Part shown: positions 1 through 64,000 of the stretch, piece by piece
Layout of the letters: the number at the start of each line of letters is the position of its first letter
Position numbering within the stretch: position 1 is the first letter of the stretch
Source of the DNA: Stylophora pistillata
Lineage: Eukaryota
Length of the DNA: 64,000 nucleotides
NCBI RefSeq assembly: GCF_002571385.2
Contig: NW_019217842.1
Span: 517,064-581,063 of the forward strand
Reading direction: 5' to 3'
Program-made: the position numbers and the translations under genes
The notes under the pieces: generated by a model
The model's database searches: none
What the model was told of the DNA's origin: nothing
The model's input: only the letters and a program-made list of their open reading frames with translations

Positions 1-1706
1 GGTTCCGGCTGGAAAAGCGTGGCGGCCTAACCGTTATGGCGCCCTAGACATTCTACAGGTGTGTAAATGGGTGAAGGCGAATTTAAAACGGGGAGTAACC
101 ATGTGATGGACTAGCATCTCATCCAGGGGGAAGGGAGAGTAGAAATATTTCGTTGCTCAGGCTGTATGGGCTACTGGCCTGACGCAGACTTTTTTTAATT
201 CTAATACGTGCATCTCCATGAACAGTGCCGGTAAGTGTTTTTTTTTTTAAGACCCTCAGAGAAAAACTTCGTATTAAATTATTTAATTAAGTTGTAAACC
301 TACCATTAATTTTTAATCATCAATATTCTTATTTATTTATTAATTTACTTTTATTATTTTTAAATTTATTATTTTTCGGTCATTGCAGGAACTCCGGGTA
401 TTCCGAGTATTCCGGTTCCAGTTCCGAATTCCAGCATTCCATGTTTTCCAAATTGCCCTCTGTCGTATATTATCGCCTATGTTCTATCGTCTATCGTCTG
501 GGTTTTATTACATGCCAAGTTTCGGCCCGGGCTTTCCTTCTTGACATGGAATGGCTATTTCCCCGAGTTGCAGATTTGAAGTAAAACAATCATGAAATAA
601 ATATAACAAATGAATTTGATACCTGTCCCTTTCAAGCGCAATGTGGAATCATTTGTCCTTTTCATCGACGCAAGTACGGTTTCTCGGAATTTAAGTTGGG
701 GAAACCCCTTCCCCGTACAATGGTTAATCCTCATTAATCACCACATGACACATGCAAGAGAGTGTAAAAGAAAATGTTACATATTCGTGGCATCACATAG
801 CACTTTAATGATGAAACTCAGTTATGCTACTGGCTGCTTATCAATCTATTGTCCCTATTTATATTAACATATGCTATATTCCGTCTTTTCAAATAAAAAC
901 TTAACCAGACCTGTATTGGTTGATATAACTCAAATAATTAGCAAAATTTAATTCCAATGTTTGGGCCATCTTTTGCAATGGTTACAATCAAAAGTTTATG
1001 AAATCTCTTTCCCGCAGATGCCAGAAAGCCTTAAGTTTTATTGAAATACCGAATTGAATACCTATTAGAATTTACAATTTATTGTTTCAAAATCTGATAA
1101 ATCGTTATTTTCAATTGAATTTGATTTTATTACGCCGGGAACGTTAAGTTTCTGTCTGCGTTCTCTTCTTTATCGTGACCTTATTATTTTCCAGTTTGTG
1201 AGGAAATAATGAATTATTATCCTAAAAATTAGATTGAGAAGAAGCTTTACTATCTCGCCGCACAGGAGGCCAATTGGGTGCCTTTAAGCTGTCAGGAAAC
1301 GGTATAGTTCGTAAACGTGCTGGGATAGACCAGCATCCCATCCAAGAGCTAGAAAAAATTGCCTCTAAGTAATGGAAGTAGTCCAGATGCAAAGGGCAAC
1401 AAGCTACTCTCATGACAGTTGGCTTCAGATCCTGCATCTCACAGCAGTGGGATTGATTTGAAATCTTTCTCAGGATACATCGTTGGATTTGATGTTGAAA
1501 ATTATAAAGGCCTCGCGTACTTATATTTACGAACTAGACCCAGTAAGAGAGCCGGTTATGGTGTTCAAGGAAACTGTAAAGGTAGCTTCCATACATCAAT
1601 GTCGATCAACCGGTGTAAGAACGGTACGATATATAAGAACGATACGGCTAACAACAGGGTCATCTGCTTTGAGACATGTCAAGTTAAAGTTTTTGAATTA
1701 TTCCTT

Positions 1707-4700
1707 CTACAAACAAAGCAAGTACAACATAAAAGCAATAATAGTGCCATATAAAAATATTCCGATGGGTGGGTAGGGCCGTCCAGCAGAAGAAGCTGTG
1801 GAACAAAGGAAAACAATGTCAAAACAGATTCAACCCCTAACACAAAGAAAATATGTAAATGCAGCTTACTCCACTTTAAAGTTAACCATTAATGCAATGT
1901 AATTCCCCTTAAATGAGGATTGTGATAAATCTAAAGCTGGCAAAAATTAGAAGACTCAAGTATAGGAGAGTTTGCTTACCCTTACACTGCCTGCCATTTC
2001 CATGATATCCTTTCTTGCAGGAACAAATGTATGATCCCCGGGTATTGATGCAGTTAGCCTTTGCGTGACAATTATGGATACCCTCTCTGCACTCATTTAC
2101 ATCGTAACATGAGAAACCGCTACCACGGAAGCCAGAATTGCAACTGCATGTATAAGAGCCATCAGTGTCTCTGCAATTTGCATTCCAGTCACAAGGCCGA
2201 CTACTACTGCACTCGTCTTTATTGTGGCAATTTTGTCCGTCGCCTTGGTATCCTACAACGCACTTACAGCTGAAAGAACCAGGGGTGTTCGTACAACTTG
2301 CTTTGGTACTGCATTGAGCTGTCCCTTCCTTGCACTCGTTGATATCTACGAAGGAAAAAAATAAGTTAATCATCTCTCTCATCCAGCGATAGAGTAGTAT
2401 ATGAACAGCAACCATAGAAAATCCCGCTCCTATTATCCCACTGCACATGACCGGAGTGTCTAAATAAGAATCATGATAGTAGATGCCATGGACTACCTTT
2501 TTATAGCGCTTCAATTGCTAATTGTATGCTTACCATTGCATGATTGTCCATTTCCACGATACCCTTTGTTGCATATGCAGTTGTGCGATCCTGCGATGTT
2601 TGCACACCTGGCGTAAGGGCTGCAAAGATGACTTCCATCGCTGCATTCGTCAACATCTTGACACACATAACCATCGCCGGAAAACCCAGAACGACACATA
2701 CATTGATGAGAGCCCATAATGTTTTTACATTCTGCATCCCTATCACACTTGTGAGATCCATCGCCACATTCATCAACGTCATGACATAAAAGTCCGTCCC
2801 CTGAGAATCCCCGTCGACAAGTGCACTTGTAGGAGCCGACAGTGTTATTACAGAATGAATGAATGCTGCAATCATGCGTGTTATTCTTGCATTCGTCGAT
2901 GTCATGACAAGACCGTCCATCGCCTTGGAATCCTTCCAGACAACTACACTTGTAGGAGCCTATGGTGTTATTGCAGGATGCATGAATGCTACAGTCGTGT
3001 TTGTTAATCTTGCATTCGTCGATGTCATTGCAAGACCGTCCATCGCCTTGGAATCCTTCCAGACAACTACAACTGTAGGTGCCTATGGTGTTATTGCAGG
3101 ATGCATGAACNNNNNNNNNNNNNNNNNNNNNNNNNNNNNNNNNNNNNNNNNNNNNNNNNNNNNNNNNNNNNNNNNNNNNNNNNNNNNNNNNNNNNNNNNN
3201 NNNNNNNNNNNNNNNNNNNNNNNNNNNNNNNNNNNNNNNNNNNNNNNNNNNNNNNNNNNNNNNNNNNNNNNNNNNNNNNNNNNNNNNNNNNNNNNNNNNN
3301 NNNNNNNNNNNNNNNNNNNNNNNNNNNNNNNNNNNNNNNNNNNNNNNNNNNNNNNNNNNNNNNNNNNNNNNNNNNNNNNNNNNNNNNNNNNNNNNNNNNN
3401 NNNNNNNNNNNNNNNNNNNNNNNNNNNNNNNNNNNNNNNNNNNNNNNNNNNNNNNNNNNNNNNNNNNNNNNNNNNNNNNNNNNNNNNNNNNNNNNNNNNN
3501 NNNNNNNNNNNNNNNNNNNNNNNNNNNNNNNNNNNNNNNNNNNNNNNNNNNNNNNNNNNNNNNNNNNNNNNNNNNNNNNNNNNNNNNNNNNNNNNNNNNN
3601 NNNNNNNNNNNNNNNNNNNNNNNNNNNNNNNNNNNNNNNNNNNNNNNNNNNNNNNNNNTGCGTGTTATTCTTGCATTCGTCGATGTCATGACAAGACCGT
3701 CCATCGCCTTGGAATCCTCCCAAACAGCTACAATTGTAGGAGCCTACTGTGTTATCGCAGGAAGCATAAACACTACAATCGTGCCTATTAGTCTTGCATT
3801 CGTCGATGTCATGGCAAGACCGTCCATCGCCTTGGAATCCTTCCAGACAACTACAATTGTAGGAGCCTATGGTATTATTGCAGGATGCATGAACACTGCA
3901 ATCGTGCGTGTTATTCTTGCATTCGTCGATGTCATGACAAGACCGTCCATCGCCTTGGAATCCTCCCAAACAGCTACAATTGTAGGAGCCTACTGTGTTA
4001 TCGCAGGAAGCATAAACACTACAATCGTGCCTATTAGTCTTGCATTCATCGATGTCATGGCAAGACCTTCCATCGCCTTGGAATCCTTCCAGACAACTAC
4101 AATTGTAGGAGCCTATGGTATTATTGCAGGATGCATGAACACTGCAATCGTGTGTGTTATTCTTGCATTCGTCGATGTCATGACAAGACCGTCCATCGCC
4201 TTGGAATCCTTCCATACAACTGCACTTGTAGGAGCCTACGGTGTTATTACAGGATGCATAAACACTACAATCGTGCATGTTAGTCTTACATTCGTCGATG
4301 TCATGACAAGACCGTCCATCGCCTTGGAACCCTTCCAGACAACTGCACTTGTAGGAGCCGACAGTATTATTACAAAATGCATGAACGCTACAGTTGGGTG
4401 TACCTGTAATGCATTCATCGATGTCATGACAATAACGTCCATTTCCTTGGAATCCTTCCAGACAACTGCACTTGTAGGAGCCGACAATGTTATTACAAAA
4501 TGCATGAACGCTACAGTTGTGTGTACCTGTTATGCATTCATCGATGTCATGACAAGACTGTCCATTGCCTTGGAATCCTTCCAGACAATTACACCTGTAG
4601 GAGCCTATGGTGTTATTGCAGGATGCATGAACACTGCAATCGTGTGTGTTAGTCTTGCATTCTTCGATGTCATGACAAGACCTGCCATCGCCTTTGAATC

Positions 4701-5695
4701 CTTCCAGACAACTGCACGTGTAGGAGCCTTGAGTGTTACTGCAAGATGCATGAACACTGCAGTTGTGAGTATTAGTATTGCATTCATGAATGTCGTAACA
4801 AGACCGTCCGTTGCCCTCGAATCCATCGAAACAACTACACCTATAGGAGCCTACAATGTTGTCACACACTGCATGGTCGCTACAGCTGTGTATTTCGCTC
4901 TTACATTCATCAATATCCTCGCACGAAAATCCATCTCCTTGGAAGCCATTATTACAAACGCAATTGAAATGCGTCGTATCTTTTGAATTTGGTTTGCAAG
5001 TAGCATTTCCATCACAAAATGGCTTCTGACGGCAATTAAAACTTGTCGCTGGTGTTGGTGCATCTGTTAAAGAGAGAGGAGACGGATCAATACTTTAATA
5101 TCAAACTTTAAAATTCCAGATTCTTTTTCATGACGACGAATTTTCTGGAGGGCCATGTCTAATAATTCAGAACATCAAACCGAGAGAAATGAGCTTCACA
5201 TCATTAAGTGAAAAATGGCTATCGAAGCATTTTCTCATTCGCAAGTTCACTGTCGAAAGTAATCATAGACTGCTGATATCCATCGCTTTTCTGTTCGTAG
5301 CTTTAACGATTGAGTTAAGACTTAGACAAACATCGAACAAAAGATCATTACTATCGGTAACTGAGCTAGTTAATATGGGTCAAAATGTATAGCAACTCTC
5401 ACGCCAACATTTAAATTATTAGGGGTAAATGCCACAGCAATCGCAAAAATTTGCATGTTAATGATGTGCTGAATTCGATCATTTACCCAGCGACAAAGAA
5501 TAATTTCCTTTACTTACCTCCATTTCTGAGAGATTTTTTAGGTGGTGATATTAGTGCAAATGCCAGAAAAAGACAAACAGCCACAACGATCAGAGTCAGA
5601 AGTCCTGCCTTCCAATTCGACTTGATCGATCTGTTTATGGCTGTTAGAGAGAAAACTTCATGCTTCGATTCTATCCCTTGGTGTGTCTCATCCAT
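1707..5695 (-). CDS. Tandem calcium-binding EGF repeat (fibrillin-like) surface protein with N-terminal TM and C-terminal GPI-like hydrophobic tail; 4 coding exons
   Basis: Exons 5695-5518 (MDETHQ...[30 protein letters not shown]), 5063-2534 (includes N-gap 3111-3658), 2345-1980 and 1795-1707 ([29 protein letters not shown]). All introns are GT-AG, phase 1 and frame-consistent. Repeats match DIDEC...C.N..GSY.C.C..GF.GDG..C; 19-20 EGF units are visible plus an unknown number in the gap. Confidence 0.88.
2780..4920 (-). repeat. Coding tandem repeat, 123-bp (41-aa) cbEGF unit; near-identical 246-bp dimer at 3660-4151
   Basis: gcattcgtcgatgtcatgacaagaccgtccatcgccttggaatcc recurs every 123 bp; the assembly gap lies in the most homogeneous part. 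Confidence 0.93.
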
Positions 5696-6519
5696 TGCTC
5701 TCAATAGTTCGCTTGTTTGGTATTATTATCTCCGAGAATATATTTTAAAAGGAGTCGAACGTACGAGTATCGCTATCCGCGTGTGTTTTACAACCTCAGC
5801 ATATTTGAGCTATTTAGGTTTCACGAAAATCTGCTGCATGATTCATTACACGTCTTTCGGTTTCTAAGAAATCTGCCGGGGAACCCCCTAGTCCTTCTAC
5901 GTATTACCTCTCATTGGTTGTCGAGCTGACCGATATAAACAATTTCGTTATCAATTTGGGATTTTACTGAAGATTATTTTTAGCAAAGTAGCATCGAATA
6001 ATTACGCCAGGGGTCAAGAATTAGGATTTTGACAAACATCTGCCATATCATAACTGTCGTTTACAGATACGAGTACTATAGAACAACTCTCAAATGAAAA
6101 AAAATTCACGCGAAAATGGCAAAAATAACAGATTTTCAATGTTGAGCAATGTGCTGATCGAATGATATGACAAGAAATATAGAGTGAACAAGCAGTTAGA
6201 GAGCGTATCAAGCAAGAGAATGGAATGTTATCTATATAAAACAGGGTTTTATGTTTCATGGTAGTCACTTGAATTTTGAGTGAATTTTTATGTTTCGGTG
6301 GCAACTCTGCGCTTAGTGATAAGCGATTGTTTCCTTAATAAGAAAAAGGCCTACAGCAAAAACAATCAACAGAAAGATCCCGCACGGCCCACGATCCGCG
6401 GAAACTGAATCTGTTTTCAAGGACGACTGTGCATGATGTTTACCATAATGTCTATCATTTTCTCTGATCAGGAACTTTGCTTCAGGTTTTGATTTTTTTC
6501 ATGATATAATTGTATAAGA

Positions 6520-7406
6520 TATTACTTCAAATCTTGCTCTAGGGATATTGTTCCAGATATTTCTCAATTCACCACACATTCCCTAAGAGCCGGTGGCGCT
6601 TCTGCTGCAGCTAATGCTGGTGTTCCCGACAGACTCTTTCAGAGGCACGGGCGTTGGAAATCTGTTTCCGCAAAAAATGGCTATGTCGGTGATAGTCTGA
6701 GTTCAAGTTTGTCAGTGTCAAAAAAGCTAGGTATTTAATTCTGTATCGTTTACTTTTAAGTTCATATTTCCCTTTCTTTGGCTCTAGCAGGATGCGTATA
6801 CTACAAGGCTGGCTGACTCATCCTGAATAAACTTTCACTTTGAATATCTCGCCTGAGTGTAGTCAGAATATGTAATTTCTGACGCTTGAGTGACATGGGA
6901 ACGAATTAGTCAGAAATTAATATTCTGACGGCACGTTGAAGAGGTTCGCGTGGCATCATCGTAGTTTCGGATTATTTAAGATTTTCCGGNGAAAATTAAG
7001 TCATTCTAGGTCGGTCAGTCTTATTAGGTTTGACCATTTTATTTTTTCTTATTTAATGTAATTTTGTTTTACAATTCTCTGTAAAATATCACCGCTCTTA
7101 TTGAATTTTCTGTTTGATTAGTAATGTACTGAACTAGGTTTATTTTAATTACCCTTTCCACGGGGTACTGTGCTACTGCATTAGATGAGGAATACGTTTC
7201 CACGTATCTTTTGGCCACTTCTAAAGAGTGGTGTTTTAGTGGTTTTTCGTATCTGGCGTAGCACAGGCTAATGTTTATAACCCTTTAGTTTCAGTAAATA
7301 CCTCCAGAACATTGCAGATTCTAGTAGGATGCGCATACTACAAGGCTGGCTGACTCATCCTGAATAAACTTTCACATCGAATATCTCGCCTGAGTGTAGT
7401 CAGAAT
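6520..7406 (+). mobile_element. 3' remnant of tyrosine-recombinase retrotransposon (Ngaro/PAT-type DIRS) with split direct repeats
   Basis: Translates to THSLRAGGASAAANAGVPDRLFQRHGRWKSVSAKNGYV...KKLGI* (HxLR, HGRW and catalytic Y; stop at 6738). Followed by 85-bp direct repeats at 6785-6869 and 7322-7406. Confidence 0.8.
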
Positions 7407-8002
7407 CAAATCTCTGCTCCAGGTGCAGTCGAGAACAGCTTTAGCTCCTTGAGTGCTCTCCAAACTTCCAAAATGCATCCAAACTCGACAACTGTATACG
7501 TACAGCTAAAAGCCGCATGAACATATCAGACACAACTTGTGTTTGAAGAGAGAGTTTTATCATTATTTTGTCGCGTTTCCGAGGTAATCGCGATCTACCC
7601 AAAAACTATGAATGAAAAACAAAGCAAAAACGATCAAGGGATGTTTCGAGATTAAATCTTTATTCATAGAATTGTAAATTTGCTAAATGGAAGCAAAAAT
7701 GAACGAATTTCCTGCATGCACCAGACTTCAACATGCTTGAACTTTTCATTACTAGAATTTACGGCCATAAAATTTCGTAGGTTTGTGATGGAATTTCTGA
7801 AATTGTACGATTTTAAAATTAAAATCTTCTATTGAAGTATACTTTAAGGAAATATCAATCTGCGTCGTATGTTATAATAATTGTTACTTCACTCAGGAAT
7901 CCCGGAACTCAGTAAACGACGCTTTTTCTCGGACACAAAGATTTAAATGTAGTTTTTAAATTCCCCTTTACAGATCGAAAAAAATCAACTAAAGGAGACG
8001 AA

Positions 8003-9853
8003 ATGTTCAGATCATTGGTCCTGTTAAGTTCAGCTTTAATGCTCTTTATCATATTCATAACCGGGGAAACAGGTGGGTCCATAGAAGTTTTTAATTAAAA
8101 TGCGATGTGAAGAGTTTATTTTGTATTCCATCGCGTAAATATCTGAAAGAGAATCATTGGCTCACGAAAACGATTAATGAAATTGCGCACAGTTGCAGTT
8201 TAAGGTCGCGATGTAAATTTCAAATTTTGTCAGTTGTTCGTTAGAAATGAAAGACCTTTAATCAATCGCTTAAAACTACTGGTAAAGAGATGAAGCTCCA
8301 CCTTTTCTTTGCTAGAAACTGGTAGCCATGATTGAATTACAAGGCATCCCTTGGAGTGAAGTCGATGCACCACGGGAGCTTACTCTAAGAGCATCCTGCG
8401 GCACACTAACATCAATTTTTTTTCACTCAATGTTTTTCCTCGCGTTAAGGACTTCGCCGAAAAGGAGGGACTCCTCGTTGTCTAGATGTTTTATTTTTTT
8501 TTGTGTCATGAGCGTGTGAGAAAAAAAAAATTCAAATCCTCACAAAGAATCAAACCTTAAACCTACGGATTCAGCGCTCCGATGCTTGAGACCAAGTCTC
8601 TAGACCAAATTGAATATTTTCGTCTGTTTTGGGGTACTTTTCGAGATTCAATGAAACTGTTTTTCCAATTGAAATGAATTTTCTAGAATTGAAATGAATT
8701 TTCTAGAATTGAAATGTCAAAATTTCGGATCGTTTTTTATTTTCGCTTGGTGAACGAACTCTGTTGTAAACCAGACATTCGACAGTGTTCGTTCTAATAT
8801 TCTTGGTCGATTCAATTTTTTTTGTAGGAGTGAACGTAAATGATCCAATTACCCCGGAAGAGTACCAAGCAGGGATTGTCAGAGCAGGATTTTCTACGAA
8901 TTGGTTCAAAACGAAGACGCCGATGAAAAAGTACTGGAAACAGAACATCATAGACGTCCATGAAAAAGGCCTTAGTAACTTAAGACTTCGATGCAGGGCA
9001 GATCTCTACTCATATGACTACTCTATCGACAAATTCAAACGGTTTCTTAGCGACCTGACGACCGTTGTCGACCATTGTCTGAAACATGATGTGATTCCAA
9101 TCATCTCCTGGGTTCACCATCAAGCAGAGGCCTGCGCCATGGAAAAGGACTTTAAAGCCTACGTGAATTGGTGGACAGCGGTAGCACAGCAGTTAAAGGA
9201 CAAGGACTATAGACTGAGTTTTAATCTTTTTACAGAACTAGGAAAAGACACTTGCGAACGAAATGACAAAAGTGACGAGAGTCTTCGCGAGAATACCGAG
9301 AAATATAACCGATGGACCATGAACGTGACGCACGAAATCCGATGTACAAGTGGGAACAACGCTCAGCGTATTCTGATTTTGGGATCTCCCTGAAAAACTG
9401 CCGAGGACTTATCTAAAACTGATTAAAAAATCTATGAAAATTATAAATATATGATGGCTGAGTGGCATATTTATGCCTCTGGTCCAAACAAAGTGCTTGG
9501 TTTCCAGAAGCACGGGAGCGGTGACGGCAGTTCTGAAGGCCAAAACAACGTCAAAACTGCAATTAAACACGCAACTGATTATCAAAGGGGAGAAAACGGT
9601 TTGCTGACATATCTCGGAGCGTGGATGCCGCAAGATGACGCAAATGGTTCGATAACGGAATCGGAAGCCACCAACTTCGCCCGTTTCTTTGTTGCCGAGC
9701 TGCACAACGTCAGCATACCATGGTCTTTGAACGTTCTGGATCGCTACTATGATACCATAAAAAGGAAAATGGCTGACGGGGAACCAGACGATAAAAGGGC
9801 AAGCGCTAAATATGTCCAGGATTTTGGACAATATTCGTGAAGTAATGTCATAA
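8003..9853 (+). pseudogene. GH5-fold (cellulase family) secreted glycoside hydrolase-like, copy 1, disrupted
   Basis: Signal-peptide exon 8003-8072 (MFRSLVLLSSALMLFIIFITGET), phase-1 intron, catalytic exon from 8828. Motifs SNLRLR, IISWVHH, FNLFTEL, EWHIY, YLGAW, IPWSLN. Premature TGA 9391-9393, TAA 9424-9426 and a frameshift near 9760 relative to the paralogs. Confidence 0.82.
8485..8600 (-). mobile_element. Degenerate tRNA-derived SINE fragment in GH5 copy-1 intron
   Basis: Reverse complement reads gcatcggagcgctgaatccgtaggtttaaggtttgattc (B-box-like) followed by a T-rich tract; a related fragment lies at about 19010-19130. Confidence 0.45.
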
Positions 9854-10925
9854 AACTGAAAATAAAGATCTAGACGCGCCTACGAGTCTAGGGTAGTAAT
9901 CGTCTGCGTATTAAATGTAACTGGAATAGTTTCAGTGTTTATAACACGACTGTTACTAGAATGAGGTCAAATACTCAGAGGAAACTACTGTTCTTTCTTT
10001 CTGTGCTATGGTCCCTTCAGTATGGGTTAGATCCTTTATGTCCATTAGCGTCAATCACGAAATCCGCATCATCGATCATTTGGGTTGAGAAGTCATGACA
10101 TAGCGTAAAATAGCTCTGACTGTGGGGTTGATGAAAGGCACGGAAAAATAACCCGGTATGAGATATCTATCATTCGCATTATTGTAACTTGTTGGGGTTT
10201 TCTTCCGCCCTAAACTACATGCGCAAAAACCTAATAAGATATTTTAGCGGAACAGAGAAGGGAATTAGCTCACAAACGTGATGCTTTAAAGACAGACCAT
10301 TTGTGTTAAGTTTATACTGAAGGGTTTCTTTTGATCGAGAAAAAGGCCTAGGCATTATCAATGATTTGCCAAAACGGCGACGTCGTTGCATGTGCACATG
10401 AAAGCTGTCATAGAAAACGAATTTGGACCATAATAATAAAGTTAATGAAAATCATCAAGTTAGTAAAGAAATTTTTAAAAGTTCTGGCATAACATCTCTT
10501 CAACGTAACGCCTAACTAAGTTAATAACTGACAAATATCGCTCTAGCTCAGGTCATCAGAACGCGAAGCCCGAAAGTCGAGCCAAAATCATCAGCAACTT
10601 TCTTTAAAAATTCATTAGTTAACTAGTACCTTGCAAAAAAATAACATATTTTTTTGATCATTCATTATCCCATGGTCTACTTGCATGAAGCAGCTGATGC
10701 AATAAGATCATTTTTAAAACTCACGGTACATCGTCTATTTTACAAATGAGTGGTTTTCTTGAATAGCTCATGGGGCGTGAGCTAAAAACAATACGGTGTC
10801 GAACTCGAAACGCACCACTTTCGAAGGAACTTCGACTAGAAATTTTTAAAACGGTGAGGAATAGTGATTGTCGTTCCCCAATTTTCAAAGTTTAAACGTT
10901 GTCAATTTTCAAAGTTGAAAATGAC

Positions 10926-11975
10926 CCTAGTAATTGTCGGCCAATTTCTCTTCTTTCAGTCTTTAATAGAATCTTTGAAAAGCTTATGTATAATCGCCTA
11001 AAACAATTTATGAACAAACATTGTATATTTTACAATTATCAATATGGATTTCGTTAAAGATGCTCAACGGAACATGCCATCTTAGACATTGTCAATAGAA
11101 TTCAACTCAATATGGATAAGGGCATGTTTTCGTGTGGGGTCTTTATTGATCTGCAAAAGGCCGGGCATTCGATACTGTTGATCATTATATTTTATTACGT
11201 AATCTGGCTCATTACGGAATTCGTGGTATAATCAATGATTGGTTCTGTTCATACTTAAATGGAAAAACCCAAACCACTCAGGTCGGTGCCTATATTTCTG
11301 AAAAAGAGAAAAACTCTTGTGGAGTGCCACAGGGTTCTGTTTTGGGTCCTTTATTGTTTCTGATTTATTGTAATGACATTTACAAGGCTTCAACAAACTA
11401 GGATTCTACCTATTCGCTGATGATACAAATCTACTATATGCTGATAAGAATTTAAAATCACTTGAATCTGTTGTAAATGTGGAGCTACTTAACGTCTGTG
11501 ACTAGCTAAGCGCTAATAAACTCTCCTTAAATATAAAGAAAACTAATTTTTTTTTTTATCTTTCATCCATACCAAAACGCTTAGATTATGAAGTTAAACT
11601 TAATATATATGACAACCAAAGTAACAGACTGATAAGTATAGAACTTATAGCATATGTTAAGTACTTAGGGGCACTAATGGATAGTAATCTTAGTTGGAAA
11701 TATCATATCAGCCAAATCGCGTCCAAGATCAGTAGTCATATAGGTTTAATATCTAGATTAAGGCACTTCACTCCCTTCGTGACTTTGCTTAATATATATA
11801 TATAGATCTCTTATTTTTCCATATGGCCTTACTACCTGGGGACAGACAGCCAAAACGCACCTAAACAAAATAAAAACGGGTAGTCCGCTTGATGAATTTT
11901 TCTAAGTTTAATGTTCGCGCTGTTCCACTTTTTATCTCTACCAATATTCTGCCTTTACCTTTAATCTACTTTTAA
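10926..11975 (+). mobile_element. Degenerate CR1/L2-clade LINE reverse transcriptase fragment
   Basis: RPISLLSVFNRIFEKL, QYGF, FIDLQKA..DTVDH, GVPQGSVLGPLLFLIY, LFADDTNL and KYLG motifs with stops and frameshifts. Confidence 0.88.
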
Positions 11976-12452
11976 AAAAATTAAAAATGAATAAAGGCTG
12001 ATAGTTTCGAAAGAAACTGTTTGGGGCTGCGTCGGTGGGAGTAACGAAATAATTTGGATATATCAACAAAGTTGAAATGGTAAATTGGCCACCGTAACGA
12101 CGAAGGGCTAACGCTCGAAACGTCAGCTTTTGTAATCGTTACGGTGGCCAATTTACCATTTCAACTTTGTTGATATATCCAAATTATTTCGTTACTCCCA
12201 CCGACGCAGCCCCAAACAGTTTCTTTCGAAACTATCAGCCTTTATTCATTTTTAATTTTTTTAAAAGTAGATTAAAGGTAAAGGCAGAATATTGGTAGAG
12301 ATAAAAAGTGGAACAGCGCGAACATTAAACTTAGAAAAATTCATCAAGCGGACTACCCGTTTTTATTTTGTTTAGGTGCGTTTTGGCTGTCTGTCCCTAG
12401 GAAGTAAGGCCATAGGAGATATATGGAAAAATAAGAGATCTATATATATATA
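11790..12452. repeat. Large inverted repeat (about 310-bp arms) centred on a Penelope hammerhead motif
   Basis: 11790-12100 is the reverse complement of about 12136-12452, with a few substitutions and one short indel; loop 12101-12135. Confidence 0.9.
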
Positions 12453-13332
12453 TCTTATTAACCAAGCGCGAGGGCCGTACTGGGAGANCACGTTTCACCC
12501 TCACAACCACTCAGTTAAATCCATCATTCTTAAAAACTTTAAATTACTTCAAAACGATCCAGAGACAAGCACTATCTTTTCGCAGCCTCCGCTCATTTCA
12601 TTCAAACGCGACAAAAACATAGGCAATTTTTTGGTCAGAAGTTCTTTTCAGACTAATGACCAACCAGGCACTTTTAAATGCGCTCGTGCACGATGCAAAA
12701 CGTGTCCTTTCATTCACAACACTGAGAAAATATCGGGACCCAAACGATCCATTAAGATCACCGATCACTTCACGTGCACCTCCGCCAATGTAATCTATTG
12801 CATAACTTGCACTTATTGCAAAAAGATTTACATCGGCGAAACAGGCAGAAGACTAGGTGACCGATTCCGAGAACACCTTCGCGACGTGGAGAGGAATGAC
12901 AAGGACACATCGAAACCAGTCGCTAGACATTTTAATTTACCTAACCATTCTAAGCAACACATGGCAATCTGCGGTCTTTCCTTACACTTAGGTAGCACGG
13001 AAAGCCGGAAAACTCTTGAACAAAAGCTCATCTTTCAAACCGGCAGTCTAAATCCCACAGGTATCAACGAACGCTTTTCATTCCACTAATTTATTCGTGT
13101 TTTTCTCGTTGCCATATTCCCACCAATCACGTAGCTCCTTTTTCTGCCTTTAAAAGCACACACAACCCACAATTCTCCTATTCGCTCCGACGAAGGGCTA
13201 ACGCTCGAAATGTCAGCCTTTATAATCGTAACGGTGGCCAATTTACCATTTCAACTTTGTTGATATATTCAAATTATTTCGTTACCCACACCGACGCAGC
13301 CCCAAACAGTTTCTTTAGAAACTATCAGCCTT
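11985..13332 (+). mobile_element. Penelope-like element: GIY-YIG endonuclease 3' part plus pseudo-LTRs with hammerhead motif
   Basis: ORF 12376-13089 has NVIYCITCTYCKKIYIGETGRRLGDRFREH...GINER. Terminal repeat cgacgaagggctaacgctcgaaa...gaaactatcagcc occurs at about 12098-12245 and 13184-13332, with a partial inverted copy at 11985-12100. Confidence 0.9.
13184..13217 (+). ncRNA. Minimal hammerhead ribozyme motif (Penelope pLTR)
   Basis: gct-CCGACGA-agggc taac gctc-GAAA-tGTC-agc: stem I gct/agc, stem II, core boxes and GUC cleavage triplet; the core reads CCGA rather than CUGA. Confidence 0.65.
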
Positions 13333-14461
13333 CGGACTAAAGTGTCCGTTTTCTCGACATCTTCAAAGGGCCAGTTGAATTCCTAAAATTTGATAGTTTG
13401 AATAAAAGCAGACGAAACACTAATTATGACAAGCCATATGTTCCATGACGCATCACTTCCAACAAAATAAAAATCTCGCGGATATTCAAATTTAACGTTT
13501 GAAGAAGAAAGCGCTGAGAGAGCGAAGTAGCTTGTGCTTGCTTAACGAAGGTCAAGGTTGATTCCAGTTGATATAATTACGAGGCAGTGTGTTTTTGAGC
13601 TTTCTGTGTTTGCAATAGACTAAAGCTTAGCATCCTGGGGTTGAAGTAAAATGGTTTACTCACAAGTTTTCTACTCTCTTCATCGAAGTAGGGAATACTA
13701 ATTTAACCTTAACTCATTCCATGAATTCGTTTCCGTTTCCAGTTTGAACATGAGTTTCTTCTGACTGCTGATTTCCTAGTTAGGGTTCGAAAAAAAAAAG
13801 ATATGATCATCTAGACAAGAATGATAGAATCAGGCTCGAGTGTTGCCTTTCTTTCATTCTGATAAGAATAAAGTTTAAACTTGAAACAACATTTGCATCT
13901 GCATTTGCAATGTCTCCAAAAGTGGCGATATCCCATCTTGTCTGAGATGTCGAAAAGTTCAAACAGTATGATATCTGCTGGCATCATATTTATGATAAAT
14001 TTTCAATGAAAAATCAGTTAAATGAATGTCGTTTAGGCGTAGAGGAGTCTTTCCAATGTTTTATATCAGAGTCCGTTCAGCAGGTTTTCTGTCGTCCACT
14101 GTAATCACTCGCGACTGAAAGTGTAAATTCACTATTCGACTTTTAAAAGAATCCCGTGCCTACTTACTTTTGGTACTTCTCCAAAATTACCAACTTACTA
14201 AATTGGTTACCTGCTTACCTTCCCACTCATTGTCGTATACAGTACAACCCGCAAACTTATTGTTCCCATGGGGAACAACCATAAATGTTTCAAGTTATCA
14301 GGGAGGTCGACTTCAGTTTCCATAATGACAGCTTCTTTGCCACTGAAGCTTTGGGATATTTTAAGGTTGTAGGCTTGGTATGTTGTTACTGTGTAATATC
14401 ACAGTTTAAGATTAAAGAGACTGTTAACTAAACTGAATGTTCTTTGCCGACTACTTTTCAG

Positions 14462-15500
14462 AAAAGCCGATTAAGCCGAAATTTTACCAAGAAAAGATTC
14501 TAGCACGGTTTTCTACAAACTGGTTCAAGACAGAGATCCCCATGGAAAAATACTCTGTGAAAAATATTAAAGACGTCCGAGCGAAAGGGTTTAGTAACTT
14601 AAGGCTTCGATGCAGGGCTGATTTGTACTCATACGACTACTCTGCTGTCAACTTCACATGGTTTCTTTGGCAACCTGACGACCGTCGTCGACCATTGTCT
14701 GAAACACGAGGTGATTCCAATCATCTCCTGGGTTCACCACAAGGCAGAGGCCTACGCTATGGAAGATGATTTTGAAACGTACGTGAATTGGTGGAAAGCG
14801 GTGGCACGGGAGTTAAAAGACAAAGACTACAGGCTAAGTTTTAATCTTTTTATAGAGCCAGGAATAAACACTTGTAAAGAAGACAACAAAAGATGTGACG
14901 AGAGCCTCCGTAGAAATACCGACAAATACAACCGATGGACCTTGAACGTGACACGTGAAATCCGCTGAAATACAGGTGGCAAGAATGCTAAGCGAATTCT
15001 TATTCTGGGGTCGCCAGGAAAAAGCGCCAAGGACTTACATAAAATAGATACAAAGATTTATAAAGATGATTCATACAGGATGGCAGAGTGGCACATTTAT
15101 GCTTCAGGGCCAAACAAAGTGCCTGGTTTGCAGAAGTACCGGAGCGGAAAAGATGATTCTAAAGGCAAAAATAATGTAAAAACGGCAATTGAATTTCACG
15201 AATTTCACGAACAATACTGATCTGTTGACCTATCTAGGTGCGTGGATGCCTATGGATCTTGCTAACGGAAACATAACGGAAAGAGAAGCCATAAGCTTTG
15301 CTCGTTTCTTTGTCAAGAGGCTGGGTAAACAGGAGACACAATGGAGTATGAACGTTCTGGATCGCTTCTATGACACTAAAAATAGTACATGGTTGACAGT
15401 TATCCAGGTTCTTCAAGGGCAGAAACTAAATATGACCAATATTTTGGAAAATATTCGTGCAGTAATGCCCAAAGCTCCAGCAAAGAAAAAGACAAATTAA
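14462..15500 (+). pseudogene. GH5-fold glycoside hydrolase-like, copy 2, disrupted
   Basis: Acceptor ttttcag at 14461; same motifs as copies 1 and 3 (FNLFIEP, EWHIY, YLGAW). Frameshift near 14667, TGA 14966-14968, second frameshift near 15190-15210. Signal exon not found. Confidence 0.85.
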
Positions 15501-17480
15501 AATCAAATACCGTCGGGACACATAATGTAACTGGGATAGTTAATACAACTTTAGAATCGAAGACTTATTATTACTAATAGGCAAGCTTAAACTGTTTCAA
15601 TCATTGTGTTTTTGGACTGATATTTCCATAATTTTAATCATGCAGATAAGCTAAAATGATTAGACTTATCTGATCCGGCACAGGAAAGTAAGGTATAATG
15701 TAATTTTTTAAAAAAGGTACTTTAAGAAACTCTCGGCGGCTTAAATATTTGCGATTGGACTGTGACTTGTTTGGGTTGCAAAACTTTGGTTTATTCTCTT
15801 GTGATTAGGATATTTTGTGATATTTTTGTTCTTTTTTGGAGAAAGTAAATGAACTAATTGATCTTAGAATTTTTACCAATTTTTGACCGGCTGATTGTTT
15901 TTAAGTTGTTTTCTTGCGATAAAACGAGAAATTGTAAGCCCATTTTTCCGCTGAGGTACCGCAATAAATGCTGCAAAAGTAGAACTGATGTAGTCCTTTT
16001 TCGCTCTGTCGGGATGAGAGAGAGTTGGGATATATTTATAAGTGCAAACCCTCTTTCATCATCATGTTATCTGCAGGCTTTAGGAAAGTTCCCAGTGAGG
16101 ATAGTAGAACGAGCTAAGGTGTTTGCCTTTTCTCAGGGTTTATTACAAATTACTTAAAGAGACGGTGAGAGGCGCCTTTCTCGATTTTGAATCAAATGCA
16201 TAAAATTAGTTTGTCTCTACAAAGATACACGCGGATCCTTCATAATCTGCCTTATGATTAAATTTTAGGAAAACCATTTTTCATGGAATGAAAAATAATC
16301 GTCTTGTTGGCCTTGATAGTGCGCCTATAGCTTCCATATACCTTTAAAGGCGCTCCCTTTCAGAAAACTTTCTTATTTTTCCTGATCTTGCTTTGCCTGG
16401 CTGTGACTGGTCTGGTGTTTAACTACTCGTCGCCATGGTGACAAGGAAATTCCAGCGAAGCCAATAGGATCAAGAACAAGTTCCTTTTTGTTTTGCCTGT
16501 TTTGTTATGTTTTTTTTTTTTTTTTTCTGTCTTGGTCTAAAAATAACTTTGATGTTCTGGTATAATATTTCGTCAACGTAACGCCTCACTAAGTTTATAA
16601 CTGACAAATATCTCAAATCTACAGACTCAATGGGTTGTTGTTTCGTAATAAAATTAAAGGTTTTGCTTATTCACGTAATGATGAGTCAGAATACCTCAAC
16701 CTCATGCACCTCCAACTAGTAGGCTATGAAGACATCCTGCATCAAAACATCAAGCTTTGTAAAAAAGCCCTTAAAAGTGTGAGAACCTTTAATCACGAGA
16801 AGATGGAATTTTTTTATTGTCAAAATGGACAAAAAAGGTTTGTCGCAAGTTCTCATCTCCATTTAGAGGGTCAGAAAGATAAAGGTGATGAATGCCTTTT
16901 TTTTTTCGGTTGATCTATTAAAATCAGTCGATTGATTTGTAAATTATTCCACAAACAGTCATATTTTCCCTAAAAGCAACAAATGACTTAGGAAAGAATT
17001 TAGAAATAATGTCTATTTTAAGCGCCCAGAAATCACCTCCACCACGCTTATTTACGCAGACAAAGATTGTGTCAGTACCTCTTTTAAAATGATTTATTAC
17101 GATTTTTCAGCAGTTTGCATCACTCCTTGACTGAAGTTTTCATATAGAACTGTAATATTCCCTGTACACGTTTAAAACTACTCTTACTTATTTCTTCTTT
17201 GTGACCCGAATAGCATGAAAACAGTTGTCTACAATCATTGGTTGACACGATTTAGGCTTACTTAATAACCTCGTATTATAGGTGAGGCATATAAGGCAAT
17301 CCTCGACTACACCCAAAGTTATGAAAACTCATGATCACTCAAGTATTCTGATGTAAAATTAACTTATAAACATCCTTATGGCATTACTTTAATAATATTG
17401 TTCAAAATCTTAGCCATCTTTAATGGCTGACCTTTGATTACTTGAATCTCTGTCCGCCATTTGCTCTCCTTGGTGTTGTA

Positions 17481-18758
17481 CTAGTTGTCCAGAACGTTCA
17501 GGGACCATGGTATGTTCTTCTTACGCAGCTCCTCAACAAAGAAACGGGAAAATTTGATGGCTTCTGTTTCTGTTATGTTTCCCTTTGTGTTGTCTTGAGG
17601 CATCCACGCGCCAAGGTAAGTCAGCAGGCCAGTCTTCTTCGAGAACGTCGTTGCATAGCTGATTGCTTCTTCGACATTTGCTTGGCCTCCAGATTTACCA
17701 TCTCCACTCCAGAACTTCTGGGAATCCTTCACTTTGTTGGGCCCTGAAGCATAAAGATGCCATTCAGCCATCATGTACGGATCATTTTTATAAATTTCAG
17801 GATCGATATCAGGTAAATCCTTGGCAGTTTTTCCTGGCGACGCCAGAATTAATATTCGCTTAGCGTTTTTGCCACCCGTACCTCGGATTGCTTTTGTTAC
17901 ATCTTTTGTCCACTGGTTATATTTGTCTGTTCTTACGCGAAGACTTTCGTCACAACTTTTCCCTTCCTCTTTACAAGTGTCTATTCCAAGTTCTGTAAAG
18001 AGATTAAAACTCAGTCTGTAGTCCCTGTCTTTTAGCTGCTGTGCCACTGCTGTCCACCAGGCAACATAGGCGTCATGGTCCTTCTTTGTAGCGTAGGCTT
18101 CTGCGCGATGGTGAATCCAGGAGATGATTGGAATCACATTGTGTTTCAGGGAATGGTCGACAACGGTCGTCAGAAAGCCAAGAAACCGTTTGAATTTGAC
18201 GGCGGAGTAGTCGTATGAGTAGAGATCTGCTCTACATCGAATTCGTAAGTTACTAAACCCTCTGTCGTGGACGTCTTTAATGTTCTGCTCAGAGTACTTA
18301 TTCATTGGTTTCTCTGTCTTAAACCAGTTTGTGGAAAAACCTGCTCGAATCTGACTTTGATACTTTTTAGGCGAAATTGGCCCATCTGCCAAAAAAATTT
18401 TCGTAAACATTAGAATTAAATAGAAATTGTAGTTTTCTTGTCTTTGTTTTTTCACTTGCGCATCAGTTTATTTTATTGCATGCTCGAGTATGCACACAAT
18501 ATCATTTCTTTTTAAAGAAACTGCTTCTATTTTCTCTTTCTAGCGGAAGTAAACCCTGATTCTCGCTTATACAAGTCAGATTGTGGACAATGCAAACGGA
18601 TTGAACCAAGTTTTTTTTTGTTTTGTTTCTCGATAAAACCACATTTAGTGTAGCCTGAATAACAGAAAGTGGCAAAATCGTTCAGACCCACCTTTTCCAC
18701 CAGCTGCAGACATCATAAACAGCACGGAATACGAAAGCAAAACAAGGAATCGGGACAT
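17481..18758 (-). CDS. GH5-fold secreted glycoside hydrolase-like, copy 3 (most intact; TAG 34 codons before the ancestral stop)
   Basis: Signal exon 18758-18692 (MSRFLVLLSYSVLFMMSAAGGK), phase-1 intron, exon 18385-17481 open through IPWSLNVLDN*. The homologous tail continues in frame to TAA at 17378-17376. Confidence 0.85.
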
Positions 18759-21086
18759 GTCTTTCTCTGTGAGTTCTTTCGATAAGTTACAAGAAAAGAA
18801 ACTATCTAAATAACAAGTAAAGGGAATTAGATTGATTAGTAATTGTCTAATTTCCACGGAGGGAGGAAAGTTTTATAAATCTTAGGCTTTCGTAAGTACT
18901 GAACCTTTTCGACGAAGATTCACTTTTTGAGAAACGATACGATATATTAGGAAAATAGTAAGGCTTGTTAAGGCACAAATATATTCTAGCTATACAAACG
19001 ATGTTTTTGAAAATGCTGATCCGAGCAGTATGCAAGACGTTTGTCACATATGAACCCACACTGGAGTAATGGATTGGCTCACCATAATGCTCTCTAACTC
19101 AGACCATCAGAACACGAAGCCCGAATGTTGAGCCAAAATCATCAACAACTTTCTTTGAAAATGCATAAGTTTAACTAGTACCATGCAAAAAGGCAACAAA
19201 CTATCAAGATGGCTTTTGAAAAACTCCTCGTTTAAAGGGAGCAATTACCTTACAGAAATGTGCAGTATCTTCTACATAGGCGTCCGTTTGACGGTAAGGG
19301 TAAAACACTGCTTTACTCATGGTACGACTTAATGGCCTACTTTATATTGATACCGGTGGACCAAAATTTAATTAAGATCTATTATGAATGAAGCGCAAGT
19401 AAACAGCGGTTTTGTCAACGCTTGAGAAAATTTTTGTGTATACTCAGTTGCTCGATAACAAATCCGGTAACAACCACATGCAAAACTTATATTGTCTCAT
19501 TCAAAATAAACTGAATTCTTGGGTATAAATACTTTACAATTACTACACTAGGGTTTTTTTTCCTATCACATTTCACACATGGCTCGCACACATGTCGCTT
19601 TATTCGTAACAGTGGTGATTCTGCATATCTGAAAGGTCAACACTTTTTGCTTACCCTTATGCTTATGGGCGTTTCCTGCAGTGGTAAAGGCCATCCGTTC
19701 TATCTATTCCATTCAGGCCAAATAAACGCTTTACCGTTATTTCCTGTGATCTATTCATATAGCCTAGCGAGGAGTTTGCACGACTCATAAAAAAAATATT
19801 AACATTGCATTGAAAAATTTTCCGATGAAGTTTAAAGCAGGTATTGTGCGGCTTGGGAAACTCTTGCGTTAGTTCAGTTGCACGGCAGAAAAGATAAACT
19901 ATGTATTGAGAGAGGATTAAGCATTTGTCAAAGGAGGGTCAACATGAGTATTGTAACACTTGGGAAATTTTTGCTCTGGCTCAGTTGCACAACAACCAAA
20001 AATTCAGTCATTAAAAGAAGGAATTATACATTTAGTTAAGTAACCATCAACGCAAGTATTCCAAGGCATGGGAAAACTGTTGCATTGTCTGAGTTGCAAA
20101 ACTTGTGATTTTAAGGTGGCTCGTACCGGTTTTGGTCTTTTTGATGGTTTGTAACTTTGAAAGAATACAACAGAAAGACTGACCAAGGCCAGTTGAACAA
20201 TTTTATGGGGTTGAAATTTATAATCATTGGTTATCCAAAAATAGGTGTCATTTCGTCACTTGCATGGCAACGCTTTCATAGGCTTATTCAGACGCATTTT
20301 TTAGCTTGTGGCTTAAATTATTCGAAAACTAACCCGGTGACCCCATGATTTTTTTCAGTGATTGCTTTTGACACTTGAAAAGGAAACTGCACAAAGATTT
20401 TTAAAAAATTCTACGGAGGGGAATTTCAGAAAATCTAGAAAAAATGCAATTTTCAGACATCACAAATTTCCTTCCGTAGAATTTTCTAGTTTTTTTCTGA
20501 TGATTCCTTTCGACGTTTTTATCATATTGGAACAATAAAAAGAAGGGGTCACCGGACTTGTTTGCATGCAATAGCTTTCGTGAGTTTAGCAATTTCCGCG
20601 CGCGTTCTCGCGCATTTAAAAATCTGGATTCTATAAGATCGACATTTGCTCNNNNNNNNNNNNNNNNGGGTGGGGTTAGGGAGGTGGTGGTAGCAGGAGA
20701 TTGGAGGATCACTTAATAACCCTTAGTTTGTCGACTGAGAAGAGTAACGTCGAGCAAGTCTGTCATCCGGCATCATCCTGTGTCTTGCATCATTTTTCTT
20801 TACTTCATTTCCCTGCTTTATCATTGTATGAGTAGGTATTTGTTTCATTTTTCGGGCTTCCTCTGAATCTTCAATGCTAAATGTCTGGCTAGACCAAGGA
20901 AAATCTTCATTCAGTCTAGCACTGGAGAACGCAATTTTCTCGAGAAAAGAAAAAAAAGCGAAAAACATAGAGACAAACAAATTTCTTCTCATAAAACAAA
21001 ATAAGAACAAAAACAAAATAAAAAAAGCCATCATATTTTGCAGTAGGTATTGAATGACTACATGGCCTGTGATACGCTATATTTTA

Positions 21087-24000
21087 TTAGTGTGGGGCTT
21101 GGTAAAAAAAATACAACGCTACGACAGTAATTATGAATGCAAAAAAAGCCATAAAGAACTTATCCATTATACTGGCAGCAACCTTCCATTCGTTTGTTCT
21201 TCCACTCGTCGACTTTCGCCTTCTATTCACAGAATTATGCGATGATCCAAAAAGTCGACCAAGACAATGCAGAATGATCATTCGAACCCACATGGGCATT
21301 TCACCATCGCAATGCCGGCCGTAGGAAAAGTTTAACACCAGACAAGTGGCAGCCAGCGAAAGTGAGATCAGAAACATTGTGACAATGTAGTATTTTCCCA
21401 AAAGGGGAGCGCTATTTGAAGTCGATGGAAGATTTTGGTACACGAGCTGCAGGAACACTATCATGGCCAACAGGACGGTTATTCCGAGTTGCATCCTCTC
21501 TCCAGACTCTGGCGGCAGGTAGAAGCCTACCAACACCATGGCTGTGATTATTATGGCAGGAACAATCAGGTAAAGAGTATAGAACAAGGGCTTTCGGCGA
21601 ACGTGGATAGTATATGTTATGTCCACGTACGGTTTCGGGCAGCAGTCGTAAAACTTTGATGTCCTGAAAATGAAATTAGACTTGATCTTAAAGTTGCTAT
21701 TAAGAGCGTGAAGTAAGCGGATTTAAGAACTTGTCTCTCAGCATCGTAAGCCCATATGCGCTTTGTTTTCGTTAGGATCTAATTGAAAACTGCTCGAACG
21801 TTTCATTATAGTGGCAAAATAGACATGTTACATTTTGGAACGTATTTAAGGAGACTCAAAAAATATGGTAAAAGAAAAAAATTAATGGTATAAAGGTTTA
21901 TGTTAAAGCATAAGATTTACCACTACCTTTTCTGCTCCAGTCCTAGCAGCTGCCACTCGCCATGTTCCGTGTAGATGTCGTCACTGGAGGCATTGGTGAG
22001 AATGCGCATGTCTAAACGTGATTCGTCGTGGGTCCAGCTTCCAAACTTCATCGGGCACTTTTGATCGTCGAAAGGAAAATACCTTAAACATAAGCAGAAA
22101 AAATATTTGAGAAGGGACTTGGATGCTTAATTGCTGGCTTTGAAGAACTTATATCATTTACTGAAACAGGATGCGAGTACCACTACATGCCCTGAATATA
22201 GTGCCAACAATCTCTTATGACACTCTAACTATTTTCCTGATCTCATCTGGGAGGATGTTCAACACAGTAAGTCTTTACACTAGAGTATCACCCAAAATGT
22301 TACAAATGAAACAAGCCTGTGAGAAAAATTTACCGCACGTCGAGGTGGCAGACTGTGATAAACATCGCGGGTGCAAGCCAAATTGTGCTTCCATTCCAAA
22401 ATATTATGACATCTGTTTTATACTTGTGAGTTCCACCAGAGAAAGTAAACTCTGCGCTGAATAAAGAGGAAAAAAAATGCAAATGACATTCACGGGTCTT
22501 CACTCACTTTTGCCAACAACAACAACAATAACAACAACAACAACTTTATTTGTACCCAACAAAAAATACTGATAAAAAAATGATAAATTTAAAAGAATAT
22601 TTAGTTCTTATTAACCGAGTGGGAGGTCTGTATGGGAGAATCTTGACCGAGGTGGCCAGTACAGCCCGAACGCAGTGAGGTCTGTACCAGCGACCGAGGC
22701 TGGTACAGTATCTTAGATGCCAATTTTTTAAATTCTTTGTACCTTTTTTTTCTAGACCGGTCTAGATGCCGGTCTAGATGGGAAAATCTAGACCGCTTTC
22801 AATATTGATTTCAGCCAATCAAATTCGTGAATTCGGTAGTTCCCGGTCCTTGTGAGACACAGCCATATAATAAAAAGGAGTACTAGCTGACCCAAATAAC
22901 CATATGGGCGAGAAAAAAAGGGCAGCTATACTTAGGTGATTTATCTAATGTAATTATGTGTCAGATGTAACACACACAACACACACAACACACACACACA
23001 CACTCATTCATCATACAAAACAAGGTCAAGGAAGCAAGGAATATCAGAGTAAAAAACAACAAAAGGCCGGAAAAATTATTAATATTTGTCGAGAAGAATT
23101 AGCTCAAGGTTCTTCTTAAAACGTTTCAGAGGAAGAAGCTTTATGTCTTCACTTATATCATTCCAGACTTTAGCACCCTGAAATCTTATGTTGAAGATTC
23201 CATAACTTGTTCTGGCATTTGGAATAGTATAAGTCATTTTGTTAGATAATCTGGTATCATAATTATGTAATATCCTAACAGATTTTGCCATTAGATCATC
23301 TGAATTCTATCCCATAGCTTTTTCATTTTGTAAGTCATAAACAGCCCTCCTTCAATCCCTAAAGAGCGTTAAATTAACCAGAACTACATAGTTTCGGATA
23401 ATTATGCAGCCATGATACCATTTGCAATTTGTATATTGTCGAGAAGGTTGGCTCGGCTAATAAGGAATCCAACCACTAATTTGGAAGTTTATACTGAGCG
23501 GAACCTTTTTTCTTTGTCCCAAGCTCTTGCTAGTGAAATGCATGGGTCTCAGCACCACATACAATACAAATGGCAGTTATCTCATGTTGTGGGGGCATAG
23601 CGTCTCAAACGCAATGTTTAAATTGATGAGAAGTGATAAAGGGAGAGAATTTTTTGCCACCCGAATGTAGATCAGAGCTCTCTAAATTTGATGCGAACGT
23701 AATAAGAATATTATGAGTTATCTGTTCTGGAATCTGCTGTAAGTTTATATCAGATTGCCTAAAAATAGCTTTAATGGAAACAAATTTTCTTCAACTCAAA
23801 ACAAGAAAAGGTGAGATATATCTGACTGATACGTTTGCTATGCTAACTGCAGTCTCTTCAGTTCCCCCGTTCGTTCAATTTGCGCCTGCGCATTCATACC
23901 ATAAACTCGGTTAGCAGCTCGTTTGTTGAGTTTCTGTTCTCACCACATCTTTAGGTCATCTGCGATTTATTACTGGCAAACACACACCAACGTGCAATCT

Positions 24001-26834
24001 GTTTGTTAGGTGCTCGTAATTACGCAAAGAAAATGTAATTGCCATCTCATCTCAACGTCACGTGATATTGCGCGTATCACAATAAAATCCATTTGGAATA
24101 AACAAAAAACCTGTTATAAAGCACAATATCCGGCACCCAAACCATAGACGCATCGACGTTGATTTCCTCCGTTCCACCGTATAGAGAGGCGTTCCATGTG
24201 AGCAATGGATTAGTCCATTCCTGAAAAACATTTAAACGGCTTAATTACACAATAAGTACGCATTTTTTTAGACAGATCAATATGAGTTAAGGCCACTTGT
24301 AAATTTGATCTAAAAGGTAAGGCAATCGCAAACCTTGTATCCTAAAGAGGACTCTTGAATCATTTGTGGGCATTTTCAATAATGGTACAAATATCATCCT
24401 GAGTGATGATTGGTATTAGCCTCAGAATCCCTCTCCCCCCAATCACTGATCTCCGCTGTCTCAGTATATCGACTTTCATATCGCTCTAAAACTCAGCCAG
24501 GTTCGAGCGAGTCAACTCTTTCCCGCCCACACCACCCTTAGCGGTTTAGTTTATGGATATCTAGCGCCAGCGTCTCGCTCTGTTCGTCAATAAACTAGGT
24601 TGCCCAAACATTGTAGTCTGTGTCTGATATCAATAGTGAATAACTATACCCCTTCAGCAATGCTCTGTCCGAAAGTGTATCTTTCTTTAGCCGGAAGTGC
24701 AAGGAAAGCTAACATAGACAAACTTGAGCCGATTCAGTGCTGTTTTCTCAGTCTTTTTAACTTTTGCTTCTTTTCGTCGCTCCTTCTAAACTTGAAAGGT
24801 AGATGTATCTGGCATGCAGAGTCCTTAGGTGGCAAAACACATGAAAAGAATATCATTTTCTTCGGGATATAGTGGAAAAGGTGCCACATAATGTAAGGAT
24901 ATCAAAATACGTGAATAAATCATACACATCTCAGAACTTGAAATTGGAAACAAATTGTTACCTGATACGTGTAGAGAATTACTTGTAGGAGCTGTTCGTT
25001 GTCCTTCTGGATAAGGTCGAAGAACATGTAGAATTAAAAATACGAATTCTTTGCCGATAAATATCATTTTGAAGAAATGTAGAGCTGAGATATTCGCTGA
25101 ATATAGGTTCATTTAAATTAGAACTGAAGAGCAAAATGTTTAATCGAGAGACAAAACTCAGTAAAGATAAAATTCTCGCTAATCAAGACAGAGTTTACTC
25201 GGTCAGTCAATAATTATTAATTTACCAGTCATTATTTACATGTATCACCTGGGGGATGGGGGGAAGGCGANCACCGGCAGAGCCTTTTGGGGGATCAGGT
25301 AAATTTTTATGATCAATCAAAATCCTCTGACCCACCCCTCCGCCTCAAAACTCTCAGTGATAGATAATGACCGGTTCTTTACGGTGATTATCCTCTATTT
25401 AACAATTATTCTTTGAAATCGAGGTGAATAGTGGCTAAATATTTACCGAAAGCCACTATTCACCGAGATTGAAAAGAATAATTGTTTTAGTATATACACA
25501 CGCAGTGATCTCGACAAAATTAAAAGGAAACCATTTAAAAGCAATTTCTGCTTCTGAAACTTTAGCGAAACGCGAGTTTACGCCCGCTATTTTGTTTTTC
25601 ACATTATCCACTCGCTCGGAGGTGTACATTGTTGATTAGCCCGAGATGGCGAACCAATCAGATTGCTTGAAACGCCAAGATCACTGAGTGTGCATATACT
25701 AAAGTCAGATATAGTCATCGCACACAGTTCACGTAATCTCTTTACGACTAACTCACACTCACCAAGTCGATTATTTGCTTGAGTTTCGCCCTGAAAGTGA
25801 CCACAACTTGATCATTTTTTTTCAGCACTGGACGAGAGAACTTGCTGTAGTTTTGAAACAGGTCATGAATCAGCCTCTGCTCGTCACCTAAGGAGGCCTC
25901 TGCCAATAAATAAATATAAAGTAGGTGTATGATTTCATTGTTTAAACTAGTAAGCTTTGAAATTTGACTTTTTTTATCCACGCTCAAAACTTTAAAGCTG
26001 AAGCTGAACGTCACAGGAAGGGTTGACTTTTCAGAGACATTAAAACGAATATCAAGATAAGGGTGACGACATATATCTTATTAACCAAGCGCGAGGGCCG
26101 TACTGGGAGAATATCGGCCCGAGGTCTTGACAGTACGGACCGAGCGCAGCGACGGTCCTACAAAAAAGACCGAGGGCCGATATTGTTCCAGTACGGTCCC
26201 GAGCAAGCTTGGTTAATAAGAGATTAATTACACGACTGAAGTTCAAAGAGACACAAGTGCGGTATCATTCGGGACCATTCGAGACAGTGCCCGGTCCAAT
26301 ACTTAGAGAATATTGACTGGCAATAGAGCATTTGGATTGGTTGATTTTAGTTATTGGCCCTCTGACTGCCCAAGTCGTGTAATAAAAATATTTAGCGACA
26401 AATCATGGTCATGATAGCAAGAGCAGATAAACATTCGATCCCTGCAAATCGTCAAATGACCACCCAAATTAAAGGCGGCATTAGTGAACAAGACTTTGTT
26501 CATCCGACGGTACATTAGAGGGTTTCCACTGAAGCCATATCTTCTTGCCTGTCATGTCTGGGAAACAGGAAAAAATACCCCTAATCGCGATTAAATCGTT
26601 TTCAAGCCAATCAATCAAGCCGGTACCCCCGGAAGATATTTTTTCAATCGGACACTAAGTGCAGGAGTATTAAAATATAATCCGATCACTGAATTAGAAA
26701 TGCTTTCAAGAAAATACCATTAAAGCAAGTGAAGAGAATCGTATTCATAAAGTCATGAAACTCTTACCACCCGTTGTAAATAAGGTGACCAAGGATGTCA
26801 TAAACACAGCAATGAAACGAAGTTCTTTCGTCAT
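21087..26834 (-). CDS. Nicotinic acetylcholine receptor alpha-type subunit (Cys-loop ligand-gated cation channel), 7 coding exons
   Basis: Exons 26834-26768, 25899-25763, 25006-24962 (45 bp), 24220-24111 (110 bp), 22456-22334, 22082-21927 and 21663-21087, all GT-AG and frame-consistent. Motifs WVPDIVLYNS, Cys-loop CHLDVRYFPFDDQKC, FGSWTHD, loop C FYDCCPKPY, RRKPLFY, M2 SGERMQLGITVLLAM, M4. Confidence 0.93.
22606..22872. mobile_element. Non-autonomous MITE-like dispersed repeat in nAChR intron
   Basis: ttattaaccgagtgggaggtctgtatgggagaatcttgaccgagg; related ends at 12456-12487, 26077-26385 and 50947-51120. Confidence 0.5.
22880..23291 (-). mobile_element. 3' end of CR1/L2-type LINE with (TG)-rich tail
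   Basis: HNYDTR...RTSYGIFNIRFQGAKVWNDI...FKK is typical of LINE ORF2 C-termini, followed by a 3' UTR with a tgtgt microsatellite. Confidence 0.7.
26077..26385. mobile_element. MITE-like dispersed repeat in nAChR intron 1
   Basis: Inverted termini cttattaaccaagc...gcttggttaataag; the same start sequence occurs at 12456. Confidence 0.6.
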
Positions 26835-29699
26835 CTTTAAAATAATCATGAATAAAACTAGAACTGAATTTGTAATAAAATATTAATTAGAACAATCTTT
26901 CTATAGGAGGTCACTGAAAAGTGGTATTCTGTGAGGCCCTGTAAAATAAAATAACACTGAATCATCATAGGTAAAAAAGCAAGTTAGAACATGAACTGAC
27001 TATAGAATACTCTAAAAATGTTCATAAAAGTTGCTTGATTACACAATCGATAAAAAACTAATTGTAGGGGCTAAAATATCTCGAAACTGACTTAAATAAA
27101 TATATAGTTTTGCACTCTGCTTAAAAAGGCGAGGAAAGAGTCGATTTTTTTAAGGAAGTGCCATTCTTTTGCGCTTATGCATAAAAGTCTTTGTTTTCCA
27201 TAATTTCTTTTAACAAGAGTAAGGCGGAAATCTTTCTTCATGTATTATAACTGTGGATGTCAGAATTTCTTAAAATGTTGGTTACCTTGGTGCACGCATT
27301 GATAGAATAGAGCATCTAGTGACGAAACTGGACATTCGTTTACAACTATGATAGCTAAAAACAAATTAAGAAGTAACAAGGAAGGTGTTACAAACTTAGC
27401 TTGAAAATAATAAACTGCTGCCTTCTAATAATTCTACTTGAATAGAAGAGCCAGTCAGTAGACAATATATTTCATTTTTTGACCGAGTTGTCGTTTTTTG
27501 AAGTTTTCACTTTTCACTGAGTATAATTAAGGTTTTCAAACGGACTCAAGCAGCAATTAGAGCCAAACACATTTCAATAAAATTTTTTTCTATAAATATT
27601 GCACAAAGCCAAAGATAACGAAAAGAAATCACGAACCTAGTCCTTATTTTGCGTCCGACTGGATAAATACATAAACAGTGCTCAATTTCTTACCTAAAAA
27701 CGGTAGAAAGGAAAAACAAACAACGCTTTGTTTTTTTTTTTAGTTGTCTTTGCTTTTATAAAAGGGTTGTTGTTATGCAAAGAATGTCAAGAAATGAAAA
27801 AAACTGCAAACGTCGTCCGAGTCGTTTTAAAGAGGAGACGTTCCAATGAGAAAAGATTTGACATTTCCGGGAGAGCTTAGGGGTTATTTTTCATTATAAG
27901 TAACGCTCTTTGCCCTGCGTAGGATAAAAAGGGATTAAGAAAATTGATTCCTGGAATCCTATGGATTTTGAACCATTCAACTGCGTTCAATAATTTGTGT
28001 ATTTCTCTATAGTGAAGACAAAAAACGCACTAAATGGCCTGAAACCAGGAGGTCACTGTAAACTGTGTGATCATTCGCTTAAAATGAAAACGAAAATGAT
28101 GGACGGTGTGTAGCTGTGTATTATAAGCAGCGGCCTTCATCGTCATAAGGTCAAGACCAGAGATATCCTTACCTTTTGTGAATATAAAGTTCTGTTACTG
28201 AGGTTCTTGTTCAAAATCTTTCTTGCTCAAGTAATACGGTCAAGCTAGTGATTTTTGCACCTTTTCGTTTGCGTATCAGCCTATGGTCAAAGCGGTATTT
28301 AAAGCAAAATTTGCATTACAGCTCATTGAGTGAAACTCTTCAATTATGAACGAACCTGTAATCAGCTTAAAAAACGTTACCACGTAACCGACAAAATGCC
28401 GTAAAATGTATTACTCTGTTATCTTTTTTTAAGGTACCAAGCCAAATGAAAGTGAAGGATGATTGTCCAGAGTTTGTTACTGTTAAATCACCTGTATGTC
28501 AACGTTTTCTGACTTTCGTTTTGATCTTGTTTAATGGGCACGAAGTGTTCCCTCGAGTTGTGATGTTTTAATTATTTATGACTGTTTGATTGCTTTCTGT
28601 AATAATGCCAATATTCTTTTTTTTTTTTTTTTTACAAATGTTGATAAAACTGCCACGAAAACACAGGTTGTTCATGAAAACCACTGTCATTTAGGGACAT
28701 GCAGTGTCAAGAACTGAACCGACTCCAACCTTGAAAATTTAAATAAACAGGGATATTTCAAAAAGTGAGTTTCCTGGTCTCTCTTTATGCTGTCACAAAC
28801 TAAAAGATAGCGAGGTTGAAATTTGTATTTCTGCGTTACCAACATTAAATCAGTAATATCACTTAGTATTGTAACGCGTTTTAAAGTTTTACAGAAGCTT
28901 TTTTTTGTATTTCCATGCGTTAATTGACTTCGCTAAAACTTTTATATTGGCCGGATTACCAGATAATCGTATACAGATCAGAAAGCAATAATGGTAGCTA
29001 AGAGCACAATAATGGACAAACTGTTAGACAACAGAGCATCGTCATCTAAGTACGACCAAAAGCAGGCAACGTTTCTCCTCATGCATGACAAGTTTTCGCC
29101 TAACCAAGAACTAAAAAATCTATGAAATTGGTTATTCAAACTCAGGAGCTTGTTTTCACCTAGTTGTATGGTTTCCTTGTTTGTTAAAATTAAATAAACT
29201 TTTCCACATAAGAATAAGTGGAGTGATCATGAGATAGATATCCATCATCGTAGTTGGAGGGCTGCTGGTGGGGATATGGAGAAACGGGCTTCCGTGTCAC
29301 AGCCATGCCAGATCGGGATTGCCCACTACGTAAGTTTCCTTTAACATTCGTAAAGACCGCTAATATCATTCTACCAGGCTTTAGTTTTAGGGGGCAAAGC
29401 CTGTTTCTGATTCATGATCGCTATAACGATACTTTGTAAAAAATTTAATCAATGACAAATAACTTGTGCCACATGAGGCAAAAAATCTTTCGACTTGACC
29501 CTATTTGATTAGAATTTGGTCCTTCAAAATCCCTTTCTTTTTGGAGACAACTCTATCGTCCAGAAGATAGTAGAAAGTGACACTGGAACGATTTATGAAA
29601 CTCGAAATAAAATTGCCATTACTTCATAAATAGTATATAGAAATTTTAATGGCATGTGAAAAACAGAGCAGGCGAATAGAGTGTTACAATGTGATCTTC

Positions 29700-30590
29700 A
29701 TACGTATGATGCACGATCCTCGCAGTAGAGAGCGCTATTTATGCAATAGCGAAAATCAGACCTGAAAAAAATCAGGCCTGTACGGGATTCGAACCACTGA
29801 CCTCTGCGATACTAGTGCAGCGCTCCACCAATTGAGATAACAAGCCAACTGGTAGCAGGCCGTTTAGGTGATTCGTAATAAACTTGTGATGATAAATCAG
29901 ATATGATCAATATATAAAGTTCATATATTTTGAACTGCGGTTATAGATACGTATGATGCACGATCCTCGCAGTAGAGAGCGCTATTTATGCAATAGCGAA
30001 AATCAGACCTGAAAAAAATCAGGCCTGTACGGGATTCGAACCACTGACCTCTGCGATACTAGTGCAGCGCTCTACCAATTGAGCTAACAAGCCAACTGGG
30101 AGCAGGCCGTTAAGTTGATTNATTTGAGCAATAGTGAAAATCAGGCTTGTTAGCTCAATTGGTAGAGCGCTGCACTAGTATCGCAGAGGTCAGTGGTTCG
30201 AATCCCGTACAGGCCTGATTTTATTTTCAGGTCTGATTTTCGCTATTGCATAAATAGCGCTCTCTACTGCGAGGATCGTGCATCGTACGTATCCATAACC
30301 GCAGTTCAAAATATATGAACTTCATATATTGATCATATCTGATTTGTCATCACGGATTTATTACGAATCAACTTAACGGCCTGCTCCCAGTTGGCTTGTT
30401 AGCTCAATTAGTAGAGCGCTGCACTAGTATCGCAGAGGTCAGTGTTTCGAATCCCGTACAGGCCTGATTTTATTTTCAGGTCTGATTTTCGCTATTACAT
30501 AAATAGCGCTCTCTACCGCGAGGATCGTGCATCATACGTATCTATAACCGCAGTTCAAAATATATGAACTTTATATATTGATCATATCTA
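29700..30590. repeat. tRNA-Thr(AGT)-derived SINE-like tandem repeat, about 248-bp unit, two copies per strand in inverted arrangement
   Basis: ggcttgttagctcaattggtagagcgctgcactagtatcgcagaggtcagtggttcgaatcccgtacaggcc at 30144 and 30393 (+), with two reverse copies in 29700-30120. A and B boxes present; stem mismatches argue against functional tRNA. Confidence 0.8.
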
Positions 30591-31231
30591 ATATGATCTT
30601 CGTAATCGATCTTACTCGAAATATCTGTGTATACTTCTGTGTAACACAACCAGTAACTAAAACTAAAAATCTTGAAGTTTCCTCTATGTTAGACTTGTTT
30701 TAAAATGTTCTCCTTTTTAACTCAACTCAGTAAAACCGTTTCCAAGGAAAAATAGCAGTTAAATAGAACGACAGAAATATTGTTTCCGCAAATCACACAA
30801 AAAAATAGCAAACCCGCATAATACAGCTATACCGCAAAGTTTGCGTGTTTCTTTCGCGGCAATTAAACCTGGGCTTGAGAGGAATTAAAAAACTGGAAAA
30901 ATAGATTGCCTTTAACTTCTTCAAGTGCCACTGGATATGTTTATTGGAAAGTAACGATACAATTGAATAGTCTTTCGAGGCTGATCACAGAAAGAAATCT
31001 AATAAAATCATTTCGTCATACATTTTGCGCTGAAGTCGAATTGGCTCTGATTAATCGCATATTACTGTAATAACACGAATACATTTTTAGGTTTTTATCA
31101 TTTACATATACATACTTTCCACGCCCTCACCAATTATTCGACTGTAAGTTCGAATTAGACCTATAAATTTTTCGTGACGTTCCATTCTAAAAAGACCTTG
31201 AAAATCATCAAATTGAAGTGTACCATAATTT

Positions 31232-33222
31232 CTAAGCAAAACTTGGTACAATAGCTTCAATGAAGATAAAAAAGAAGACGATGCTAACTCCGAGGAAAAT
31301 GGCAAGAAATGCTGAGAACCACGCGTCCTTAGAAGCATCCTGTGCTCTTTTTATGTCGTCTTCTTCGTATCGCAAATTAGTCTGAAAAAAAGAAAGAAAA
31401 CATATGAAATTATTGATCAGATTAAGAAATGATTGTAAGAGATAAACTGAGAAACATTATTTGCAGATTGGTATGCTCATAATTCATAAAAAAGTTCAAT
31501 CCGGCAAAAGACTTAAAATTGTAATTATGAAGTTATCACGCGGGGAACCTGAACATAAACCGATTTGCCAGCGAAACTGACTCGCGATCGTGTATAGTCG
31601 TCGACGCTATTGTCGGTTTCTATAGCTTGAAAAAGACTTTCTGTTGGGAATCCAAAGCAGTTTTCCTCCACGATTTCACCAAAAATTGTCATTCTTAGTT
31701 CCCAAGGACACATCATAATCCTTCCGTTAAATTAATATGATCTTCCTTGTAGAGCCGCAGCTCCAAAACAGGGTAATTAGGATATAAGAAATTGATTCAA
31801 AGGACAACCTAAATCTGTGACCAAGAGAACACTTCTGTCGAAATAATATAACTACCAATTCACTGAGTGGGACTAAAAAACCCATGGCCTGGCATACTGG
31901 AGACCGGCTTAAAACAACAGAGCTGACTCGATAAAAACTTGCTCTGCGTCAGGTGAACTAACGCCTAGTTACGGTTCAACTTACCAAACGTGACATGCAG
32001 ACAGCAAGCACACCAATCAAAGGACAAAAGAATACGGACACCACAGCCAGTATAAAGTGATCTTTCGGAGGTTCCTCTCGGAGTGGTGCATGCTGGAAAA
32101 AAACGGCAATATAAAATTTTAACCAAAACGTTTAACAAAATAAACCTTCTTTGCAATTATGAAATTGGCGTTCTAAAGTTAAATTCGTAAACATCCCTCT
32201 TAATATTAGACTGGCCCTTTAATATTTATTGAATGAGTCCAGCGTTAATCTGAAGGGTTGTACCTTCTGGGCCACACTGCAAGGACAGGCCTCTTAGTCA
32301 TATGATATAAAATATATTTGTGATGGTTTAAAGTTCACCGTTATAAGAATATTATGGAAAATTGTTGAACGAATCACTAATGTTGAATAATACTTACGCG
32401 CCCCATTTGAACAGCAGCAGGTACCTAGACCGTAAAATCTTCGTTAGCAGTGAATAAAAAATAACAATTCATCACGAGCAAAGTTAATCAGATATGTCAG
32501 TGACTGAATAATTATCCCTTCCATTTTTTATTTGAAAACGGGAACTAATGAGCACACACTGATGCTAGTGATAAGCACAGAGAAGAAAAAAGCGAGGCCT
32601 TTCTTGGCTGAGCATTTGTTGTATGGATAAAAAGAATTAATAAAAATCTACTTCATGAACCCGGCGGTAACTATTCAGCTCCTTTATCTTAGAAATAATT
32701 AATACAGTTCTTCTTCGCACCAATTCTCTCACACTCCCTCAGGCAATGGAGATATTTACCTGTTAGATACGGTCANNNNNNNNNNNNNNNNNNNNNNNNN
32801 NNNNNNNNNNNNNNNNNNNNNNNNNNNNNNNNNNNNNNNNNNNNNNNNNNNNNNNNNNNNNNNNNNNNNNNNNNNNNNNNNNNNNNNNNNNNNNNNNNNN
32901 NNNNNNNNNNNNNNNNNNNNNNNNNNNNNNNNNNNNNNNNNNNNNNNNNNNNNNNNNNNNNNNNNNNNNNNNNNNNNNNNNNNNNNNNNNNNNNNNNNNN
33001 NNNNNNNNNNNNNNNNNNGGAGGGGAGGGAGGAGAGAGGAAATAATTAAAGTATCTACTTTTACACCTTGAATTCAATAGGTTGTCAATGATTTTGAACA
33101 ACATTGTAGTTGCCTCAAAATGACGCGGTGACATTTGTTCCTCAACTGCAACAGAATATTGAGTTTAACTGCAAAATGTGACTTACCTGTTCCATTTCCA
33201 GGGCCGTTTCTCCGCTCTGCAT
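31232..33222 (-). CDS. CD225/dispanin (IFITM/PRRT-like) membrane protein A, about 97 aa
   Basis: Exons 33222-33187 (MQSGETALEMEQ), 32092-31985 (HAPLREEPPKDHFILAVVSVFFCPLIGVLAVCMSRL) and 31381-31232 (TNLRYEEDDIKRAQDASKDAWFSAFLAIFLGVSIVFFFIFIEAIVPSFA*). Phase-0 GT-AG introns. The first exon is less certain; the gap at 32776-33018 could hide an exon. Confidence 0.8.
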
Positions 33223-34699
33223 TTTGGATATTAATTAATTCGATTCCTGAAGACAAAAAAGCTATTTATAACTCAATCAGGCAAGTAAACTTTCTTAACT
33301 CCCATTTCGCGGTTTTTTAAACTCTTGGATAGCACATGTGGCAATTCTCAAGGGTACTGAAAGGTTAAATTTAAAAAACACGCCCTTTGGGCTGAAAATC
33401 AGCGTGGGTATTGTTAATCTTACATGTGATTATGCTCTACCACGCCTAGTCCAAAGACATTGCGTTTTACAGTCACGAGAACTTGTAAGCGGGATTGTCT
33501 GGCCTCCCCTGCAGAAAACTGGGCATAAAGATAAAATGAAGTCATACCTAGCTCTGTGTTCAGAAACTTGGCTCATAACTTAGACAAAAATGTTTCGAAC
33601 AAAGCGCCAAACAAAAAAAACCTATAAACGGGGAACTTGATTCGTCTTCCCGTAACACGATGCCAGAATTTTTTAGGCCGATTTCGCGGTTATCTTCGAT
33701 TTGGTGGCATGATGAGATGGCCACTGCTGGTGACAGTAAGAAAGGCTGATAAAAGTATGTTTAGTATTGGAGTTACGATCTATAGATTGAAAAGCGCAAC
33801 AAGGTGCCTCTATACTTAGACAGCCGAGCATGACAGAGGGACAAATAATTCTATTCAAAAAGCGTAAGTCTGAAAATGTTAAACAGAATGCTTAGTTTAT
33901 CAGGCTTCGAGGATTTCAGCGGTGGAAAAATGAATGGGAAAACTATACGTAAACCTTACCGCTAAACAGTTAAATTCACCGGAAAGCTTGTTGTTTACTG
34001 CGCACAATCAAAAAGCATGGAAACCATATGAAAACAATAGCAACAGTTTCACTACATAAAGATGACGAGTTTTTCGTCGCAAACCGGAATAAATTGACAT
34101 CATCAACATCATACCCGTAATCATGCAGAATTTTAAGAAAGATTCAACAAAGTTTACGTGCTTGAGCTATTGTCTCTTAAGACATATGCACAAGTTTTTC
34201 ATTCTTTTTATTTTAACCTCCCTTCCCCTCGTATGAAGGAAAAGAAAAGGTGAACGTAAATTTTCGAAAAACGCCCGCCAGAGTGGAAAGTCGCTTTTCG
34301 TCGCTTACGTGTCGACAGAAAACTTTGAAGACGCAGACGAACACAAACGTATACATGTCATATGTGTGTGGATATTACCTTAGGGTCAATGATTATCAGT
34401 CGACCGAAGGTCTCAATGAATATGTGCAGATGATTATCTAATATGACCGTGGTATGCTATCATATCATATTACTATCTCAGACTATAACTATCGTTCAAT
34501 TTAGTTTCTCTACGTAAACGCCATTGCCAGCCTCTTCATAGCCTTACTTACCGATAGTTATGGCTATTTGGTTTCAAAATCCTTTCAAATCGTTCTCTGA
34601 ACAATCCTTTCTAGTTCGACTTGAATAACTCAGCACTTACTACAGTGTTTAAATAAGCAATTTCCGCGCCTCGCAATCTTTGACTTGAACTAACCTCGA

Positions 34700-34965
34700 A
34701 ATCAACTATGATACTTGTTTGGATTCGTCCCAGACGTTCTTTAAAGGTCGAAATTAAAGTTCTGCAAGTATCTTCTTTAAGCGTTCCAAGTAAATTTCCT
34801 TGGCGGCTAAGGAAATTTACGTTTAGAAGGGAAAAAGCGCGCGAGTGAATTCACGGGTCAGTCTCAGCCACTAAACATGCGTATACTCATGCTTAGTAAA
34901 TAACATTATTCTCGTGCTATAAATATTTCGTCAAAGGTCACGAATTCTCATCACGCATTAGGTTG
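34700..34965. promoter_or_regulatory. Putative bidirectional promoter between CD225 genes A and B
   Basis: TATAAATA at 34918-34925 (+), then donor gtgagt at 34966. Minus-strand donor gtaagt at 34551 and TTTAAAGA near 34745. 12-bp inverted repeat at 34790-34820. Confidence 0.45.
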
Positions 34966-35657
34966 GTGAGTATTTTTCTTGCTCGTCGCGTTTTTTGTTT
35001 TGCACTTCACTCTCTCGGATAGAGAGAGAGAGAAAAAAAACCAAATCCTCCTTGATAAGGCAAGACAGCGAATTGTTGCAAGAGCTGAACAATTTTGATT
35101 GAAGTACAATCCAGTCTCTAGAGCTTTTGTAGTTCAATTATGTAAATATTTACATCCGTTCTTGAATTGTTGAGAGGCGGAGAAAGAGGTATCCAACCGA
35201 GAAACAGATACACTCAGAGAAAAAACTGCTTAAGCGGAGATAAGTTGAAGGTTTTCAACAAAATCTGAGTCAGCTAAACTTCAAGAATATGATAAATTTT
35301 AATGGCGTTGAAGATCTGTGGCCACTTCAACCTTTCTTGAATATTCCACAACTGATGATGGCGTGACAGATGAACTGCCGCAACTTGCGTGCAGCATTCT
35401 TCTTGGTTTCCGAGCACGTTCCTCTTCGGGGTCGAACAAAACGAAATTATTTATGTTAAACAGAACCGTCGGCAGATGGGTCAAAGACAAAGGGATACTC
35501 TAAGGGAAACGAAGCTCGGTTCGGCGAGAAGCACACCCTGTAGGCTCGCTGATCATTTTGCTTACTCTTTTACCATTTCTTTTTGTGTTAGTTCCAAACA
35601 GAAACACATTTGCAATTTTTACTTCACTTTTTTAGATTCGTTCTTCAACTTCCAGCC

Positions 35658-38600
35658 ATGGTAAGTTCTGCTAGTGGTACGGGCTCTGTTCACAACACGA
35701 CCAAACATGAATAAACATACAAATTTGGCCTTAGCTGACGCATGCCCAGTAAGGGTACAACAAATGTCAGTGTTAGTGTTTACGTTTGTGGTTTCACGCT
35801 ATTCGATGTCTACCGCAACAGTTGTAAAATAGACAGCTAATGTAAATATATGGGAAAGCAGCGATTCTCTTACAGTTTCCACGTTATTATTAAAGTCCAT
35901 AACAATTTGAACTAATTTATTATGTATCATGCTCATCTCTTCGTGTCTTGTATTATCATGCAAATATCCTGTATCTCATTAAACGTCTTGGCGCATTCCA
36001 TTCATGCTAATGCCAACACAATCAACCCCGCGCCGCTATTGAGAACGAAGGGTCACGCTCTTGTCTTGTGTGCTTCCTGAAACCGGCTCGATCTTCTCCC
36101 GCCCGTTAAACGGTCACAACAGCAAGGAAAACGTGTTGAAAGGTCTTCCGTAAAGCGTAGAAAGTTTCCCCAGAAGAAGCAAAGTCGTCTGTCTTAAAAG
36201 GTAACCAGTAACATATATATTCGGCCGTAGTAAAACACTCGAACACTCAGTCGACTGCTCGATCATTTTTGGCGATCGTGTAACAACCCTTAACAGACGT
36301 AAATTAGACTCAATTCTGGCGGAGTTGGGCTCCATCAGTTCTTAAAAACACAAAGAAACGTCGCTGACTCCTTTCTTGAGTGCATAAACAGCATTCTTGA
36401 TTGAAGATCAATACACAGTAGTAAAAGAACAGTCGGCATAACCCGCGGGATTCGGTAGATAACGCAATATTTACTACAGACGAATGTGCCAACACTACTT
36501 AAACTTTAAACTCGATTTTGTAGTAAAATGTTATTTACGTCATGTCCATTCCTTCGAGCTGATCACTAGTGGTTTTTTTTACGGCACAAACCTTCCTTAA
36601 GGTGTATTTATATATATCGTGACTTCTTATGCAACCGTTGAGGGAAATTGATCGACGGATTGCAGTTTGAAATACTAATTTCCTTGAAACAGTGTGACAA
36701 ACACAGGAAATTGGGGTGCTCTTGCGTCTAGAAGATTACATACAATCGACTGTCCTAGAATCTTTCGATTGATCTCAGTTTATGGCTAAGGTTTTACTGA
36801 GCATGGCCAAATTGTTTACTTGACTTAGTTTTACCGCCAAGTTCTGCAGTAGTCTGCGTGTTTGATTAATGCCATGAACAGGCGGCCATCAGCTCATGTT
36901 ACTTGTGCATGTGTTGTCGTTCTTCTTCCTTAGCAACTTGAAAGCAGTTATCATGCGGTATCCTCACTTTCTCGTAAACTCTGGAGCATATGATGATAAT
37001 GACTTTTCACTGTAGCGTAGGTTGAAATGTGTTCACTTGATTTCCCCCATTCATTCACCATAACAACAGAAGTAATTGTCAAGATTATGGTCGAATTCCT
37101 AAATGCAATTTTTCAAAACTAACAAACGATGTTCGAGAAAGCTTCCTATAGAAATATTTAACAACATTGCGAACGAAATCTAATCGAGAAGACAAATTAG
37201 TACAGCACAAATTTCGCAACGTGGCAATGAATAGTGAGACAGTATTAATGCTCTCAGGCGTAACACAACGGACCATTGTCTTCGCACTCGTGTTGATATA
37301 GTCCTCCTTTAGAATGAAATTTCACTATTAAAGTTCTTTTTGTGGACTAATGCCCAACTCATTCGCATTTCAAATTGCACATATTCCAAAAGAAGGGAGT
37401 AACACTTTGTGCGATTCACAAGCGCTCTCGTAATTTATACAAATATGATTACTATCTTCCTCTTTGTCTCGACCTCGTGATTGAATGAATTTTACCATAC
37501 TGGTAAAACATCTAGCACGAGGGAGCAAATGAATGAATGAGTATCTGGAGATCGAACCAAATGACAAAATCTAACTTATAAGTCTTCGAAAAGAGATTTG
37601 ATTGCCAATAATATTTTTTATCAATAATAGCGAAAGAGAGAGAGATAGACTCAGCTTATTTCGTTTTCACATATGGTATCTCGCGCTTGAGGTCAAAGTC
37701 CGCCTTTAAAAATGTCACAAATATATCAGTTTAGACGGAAAAAAGGAACAGGCTTAAAGAATGCATCTTGTACGAGAATACAATTGCTACAAAGGAAAAA
37801 AGCTATGCGAGTATACACTTAACTACATATATAAATCAATGAGCCTCTCTTTCATTTTTGATTCAACAGTAGCTGAAAAATGGATCACAGCAGAGTCGAA
37901 GAAGAAGCCGCATACCGGGTAAATGAATTGCTTGGAGAACATAACTAAATTAATTGTTACTGCAAAGAAATCAATGTAAAAATAAGGAAATAGGTAAATA
38001 ATGGTAGCAAAGTTGATCAAGTGTCAGTAAACAAAAGCAATCCAGCATAATAATCAGTTATTATCAAGGATGATTTACAAGGATAATCTATTTCTAATCA
38101 ATAAGGAAAATAAATTTATGCAAATGACCTCATGCGCAGGAATATGTGAGTTACTAAGTCAAAAATAGTTAAAGTGTTGCATCTCATTGGTTGAGAGGAT
38201 AGAGTAGGTTTTCGAGATTTCGTCTCAGAGCTGTGCAAAGCAAAAATATTACAATCAGGCAGTATTTTCGACACTCGATTGAGAAGTGCTCTACTGCATC
38301 GGTCGAACAATGGATCGCAGAATGATATAAGCTTAAGGCTAAATTGTAATTGAGGATTATATCACCTTAATTGGGCTCTGAAATGAAATGGCTCAAAGAT
38401 TCGTCAATTTGAACAAGAAATAAGACTATTTTCTGTCTTTTAACACACAGGAGGCTTGCAAGAAGCTGCTGTTCAATGATGGCACAAGAACTGCTCTTGT
38501 TTTGCTGTCTCTGTTGACCCTTTTCCCCATTGGAATCGTCTCAATTGTTTTCTGGATTTTGGTAAGTCTGAGATATGTTCTCGACCTCGAGCAAAGTAAG

Positions 38601-39599
38601 GGAAGAAGAAATTTGTTTTGCAACTGCACTTCTGCAGGCGGGCATTATTCATTCATTTATTTATCTATTCATCTTTCCCATGCAAATTTTTCCATCTATT
38701 CTGTCCTCCATCGGTGTTTGCTTTTATCCATTATATCTCACCATTACTACAGTTATTAATGCTGTTGTAATGAATATCATAACCATCCAGTTACCTACAT
38801 CTCCATTTTCATTTCCATTATTAATCTCATTACAACGCTAACATTGCTACTATCATTACAATAGTCACTGCCAATACCATACCTCGACCATTACCGTCCT
38901 TACCATTACAATCGTTAATCATTATTGTACCATTACTATTTTATAGTAATTCACTTTTCTTTTATCCATCTATCCATCGACGCATTCAGTCATTGGTTCA
39001 TTCAATCATTCATTCACTTTTTCATGTATTTATTTATTCGTTCGTTTATTTCGTCACTCAGTTAGGAAATCATTTAGCTCCTCGGATAGTACACTCATTT
39101 TAAAATTATTACTTTTTCAAAAAGAAGCCCCATCGTAAGTTTGTACACCGTCGAGGAAAACCCTCTAGAGGGCTGTGTTTAAGCTCCTGGGCCCAGTAGT
39201 TCGAAGGCTGATTAGCACTAACCCAAGGTTAAATTCTAGTCAGGGTTTCTTTAATCCTTTGTTTAAAAGTCTTTTTTTGGATAATATTCCTTACACTTTT
39301 TAGAGCATCCAATCACCAAGTTGTAGACAAAAAGAATTCCACTGAATTTCCTTTTAAAGCTTTCAGATCTGAAATCAGATTTTACATTAACCCTGGGTTA
39401 TCTTAACACAGCTTTGAACAACCCGGCCCTGATCTTCCAATTGCAGGCTCGAAAGGCTGGAGGACACGGTGAGAGGAAGAAGGAAGCTGAGAACTATCAC
39501 GAGGCTGAGACTATGGCACTGACGTCCATTTCATTTGGCTTGTGCACTGTGCTCACTATTCTGATCTGCATTCCTCAATTGAAGAGAGGAGATATTTGA
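35658..39599 (+). CDS. Divergent CD225/dispanin-like membrane protein B, about 88 aa
   Basis: ATG at the end of micro-exon 35636-35660 (gccATG|gtaagt), exon 38451-38561 (EACKKLLFNDGTRTALVLLSLLTLFPIGIVSIVFWIL), exon 39447-39599 (ARKAGGHGERKKEAENYHEAETMALTSISFGLCTVLTILICIPQLKRGDI*). Same phase-0 intron position as genes A and C. Start exon inferred. Confidence 0.68.
39188..39431. mobile_element. MITE with terminal inverted repeats, abutting the last acceptor of CD225 gene B
   Basis: ctgggcccagtagttcgaaggctg...aacccaaggttaa versus ttaaccctgggtt...cagctttgaacaacccggccctg. Confidence 0.7.
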
Positions 39600-42500
39600 T
39601 CAAAATAAGGGCTGGAACATTCTGAGTGTTCACTTCCTTATGGCATTGAGCCAATGACGTATAACATTTATTAGTTTTTCAGTAGTCATATCTTTATGAG
39701 ATCCCCAGTCATAGATGTTATTACTGCAAAATTACGCTGATTTGCTAAGATGGTGAGATAGATGCTAACCCTTTTTTGGTTTGTTTGCCTATTCTTTTTA
39801 TGTTTGTTTCATATAATAAAGTGCTGTTAATTTTCTTCATGTAATAACAGTAATTGTTTACTTTTTGGCATGTTTTATTCGTTCTTGTTGAAAAGGGAAT
39901 GACAGTTTCACTATGACGGATTTCCTTGACATATTGCACTTGTTGCGAGATATTTTAAACCTCGTAAATTAAGCCGAATAATTTTCCAATGATTTAAAAA
40001 TTGATTTACTCCTTAGCATTCATCGTCGGAATTTTACAGGAAGTTAGCTTCATTTGGCAATGGAAATAATTTCCTGAAATAATATAAAGCCTTGTAAACC
40101 TCCAGCGTCGTTCATGGTTTAAAGAGAGACACTTACGTTTTCTCATTAAAAGTAGTTATGGCTTTGTTAAAAATAATTTGTGGGAGGCAAACTGATATGG
40201 TGCGGTTTGGATAAAGGGTTTAAACAGTTTTCTGTTATAATTTTCATCGACTACTTTTGGGATTGACACTTCTTAGACAAATTGGGCAACAAGAATGTAA
40301 CGGAAAGGGGAACGGGAGCGGTCCTGTAAGCTGTTTTGTTTTGTACTGAAGCAAAACGGACAAGATACTGGACAAATCACAAAGGGGCTTACAGCTTGTT
40401 TTGTCAGTTTATCTGCAGATCAGAAAAGGGTTCGTCTTGTTTAGCTTGTGTTATGGGAATTTTACAAATCCCGACACTGGTGTTTATCTCGACTCGCACA
40501 AGAAAGAGATCACGGTTATTTGCTCGCTCGTCCCCTGCTTTTTTGTTCGGCTTTCCTGCTACCCAGGATCTAATGTAAATACTACGGTGAAGCCATTACT
40601 TTCTATGATGAATCCATCTGTCAGAGGTGTTTCAAGCATCTCTTATTGTTCATTGGTGTGATTGTTGGCGAATAGAGCCAAAGAACTAAGAACATTATCG
40701 ATTGTTAGAGAGCCGTATCACGACATCTAGGAATTATCGCTCGGCAGTTTCTAGATGATGAAGACCAAAACTGAAAGTCGCGCAAAAGGAATGTGAAACG
40801 AACTGTTACATGGAAACCTGGAAAACCGGAAGGGAGACGTACCCGAAACACGAACACAAATTTAGTTTTCTTTCCCCTTAAGCTTCTCTTGGGAAACAGA
40901 GAATGATAAAAATGAAAAGTAATTATAACAAAGTGGTTTAGATTACCTTCTCATATTTTTTTTACAATCGTTTTAGCTCATCGGCAGTTTTGACCTAACT
41001 TTCCACCAAATCTCCGACTTGTTTTTTCCAGTAGGTTTAACAGCATACTCCGCTGGCATATTTGCTTCTATTCTCGGGAATGGTGAAGCTTTCGCTAGAA
41101 TTTCCAAGAATCAGCTGAGACAATATTTCTCATATTTCAAATAATAAATAAAATTCATTTCTTGACATTCTAATGCAAAGCTCATGATAGTTATTCCGTG
41201 CTTCAGTCAATTTCATTAAATCTTTTAACCATTGCAGTTTTGTTAATCCAAGATGACTAAGAGAGTAAATCGTTTATTCAACAATTTATGGAAAAGGAAG
41301 AACCTTTTAATCGAACGGCCATCGTTTGATATATCAGTCTGAAATGTTAGAAAAAAATAAGCATTGATAGCGACTGAACTTGCGTTGACACAATACAGGG
41401 TTTACAATGTAAATGATATAATCACTGGTCGTAGAAACGCTTGACTGCGTCCTAAAGCAAGTTGGCACAGAAACCCCTAAAATGCCTTTATAATCACTCC
41501 ACAAAAAAATGCCAAGAGTAGTTACGTCAGTGTTTTCAAAAACCTCTGTTTTCCTAATTTCGCTCCGTCCACACTTCATAGCCGAAGCTTTCAATTTTTA
41601 TCTTGGTTTGAAGAGCGTTTCAGAAAATGCACCGTTTAAGCAACTATGTTTGGGATTTTGACGGAACGTTTCTAATATAACTGTCTTTTAAAATACCTTC
41701 AAACCATGATGTGTGTTTTCTAAATATGCCTACTGTTCGCCTTCTCGACTACCTAACAAAGATTACAATTCGCTATTGTTCTTGGGACAAACTGACCCTC
41801 ACAGGGAAAAGTACTTAAGCGATTGTTCAAAAAACAAAATCTTTGAAAAAAAATTGGCTCTCACAAGACTTATGCCTGGCCCTATCCTGATTTCCTTTGG
41901 ACGTTGCTAACGAACAGGGAGGGAGCATAGCGCTCACGTGATGATCTCACTCGTGAGTCTGTTGTTCATGGAGTTCGTTCCTCGGTTGTTATGGAAATTA
42001 GTTACCTATTTTCTTGGAAAAGTAAAGGAATTAAACTATGAAAAATGAACATCATCATCCACAGTGATCTTACGTAGCTCAGTATTACATTATCTTTGCG
42101 CATAGCGATGTCAACAACAGTTAACAGGCTAAAGGGAGAAACTTATAAGAAATTAACATGTTATTTTCATCTTTAATGATTCCTTTCAGATAAAGATACA
42201 TGTACCACCTTTTCTTCTGGTCAGAGTGGTAAGACCAAATAAAACAAGAATTTTAATTTTACGACGTAAACACAACGTTACAATTCTTGTCTTCTCGCGC
42301 AAGCAGTCTTGGGTATAGCGGTACAACAGTTGCGATGGCCAGCGGCCGCTTCACCGCGACTGTTTCAATGGAAAATGGGAAATTAAAGCAAAAGCACGGA
42401 AATTTGTTTTCCAAGAAGAGAAATATTCTTACTTCGCCTAGGTTTGAACCTTTGCCTTCCAGATATCGTTAATAGGAAATATGCTGCAAAGTGAAAACAT

Positions 42501-44759
42501 CATTTCCTATATTTTCCACGGAAATGATTAATACCTCTTTTCTTTGTTTGGTTGATCTTAGCCAATTCAGCTTTAGATAATTTGATTTTTGTCTTCATCC
42601 TTTGCTACATATACATCTATAGATGTTAATTACCATTTCCACATTCGATAATAACGACTAGTATGATACCGATGTGTGATACTCATGGTATTTACATGGT
42701 TCTCGTCACTTTTGTCAATCAATCGGACCGTGAGCGTAAGATTTCTTCAAGGCTCTAATCGCTTTTGGCCATAAGTCGTTCGGTCGATTCTACATTATAA
42801 CGAAAACTAAAGTGAAGAGTGTCGCATCGATTAAATCCAAGAGTGCTGATAATCGATATCGTGCAGGGTGGAGAACATTGCTGATAGCCGGATATTTCAA
42901 ATCACAGAAAAATAAGTAAAAACTCTTCGTCGAGTTTGAATTAAGGACGGAATGAAAATTTCAGTTGAAAATACGGAAGACAGATTTGATCACAAAAGTA
43001 AGAGCGGATAGCTAATACAACATCTTATTATAATCAGTCTCCTCGCCTTCCATTGTTTGAGAATGATATATATCATAAGAGAGTCGTACAGGGGTAAACC
43101 AACGATAACTGAAAGCAAATTTAACCATTTTGCGATGTTTGAGTCCCTCAGCGTTTTCTGGTGATCCCCTCTCCTCTATGAGTCATTAACCTGAAAAATG
43201 ACTTCAAGAAACATAACCAGGGGTCATGATAAAGTTTTCTTTAAGTTGGAATTCAGTTTATAGGGAGTTATCCATCAGAGAAATTTTCACCCCCCCCCAG
43301 GTCTCTATTCCTCTCAATTTCGTCCCCAGGTCTCTTAGTATCAGCCTTGTTCCCCGCTTCTTTTGCACTCAATCTTAGGGGATGAAGGGGGAGAGACTGT
43401 AGGAACCACGAGGATAAAAAGGGGCGTTATTGAGATTTCTGTTTGTCGCCCTGACTGCCCAAACTGACTTGCCGAACCCAAGTTAAAATCTTTTCTTGAC
43501 GAACTTACTGGCCGGTTCTCTTCGGAAACGAAAATATCGAATGAATATCTTTACCCTTGTAGATAAAAAATGTACCTATCATTGCAGAATGAGCATGAAA
43601 ATAGTTACCTGGAAAGAGAAGAACAAAGCAATTATGCCAAAAGGCAAAGTGAAGAAGATTGCAGAAATAATTGACTTATTTCTCAGGGTGAAGAATGAGT
43701 TCTATTCCTATTTGAATTTGCACTGACTTGAAGAATCTAGTCCAGTTTCATCCATATTGTTTGGGAGAGTACCGTTTGCCTTTCTGCAAGAAAAGAACTC
43801 AAACCTTAATCAAACAGTTCATTTACTATAAAAGATTAAAAAACCCTTCTTTTCATAAAAATTAAAAACAGAAAATTGCCGATCGAGTTTGTGCCACCTT
43901 AAGGAAGCGGTGAGGGAGGTGGACTGTGGACTCCTGATTGGTCAGAAGTACCCTCCCCTCCTTAGTCACCTCTGCCAAACTCACCAAAGCAGACTTTTAG
44001 GTGTGCTTAAGCTTGAAATTGTGAGGAAACTTGATAAAGTTGCTCAAAATTTCGTAATTTTTTTTACCCATTTCTTGATGATTCTTAAATTTGACATTGT
44101 AGTTTATATATTTTATATCTTATGTAGGGAGTGTTCTCGATAGGGATAAACTCCGACGTTTCCTTTTATGTACGCTCACATAATAAATTGATCAGTCGAT
44201 TTGATTTGATTTACTGAAACTAGGTACGTATGTAATATATTGGAAAGAGAGTTCTATTGTCATTCCCAGTTGAATTCAGATTGCATGTAAAATTGATTGA
44301 ATTACAAAATCATGTCAATTTTCAACATTGAACAGGCTTATGAGGTTTATGAATTATAATCAAGAAGAACGTCATAAAAGTTTAAGACTGCCGCACACTG
44401 TACCTGTTGATTGAGACGCCATAATCTGTGCGAGCTTTTTGCAAATGATTGCTTTCTCAGACCGAACTGATGACCGACCGACCGACAAAAACAGGAATAT
44501 AGGAAAGGAATGAGGTACTTTGGGTCTTGCATGGTTTTGTAGTGGCTGTTCGCGTGTCGTAAAATACATGTCGATCTCTTTGTTAAAAAAAAGTCGTGCG
44601 GAAACGTGGATGCTTGTATTGCTTGTGTCAAGGCTGAAGGAAGTTGAAAGGAACTGAAACATCGCAATACGTTATCCACAACAAAGTTTTTTTAAGTCCC
44701 TTTGAAATAGCACGACAGTCTGGTGTGATTCGGTCGGGCAAGGGTAGACCTGTAACTGT

Positions 44760-45299
44760 GTTTTCCGCGGCAATGATAAGCGTTTCGTTGTTATTAGAGG
44801 AAAGTGTTCGGATTGGACGTCAGTGAAGTCCGGGGTGCCCCAAGGAACAATTCTTGGCACTATTTTGTTTATCATCTACATAAATGACATCTCAACAGAT
44901 TTGACATCTACTGTTAAGATTTATGCAGATGATACTAAAATTTACCGAACAATCAGTTCGCCAGATGTTGATATTCCTGCCCTGCGGAGTGACTTAGATC
45001 GATTGAGTATATGGGCAAATAAATGGCAAATGCACTTCAATCCGGATAAATGCGAGGTCATGCGTATTACACATAGAAAGGATAAAACTAAACCAATTTA
45101 CTCGCTGGGGGGGCAATTTAGGTCGGTAGAGAACACTAAGGACCTAGGAGTAACCATCTCTTCTGACCTGTCCTGGGGCTTGCATGTATCTGCAACGGTA
45201 AACAAGGCAAATATGGTACTAGGTATCATAAAGCGGTCCATCGGAACTAATAGCCAGTACGTGTTTTCGCAGCTCTATAAATCACTGGTCAGGCCCATA
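44760..45299 (+). mobile_element. CR1/L2-clade LINE reverse transcriptase fragment
   Basis: VKSGVPQGTILGTILFIIYINDI...YADDTKIY...WQMHFNPDKC...KDLGV...LYKSLVRP, running into an N-gap. Confidence 0.9.
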
Positions 45300-46049
45300 N
45301 NNNNNNNNNNNNNNNNNNNNNNNNNNNNNNNNNNNNNNNNNNNNNNNNNNNNNNNNNNNNNNNNNNNNNNNNNNNNNNNNNNNNNNNNNNNNNNNNNNNN
45401 NNNNNNNNNNNNNNNNNNNNNNNNNNNNNNNNNNNNNNNNNNNNNNNNNNNNNNNNNNNNNNNNNGCATGTCACTCTCAGAACTCAAGTCATTTACGCAT
45501 GCTGGGAAGGAAAAAAAACATCCCTCTGAAATGTGGAGTTCTAGACTTACCATTTTAAGATGAGCACGTTCAAATATTCACGGAATATAGATGTCTATGC
45601 AAAACGTTTTCATCTCCAATGGAACTTGTCCACTTATTCTGAATATTGCTTAGTCATTCACGCAATCAGTTCTTGCTCGGATAATTTTGAAGTGCCTTGT
45701 CCTACCTACATTTACTTGTAAACGCACAAATATTTACCGATGGTTCTGCGAACATTTTAAACTATACTCAGTGCTCTTGTTAGTTTCCATCTTCAGGCAA
45801 AGTAAACGTTGTTATAAAGATGATAAGTTTCTAAAGAAACAGCGGTGCTGCGTCGGTAAAAAAAACAAGACTACTTTATTTAAACTCGGATGAAAATGAG
45901 GCTCGTTAGGCCTCTAGCAATAGAGATGCTAATATACCGAGGAAAAATTTATGAATATAAAATACAGAGTTTAAAAATAATATAAGCCTAAATATAAATG
46001 ATGATATAAAATTACAAATTACTTAGTTTTCTTATCTAATTCCTGAAGG

Positions 46050-46228
46050 TAATTTTGGTTATGATCAACTGAGTTGATAATTTAAATTGGCCACCGTAAA
46101 GAGAAATGTCATTTCGCCCTGACGAAGGGCTGACGCTCGAAACGCCAGTTTTGAAACTCTTCAAGGTGACCAATTTACATTATAAACTTAGTTTACATTA
46201 TCAACTCAGTGGATAAAACCAAAATTAA
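46050..46228 (+). mobile_element. Penelope pLTR remnant: inverted repeats around hammerhead motif (46116-46149)
   Basis: CTGACGA-agggctgacgctc-GAAA-cgcc flanked by tcaactgagttgataa...aaattggccaccg and its inverted copy. Confidence 0.7.
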
Positions 46229-49200
46229 GTGTTGTTATAGTTCTTATGGGCTGCTGTCCATTCAAAGATATTGATAAAATAGATATTTAAGGATTTAGCT
46301 TTAAACAATATTAAAGTTGCCGAGAAATAATTATGCGAAAAAGAAGAATCACTATTTACCTCAAGGATTAACCAAGACTTAGCGTAGAATTATAGAAGCT
46401 AAACTGATACAACAAAGAAGGCAACCTAAGCTTGTCTTTTAATTTTCTGTCCTTCCGCAATTAAAGGGAGCTAATATTCATAGTCAATAGATTATAATCT
46501 CTTGTTATAATTAAAGGTAATGTGGTTGGTTGAGTCATTTCATTATCATGGTCTTAGGATTAAAAGCGTCGCCGGTGTCTTTAACGCATAGTGTTGGTTT
46601 ATTACTGCATAAAATTTCCAGCAAGCAGACATCGATTTTTTATCTTAATTGTTTCAACTGTTTTTCTATGAAAAATCTCTGGTAGATTATGGTTTACATT
46701 TTCTAGAGCTAGTTTTCATGGCCCTCGAGGTAACAGTTCGACCTCCTAACGTTATCTCCATATCTTTCAGTCCACCAAATACATTTACATTTTTGTGGTA
46801 TTGAAGAGCTAAAATGTTAACGCTATTACAAAACAACCTATGACGGTAATCGCAAATCAAAAATACGCATTTGGCAACAGTCCCGATGCGTTCACCAAAG
46901 GCGGATCTGTTAGAGTTTTAGTGAAACATAGTGTGCGTCGAACTGTTTTGAATAGCTTATTAGCGATACAAAAGCGCTACAGCAGCTGTCCTCTTCCTTC
47001 ATTGTCCTTTGATGCTTTGAAATAAAAGCCAAATCCCCCGGCTATGACGGTCATGGCTGCACTAATTTCAGATACTACAATACCCATGTTACGCTTGGCT
47101 AAGGTCATATCATTACAATTAGGCAGTACATAAGTGTAAACATCTTACTCAGGCTAAGTTCAACAGTTGAGAATATATTCACTTGATTTTTAATTGCATT
47201 GTTTTGTTCTCCCACACACCGGTGGGAGGCAACGTTGTTGACTGCTGACCTGTGAAACAGTTGTATTTTCTTATTCAAGTTTGTCTGGTGCGGCCATTTT
47301 TAATTGATTCAGTTGCATTCTCCTTCAGACGGTTCGTCGAAGAAGTTCGTTGATACTGTCTCATCTGGATCCCGCGGGTTCTGAAAGAATTCAGTATTCT
47401 TAGCCAGATATTTCACTTCCTTCAACAAACCGGTAAGTTTTGTTCTCTAAACCAGATTTCGTACGTCCTAGCAAAATGCTTAAGCGTGTCGATTTTTGTC
47501 GACTATTTAGGCGAAGACCATTTGAAGCGGAAATCATGATTACTAGTTTATTTTCGAAAAGTGTTGCTCATCAATTACGGACTTAGTGCCTATAACTGTC
47601 CATTGAACGAACTCATCTATGCAACTATTGACCGAATTCTTAATTCAAGATCACATGGACATCTTATGACCACAACAGTGAAAAGTAGATTCCTCGTCGC
47701 ATCGTTTCTTTCACTTTCCGGAAGACTATTCAAACTAAATTCAATGATAAGCGAAGAATCGCTGAAAAGTCTATTTGAAATATATTCTATTGGAAGTTTA
47801 TATGAATAGTCCATCTGAAATCAATATAACTCGCCGAGGACTATGTTAGAAGTTTTCACAAATGCTCATGTTTGAGAAATACTCCAAGATTTTGGGTCAA
47901 CTCAGTAGCAGAGGTGGCACTAAAACTTTCCTTGATCATTGAAAAGTCTGTCGGTGTGACACATTTCAAACAGGAAGACTCCCTATTTTTTTAAATAATT
48001 CGCTTTCGGATCTTATCGCAAGAAACGTGAATCCTTGAATGCTAGAAACCCTTGTGTAGATTTGATCTATAATGAATCCATACAAAGGTTGAAATTTTGG
48101 AGCTTAAATCATAACGAAACGCAAAATATGATGATTGTTTTGTTCAAGAGTCCTGGTATTGATTTCTCCCCCTACAAAGCTTCCACTGAGAAACATATCT
48201 TTATCTCCTTTAAAGGTTGTATTGGTCATTCTGACAAATTTTACAAGTTTATGTACGAGGTTCATAATTTAAGCTTGTGTATCTCGTGCCTCTCTGCTTA
48301 GACGGCGTCCGAGATATTTGCAAATTGAGAAGTAGCACTCCTAGCCATGTGCCGGACGGAGCTTTCAGTTGATTTCCGATTGCTTTTGAGCGATATTAAG
48401 ATCAATATAAGAACAAATATCAAGCGCAACCGTAGAGCCAAATGTGTGTAAAAATTATGATAAGCTTTCAGTCTGATTCCCACACATAATTATTAGATGT
48501 TTCACACACAGTGGTAAACGGCAGGTACAATCGTCTCACTACGCGCTAAAAATAAAGTCAGTACCGAAACAATTTAAAAAAAATCCTTGATTCTTTCGCG
48601 ATCGGTCCTTCAGAGCCAGGTGTATTTTTCGGGTTTCAATTTTTCTGGAGGGACGAAAACCTATTGCTTCTCAGTTCGTGATCCTCGTTCGCTCGACCAC
48701 CTTCGACACTGTTTCACTCGGTTGTTTACAAATATCATGATGATCATGATCAAGATGAGCAATACAAGCAAAGGCCCGTAATGTAGCAGATTGCCAGTTC
48801 CTTAACATTTCTTTCGGTAAGTAACGCACTCGCTTAGACTAGTTCTCCCTAGTCGAGGATAACGATTCTGGCTTGTGTAGGACGCTAAAAAACTGTTCGA
48901 AATGCGAAATGCCCATCTGAAAAATATTAGTAATGTGGTCTTCTGCAGCCAATATAGTAACACGTAATGTCGTACACGTCATTTTACAGCATTTTTCGTC
49001 TTACTAAGGACTTTTTAGCTTTAAACACTTATTCAAAATAATCTGAAAAAAACAAAATATAGCTACTGAGGCTGAGAGCTCTCATTTGACCAGCATGATG
49101 CGATGATGCCGGGTTTGGCGATTGAACGCAGATTTAGCTCGTAGGAACGATTAATTATACTTGCTTTACAAGTCATCATGAAATACACTCTCTCAAATAT

Positions 49201-49647
49201 AAAACCAATGCAACATTAAATTCATGGTTTTCTTACGTTTTTATAGCTTTTAGCTGAGCCTAAAAACATTTACTGCCCTTTATGTTGTTGAAATATTCCA
49301 GAGGCTTTTTAAGAGTCGATCAGTACACGACTTAGGAATCTGATCGGTCACGTCTCATAAATCTCAATCACTTCAACAGTTGTTAACCGGCATCTTTTTC
49401 TCACGGCAAGTTTTTGCCGTTCGAGTTGTTCATTGAGCCTCATTCAAATTATTCTTCCTTACGACGAACAGTCCCCCTCAAACACCTATCGACAAATTGC
49501 GGAGACTTGAAAATGAAGGCCTGAAATCGTCGAAAGTAATGGCATAGACAGCCCAAGAAAATAGGGCTGCTTATCATTGATATGCCTGACTGTTCGGTCC
49601 TGTTTACTCAAAGCATGTATACTTTTCCTCTTCAGAATAAAAGGAAC

Positions 49648-50961
49648 ATGGAAAGCAGGGAACAAATAACCCCAGGTGAGACTCACACATAGACTCAATT
49701 ATTGCTCGTAGAACAAGCAACTTCAGCGACTCGTCAAACTGATGGCAACAGTATCAAGGAGGCGGATATGAAATCATGCATGTCGCCACTACCATGATCG
49801 ATCAGCACTTTAAACCTGTGTCAATTGATGGTGAAATGTGGTGTCAAACGGATATCTCAACTTTGCTGATCATATTCAAAACAAAATTTTCGAGGCAGGA
49901 AAAGGTTATCATAAAACTCTTTAAAATTCACTAACGAACCAGCAGTATCTGTGGCGGGGGTAACAGTCATTGTAAAAATTTTTGCAAATTCAATGCGGCT
50001 CTGAGCACTATTAACGGATACGTTCTACTTAGCAGGCATTGTGATGTTCAAATTCAATCGTAACTTTTTAGTATATTTTTAAAACATGCTATTTTCAGAG
50101 AATCCTCCACCCTACACACCACAGGCTCCTGTCACAGCTCAACCACCCAACCAACCGCAACTTGGTGTCTCTGCATTGTCAGGTTACCCAGGACAGCCTG
50201 CTAACCCAACACAGCCTGGTTACCCGGCACAGCCCGGCTACCCAGCCCAGCCTGGTTTCCAAGCACAGCCTGGTTACCCAGCACAGTCCGGGCAGCATCC
50301 TCAGCCTGGGTATTCTCCTCAGTATGGCTACCCACAAACGCAGCAGCCAGGTTATCCTCCCCAACCCACTCAACATGTCCAACAAAGTACCACTGTGGTC
50401 AACATGCAAGCACCTGTAAGTTCCTCACTGACTTTTTATAATTAAAATTCCTTATGGTGAAATCATGAACTCCAGATCCTCCTCGACCAGTTTGGAATGA
50501 ATACGTATGTCTTTAGAGGAAATGGGGTTTTTACACGCAAACTATATATCTATCTATCGAGCAAATGCCATATCATTAATGTTTTGCGCCACAAAAAAAT
50601 TTACCTTCAAGTTGAAGGAAACCATTAGATTTGGAAACTGACAAAGATAAACCAATAAGGGTTTAAAGAGCTAAAGATAAAGAAGACAGATAGGACTCCA
50701 AATAAGCCAACTTGAAAAGGATCAAACCCTGGCGGATCTCCCTGATTAGCTTCTGATTAGCAACAGAGCCAAACTACCAGAACTAAATTTAATCAGTTAG
50801 AAATGCGTAAAGGTTAGAACGTGGAACTCACGTTTAGTGTTTCCGAGTATTCAGATTTTAAGGCAACATGGATGTTTCGGAACGCAAAGAGTTTTTTTTT
50901 TTATCTAGAACCTTTTACTCTGTCAAGGAGCCCAAATATATATGCGTTATCGACCAAGCGT

Positions 50962-50994
<33 letters not shown>

Positions 50995-52219
50995 TTTTTG
51001 CATTTTTATAGACCGAGACGAAGTCGAGGTTCATGAAAACGCAAAAAAAAAAAAAAACAAAGAAAAAAACAAGGATCTTGACCAAACAAGCTTTGTCAGT
51101 AAAGGATTTACTGCATAGCAAAATATTTCGCTTTAATGATTAATGAGAACTGTTTATTTCGAGAGCCGGGAAAGAAAACCAACTGTGTTTGTTACACAGT
51201 GTGCCCAATTTCTTGAAAAAATTTTTCTCTGTTTTGGCTGTCTTCTACCGCTTTTTGCGACTTCGTCGCTGACATGTCCAAAAGTTACGAAGTTTCTAAG
51301 TCAGCTCCACGCACTCTTTCTCTTGCGCGGGAGCAAAACGGAATATCAAAAAGGAATATCTGTAAATAGAAGAATGTATTGAACAGGAAAATACACATTT
51401 CCATTTCTAGACGCGAAGAACGAGCTGTCTTTTCATTTGAAGGATTTATTGATATTCTCTTTCGTTCTCTTTCAAAGGCTCCGACGATCATCATGCCAAT
51501 GGCTCTTCCTCCTCCAAACTGGTTAGGCCTCTCCTTATTCACATGCTTTTGCTGCTTCCCGATTCTTGGAATAGCTGCTATTGTTTTCTCCATCATGGTA
51601 AGAATTTCTTTCATAATAAAATATCCTGAAACAAGTAGCTTTCATTGCGTTCACTCTTTGATTGTTAGGACATCTCTAATTCTAATCGTCCTGCCGTGAA
51701 TAGCTTCTTATGATTTCATTATACAGTTTAATTAAACGATGTACAATAGTTAGAGTCCTGTAGCTGCTATTTCCATAAGAAATCTCGAAGTATAAGCCAT
51801 TCATTTCAGCTGGCAAAATAATATATGAAAGATAATCTCCAAAATCATTTCGCAAAGAATGATTGCTTAGTTAGCCGTATAAATCCTGGGTAAATTCCGA
51901 TTATTTTCAATTGGCGCAATTCTATATCAAATCCCTAGATTATTTTCTTTGACATGACATTTTTGTTGGATAGCTGCACAACAGTTTATTACCAACAAGA
52001 ATTGGAAGTGAGCACTTTATTACGCTATCTAAACTTTGTTTGGCTAATACTCTTACTGATTACTGACTGCTGAATTCTCAGGTGGACAGTTCATATGCAG
52101 CAATGGATTATGACGGCGCTTGGAGGAATTCACAAATCGCCAAGTGGCTGAATATCGTCGGTATCGCCATGGGATGCTTTACGGTCATGCTCGTTATAAT
52201 CTTAACTACGACCGTGTAA
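49648..52219 (+). CDS. Proline-rich CD225/dispanin protein C (PRRT1/IFITM-like), about 200 aa, 4 coding exons
   Basis: Exons 49648-49675, 50099-50415 (ENPPPY, QPGYPA repeats), 51478-51597 (PPPNWLGLSLFTCFCCFPILGIAAIVFSIM) and 52082-52219 (VDSSYAAMDYDGAWRNSQIAKWLNIVGIAMGCFTVMLVIILTTTV*). GT-AG and frame-consistent. Confidence 0.9.
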
Positions 52220-52884
52220 AAACAAACAAAAAAAACAAACAAACAAACGAAAACACAAAAAGGTAAATCTACTGTTTTTGACCAGTGCACATCAGAGTAA
52301 GGTTTTTCGTGTATTTTTGCTTCAATATTTGGTCGACTAATGACGCCGCTTCTTTAAGTTCAAACATTTAAATGATTTTTACACACCCATTGTTTGTGGA
52401 GGTGTCTAAATTTAATTGCAATTTTAATAACGTACACACTTGTGGAAGATATGTGCAGCACGTAGGGATAACTTAACAAAATCCATTAAAATTTGAAAAC
52501 AGGGATGTTATAGTAGCAATGATAACTGATCTGAATGAAAACAGAAATAATACATGAAGTTCTTACACATAGTTATTTCCAATAGAATTGCCCAGTTGCG
52601 CTCGGTTGATATCAATGCACTCTACTCTGAAAATAAAAAATGCTTACTTTTCGAACGTCGATAAAGTTCTCATTGTGGATAACAATTGCTCTCCTCCAAA
52701 TCTCAGTTTCACCCAACAAAAGAACACTCACACCTTGGGTGTGGCTCGCTTCAAGCCAAGCGTTCGTTTTGTTCTCGAAAAGACAACAAGATAGGTGACG
52801 ATTTATAGAGAAGTCATTTCTAAGTAAAACAAAATGCATATATGTATGTATATATTCAGTTTCTCACCATTTTCACTGCATTAC

Positions 52885-53224
52885 CGCAGTAGGGTAGGAC
52901 TAGAACGGAACATATGCGATCCATGCGAGTAGTCCACTCATTAAATCCCACCCATCCCACCCCAGGAGAGGACATCCATCACACAGTAATCTCGTGATTG
53001 GGAAACTAACGTCTCCTACCTCTAACCCTGCAGGAGACGGGACCTCCCTTTATTCGTCCCTATCCGAGAAGACTAGAGTATCTAACCATTTCTTGATGTT
53101 ATAGAAATGTAGCATATTCTTCTCAATTATTTTAAGACCTTAAGTGTTGGTCCGGCCGGGGCTTAAACAGTCGACCTCCCGCACGACAGTCCAGCGCTCT
53201 ATCCATTGAGCTGACCGGGAGGCG
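52885..53224 (-). mobile_element. tRNA-derived SINE with conserved central (Nin/Deu-like) domain
   Basis: Minus-strand head gcctcccggtcagctcaatggatagagcgctgg...gggaggtcg, central ctagtcttctcggatagggacgaataaa...ggtcccgtctcc; adjacent to (TA)n. Domain assignment from memory of the family. Confidence 0.6.
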
Positions 53225-53534
53225 TATATATATATATATATATATANNNNNNNNNNNNNNNNNNNNNNATGTAGTTACGTCCTTTTTTCCTCTCACAATA
53301 TATATATATATATATATATAATCGATGTAACATTCAGCTTCAAATATCTAAATCAAAAGGTAACTGACAAGGGGTCGTGGAACAACAGCTGGGTCAAAAA
53401 CCTCCCCGTACGTCCACTTGCACCGAAGAGGAAAACCCCAGGCCAGCCGTACGCAATGTACAACGGTCCCCAGGGCAAGAACAAGAGAAAGATAGATACT
53501 AAAATAAATTAGAAAGAGGTACGCACGAGAAAAT

Positions 53535-54120
53535 TAAGTACCTAAAGCCTTAGGCATCGACACGTGAAGATAAAGAATCTTGAACATACCCGTCCTTAGC
53601 CAATTCACGGGCTCAGCGGCCGAAAAAAAAAAAACCGTCTGGCACGCCAAAACTTGTAGCAGCAGTAGCTCCGCCACTCCTAATACAATATGTACCAATG
53701 GCAAAAATATCCGGTACAATATCTTTAAAAGCCTCTAGCACTAATTCTCTTAACCGCGGATATCTTAAACCTTTAGCCCTAGGCTTATAACTACATAAGT
53801 TTTGGCCAGCTGGCAAAACAAAGGGTTATCGCAGGAAAGGCCAGCTCTCTCTAAATAACAGTCCATCATAGCAACCGAACAAGTTGGTTTCCCCTACAAA
53901 AATCCAAGCTCCATTCCTATACTGATCAGTTTTACTTGAATGAATGAATGAATAAGTTATACAAAGAGGCCATCGAGTCCGCCTTACAGGCAACTAACTA
54001 TTGTGACTGAAAGGCCGTGATAGGCTCCTTCTTGGATGTGTGATGGGCCAGCAAACGTTGCGCAACGGAAAGGATACTCTTAACCAACGGATGTTCAGTA
54101 GGAAACGGCTTGCCACCACC
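53535..54120 (-). mobile_element. Degenerate tyrosine-recombinase (DIRS/Ngaro) retroelement fragment
   Basis: LVLEAFKDIVPDIFAIGTYCIRSGGATAATSFGVPD resembles the 6.5-kb YR fragment; many frameshifts. Confidence 0.65.
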
Positions 54121-57100
54121 ATGACCGGCTGGCTCCTGGGGAGATGCTGTCTTCGCCTTAGTCAATAAATGACGCAAATAAATGGGAAAAGTGAAACTAT
54201 GATGCAGGTAAAGCTGTCAAGCCATGTTTTCGGGCCTAAGACTTCCATCTGTTGTAAGAAGAGATATAATTGGAAGAAGTACTGAGTGCTCTACCAGCCA
54301 TTGCAAACATCCCAAGAGAGAACTTGCAAGGTAGAGTAAAGCACCAGATCCCTGGGGAACAGCAGCCTGAGAATCCGAACACATCGTACAACTGAAAACA
54401 TCCTCAAAATAAAAGTAGAAAGAGCACACGCACAATGAAAAATTAAAAACAAACAAAAATAACCCCAACGCTGGAAACGCAAGACCGAGACGACCGCCCA
54501 ATAGGTATCCTCCGCTAATTACCCACATGCCAGCGCACATGCCTAAACAAACATAGGATACCGATGAGAGCATATTTTCCTGCTAATTACCAAGTCGAAC
54601 GCAGGAACATACTACTTGCAAAGCACTTAGTAATAGGTTGATAGCAGTCAACCTACATAACTTTTTAGGAGACGACATAAATGATGAATGCAAATAGCAG
54701 TTTTAAAGGTTCGGTGATTTCGACCAACTATAACTGTCTAAGAGGGTAGGTTTCTAAAGAAACTGTGGTGCTGTATCGGTGAGGAGTATTATAGGATAAG
54801 TTGGTTTCATCAGCTGAAATGATAAAGCGTTGGCCCTTTTTCACGACCTACAGAGGGGATAATCGGTAAGAGCGTATTTTTGCCTATCATTCTTTTTATT
54901 GTTTTTCGCTTCGATTTACGGTCGGTCGTTTATGGTTGTTATGCAATGTTTGGTGGAGGTCTATTGATGCAAACCTAGCTCGTAGAAACCAAGCCACTTA
55001 CATCATTAGGGCCCTTTATAACGGGAAAATAATCCGCGGCTTGTAAACGACGCGAACCCATCCTATAAAAGGCATATTTTGAAGGCTTATGCAAGACGAT
55101 GGTTTTGGGCAAGTCTATAAATGGCTTCTCCCGACCTCTTCATAGCTTTTTAAAATCTTAAATCGAAAATCATACGCTATAACTCAGCTGTTCAATAGAA
55201 AGATCAGAGAAACTCAGACGCTGGATTCAATTAAATTTTTTTCAGGTGGTGCGCGGCCTACGACCACAGTCCATTATTTTCACACACTTCCAACACGGCG
55301 GTGTCACCATTTAGTTACGCGTTTCGAAGAGAAAAGTTCGAGTCCAATTTTTCCTTAATACCAAGCTATGCGGACTAAAAAACTGACAACTGTAACATAA
55401 ACCCTTCCTCAATAACCTGAAGCTACTAATTTTGATAAAAAGTTTATAATCGTGAATTTTTGAATAAGAATGAGAGGACCTTTTTCTGGGGGTGCAAATC
55501 CCTGTAAATCGCACCTCGTTCTCTCATGTTATTTTACTATTCCTTGCTTCCACCTGACTGAAACGTGCATCTAATTATTCCCTATGGATATTACGAGTCC
55601 TTAAGTGAATTGTACTGTAGTGCATCTCTAGTTATTTCTGAAATAGCTCCGAAAACTGCGTTTGAAGTTGACGGTGTTTTGCTATACTTAGTTTGGTGCT
55701 GTGACTGTTTGCTCGCGGGAAGAAGGTAACATAGCTTACAGTATCGGAGCCAAAAATACTGTGACAGATTGACCTAAAATTGTTAAGCCCCAAATTTACA
55801 GAAGGAGCAGTGAGCAAAAGAACGCGGCATTTTGGCATTACTGGGAATAACCCAGNAAAGCAAAGGATACGTTTGTTGAGCCTTTGACGTCATGATGACG
55901 TTTTTGCGGGCTTGGCTGGAACATGTTTTCAGCAATGGCGGACGAATTTTGGACGACTTTGAAGCGGTAAAAATTGGTCATCGAAGGTTTGTTTTGAGTT
56001 TTTAATAGCAAAAAGGGTCTCAACTTGACCCAATTCAACATTGTGTAAACAATTTAGGCCAAAATAAAATGGTCAATTTTCGTCTCAGGGGCACTTTAAT
56101 AAGTTTCCTATTTCAATCAGTTTCATTTAAGCACATGTACTAGATAATGTATTTAATTAATCGCTATTAGTTGCCGTTGACACTGCCAAATTTTGTTTGC
56201 TATTTTCGAATCATCTGCTATCGACGAGTTACCTACAATCATTAGTAGCTAGACCAAAGTTGGTCTTTCTTTATTTTACATTTAAGATATTTCCCTCTTT
56301 GGTCTGTATTAATAATGTATTATTAATGCAGAGTCGAAGCGCAAAATTGTAACACCTCAGCTGCTCGTAGAATTGTAACTCCTCAGCTGCTTTCAGGTAA
56401 GCGGCCTCCAGTTTTAAAATTTTGGACCAAAATCTAGTCCAAAATTATGAGCTTACCCGATACTTTCGGCCTTCTAGTCTCTCTATTCTAACCTTTTACT
56501 TTCCTCTTGTTCAGCGATCTTTACGGGAAGGGCCAGACTGAAATCCATCAAAAACTACAAACGGTTTCACGCAACTGCGACTAGATAGTTCCAAATATCC
56601 GGTACAAATGCCTAGAGAACTGTTGTCATAAAAGAATGTAACTCTTACAGCTAAAAAACCGATAATGCAAGCAAACAGGGTTTGAAAATGCCTGAAGATG
56701 GTTTCCTACTGAAACAAATTTGCATTCAGTCGCTAAAACATACCTTTTGGATTGATCAGTTTGCTGAATACTTGTTTAGTGTCAAAGCCTCGTAAAGCTA
56801 GCAAGAAGCGTCAACAGCAGCTGTTTTTTAGTGGCCGATAAATTTTCTTTTAAATTCGCTAAGAAGTACTGATTCTCATATCAACAAGAACATTTGAATG
56901 CCAGGAATTTCATGCCGACCTTACGCGCGCTTTTTATGGAAATCACCTCGAAGCAAAAGTTGACCCAGACCTAGTACTTGTCCATGATCGGATGCTTCTA
57001 GATCTGTTCAGCTAAGACATTGTCTTGTTATTCGAGTCAGCGCTACTAATCATTCACCGTTACGGTCTACTCCGCTTTTATGGAAATCAGCTCGAAGCAA

Positions 57101-58421
57101 AACTTAACCCAGACCCAGTACTTGTCCATGATGGGATGCTTTCGTTCAGCTAAGGCGTTGTTTTGTTATTTGAGTCAGCGCTAATCTACTCCACTGGGGC
57201 TTCGTTTTGGTTTTTCAGAAGCACTCCGCGTCAAAAATCAGTCGTAGTTTTCTTCCTTAAAGGTAAGAGTAACTGCTTCTATCGAGTCTTGCATGGTTTT
57301 CATCGAATGAGTGCCTGCCTGAGAATTAAGCGGAGCAGAGCAAACTAAATCTGAATGCATCTAATTCGTCTAAAGATCAAACATTTTGCACCGATGCCTC
57401 AGTTGTAAATCTTGACATATGGATTTCACGTTTCAAGCGAGAATTTAGCCAAATAGAACTTGTAAGCGAGAAACCGTCCCGTAAGCAGTTTGGAGTTTAA
57501 ATTAGGTTAAGCTTTATTCATGCATGTCGCATTCTTGGCAAAAAAAGCAATTTACTGTGGGTTTTGGAAAAACTAGATTGTTTAAAAGGTAACTGCGTAC
57601 GTAAAAAATTGGAAGAGCAGCTACTTGTATTCATTTTCAAGAAATTTCTACATTGGATGGGCAGTAAAGAGGTAAATTAGTCGTATAACTTGTTTTCAAT
57701 AAGGGCAATCGAACATGGATCGCTTACGATGCAAATTTAGTTGTCTACGTTTTAATTACTTCTTAAAGACATCTCGAAACCTTTCAACTCCTGTTTCGAG
57801 AGACAACAGAACTAGTTCTCTCTACTTTCGTGGCATCATTTTCCTCTTTAGAGCAGAGTTCCTAATGCGCATTCATCGATAAATTACGAAGCATTAACAG
57901 CGTGGATTGCTGAAGTGGTTTCTGCTCCAAACGACGCGAATACAATCGCAACCTGAGCTCGTTGCGTGTAATAAATGAAATTTCAATGCAGGCGATCCAT
58001 CTTGAGAGTATTTTAAGCGTTTCTCTCTGCGGAATTTGCTCTGCTTACAATACAAATTTAGTTGTCTACGTTTATACTGCTTCTCAAAGAAATCTCGAAA
58101 TCTCCAACTCCCGTTTCTAGAGATAACAGAACTAGTTCTCTCTACTTCCGCGGTATCATTTTCCTCTTTCTTGTAGAGTTCCTAGTGCATGTTCATCGAT
58201 AAATTACGAAGCATTAACGGCGTGGATTGGTGAAGTCGTTTCTGTTCCAAATTGCCCGATTACAATCGCAAATGAAAATGTGATTGTGTTTCAATTAAAA
58301 AAAAAAGGTAACAACAGATGGGTACTAACAGAACAAATTATACGCTTATTTGAAATTAGACCCCTGACTGATCGTTAGACTTTTTAAGGTATTTCTCGTT
58401 GCGTTCTTGCCGGAATTTGTG

Positions 58422-59706
58422 TGTCTTCGATTACTTTTGCCTCCTTGAAACAACAGCTCCGAACCTTTTAACTCCCGTTTTGAGAGACAGCAAAACTCTT
58501 CAGCTCAGTCACGGTATTTTATTTTCCCTTCCGAGAAGAGTCGTAAATACCACACTGTTGACATATTAATGTTATGATTAGGAACGGCGTGTGACGTAGA
58601 TTGGTAAAGTCGTTCTGTTGCAAATGGCGTTGGTTACTGTAATCGTAGCCGGCTTGCTGTGTGATATATTATGAGTAGCAACGGCGTGTGTCGTTTGATG
58701 AAGATTGGTAGAGTCGTTCTGCCGTAAATGGCGCTGTTTACTCTAAACGTAGCCGTCTTGTTGTGTGAAAGAAAAGAAGTGCCATTTTTATTTCAGAATT
58801 TTAGGAGTTGCTCAAGATGGGTTATACGGCTCATCGTCGGTGTAAAAACCTGTGAAGCTCACGAGTGACCTAAAACAAAGACAACAAAACATTATAAACG
58901 ATAGCATACAGCATAGTTAGTAGAGGGGATGGTTATGAAACCCGGTAAACACCAAAGGGTTTAACCAGAGCGCGGTCGGCCATGTTAAACAGACCCGTCA
59001 CGTGACTCTGACCGTGCACAAATATTCATTCAAGATGGCGGACTGTGTAGACGATCTGTTTGTGTGGTGAGACGAATTTGAGGCGATCCTGGATATGTTG
59101 GAAGACGATGACGAAGTAGAGGAACAATTTTCCGTNNNNNNNNNNNNNNNNNNNNNNNNNNNNNNNNNNNNNNNNNNNNNNNNNNNNNNNNNNNNNNNNN
59201 NNNNNNGTGTCTTCGATTACTTTTGCCTCCTTGAAACAACAGCTCCGAACCTTTTAACTCCCGTTTTGAGAGACAGCAAAACTCTTCAGCTCAGTCACGG
59301 TATTTTATTTTCCATTCCGAGAAGAGTCGTGAATACCACACTGTTGACATATTAATGTTATGATTAGCAACGGCGTGTGACGTAGATTGGTAAAGTCGTT
59401 CTGTTGCAAATGGCGTTGGTTACTGTAATCGTAGCCGGCTTGCTGTGTGATATATTATGAGTAGCAACGGCGTGTGTCGTTTGATGAAGATTGGTAGAGT
59501 CGTTCTGCCGTAAATGGCGCTGTTTACTCTAAACGTAGCCGTCTTGTTGTGTGAAAGAAAAGAAGTGCCATTTTTATTTCAGAATTTTAGGAGTTGCTCA
59601 AGATGGGTTATACGGCTCATCGTCGGTGTAAAAACCTGTGAAGCTCACGAGTGACCTAAAACAAAGACAACAAAACATTATAAACGATAGCGTACAGCAT
59701 AGTTAG
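58422..59706 (+). repeat. About 500-bp near-identical direct duplication (58422-58920 and 59207-59706) either side of an N-gap
   Basis: gtgtcttcgattactttttgcctcc...agcatagttag appears twice with few substitutions; possibly uncollapsed haplotypes. Confidence 0.85.
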
Positions 59707-59869
59707 AGCGACTTTCGCTCCGACGAAGGGCTAACGCTCGAAACGTCAGCTTTTGTAATCATTACGGTGGCCAATTTACCATTTCAACTTTGTTGATATA
59801 TCCAAATTATTTCGTTACTCCCACCGACGCAGCCCCAAACAGTTTCTTTCGAAACTATTACTAACTATG
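59698..59869 (+). mobile_element. P-element-like TIR remnant enclosing a Penelope pLTR with hammerhead (59717-59750)
   Basis: Termini catagttag...ctaactatg with flanking duplication cgtacag (59691-59697 and 59870-59876); interior nearly identical to 12098-12235. Confidence 0.65.
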
Positions 59870-60409
59870 CGTACAGCAAAACAATACCTCATGAAACAAA
59901 GAAAACCTCGTCAGGTTTTTACACCGAGGATGACCCGGTTATACTGAAGTGAATTGTTCATATATCTTGCTAAAAATGCAGAGAATTGATCAAGATAAAA
60001 TTCAAAGTATGCCTCACTACACCCTTCTCGGAGTTCACTACCTTTTTTCTGGCCCCTATGGTTATTTGGGGCAGCTAGTACTCCTTCATATTCTTGTCAA
60101 TTTATGATTATTTTTATCTGTATTTTTTATGTTGGGCACAAATAATGTTGTTGTTGTTGTTGTTGTTGTTGCTACAGTGCAAAGTTACCTTCGATTACTT
60201 TTGTTTGTCAGAGAGAACATCTCCGAAACTTTCCTCTCTTTAGGATAGACATAACCCTTTCGTTATTTAGTAGCTTTAACTCACTTTGAAGAAGAGTTCG
60301 TTAGAGCTGAGCACATGGATTGATCGATTACGAAATAACGGCCTGTGATGTGCGGTTTGGCTTGGTAAAATCGTTTTCTTTGCATTAAACGAACAATATT
60401 TGCTCTCTA

Positions 60410-60527
60410 TAGGTAATCACGTGATTTCGAGTGCAATTTAGAATAAATAAGCACGAGAAAATTTTCTAACAAAATTGCATGAGACCGTAGGGCGAGTGCA
60501 ATTTGTGGTCTTTCAAAAAATCTGCTA

Positions 60528-60563
<36 letters not shown>

Positions 60564-60995
60564 GCGATTGTGTATTAATAATATAAATGAAAAAATTCGA
60601 GGTAGCTTATCATTATTATGCAGAAGAAAAGCGCGCGCATCACGTGCAAAAATAATTTATTCAAACCCTGCAAGTGACATTGTGCGTTCGGTCAAAACAA
60701 CCGCGCACGATCAAAACAATAAGATAAAATGAAATTTTCACATGTTTAAGGCGCATAAAAGTTCAAAGTCCGGCTAAACAGTTCAAGGAATTGTTCATTG
60801 AGTTTGGTAATTCTGTGAGTTTGTTTGACCAATCAAAATGTTCGGTTTGTTAGTTTCTTTGCACTGAATTAACCATCCTCTGCACTGAATTAGCCATCCT
60901 CTGCACTGAATTAATTCTCTTCTGCACTGAATTACCTGAAAACTGCATTTATCTTGTCTAATCAGAACTGAGTAGTTTTTCATGTATATTATTAC
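60410..60995. mobile_element. Non-autonomous dispersed repeat with internal 21-bp tandem units
   Basis: Internal inverted segment aataaataagcac...gtgcttatttatt and four tgcactgaatta units at about 60860-60935. Confidence 0.45.
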
Positions 60996-61083
60996 AGATC
61001 AAACATTGCGATCTTCATCAAAAATGAGAGCATCGCGAGAACAAGAGTAATTCCTTTTCCCTTCCTTCATCTAATCAAGGTCA

Positions 61084-62521
61084 TGTCAGCCAGTCTGGAC
61101 AGAAGACATGCTATTTGGCACGTTTATCGATTATCCTATGATTTCCAGAACATTCTTGATTAGTCCCTTGGGGAAGTTCTAGTGGTTTCGACATGAGTAC
61201 GTGACGTTTATTTATAGAAACTCGAGTTGTTTACCGTAAATTCTGGAAAATTCTATGATGTAATGTTACTAAATAGTCGTGTTGTAAATCTGTAGAATCT
61301 TCTAGAAAGATTGTAAGGAACTATATGAGAAGGTGCAGTAGGTTGTTGCGTTTAGACGAAAAAGAGGAAAAAGAAGAAAAAGAAGAGAAAAAGATAAAGG
61401 AAATAAAGGAGTTAGCGAAAACAATTCATTTTAAGGTTTATCACGAAACCAAGGCTAAAAGGAGGAAAAGCATAAAATCTCTGACTAGACCAGCTAATAC
61501 TAAAAGCATCAACAGCTGATGCACCTGGCTCTGGATGCCAAGAAAGAAACTGATCTAATTTAGCATTCAGTCTAGANNNNNNNNNNNNNNNNNNNNNNNN
61601 NNNNNNNNNNNNNNNNNNNNNNNNNNNNNNNNNNNNNNNNNNNNNNNNNNNNNNNNNNNNNNNNNNNNNNNNNNNNNNNNNNNNNNNNNNNNNNNNNNNN
61701 NNNNNNNNNNNNNNNNNNNNNNNNNNNNNNNNNNNNNNNNNNNNNNNNNNNNNNNNNNNNNNNNNNNNNNNNNNNNNNNNNNNNNNNNNNNNNNNNNNNN
61801 NNNNNNNNNNNNNNNNNNNNNNNNNNNNNNNNNNNNNNNNNNNNNNNNNNNNNNNNNNNNNNNNNNNNNNNNNNNNNNNNNNNNNNNNNNNNNNNNNNNN
61901 NNNNNNNNNNNNNNNNNNNNNNNNNNNNNNNNNNNNNNNNNNNNNNNNNNNNNNNNNNNNNNNNNNNNNNNNNNNNNNNNNNNNNNNNNNNNNNNNNNNN
62001 NNNNNNNNNNNNNNNNNNNNNNNNNNNNNNNNNNNNNNNNNNNNNNNNNNNNNNNNNNNNNNNNNNNNNNNNNNNNNNNNNNNNNNNNNNNNNNNNNNNN
62101 NNNNNNNNNNNNNNNNNNNNNNNNNNNNNNNNNNNNNNNNNNNNNNNNNNNNNNNNNNNNNNNNNNNNNNNNNNNNNNNNNNNNNNNNNNNNNNNNNNNN
62201 NNNNNNNNNNNNNNNNNNNNNNNNNNNNNNNNNNNNNNNNNNNNNNNNNNNNNNNNNNNNNNNNNNNNNNNNNNNNNNNNNNNNNNNNNNNNNNNNNNNN
62301 NNNNNNNNNNNNNNNNNNNNNNNNNNNNNNNNNNNNNNAAATAGTCGTGTTGTAAATCTGTAGAATCTTCTAGAAAGATTGTAAGGAACTATATAAGAAG
62401 GTACAGTAGGTTGTTGCGTTTAGACGAAAAAGAGGAAAAAGAAGAAAAAGAAGAGAAAAAGATAAAGGAAATAAAGGAGTTAGCGAAAACAATTCATTTT
62501 AAGGTTTATCACGAAACCACA
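61084..62521 (+). mobile_element. LTR-like sequence; about 180 bp repeated across an N-gap (61271-61451 and 62339-62519)
   Basis: Begins tgtc, contains ttctaga repeats, a TATA-like tatataag and a purine-rich tract; no internal ORF visible. Confidence 0.45.
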
Positions 62522-64000
62522 GTCTGTTTTTTAATAACTAAAGTTAACCTCAATTGAAACCGTTTTTCCTATGTATAACGTTACGTTAGAGACAGGAGCA
62601 TTTGTTAATATGGAGAAGACAAGAAACTTTAAGTTAATGCAATGAATTAAACAAGAAGCATGTGCTGTACCATAGTAACCATGGCTGTAAGTAAGCCTTG
62701 ATTATCGCCGAGTCAAGGCAGCTACCCCCCATCAACTTGAAAATGAACCAAATAGTGGCCTTAAGGCAAATAACTTTCATTTTCATATGGTTTATCAGCT
62801 CATTAGCATAACAGTCTGAAAGCTATTCTCAAGTTCAACCATTTAAACAAATAGAAGTCTCCACAAACGCGAATTCATCACGATTCTATGCCAAGTTTTA
62901 CGATTTTTATAATCATGATCGAACATACTTAACTCATTTGAAAAATATATTCTACTAATCTGTATATTCCCAAAGTATTTATTCTCTTTAGTTTTGAAAG
63001 TACTTAGCGTTCACAAGGCTGAAGTAATTAAAAAAGCACGTCTTCAACTGAATTTCGTCAGAAAAACTGACAGCTTATTTCAAAATAAGAATCAAAATTT
63101 AGGCAGCGAAGCTAAAAAAGAATATTCTAATAGCGCCATAAATGTTGTAGAGATTTCACAAACTAACTGCAATTGTCAACATTCCATTGCCGCCATTCAA
63201 CGTCAACGAACTGAAAGTAAAACCACGCTTGAAATTCGCTATGCTTCATGGCGCTACAGAGATCATCCCGCAAATCATGGAAATGAGCTTCCTTTTACCG
63301 TAGTCAGTCCGCCGCAAGCTTTTATAAAGCGGACGAAATTCTCTGTCATTTAGCTTTCGTGTTTGCCTAGTCTAGCTGCTTTATACGATAACAAAACAGG
63401 TATAATTACAATATTTAAAAAAAAATCTTCGTCTCATTTTCATTTAAACGTTCAAAAATCCAAAGCCCTCCTCTATAAAGCCTCCGCGGGTCACACGGAG
63501 ATTGAAAATTCGCAAAGATGAAGAAGCGAGAATTGCGAATCAGATATCCATATACGATCACAGAAGTGTCATAAAAAATTTAACTAAAAATTCCAAAGGT
63601 GATAAAATAGCTAACTTTACGCCTAACATATTCTGTAAGCTGTAGACACAAAACCTTTGATTTCTATGCGGTACTCCGATTTAGAAAAATATTTAATTAA
63701 CGGACTAAATACAGTTGATATGCAAATTAACACAAAAGCCTTCACTGGGCGAATCAGAAGTAGAAACGTTAATTGTAAGGTTTTTTTTTTAATCTTTTGT
63801 TTTATCAGATATGCACGCTTTAGCTTGTTTGATCTCTTTCATCTTGAGGTGAACTTGGTATCGACTGTCCAGGCCTAAATCACTGATTGACTTAAAACTC
63901 AATAAGAGGCTGACACCGAGAAGAATTCAGTGCAAAGTAATGATATTTTAAATGTTAAAAAAATATATAAACATACATATGAATAAAGGCTGATAGTTTC

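Follow-up and report, generated by a model that had tools for sequence, protein, structure and literature searches.

A coral gene for a calcium-binding EGF array between two hydrophobic ends, a candidate surface glycoprotein with two membrane anchors

The gene and its transcripts

The window is a stretch of 64,000 nucleotides from Stylophora pistillata, and all positions are counted from its first letter. It carries, on the minus strand, a coding gene of four exons (5695-5518, 5063-2534, 2345-1980 and 1795-1707). The three introns are all of phase 1 with GT..AG borders, and each of them is spliced out in polyA RNA contigs from three separate studies (X4, X6 and X9). In a fourth run (X24), raw reads cover the two 3' junctions; its strand information was contradictory between bins and was left out of the analysis. 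The gene is expressed, and its structure is backed by RNA of three polyA studies. The features are as follows.

5696..5816, minus strand: 5' UTR, minimum extent; RNA contigs extend to 5704, 5779 and 5816 and show no upstream junction
5518..5695, minus strand: coding part of exon 1, phase-1 donor; 29 polar residues, a 21-residue apolar helix and an SPPKK juxtamembrane stretch
5064..5517, minus strand: intron 1, GT..AG; junction 5518/5063 in one contig each of X4, X6 and X9, shorter side 118 nt
3659..5063, minus strand: exon 2, 5' part; Pro/Thr linker, one non-calcium EGF, 10 cbEGF and the first 29 nt of another
3111..3658, no strand: assembly gap of estimated length within the 123-nt cbEGF array
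2534..3110, minus strand: exon 2, 3' part, phase-1 donor; last 84 nt of a cbEGF unit and 4 cbEGF modules
2346..2533, minus strand: intron 2, GT..AG; junction 2534/2345 in X4, X6 and X9 contigs and 4 X24 raw reads
1980..2345, minus strand: exon 3, phase-1 donor; three cbEGF modules
1796..1979, minus strand: intron 3, GT..AG; junction 1980/1795 in X4, X6 and X9 contigs and 2 X24 raw reads, shorter side 61 nt
1707..1795, minus strand: coding part of exon 4 with a GPI-type signal; ASSAG, RPYPP, hydrophobic end, stop TAG
1524..1706, minus strand: 3' UTR, minimum extent; contigs run from 1796 down to 1524, in X9 to 1416

An initial annotation, made from the DNA letters, had predicted the first and last of these junctions, and both are present in contigs of all three studies. 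Its last exon, missing from the list of open reading frames, is real; the frame has no start codon. The annotation also named the use of a different first or last exon as a risk to its model. The RNA contigs over the locus report no alternative junction of either kind.

Exon 1 starts with the ATG at 5695 and ends at 5518, with the donor GT at 5517-5516 (59 codons plus 1 nt). There is an in-frame TAA at 5725-5723, within the transcribed 5' UTR, and no second Met in the exon. The start codon, and with it the N-terminus, is therefore fixed.

The assembly gap interrupts exon 2. Its left flank stops 29 nt into the 123-nt unit and its right flank opens with the last 84 nt of the unit, so the missing part must measure 10 + n x 123 nt. 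The 548 nt of the assembly do not fit (they are 56 mod 123, and 2, not 1, mod 3), and as written the reading frame is broken. The two 246-nt blocks beside the gap are 99.2% identical, which accounts for the failure of the assembly there. Alternatively, the locus could be two genes or one broken gene, with exons 1 and 4 never on the same protein. This agrees with the shifted frame and with the fact that no RNA contig bridging 3111-3658 was found. However, gap lengths are estimates. Both flanks are expressed, lie on one strand and consist of the same repeat in register. Exon 1 splices into the left part only, and exons 3 and 4 follow the right part only; no start, end or extra junction between the two sides is reported in the RNA. 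Moreover, the gap-free relatives all have exon 2 uninterrupted, as a single open frame from the same first to the same last module. We consider a split gene very unlikely. From the open exon 2 of these relatives, we infer that the frame also continues across the gap in the window gene.

The EGF ectodomain

Pfam recognizes only EGF_CA, EGF_3 and cEGF in exons 2 and 3, and nothing in exons 1 and 4. The three coding pieces reach 325.8, 156.7 and 101.9 bits with EGF_CA (PF07645), whose gathering threshold is 27. A regular expression finds 18 complete six-cysteine modules. Eleven lie before the gap, four after it and three in exon 3, and there are two part-modules at the gap edges. The module number is at least 19; a gap close to the written 548 nt would bring it to perhaps about 23. 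The initial annotation had described about 20 or more cbEGF repeats with no other domain, and the Pfam result and the module count bear this out.

Calcium binding was judged by a D/N-x-D/N-E/Q-C start and by the Asx-hydroxylation motif C-x-D/N-x4-F/Y-x-C. Starts resembling D-x-D-E-C are present in 16 of the 18 complete modules, and so are Asx-hydroxylation motifs (16/18). The first module is without the calcium motif; the later modules are of the calcium-binding type. Consecutive modules are joined by a linker of one residue, as in fibrillin. Arrays of cbEGF modules with one-residue linkers and interdomain calcium form rigid rods. Because of the calcium motif in the modules after the first and the fibrillin-type linkers, the ectodomain is expected to form, in calcium-rich fluid, a stiff rod roughly 50-70 nm long. 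The closest solved chains are those of NELL2, uromodulin, Notch1 and the fibrillin cbEGF pair 1EMN. There is also a weak Pfam overlap with the Pvs28 and MSP1 EGF models, which is generic EGF similarity.

The two hydrophobic ends and their relatives

At the N-terminus, 29 polar residues (5695-5609) precede an apolar helix without charges, A30 to I50 (nt 5608-5546). The initial annotation, with about 28 polar residues and a helix of 20, was close. The helix has a Hessa-scale sum of -4.6 over 19 residues, and its 21 residues are enough by the transmembrane criterion of about 18. The flanks differ little in charge, with +3 before the helix and a net +2 after it. This helix (residues 30-50) is the means of entering the ER present at the N-terminus. 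Near its lumenal end, residues 45-47 read A-F-A, followed by L, a candidate -3/-1 site for signal peptidase. Ahead of this site, the apolar stretch would measure 15-17 residues, close to the maximum of cleaved signals.

The layout of helix, EGF array and hydrophobic tail is also found in a paralogue, in coral metagenome scaffolds of Tara and in Desmophyllum pertusum. The module number of these relatives goes from 11 to about 23. In Desmophyllum, the helix exon is again of phase 1 and the helix has 18-22 residues. The lead ahead of it is polar and rich in lysine, runs for at least 33-46 residues and has no in-frame Met; no small-residue -3/-1 site comes after the helix. A long, lysine-rich lead without a cleavage site favours a signal anchor, and we think that the helix probably remains in the protein as an uncleaved type II anchor. 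In a derived short-lead subfamily (contig C555 of the same genome and loci L014-L019), the lead ahead of the helix has only 10 residues. The members of this subfamily have lost the upstream ATG and share an in-frame TAG. The long cytoplasmic lead is thus dispensable, and these forms look more like ordinary signal peptides. A further exon-1 copy (C1161) shows no EGF exon within 16 kb, in a region that has gaps.

Full-length relatives were searched for by words and by profiles. The word search with the complete exon 2 of the paralogue (623 aa) covered proteins of 343-1090 residues. It gave generic cbEGF proteins only, at 39-59% identity, the best of them named 'fibrillin-like' in the databases. 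The family motifs occur in 0 of the 120 matches listed, and a GPI-like end in one of those 120 (P0068, of different architecture). With exon 3, the word search returned ORF fragments running on past the donor, and it led to the Desmophyllum locus. The full-library profile search with three exon-1 peptides returned five short ORF fragments only, all from coral metagenomes. Sequences in that library are represented at 50% identity, and another EGF protein may therefore stand for a full-length orthologue. The search for cnidarian orthologues proposed in the initial annotation has succeeded in part. The layout itself was found in Desmophyllum and in the Tara scaffolds, but among annotated proteins of 343-1090 residues the word search found no orthologue. 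Current coral annotations lack the family or contain it in fragments, which makes the RNA-supported model useful in itself.

At the C-terminus, exon 4 encodes ASSAG (1795-1782, the codon of the first Ala being shared with 1980), the spacer RPYPP (1781-1767) and a hydrophobic end of 19 residues (1766-1710). The stop TAG (1709-1707) follows directly, with no tail. The hydrophobicity sum of the end is -2.6 over 19 residues. We looked for small residues at omega, omega+1 and omega+2, a polar spacer of 5-10 residues and a hydrophobic end of 15-20 residues with nothing after it. By inspection against the big-PI rules, exon 4 has this layout, which is reportedly the canonical GPI signal (Eisenhaber et al. 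1998). SSAGRP is invariant among the pocilloporid-type relatives, and the hydrophobic tail is variable. Desmophyllum has the same acceptor and ASSA, with a different spacer and a different tail of 17 residues (sum -4.5 over 17). A kept ASSA site with a changing tail fits a signal that is removed rather than a structural helix. Exon 4 probably encodes a GPI signal. The initial annotation had read it in this way and had seen a danger in orthologues without the terminal tail. ASSA and a hydrophobic end with nothing beyond it are present in the paralogue, five metagenome relatives and Desmophyllum pertusum.

Each end has another possible reading. The N-terminal helix may be a long signal peptide, cleaved for example after A-F-A (45-47). 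The rod would then be held by the C-terminal GPI alone and project by about 50-70 nm, as an adhesion, glycocalyx or recognition molecule. The candidate site at the lumenal helix end agrees with this, and so does the short-lead subfamily, with its basic n-region of 10 residues and an apolar run of 17 before Glu. Precursors of standard GPI proteins also carry a cleaved N-terminal signal (PMC6726743). Nevertheless, the apolar run of the window gene starts at residue 30 and continues for 21 residues without a polar or helix-breaking c-region. In cleaved signal peptides, the h-regions have 7-15 residues (typically about 11) and the n-regions 1-5, and it is a short h-region that signal peptidase recognizes (bioRxiv 10.1101/2020.11.11.378711). 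Likewise, the C1161 copy and both Desmophyllum copies have longer polar leads and no plausible cleavage site. By dN/dS, the helix codons are near neutral (about 0.7-1.5), as in signal peptides, whereas the polar lead of the long-lead copies has 0.2-0.6, similar to the EGF exons; these values come from 6-20 synonymous sites, too few to carry weight. Taken together, cleavage seems less likely than a retained helix. The initial annotation had placed the helix too far in for a cleaved signal. Its length, its position and the Desmophyllum leads support this, but the A-F-A site and the subfamily with a 10-residue lead do not.

The C-terminal run, in turn, may receive no GPI and stay as a transmembrane helix without a tail. 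The protein would then form a hairpin of two helices, its rod in the lumen; with the N-terminal signal cleaved, it would be of type I and lack a cytoplasmic tail. The end of the window gene, and especially that of Desmophyllum, is hydrophobic enough to span a membrane. However, the tail has only 15 residues in L014-L017, a Lys inside it in L019, and Ser and His near its end in the C555 paralogue, where the hydrophobicity sum is only +0.2. No tail has a stop-transfer charge or any residue beyond it. The conserved parts are the small-residue block and the spacer, as expected for a processing site, and the layout is canonical under the big-PI rules. A retained C-terminal helix is improbable for these reasons.

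Double anchoring and known systems

The preferred reading is that of a cell-surface glycoprotein of the coral, possibly held in the membrane at both ends; we give it a probability of about 0.48. Because the GPI signal is likely and the retained helix somewhat less so, the odds that both anchors are present in the mature protein are about even. Under this reading, the apolar helix of exon 1 would act as an uncleaved type II signal anchor. About 29 residues would stay in the cytoplasm and the rest would pass into the ER lumen. There, the 19 or more EGF modules would fold, form their disulfides and become N-glycosylated. The GPI transamidase would cut within ASSAG, 2-4 residues past the last EGF cysteine, and add the GPI lipid. 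The rod would thus be pinned at both ends. It could lie along one membrane or arch over it, or it could bridge two surfaces. The bridged surfaces would come from the same cell, such as microvilli, folds, budding vesicles or virions, and the span would be set by the module number.

A role in tethering or spacing is what such a layout might serve. In its strongest form, the protein would be a monomeric, calcium-stiffened 'molecular ruler' with two anchors. It would space membranes of the same cell or retain budding vesicles or enveloped virions. Its span would be tuned by the rapid gain and loss of 123-nt modules, and it would be an independently arisen cnidarian analogue of tetherin. We regard this as speculative and rather unlikely as a whole.

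Very few proteins combine a transmembrane helix with a GPI anchor; a review names only tetherin, one form of the prion protein, ponticulin, Sm23 and NcSRS2 (PMC3989765). For tetherin, the two-anchor layout is the whole mechanism. An artificial tetherin made from unrelated parts works, and it is the configuration, not the sequence, that matters for tethering (PMC3989765). The rod of the coral candidate is of a different kind and would be rigid only with calcium. The candidate occurs in reef corals, whose surface architecture at the interfaces with symbiont, skeleton and seawater is poorly known. It would offer a clean test case of whether the two-anchor design evolved more than once. Cleavage of the helix would leave an unremarkable GPI-anchored EGF glycoprotein.

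Compared with tetherin (BST-2, CD317), the coral protein is predicted to have the same short cytoplasmic N-terminus, type II helix, rod-like ectodomain and C-terminal GPI. However, the tetherin rod is a parallel dimeric coiled coil of about 17 nm, and the coral rod, of about 50-70 nm, would be built of cbEGF modules, rich in disulfides and dependent on calcium. Tetherin acts as a parallel dimer, whereas no dimerization feature was seen in the coral protein. Membership of the tetherin family was considered and rejected. There is no relationship of sequence, domain or fold and no coiled coil; Pfam gives EGF families only. The term 'tetherin-like' of the initial annotation is thus suitable for the predicted topology, not for homology.

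Uromodulin and GP2 likewise combine cbEGF modules with a C-terminal GPI signal in a glycoprotein of the cell surface. Nevertheless, uromodulin has a cleaved signal peptide, 3-4 EGF modules and D8C and ZP polymerization domains. In the coral protein, Pfam finds neither D8C nor ZP, and the modules are 19 or more. Plasmodium P25/P28 and the C-terminal EGF of MSP1 have EGF-only ectodomains tied by GPI, but with two to four modules that form no rod, a cleaved signal and an unrelated lineage. The order of signal, EGF and GPI expected if the coral helix is cleaved is that of the P25/P28 or uromodulin class.

The fibrillins, LTBPs and fibulins share with the coral protein the tandem cbEGF modules, the one-residue linker, the Asx-hydroxylation motif and the interdomain calcium site. 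They differ in that they are secreted into the matrix, carry TB (8-Cys), hybrid or fibulin-type domains and lack a membrane anchor. The coral protein was rejected as a member of the fibrillin/LTBP family: it has no PF00683 or other non-EGF domain, and both its ends are hydrophobic. Of the 'fibrillin modules' of the initial annotation, the cbEGF modules are present and the TB domain is absent by Pfam. Finally, in teneurins and other type II proteins with EGF repeats, a cytoplasmic N-terminus and a type II helix are combined with EGF repeats outside the cell (PMC6510184, PMC6297184). Unlike the coral protein, teneurins are large, with YD-shell and toxin-like domains and no GPI, and their EGF repeats mediate dimerization and do not form a long calcium-stiffened rod.

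Gene structure and transcripts

The locus is a single four-exon gene on the minus strand (1707-5816). Its coding parts are the following.

5695-5518, minus strand: coding part of exon 1, with the ATG at 5695, encoding 59 residues plus one base
5063-2534, minus strand: exon 2, EGF modules only
2345-1980, minus strand: exon 3, EGF modules only
1795-1707, minus strand: coding part of exon 4, with a GPI-type tail and the stop

The three introns are all phase 1 with GT..AG borders. An in-frame TAA lies upstream of the ATG (5725-5723), and exon 1 has no second methionine. The start codon is therefore secure, and the N-terminus lies neither further upstream nor downstream. The 5' UTR contains a four-codon upstream ORF (5788-5802, minus strand), covered solely by the longest RNA contig, from run X9.

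A search of sequencing runs matched the gene in coral polyA RNA-seq data sets of several studies; the matching records carry the label coral metagenome. We mapped RNA over 1200-6600 from three polyA runs, each of a different study (X4, X6 and X9), and from one raw-read run (X24). Junctions 5518/5063, 2534/2345 and 1980/1795 occur in each polyA run, and read on the plus strand their introns have CT..AC ends. In X24, both 3' junctions are visible in raw reads. Upstream of the ATG, RNA contigs extend to 5704, 5779 and 5816 without an additional junction. Over 1200-6600, the four runs present no further junction, no start or end cluster, and no insertions or deletions. Thus, the first and last exons proposed in the initial annotation, and the two junctions that join them to the array, are those in use in these samples.

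Three other features were observed in this region. The X6 and X9 contigs follow the 5' side of the gene to 4903 and then diverge into other sequence. The reverse complement of that sequence encodes the start of an extra module, similar to module 2 of a paralogue on contig C555 of the same genome and of metagenome scaffolds L014 and L018. It represents either an allele with one more module or RNA of an expressed paralogue. At 1200-1561, RNA depth exceeds that across the EGF gene, and mates in the raw-read run are oriented the other way round from those at 1562-2104; the gene may have a long 3' UTR here, or a neighbouring transcript may converge on it. In intron 3 (1909-1979, minus strand), reading through the exon-3 donor also gives a short hydrophobic tail and a stop, and relatives have similar tails. 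It is likely a by-product of AT-rich intron sequence; the RNA has the spliced form.

The neighbouring features in the window are these.

8785-9393, plus strand: GH5 (cellulase-like) ORF
12376-13089 and 44823-45563, plus strand: ORFs with a weak GIY-YIG nuclease match and a reverse-transcriptase match, probably mobile-element remains
17481-18455, minus strand: GH5 (cellulase-like) ORF, 324 aa in one open frame; relatives occur throughout the cnidarians and in mussels
21087-21626, minus strand: exon for the transmembrane region of a neurotransmitter-gated ion channel (PF02932, E 1.8e-31)

The best named matches of the GH5 ORF at 17481-18455 are from Pocillopora meandrina (80%) and Stylophora pistillata (81%), which points to a pocilloporid-like genome. 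In P. meandrina, the gene model joins GH5 with an ion-channel domain, which is also its neighbour in the window.

The EGF array and its relatives in corals

Pfam identifies EGF_CA, EGF_3, cEGF and overlapping relatives in exons 2 and 3, and nothing else. Exons 1 and 4 match no Pfam family. Exon 2 encodes one non-calcium EGF module, ten cbEGF modules, at least one module across an assembly gap, and four more; exon 3 adds three. This makes a minimum of 19 modules, and about 23 should the gap approach its written length. The count agrees with the initial annotation, which gave about 20 or more cbEGF repeats and no other domain; the first module is of the non-calcium type. The modules carry a D-x-D-E-C start and the Asx-hydroxylation motif. 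A single residue separates the last cysteine of one module from the first calcium ligand of the next. The solved cbEGF chains matched include NELL2, uromodulin, Notch1 and the fibrillin pair 1EMN.

At the DNA level, the array repeats in tandem with a unit of 123 nt (41 residues). To the left of the gap, sequence ends 29 nt into a unit, and the right flank opens with the last 84 nt of one. Hence, the missing stretch is 10 nt plus a whole number of 123-nt units. The gap is written as 548 N, a size that is an estimate in the assembly; it equals 56 mod 123 and has the wrong remainder mod 3, which explains the two frames in the ORF list. The two 246-nt blocks adjoining the gap are 99.2% identical, and this identity accounts for the assembly failure. 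Left of the gap, the sequence is in frame with exon 1; right of it, with exons 3 and 4. In all gap-free relatives, exon 2 is a single open frame, with the same module at its start and the same at its end. No RNA contig of X4, X6, X9 or the raw-read run spans the gap. The frames of the two flanks and the relatives support, indirectly, an exon 2 that would be continuous across it.

The same genome has two more copies of exon 1 (contigs C555 and C1161) and two more of exon 4 (both on C555). The paralogue on C555 is complete, with 15 + 3 modules, and ends in the same tail exon. A locus on this contig (L009, 4845-5377) also presents a partial tandem duplication of the paralogue exon 3 (last two modules) and another, identical tail exon. 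Among 1.84 billion representatives, a profile built from the three exon-1 peptides matched just five sequences, each a short ORF fragment of coral metagenome origin. The scaffolds that contain them (L012-L019, mostly Tara Pacific) repeat the four-exon layout, and their exon 2 has 8, 10 or 15 modules. An exon-3 fragment led to a Desmophyllum pertusum contig (GCA_029204205.1, MU825896.1, 289131-309576) with three tandem homologous helix-cbEGF-tail genes. They share with the window gene the phase-1 helix exon, the phase-1 EGF acceptor and the last-exon acceptor sequence. Public annotation breaks these three genes into 82-159-residue fragments.

Consequently, the helix, the cbEGF array and the terminal hydrophobic tail are common to at least two scleractinian families. 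The observation is well founded, and this is a genuine, conserved family. The ortholog search suggested in the initial annotation recovered the layout in same-genome, metagenome and Desmophyllum relatives and found no annotated full-length orthologue; the word search was length-limited and the big library was clustered at 50% identity, so absence is unproven. Module number is 15 in L018 but 10 in L019, two near-identical scaffolds, and goes from 11 to about 23 family-wide. Rod length therefore evolves fast.

The two hydrophobic ends

For GPI attachment signals, the big-PI rules are invoked. Exon 4 reads as ten residues, 19 hydrophobic residues and the stop. The ASSAG block stands only two residues beyond the last EGF cysteine. 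Among pocilloporid-type copies, S-S-A-G-R-P is invariant and the hydrophobic end drifts. It is shortened to 15 residues in L014-L017, has an internal lysine in L019, and in C555 has serine and histidine close to the end (hydrophobicity sum just +0.2). The Desmophyllum tail retains A-S-S-A, followed by an 8-residue spacer and an unrelated 17-residue hydrophobic end. The terminal hydrophobic tail expected of orthologues is present in the C555 paralogue, in five metagenome relatives and in Desmophyllum, with no residues beyond it in any copy.

A small-residue site that stays constant, a spacer, and a hydrophobic end that varies freely and has nothing behind it together form the pattern expected of a GPI signal that is removed (general layout: PMC6726743). 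A structural transmembrane helix would be expected to look different. GPI is thus quite probably added to this protein, and the C-terminal reading is the best-supported part of the interpretation.

The N-terminal helix is the weak point. After 29 polar residues (1-29) comes an uninterrupted, uncharged and strongly hydrophobic run of 21 residues, A30 to I50, with a hydrophobicity sum of -4.6 over 19 residues; S-P-P-K-K and a short linker come next. The layout is as initially annotated, with 29 and 21 residues by translation instead of about 28 and 20. Cleaved signals have n-regions of 1-5 and h-regions of 7-15 residues, and signal peptidase selects a short h-region (10.1101/2020.11.11.378711). 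In favour of an uncleaved type II anchor, the run is long, begins at residue 30 and has no polar or helix-breaking c-region. Also in favour, a small -3/-1 pair after the helix is missing from the Desmophyllum helix exons and the C1161 copy. Against it, the window helix ends in A-F-A then L, a usable -3/-1 pair, and the charges on its flanks are almost balanced.

The Desmophyllum exons, which favour an anchor, encode 18-22-residue helices behind 33-46 lysine-rich residues with no in-frame Met, so their start must lie in a further upstream exon. C555 and L014-L019 have in common the loss of the ancestral ATG and an in-frame TAG at one shared codon, and they start at a new ATG only 10 residues ahead of the helix. 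This counts against an anchor: the long polar lead is dispensable, and the short forms resemble ordinary signal peptides more closely. Upstream of the new ATG, the old coding sequence is still recognisable (locus L008, 2382-2555; L014-L019 exon 1). The dN/dS values of 0.2-0.6 in the lead and 0.7-1.5 in the helix, from counts too small to rely on, hint that the lead is constrained and the helix is not. In the window gene, retention of the helix as a type II anchor seems somewhat favoured. Both anchors together on this protein have about even odds (near 0.5).

A predicted rod and known tethers

Work by Downing et al. in 1996 reportedly established that fibrillin-type cbEGF pairs are rigid when calcium-bound. 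By extension from such pairs, the calcium-bound array would be a rigid rod of about 50-70 nm, at 2.5-3 nm per module. The helix ends 21 residues before the first module, and GPI would be attached two to four residues past the last. With these distances, the rod would be pinned at both ends. It could then run along a single membrane or form an arch above it, or else connect two surfaces that originate from one cell.

The initial annotation described a tetherin-like rod of fibrillin modules. We checked the defining features of the tetherin and fibrillin families, and the coral protein has neither set. It does belong with the cbEGF proteins and is very probably the precursor of a GPI protein. We found no similar cnidarian protein in the literature, and no earlier description seems to exist of a protein that combines a type II-style helix with a pure cbEGF rod and a GPI signal. 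An artificial tetherin of unrelated parts showed that the two-anchor configuration is sufficient (PMC3989765). For the coral protein, the two anchors and a tethering role are predictions from sequence rules. Tetherin shows that a two-anchor layout can retain budding particles. Nevertheless, tetherin acts as a parallel dimer, nothing in the coral sequence suggests dimerisation, and the resemblance is one of predicted topology alone.

Follow-up and report, generated by a model that had tools for sequence, protein, structure and literature searches.

In Stylophora pistillata, genes A, B and C of contig NW_019217842.1 are real genes and belong to a CD225/dispanin array in which about nine loci stand in tandem over about 70 kb. 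They were studied in a 64,000-nucleotide stretch of the contig (the window), whose positions are used throughout. PF04505 matched 12 times genome-wide, and all 12 matches lie on this contig. A sequence-only reading had described a hidden cluster of three genes at 31232..52219. That interval holds four loci, namely A (minus strand), B (plus strand), C (plus strand) and a decayed gene D, and the whole array holds nine. Nor were the genes hidden, as the spliced products of A and B are letter-identical to the uncharacterized RefSeq proteins LOC111324315 and LOC111324316 of Stylophora, and A is already labelled PF04505. The coral dispanin array is ordinary but undescribed annotation, and CD225 expansions in cnidarians have been published before. 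The novelty is confined to the subfamily of B, which has no cysteine in its first helix.

The common traits that had been noted were seen in all three genes: a pair of hydrophobic segments, a P-x(1-2)-G turn (CPLIG in A, FPIG in B and FPILG in C), and a phase-0 GT-AG intron directly behind the first hydrophobic segment. In each protein a charged loop separates the two hydrophobic helices. Their strong sequence divergence was also confirmed, with a pairwise core identity of 16-25%. A and B stand head-to-head, and RNA molecule ends put about 1.2 kb between their starts. The predicted splicing of both held, since in 4 of 4 runs RNA joins every coding intron of the two genes where the models place it. 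In two raw-read runs the core intron was crossed by 59 and 63 spliced reads for A, and by 218 and 231 for B; the same joints were also found in contigs of two other RNA runs.

Gene A codes for 106 amino acids, with about 28 residues ahead of the CD225 domain. On the minus strand, its 5′ UTR exon (34695..34887, molecule ends at 34828-34887) is joined (33245/34694) to an exon at 33187..33246 that carries the ATG at 33222 (coding part 33187-33222). A 27-nt coding exon, absent from the previous model, follows at 32398..32424, with RNA joints on both sides in 4/4 runs. The next exon (31985..32092), also seen in RNA, encodes the PPKD motif and the first hydrophobic segment, matches PF04505 positions 1-28 with 24.3 bits, and ends at the family phase-0 intron. 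The last coding exon (31232..31381; joint 31381/31985 in 4/4 runs) encodes the loop, the second hydrophobic helix and the stop, and matches positions 32-67 with 17.8 bits; the 3′ UTR continues below 31000. A possible further exon, reaching into the assembly gap (32777-33018), was discarded, because reads join 32424 straight to 33187. The whole protein scored 49.1 bits on PF04505, above the curated cut-off of 27.1 bits that we took as the threshold of CD225 membership, and the best PDB match of its profile was PRRT1 (E 2.4e-8). The A-X(6)-A motif and the glycine of the second helix are present. The loop reads D-D where the family has G-D, the GxxxG positions are D..R, and the loop arginine that a SNARE-mimicry model requires is missing. 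The cysteines of the first helix (C44 and C53) are not adjacent, so neither Cys-Cys nor C-F-C is found. Foldseek, queried with a low-confidence AF2 model, gave no match at E ≤ 0.001 among 141, and an Atlas structure search named no family over the bar. The most distant homologue found was 61% identical, and a word-limited protein search returned no named Acropora or Porites orthologue. Judged on these sequences, A may evolve faster.

Gene B codes for exactly 100 amino acids, about 24 of them ahead of the first helix. Both A and B had been taken to be under 100 residues with almost no N-terminus, a description that does not fit the spliced products, and A has two extra short coding exons. The 5′ UTR exon of B (36040..36200, plus strand, molecule ends at 36039-36057) is joined (36198/37868) to an exon at 37870..37918 with the ATG at 37880. 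It is followed by the cysteine-free first hydrophobic segment (38451..38561), which ends at the family phase-0 intron, and by the last coding exon (39447..39599), which encodes R52, G58, the EAExMALTSIxFG motif and the second helix; all three coding exons are supported by RNA, and the 3′ UTR reaches about 40230. A candidate start exon (ATG) near 35640-35660 was rejected, since reads begin B at about 36040.

B occurs as one copy in the genome. Its identity is 69-89% in seven named corals and 52% in Nematostella, where the orthologue is LOC116618385; an alignment of 12 sequences has 35 invariant columns, among them the loop arginine. Both of the coding variants checked were synonymous. Because it is single-copy and so well kept across stony corals and to Nematostella, B is old and conserved, and these comparisons place its origin at least as early as the coral-anemone split. 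The notion of B as a fast-evolving gene was thus not upheld. The Porites homologue is annotated DUF4190, while B itself is annotated as uncharacterized.

Whether B is a dispanin had to be decided by profile methods. On PF04505 it scored 14.4 bits (E 0.043), below the cut-off, an outcome that the sequence-only reading had itself named as counting against it; six of nine homologues matched at 13.6-16.2 bits and three gave no match, and the Nematostella protein scored 12.6. Scanned exon by exon against Pfam, neither exon matched CD225. A first-exon profile built from eight cluster sequences did not find the first-helix exon of B at E 5, and a last-exon profile from cluster sequences found B only at E 1.2. 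Furthermore, Cys-Cys, the G-D motif and A-X(6)-A are all wanting: the loop reads G-E, the GxxxG positions are G..K, and the first alanine is replaced by E while the second is kept, as is the helix-2 glycine G81. These data could be read as evidence that B is an unrelated two-helix membrane protein, a compositional look-alike that lies in the array by chance. Against this, B aligned with the A profile without gaps over 60 columns (95.8%) with the introns in the same column, and its hhalign score against the cluster profile (42.9) was reached by none of 200 segment-wise shuffles that keep the composition of each segment (maximum 24.1). The sole match of its profile among 177,635 PDB sequences was PRRT1 (E 0.002), a match that does not rank subfamilies because the PDB hits include no other CD225 protein. 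In 1.84 billion proteins the B profile found 14 matches, the one clear CD225 protein being TMEM233-like (E 5e-4), and in the Atlas 10 of 10 best matches with a family belonged to CD225 or its clan. The look-alike reading is therefore scarcely credible, and by these comparisons largely refuted already. The family assignment of the sequence-only reading stands by PF04505 for A and C, and for B as remote homology below the cut-off. Its profile, the register of its intron and its closest matches elsewhere mark B as a remote dispanin, and it is filed as a remote derivative rather than a member because it misses the PF04505 cut-off. For A and B, AF2 gave weak models (pLDDT 60 and 66) with two long helical arms, which contribute no further evidence. 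An IFITM1-like cluster is among the proteins nearest to B in the ESM Atlas (scores of 0.88-0.89, a lead only).

The splice model of C is a prediction from canonical sites and matching paralogue structure, read confirmation covering A and B only. On the plus strand it comprises a predicted first coding exon (49648..49675, with a canonical donor and an open frame), a predicted Pro/Gln/Gly/Tyr-rich exon with a PPPY motif at residues 12-15 (50099..50415), an exon with the first hydrophobic segment and its CFCC cysteines ahead of the phase-0 intron (51478..51597; 34.8 bits on PF04505, above the cut-off), and a last exon with loop, second helix and stop (52082..52219; 25.4 bits). C had been called PRRT1-like, and in predicted architecture it is, with about 125 Pro-rich residues on two extra exons ahead of the CD225 domain; such Pro/Gln-rich exons occur in five cluster genes, C and four others. 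C has A-X(6)-A, the second-helix glycine and, in CFCC, the cysteine motif. Its loop has M-D in place of G-D, M..G at the GxxxG positions, and no arginine. The G-D motif is found in four other cluster genes and in none of A, B and C, and the loop arginine of B recurs in two other genes on the contig and is absent from A and C.

Between B and C lies gene D, a silent C-like pseudogene on the minus strand. Its last exon (42990..43190; local profile E 1.8e-7, PF04505 15.4 bits) has an in-frame stop at codon 5, its first-helix exon (43609..43783; 22.6 bits on the open part) has a frame broken upstream of the helix, and RNA depth was zero in 4 of 4 runs. The young PRRT1-like group consists of C, E, F (whose first-helix exon is missing), G, pseudogene D and a partial copy of G that differs from G by only 2 changes; near-identical and 67%-identical pairs occur among the array paralogues. 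Fast evolution, checked among these young C-like paralogues, was not borne out: dN/dS values among E, F and G were 0.52, 0.32 and 0.28, all below 1, as averages over the sites of 40-70 codons. Comparisons of C with E or G were dropped, as dS was saturated (1.7-2.6) and the ungapped register was off by one residue. A tree of 16 cores, with a single vertebrate sequence and IFITMs absent, settled 6 of its 13 inner branches and left the other 7 open. It does not resolve vertebrate affinity or the deep branches that join A, B and C, and so does not show the three to be one recent expansion; the proposed expansion stands as a series of tandem genes that are gained and lost, documented by paralogues and a pseudogene.

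The affinity to IFITM proteins was analyzed at the level of motifs. We take the G of the G-D motif to be G91 of IFITM3, and IFITM3 carries a PPxY motif, as does C. The GxxxG of IFITM3 is G91-G95 (PMC7665892). With the register fixed by the intron position and the PRRT1 alignment, GxxxG is broken in A, B and C and intact in G and H only. No N-terminal YxxPhi was found in A or B, and C has one in the loop only. Most C-type members have 3-5 cysteines in the first segment. For an amphipathic helix ahead of the cysteine pair, peak 10-residue moments, computed without an IFITM3 control, were 0.36 in A, 0.32 in C and 0.42-0.56 in the N-terminal part of B. A splice site in the loop that separates the two helices is conserved across dispanins (PMC3282796); A, B and C have it in phase 0, read-confirmed in A and B, and because it is family-wide the shared intron is uninformative on IFITM affinity. 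The array thus resembles IFITM1-3 (dispanin subfamily A) in that A and B are small, in its tandem arrangement and in the family splice site. It differs in that GxxxG, Cys-Cys and YxxPhi are missing from both A and B, and in that B, a single-copy gene, is conserved and does not evolve fast; together with the paralogue dN/dS values, these differences tell against the IFITM-like label.

Other dispanins also offer comparisons. PRRT1/SynDIG4 (subfamily D) shares the CD225 domain, the long Pro-rich N-terminus of C and four cluster genes, and the best PDB matches of the A and B profiles, whereas the N-termini of A and B are short and the first helix of B has no cysteine. The TMEM233/PRRT2/TUSC5 group (subfamily B) contains the one clear CD225 match of the gene B profile and has the loop arginine, but gene B is about 20% identical to it in the core and its tree placement has no support. 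In PMC3282796, subfamily B is reported as tetrapod-only, invertebrate dispanins are placed nearer to subfamilies C and D than to the IFITM subfamily, and 12 dispanins are counted in amphioxus and 9 in sea urchin. CD225 counts in PMC7642931 are 19-21 in Hydra, 9 in Clytia, 7 in Nematostella and 7 in Acropora digitifera. The Stylophora array is of similar size; the passages on these published repertoires give counts, with no coral tandem array or sub-threshold B family.

By analogy, we consider it somewhat probable that the array products are small proteins lodged in membranes that regulate vesicle traffic or act as auxiliary subunits, and not induced antiviral effectors. They would then regulate traffic or serve other membrane proteins in the manner of PRRT1, PRRT2 and TMEM233. 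Family knowledge suggests that the first segment is intramembrane, that a helix in the cytosol would contact SNAREs or a client protein, and that the C-terminal helix spans the membrane. On this reading the array comprises two layers, one of old, deeply diverged and stable subfamilies (B, with A as a separate lineage), and a younger PRRT1-like group in which genes are duplicated and lost while purifying selection acts. In C-type proteins the cysteine cluster would be palmitoylated and turnover would proceed via the PPxY tail. Because the loop arginine, the first glycine and the invariant EAExMALTSIxFG surface are kept, B likely serves one fixed, conserved partner throughout Hexacorallia.

An immune role, in which products of the array, above all those of A and the young C-like paralogues, would make membranes stiffer and keep viruses or microbes from entering, with IFITM-like action in proteins that are not orthologues, appears unlikely. 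Recent tandem duplicates with a pseudogene, the IFITM size of A and B, the GxxxG of G and H and the cysteine-rich first segments of most C-type members fit it. Moreover, mycobacterial CD225 proteins confer moderate influenza resistance on human cells (PMC4488726), and a PF04505 gene was differentially expressed in wounded Calliactis (PMC5288695). On the other side stand the missing motifs of A and B, the conservation of single-copy B and the paralogue dN/dS below 1. A promoter motif scan of A/B and C gave nothing above chance: none of the 11 window matches to GAAANNGAAA and none of the 18 NF-kB-like matches lies between the A and B starts, and one of each, about chance level, lies upstream of C. 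The labels CD225, IFITM, PRRT1 and dispanin are absent from annotated Nematostella poly(I:C) DEG tables, a weak, annotation-dependent result; accession and family-label searches of supplement files from PMC12530282, PMC13319465 and PMC8476169 yielded no CD225-type label, though other large tables or unannotated gene models could hide one.

Distinctly more doubtful is the idea that at least one member resides in the membrane of the phagosome or symbiosome, where it limits lysosome fusion by SNARE mimicry. CD225 proteins bind endosomal SNAREs via a loop arginine, the R-SNARE-like central arginine being R85 in IFITM3 (PMC12478428); B retains this arginine, which is not specific to IFITMs, in 12 of 12 sequences, and in Hydra viridissima that carries symbionts, expression of a PRRT1-like CD225 gene is raised 6.1-6.7-fold (PMC6019070). 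B has a clear orthologue in Nematostella, which lacks algal symbionts (PMC4476465). Because the Hydra (21 symbiotic versus 19 non-symbiotic), Nematostella and Acropora digitifera (7 each) counts in PMC7642931 do not differ accordingly, CD225 copy number does not follow symbiosis. It is very unlikely that all of the following hold together: that B founds an unrecognised Hexacorallia-wide dispanin subfamily, that it acts as a SNARE decoy whose loop arginine restrains phagosome-lysosome fusion and that corals use for the symbiosome, and that an ancient array keeps nearly the whole dispanin repertoire together in a single chromosomal stretch.

The useful result is B, a 100-residue protein that Pfam does not count and that published Pfam-based cnidarian CD225 counts would omit. 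Its Nematostella orthologue, LOC116618385, makes an ancestral dispanin job testable in a genetic model, and B lets one ask whether the CD225 fold is functional without first-helix palmitoylation or GxxxG. If any member proved to be virus-induced or symbiosome-bound, the importance of the cluster would climb sharply.

The three CD225/dispanin-type genes A (-), B (+) and C (+), located in window 31232..52219, were read as open reading frames with canonical splice sites, and their exon borders were fixed. The coding exons of gene A lie at 33187-33222, 32398-32424, 31985-32092 and 31232-31381 on the minus strand (106 aa), those of gene B at 37880-37918, 38451-38561 and 39447-39599 on the plus strand (100 aa), and those predicted for gene C at 49648-49675, 50099-50415, 51478-51597 and 52082-52219, also on the plus strand (200 aa). 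All three carry a phase-0 intron directly 3′ of the first hydrophobic segment. Spliced A and B match, letter for letter, the uncharacterized Stylophora pistillata database proteins LOC111324315 and LOC111324316, respectively. Alignment of four RNA runs (three studies) over window 31000-45290 showed every coding intron of A and B joined in all four, which confirms the splicing proposed for these two genes. In the two raw-read RNA runs, the joint between the core exons (the first-helix exon, and the last exon with the loop and second helix) had 59 and 63 supporting reads in A, and 218 and 231 in B. The last exon of B was found in 20/24 listed sequencing runs (10 recorded as RNA). A and B lie head-to-head and start near 34860 and 36040, respectively; a short RNA contig between these starts (34928-35151, two runs) was joined to neither gene. 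In the last intron of B there is a repeat element (~39189-39432), both ends of which are overrun by reads and contigs of other copies, and a minor alternative acceptor at ~39412 (4 reads, one run).

Against PF04505, the Pfam CD225 domain (curated cut-off, 27.1 bits), whole protein A scored 49.1 bits and B 14.4 bits. In an exon-by-exon scan, both core exons matched in A and in C and neither did in B, so that the family assignment of the sequence-only reading stood for A and C but not, by this test, for B. Homologues of B scored 13.6-16.2 bits in 6/9 cases, and did not match in the other three. The B and A profiles, however, aligned ungapped over 60 columns (95.8%), with their introns sharing one column. 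B scored 42.9 against a profile of seven cluster cores, and none of 200 shuffles keeping the per-segment composition exceeded 24.1. In a PDB search with the B profile (177,635 sequences) PRRT1 was the sole match (E 0.002), and R52 and G58 of B fell on the loop Arg and the G-D glycine of PRRT1. The same profile gave 14 matches at E ≤ 0.001 among 1.84 billion proteins. Seven were examined: six were B-family proteins or pieces, and one was a mammalian TMEM233-like protein that scores 71.7 bits on PF04505; two long multi-stretch records are among the seven left out. The ESM Atlas neighbours of B, below the 0.9 bar, also point to the dispanin family. From the profile alignment, the shuffle test and the PRRT1 and profile-search matches we infer that B is a remote dispanin. 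Judged by sequence, A and C are CD225 members, and B, which falls short of the cut-off and lacks three of the motifs, is a remote derivative.

The genes had been described as a cluster of three; A, B and C are indeed present, but the array is larger. A survey of 664 kb of the window's contig placed nine loci (A, B, D, C, E, F, G, H and I) at 548-619 kb, and of 23 candidates scored in a PF04505 search of the whole genome at least 12 matched, every one on this contig. E lies at 581k, F (only a last exon visible, with adjoining assembly gaps) at 589k, G at 594k, H at 603k and I at 618k, and a further gene at 395k. A partial copy of G, 97-99% identical to its 5′ part (591144-594300) and without the last exon, is found 260 kb away at 852020-854166, and is either a recent partial duplicate or a misplaced allele. 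Both core exons are intact in 7/9 array loci. Locus D (window ~42990-43780, minus strand), between B and C, has a frame broken upstream of the first helix, and its last exon soon meets a stop codon. Both of its open pieces match PF04505 weakly (22.6 and 15.4 bits), and none of the four RNA runs shows depth over it; hence, D is a C-group pseudogene. Pro/Gln/Gly/Tyr-rich N-terminal exons occur in five genes (395k, C, E, G and I). Core identity is 50-67% within C/E/G, 49% between 395k and I, and 16-36% for all other pairs. In the literature collection searched, none of the papers listed deals with this array or with the B family. The text available from PMC3282796 describes a loop splice site common to nearly all eukaryotic dispanins, gives dispanin gene counts of 12 (amphioxus), 9 (sea urchin) and 4 (Nematostella), and places invertebrate dispanins closer to subfamilies C and D than to IFITMs. 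Counts of CD225 genes in the accessible part of PMC7642931 are 21 and 19 for two Hydra species, 9 for Clytia, and 7 each for Nematostella and A. digitifera.

B is single-copy in the Stylophora genome, with identities of 88-89% in Pocillopora, 82% in Oculina, 69-74% in Porites/Acropora/Montipora and 52% in Nematostella; 35 columns are invariant in an alignment of 12 sequences, and the two coding variants that the reads show are both synonymous. Locus numbers in two Pocillopora species (P. damicornis and P. verrucosa) likewise make A and B neighbours. The P. damicornis counterpart of A has 85% identity and one other record 61%; word-limited searches found no further homologue. Comparisons among E, F and G gave dN/dS values of 0.52 over 70 codons, and of 0.32 and 0.28 over 40 codons each. 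The A and B groups each sit on a long, well-supported stem in a tree of 16 cores, with the deep forks open. Taken together, these results indicate that A, B and C resemble each other so little because they diverged long ago, most plainly in the case of B; rapid evolution is not supported. Recent gene turnover is limited to the PRRT1-like group. Several B-type models of Porites harrisoni and P. lobata (P0039-P0042), some of them truncated, are nearly identical and carry adjacent accession numbers, and B is possibly duplicated locally in Porites.

Elsewhere in the window, a tandem of three glycosyl hydrolase family 5 genes (PF00150, Cellulase), apparently poor in introns and possibly of bacterial origin, lies at 8770-9837 (+), ~14437-15497 (+) and 17484-18467 (-), with 54.9, 39.7 and 20 bits; two of the three are frame-broken. 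A nicotinic-receptor-like Cys-loop ligand-gated ion channel gene (PF02931/PF02932; ~21090-29200, minus strand) lies directly downstream of gene A, a matter of proximity only. A long run of EGF-like repeats in large exons, with an assembly gap inside (1912-5094, minus strand), is by its pattern presumably calcium-binding, and we take a GIY-YIG domain fragment (12376-13086, +) to be a likely Penelope-like retroelement remnant. Reverse-transcriptase-like retroelement fragments were recognized by eye at 44748-45299 and 11058-11802 (both +), the former attracting RNA reads of other copies.

IFITM3 activity needs GxxxG, an amphipathic helix, a palmitoylated Cys and a loop Arg, according to the text available from PMC7665892 and PMC12478428. 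Compared in intron register with the loop R/G/G of IFITM3, A carries none of the three, B only R and the first G, and C only the second G; GxxxG is kept in array genes G and H. In the first helix, A has unpaired Cys residues, B none and C the motif CFCC. A sequence scan of A and B found neither YxxPhi nor PPxY; C carries PPPY. For A and B the proposed IFITM likeness is not supported, and none of the three genes is classed as an IFITM. An IFITM-like defence role appears unlikely. Mycobacterial CD225 proteins have moderate antiviral activity (PMC4488726, in part). A scan with consensus patterns revealed no ISRE-like or NF-kB-like motif between the starts of A and B. A term search of the annotated poly(I:C) DEG sheets of PMC8476169 (1,478 and 527 rows) returned no CD225, IFITM, PRRT1 or dispanin label, and the "interferon" entries listed from its supplement (23/28) are all IRF, STING, MDA5 or PRKRA. 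Nothing matched in the supplements searched for PMC12530282 and PMC13319465, larger tables possibly lying outside the search. Symbiosome control is more doubtful still. In symbiotic Hydra a PRRT1-like CD225 gene is raised 6.1-6.7-fold (PMC6019070, in part). One PF04505 gene is among those differentially expressed upon wounding in the accessible part of PMC5288695.

We lean slightly towards A, B and C being membrane-embedded trafficking regulators or auxiliary subunits. PRRT1 is reported to be an auxiliary subunit of the AMPA receptor. If A, B and C act in trafficking or as such subunits, the C group may be regulated by palmitoylation and through PPxY, after PRRT1-type proteins, and B would likely engage one fixed partner via its invariant loop helix.
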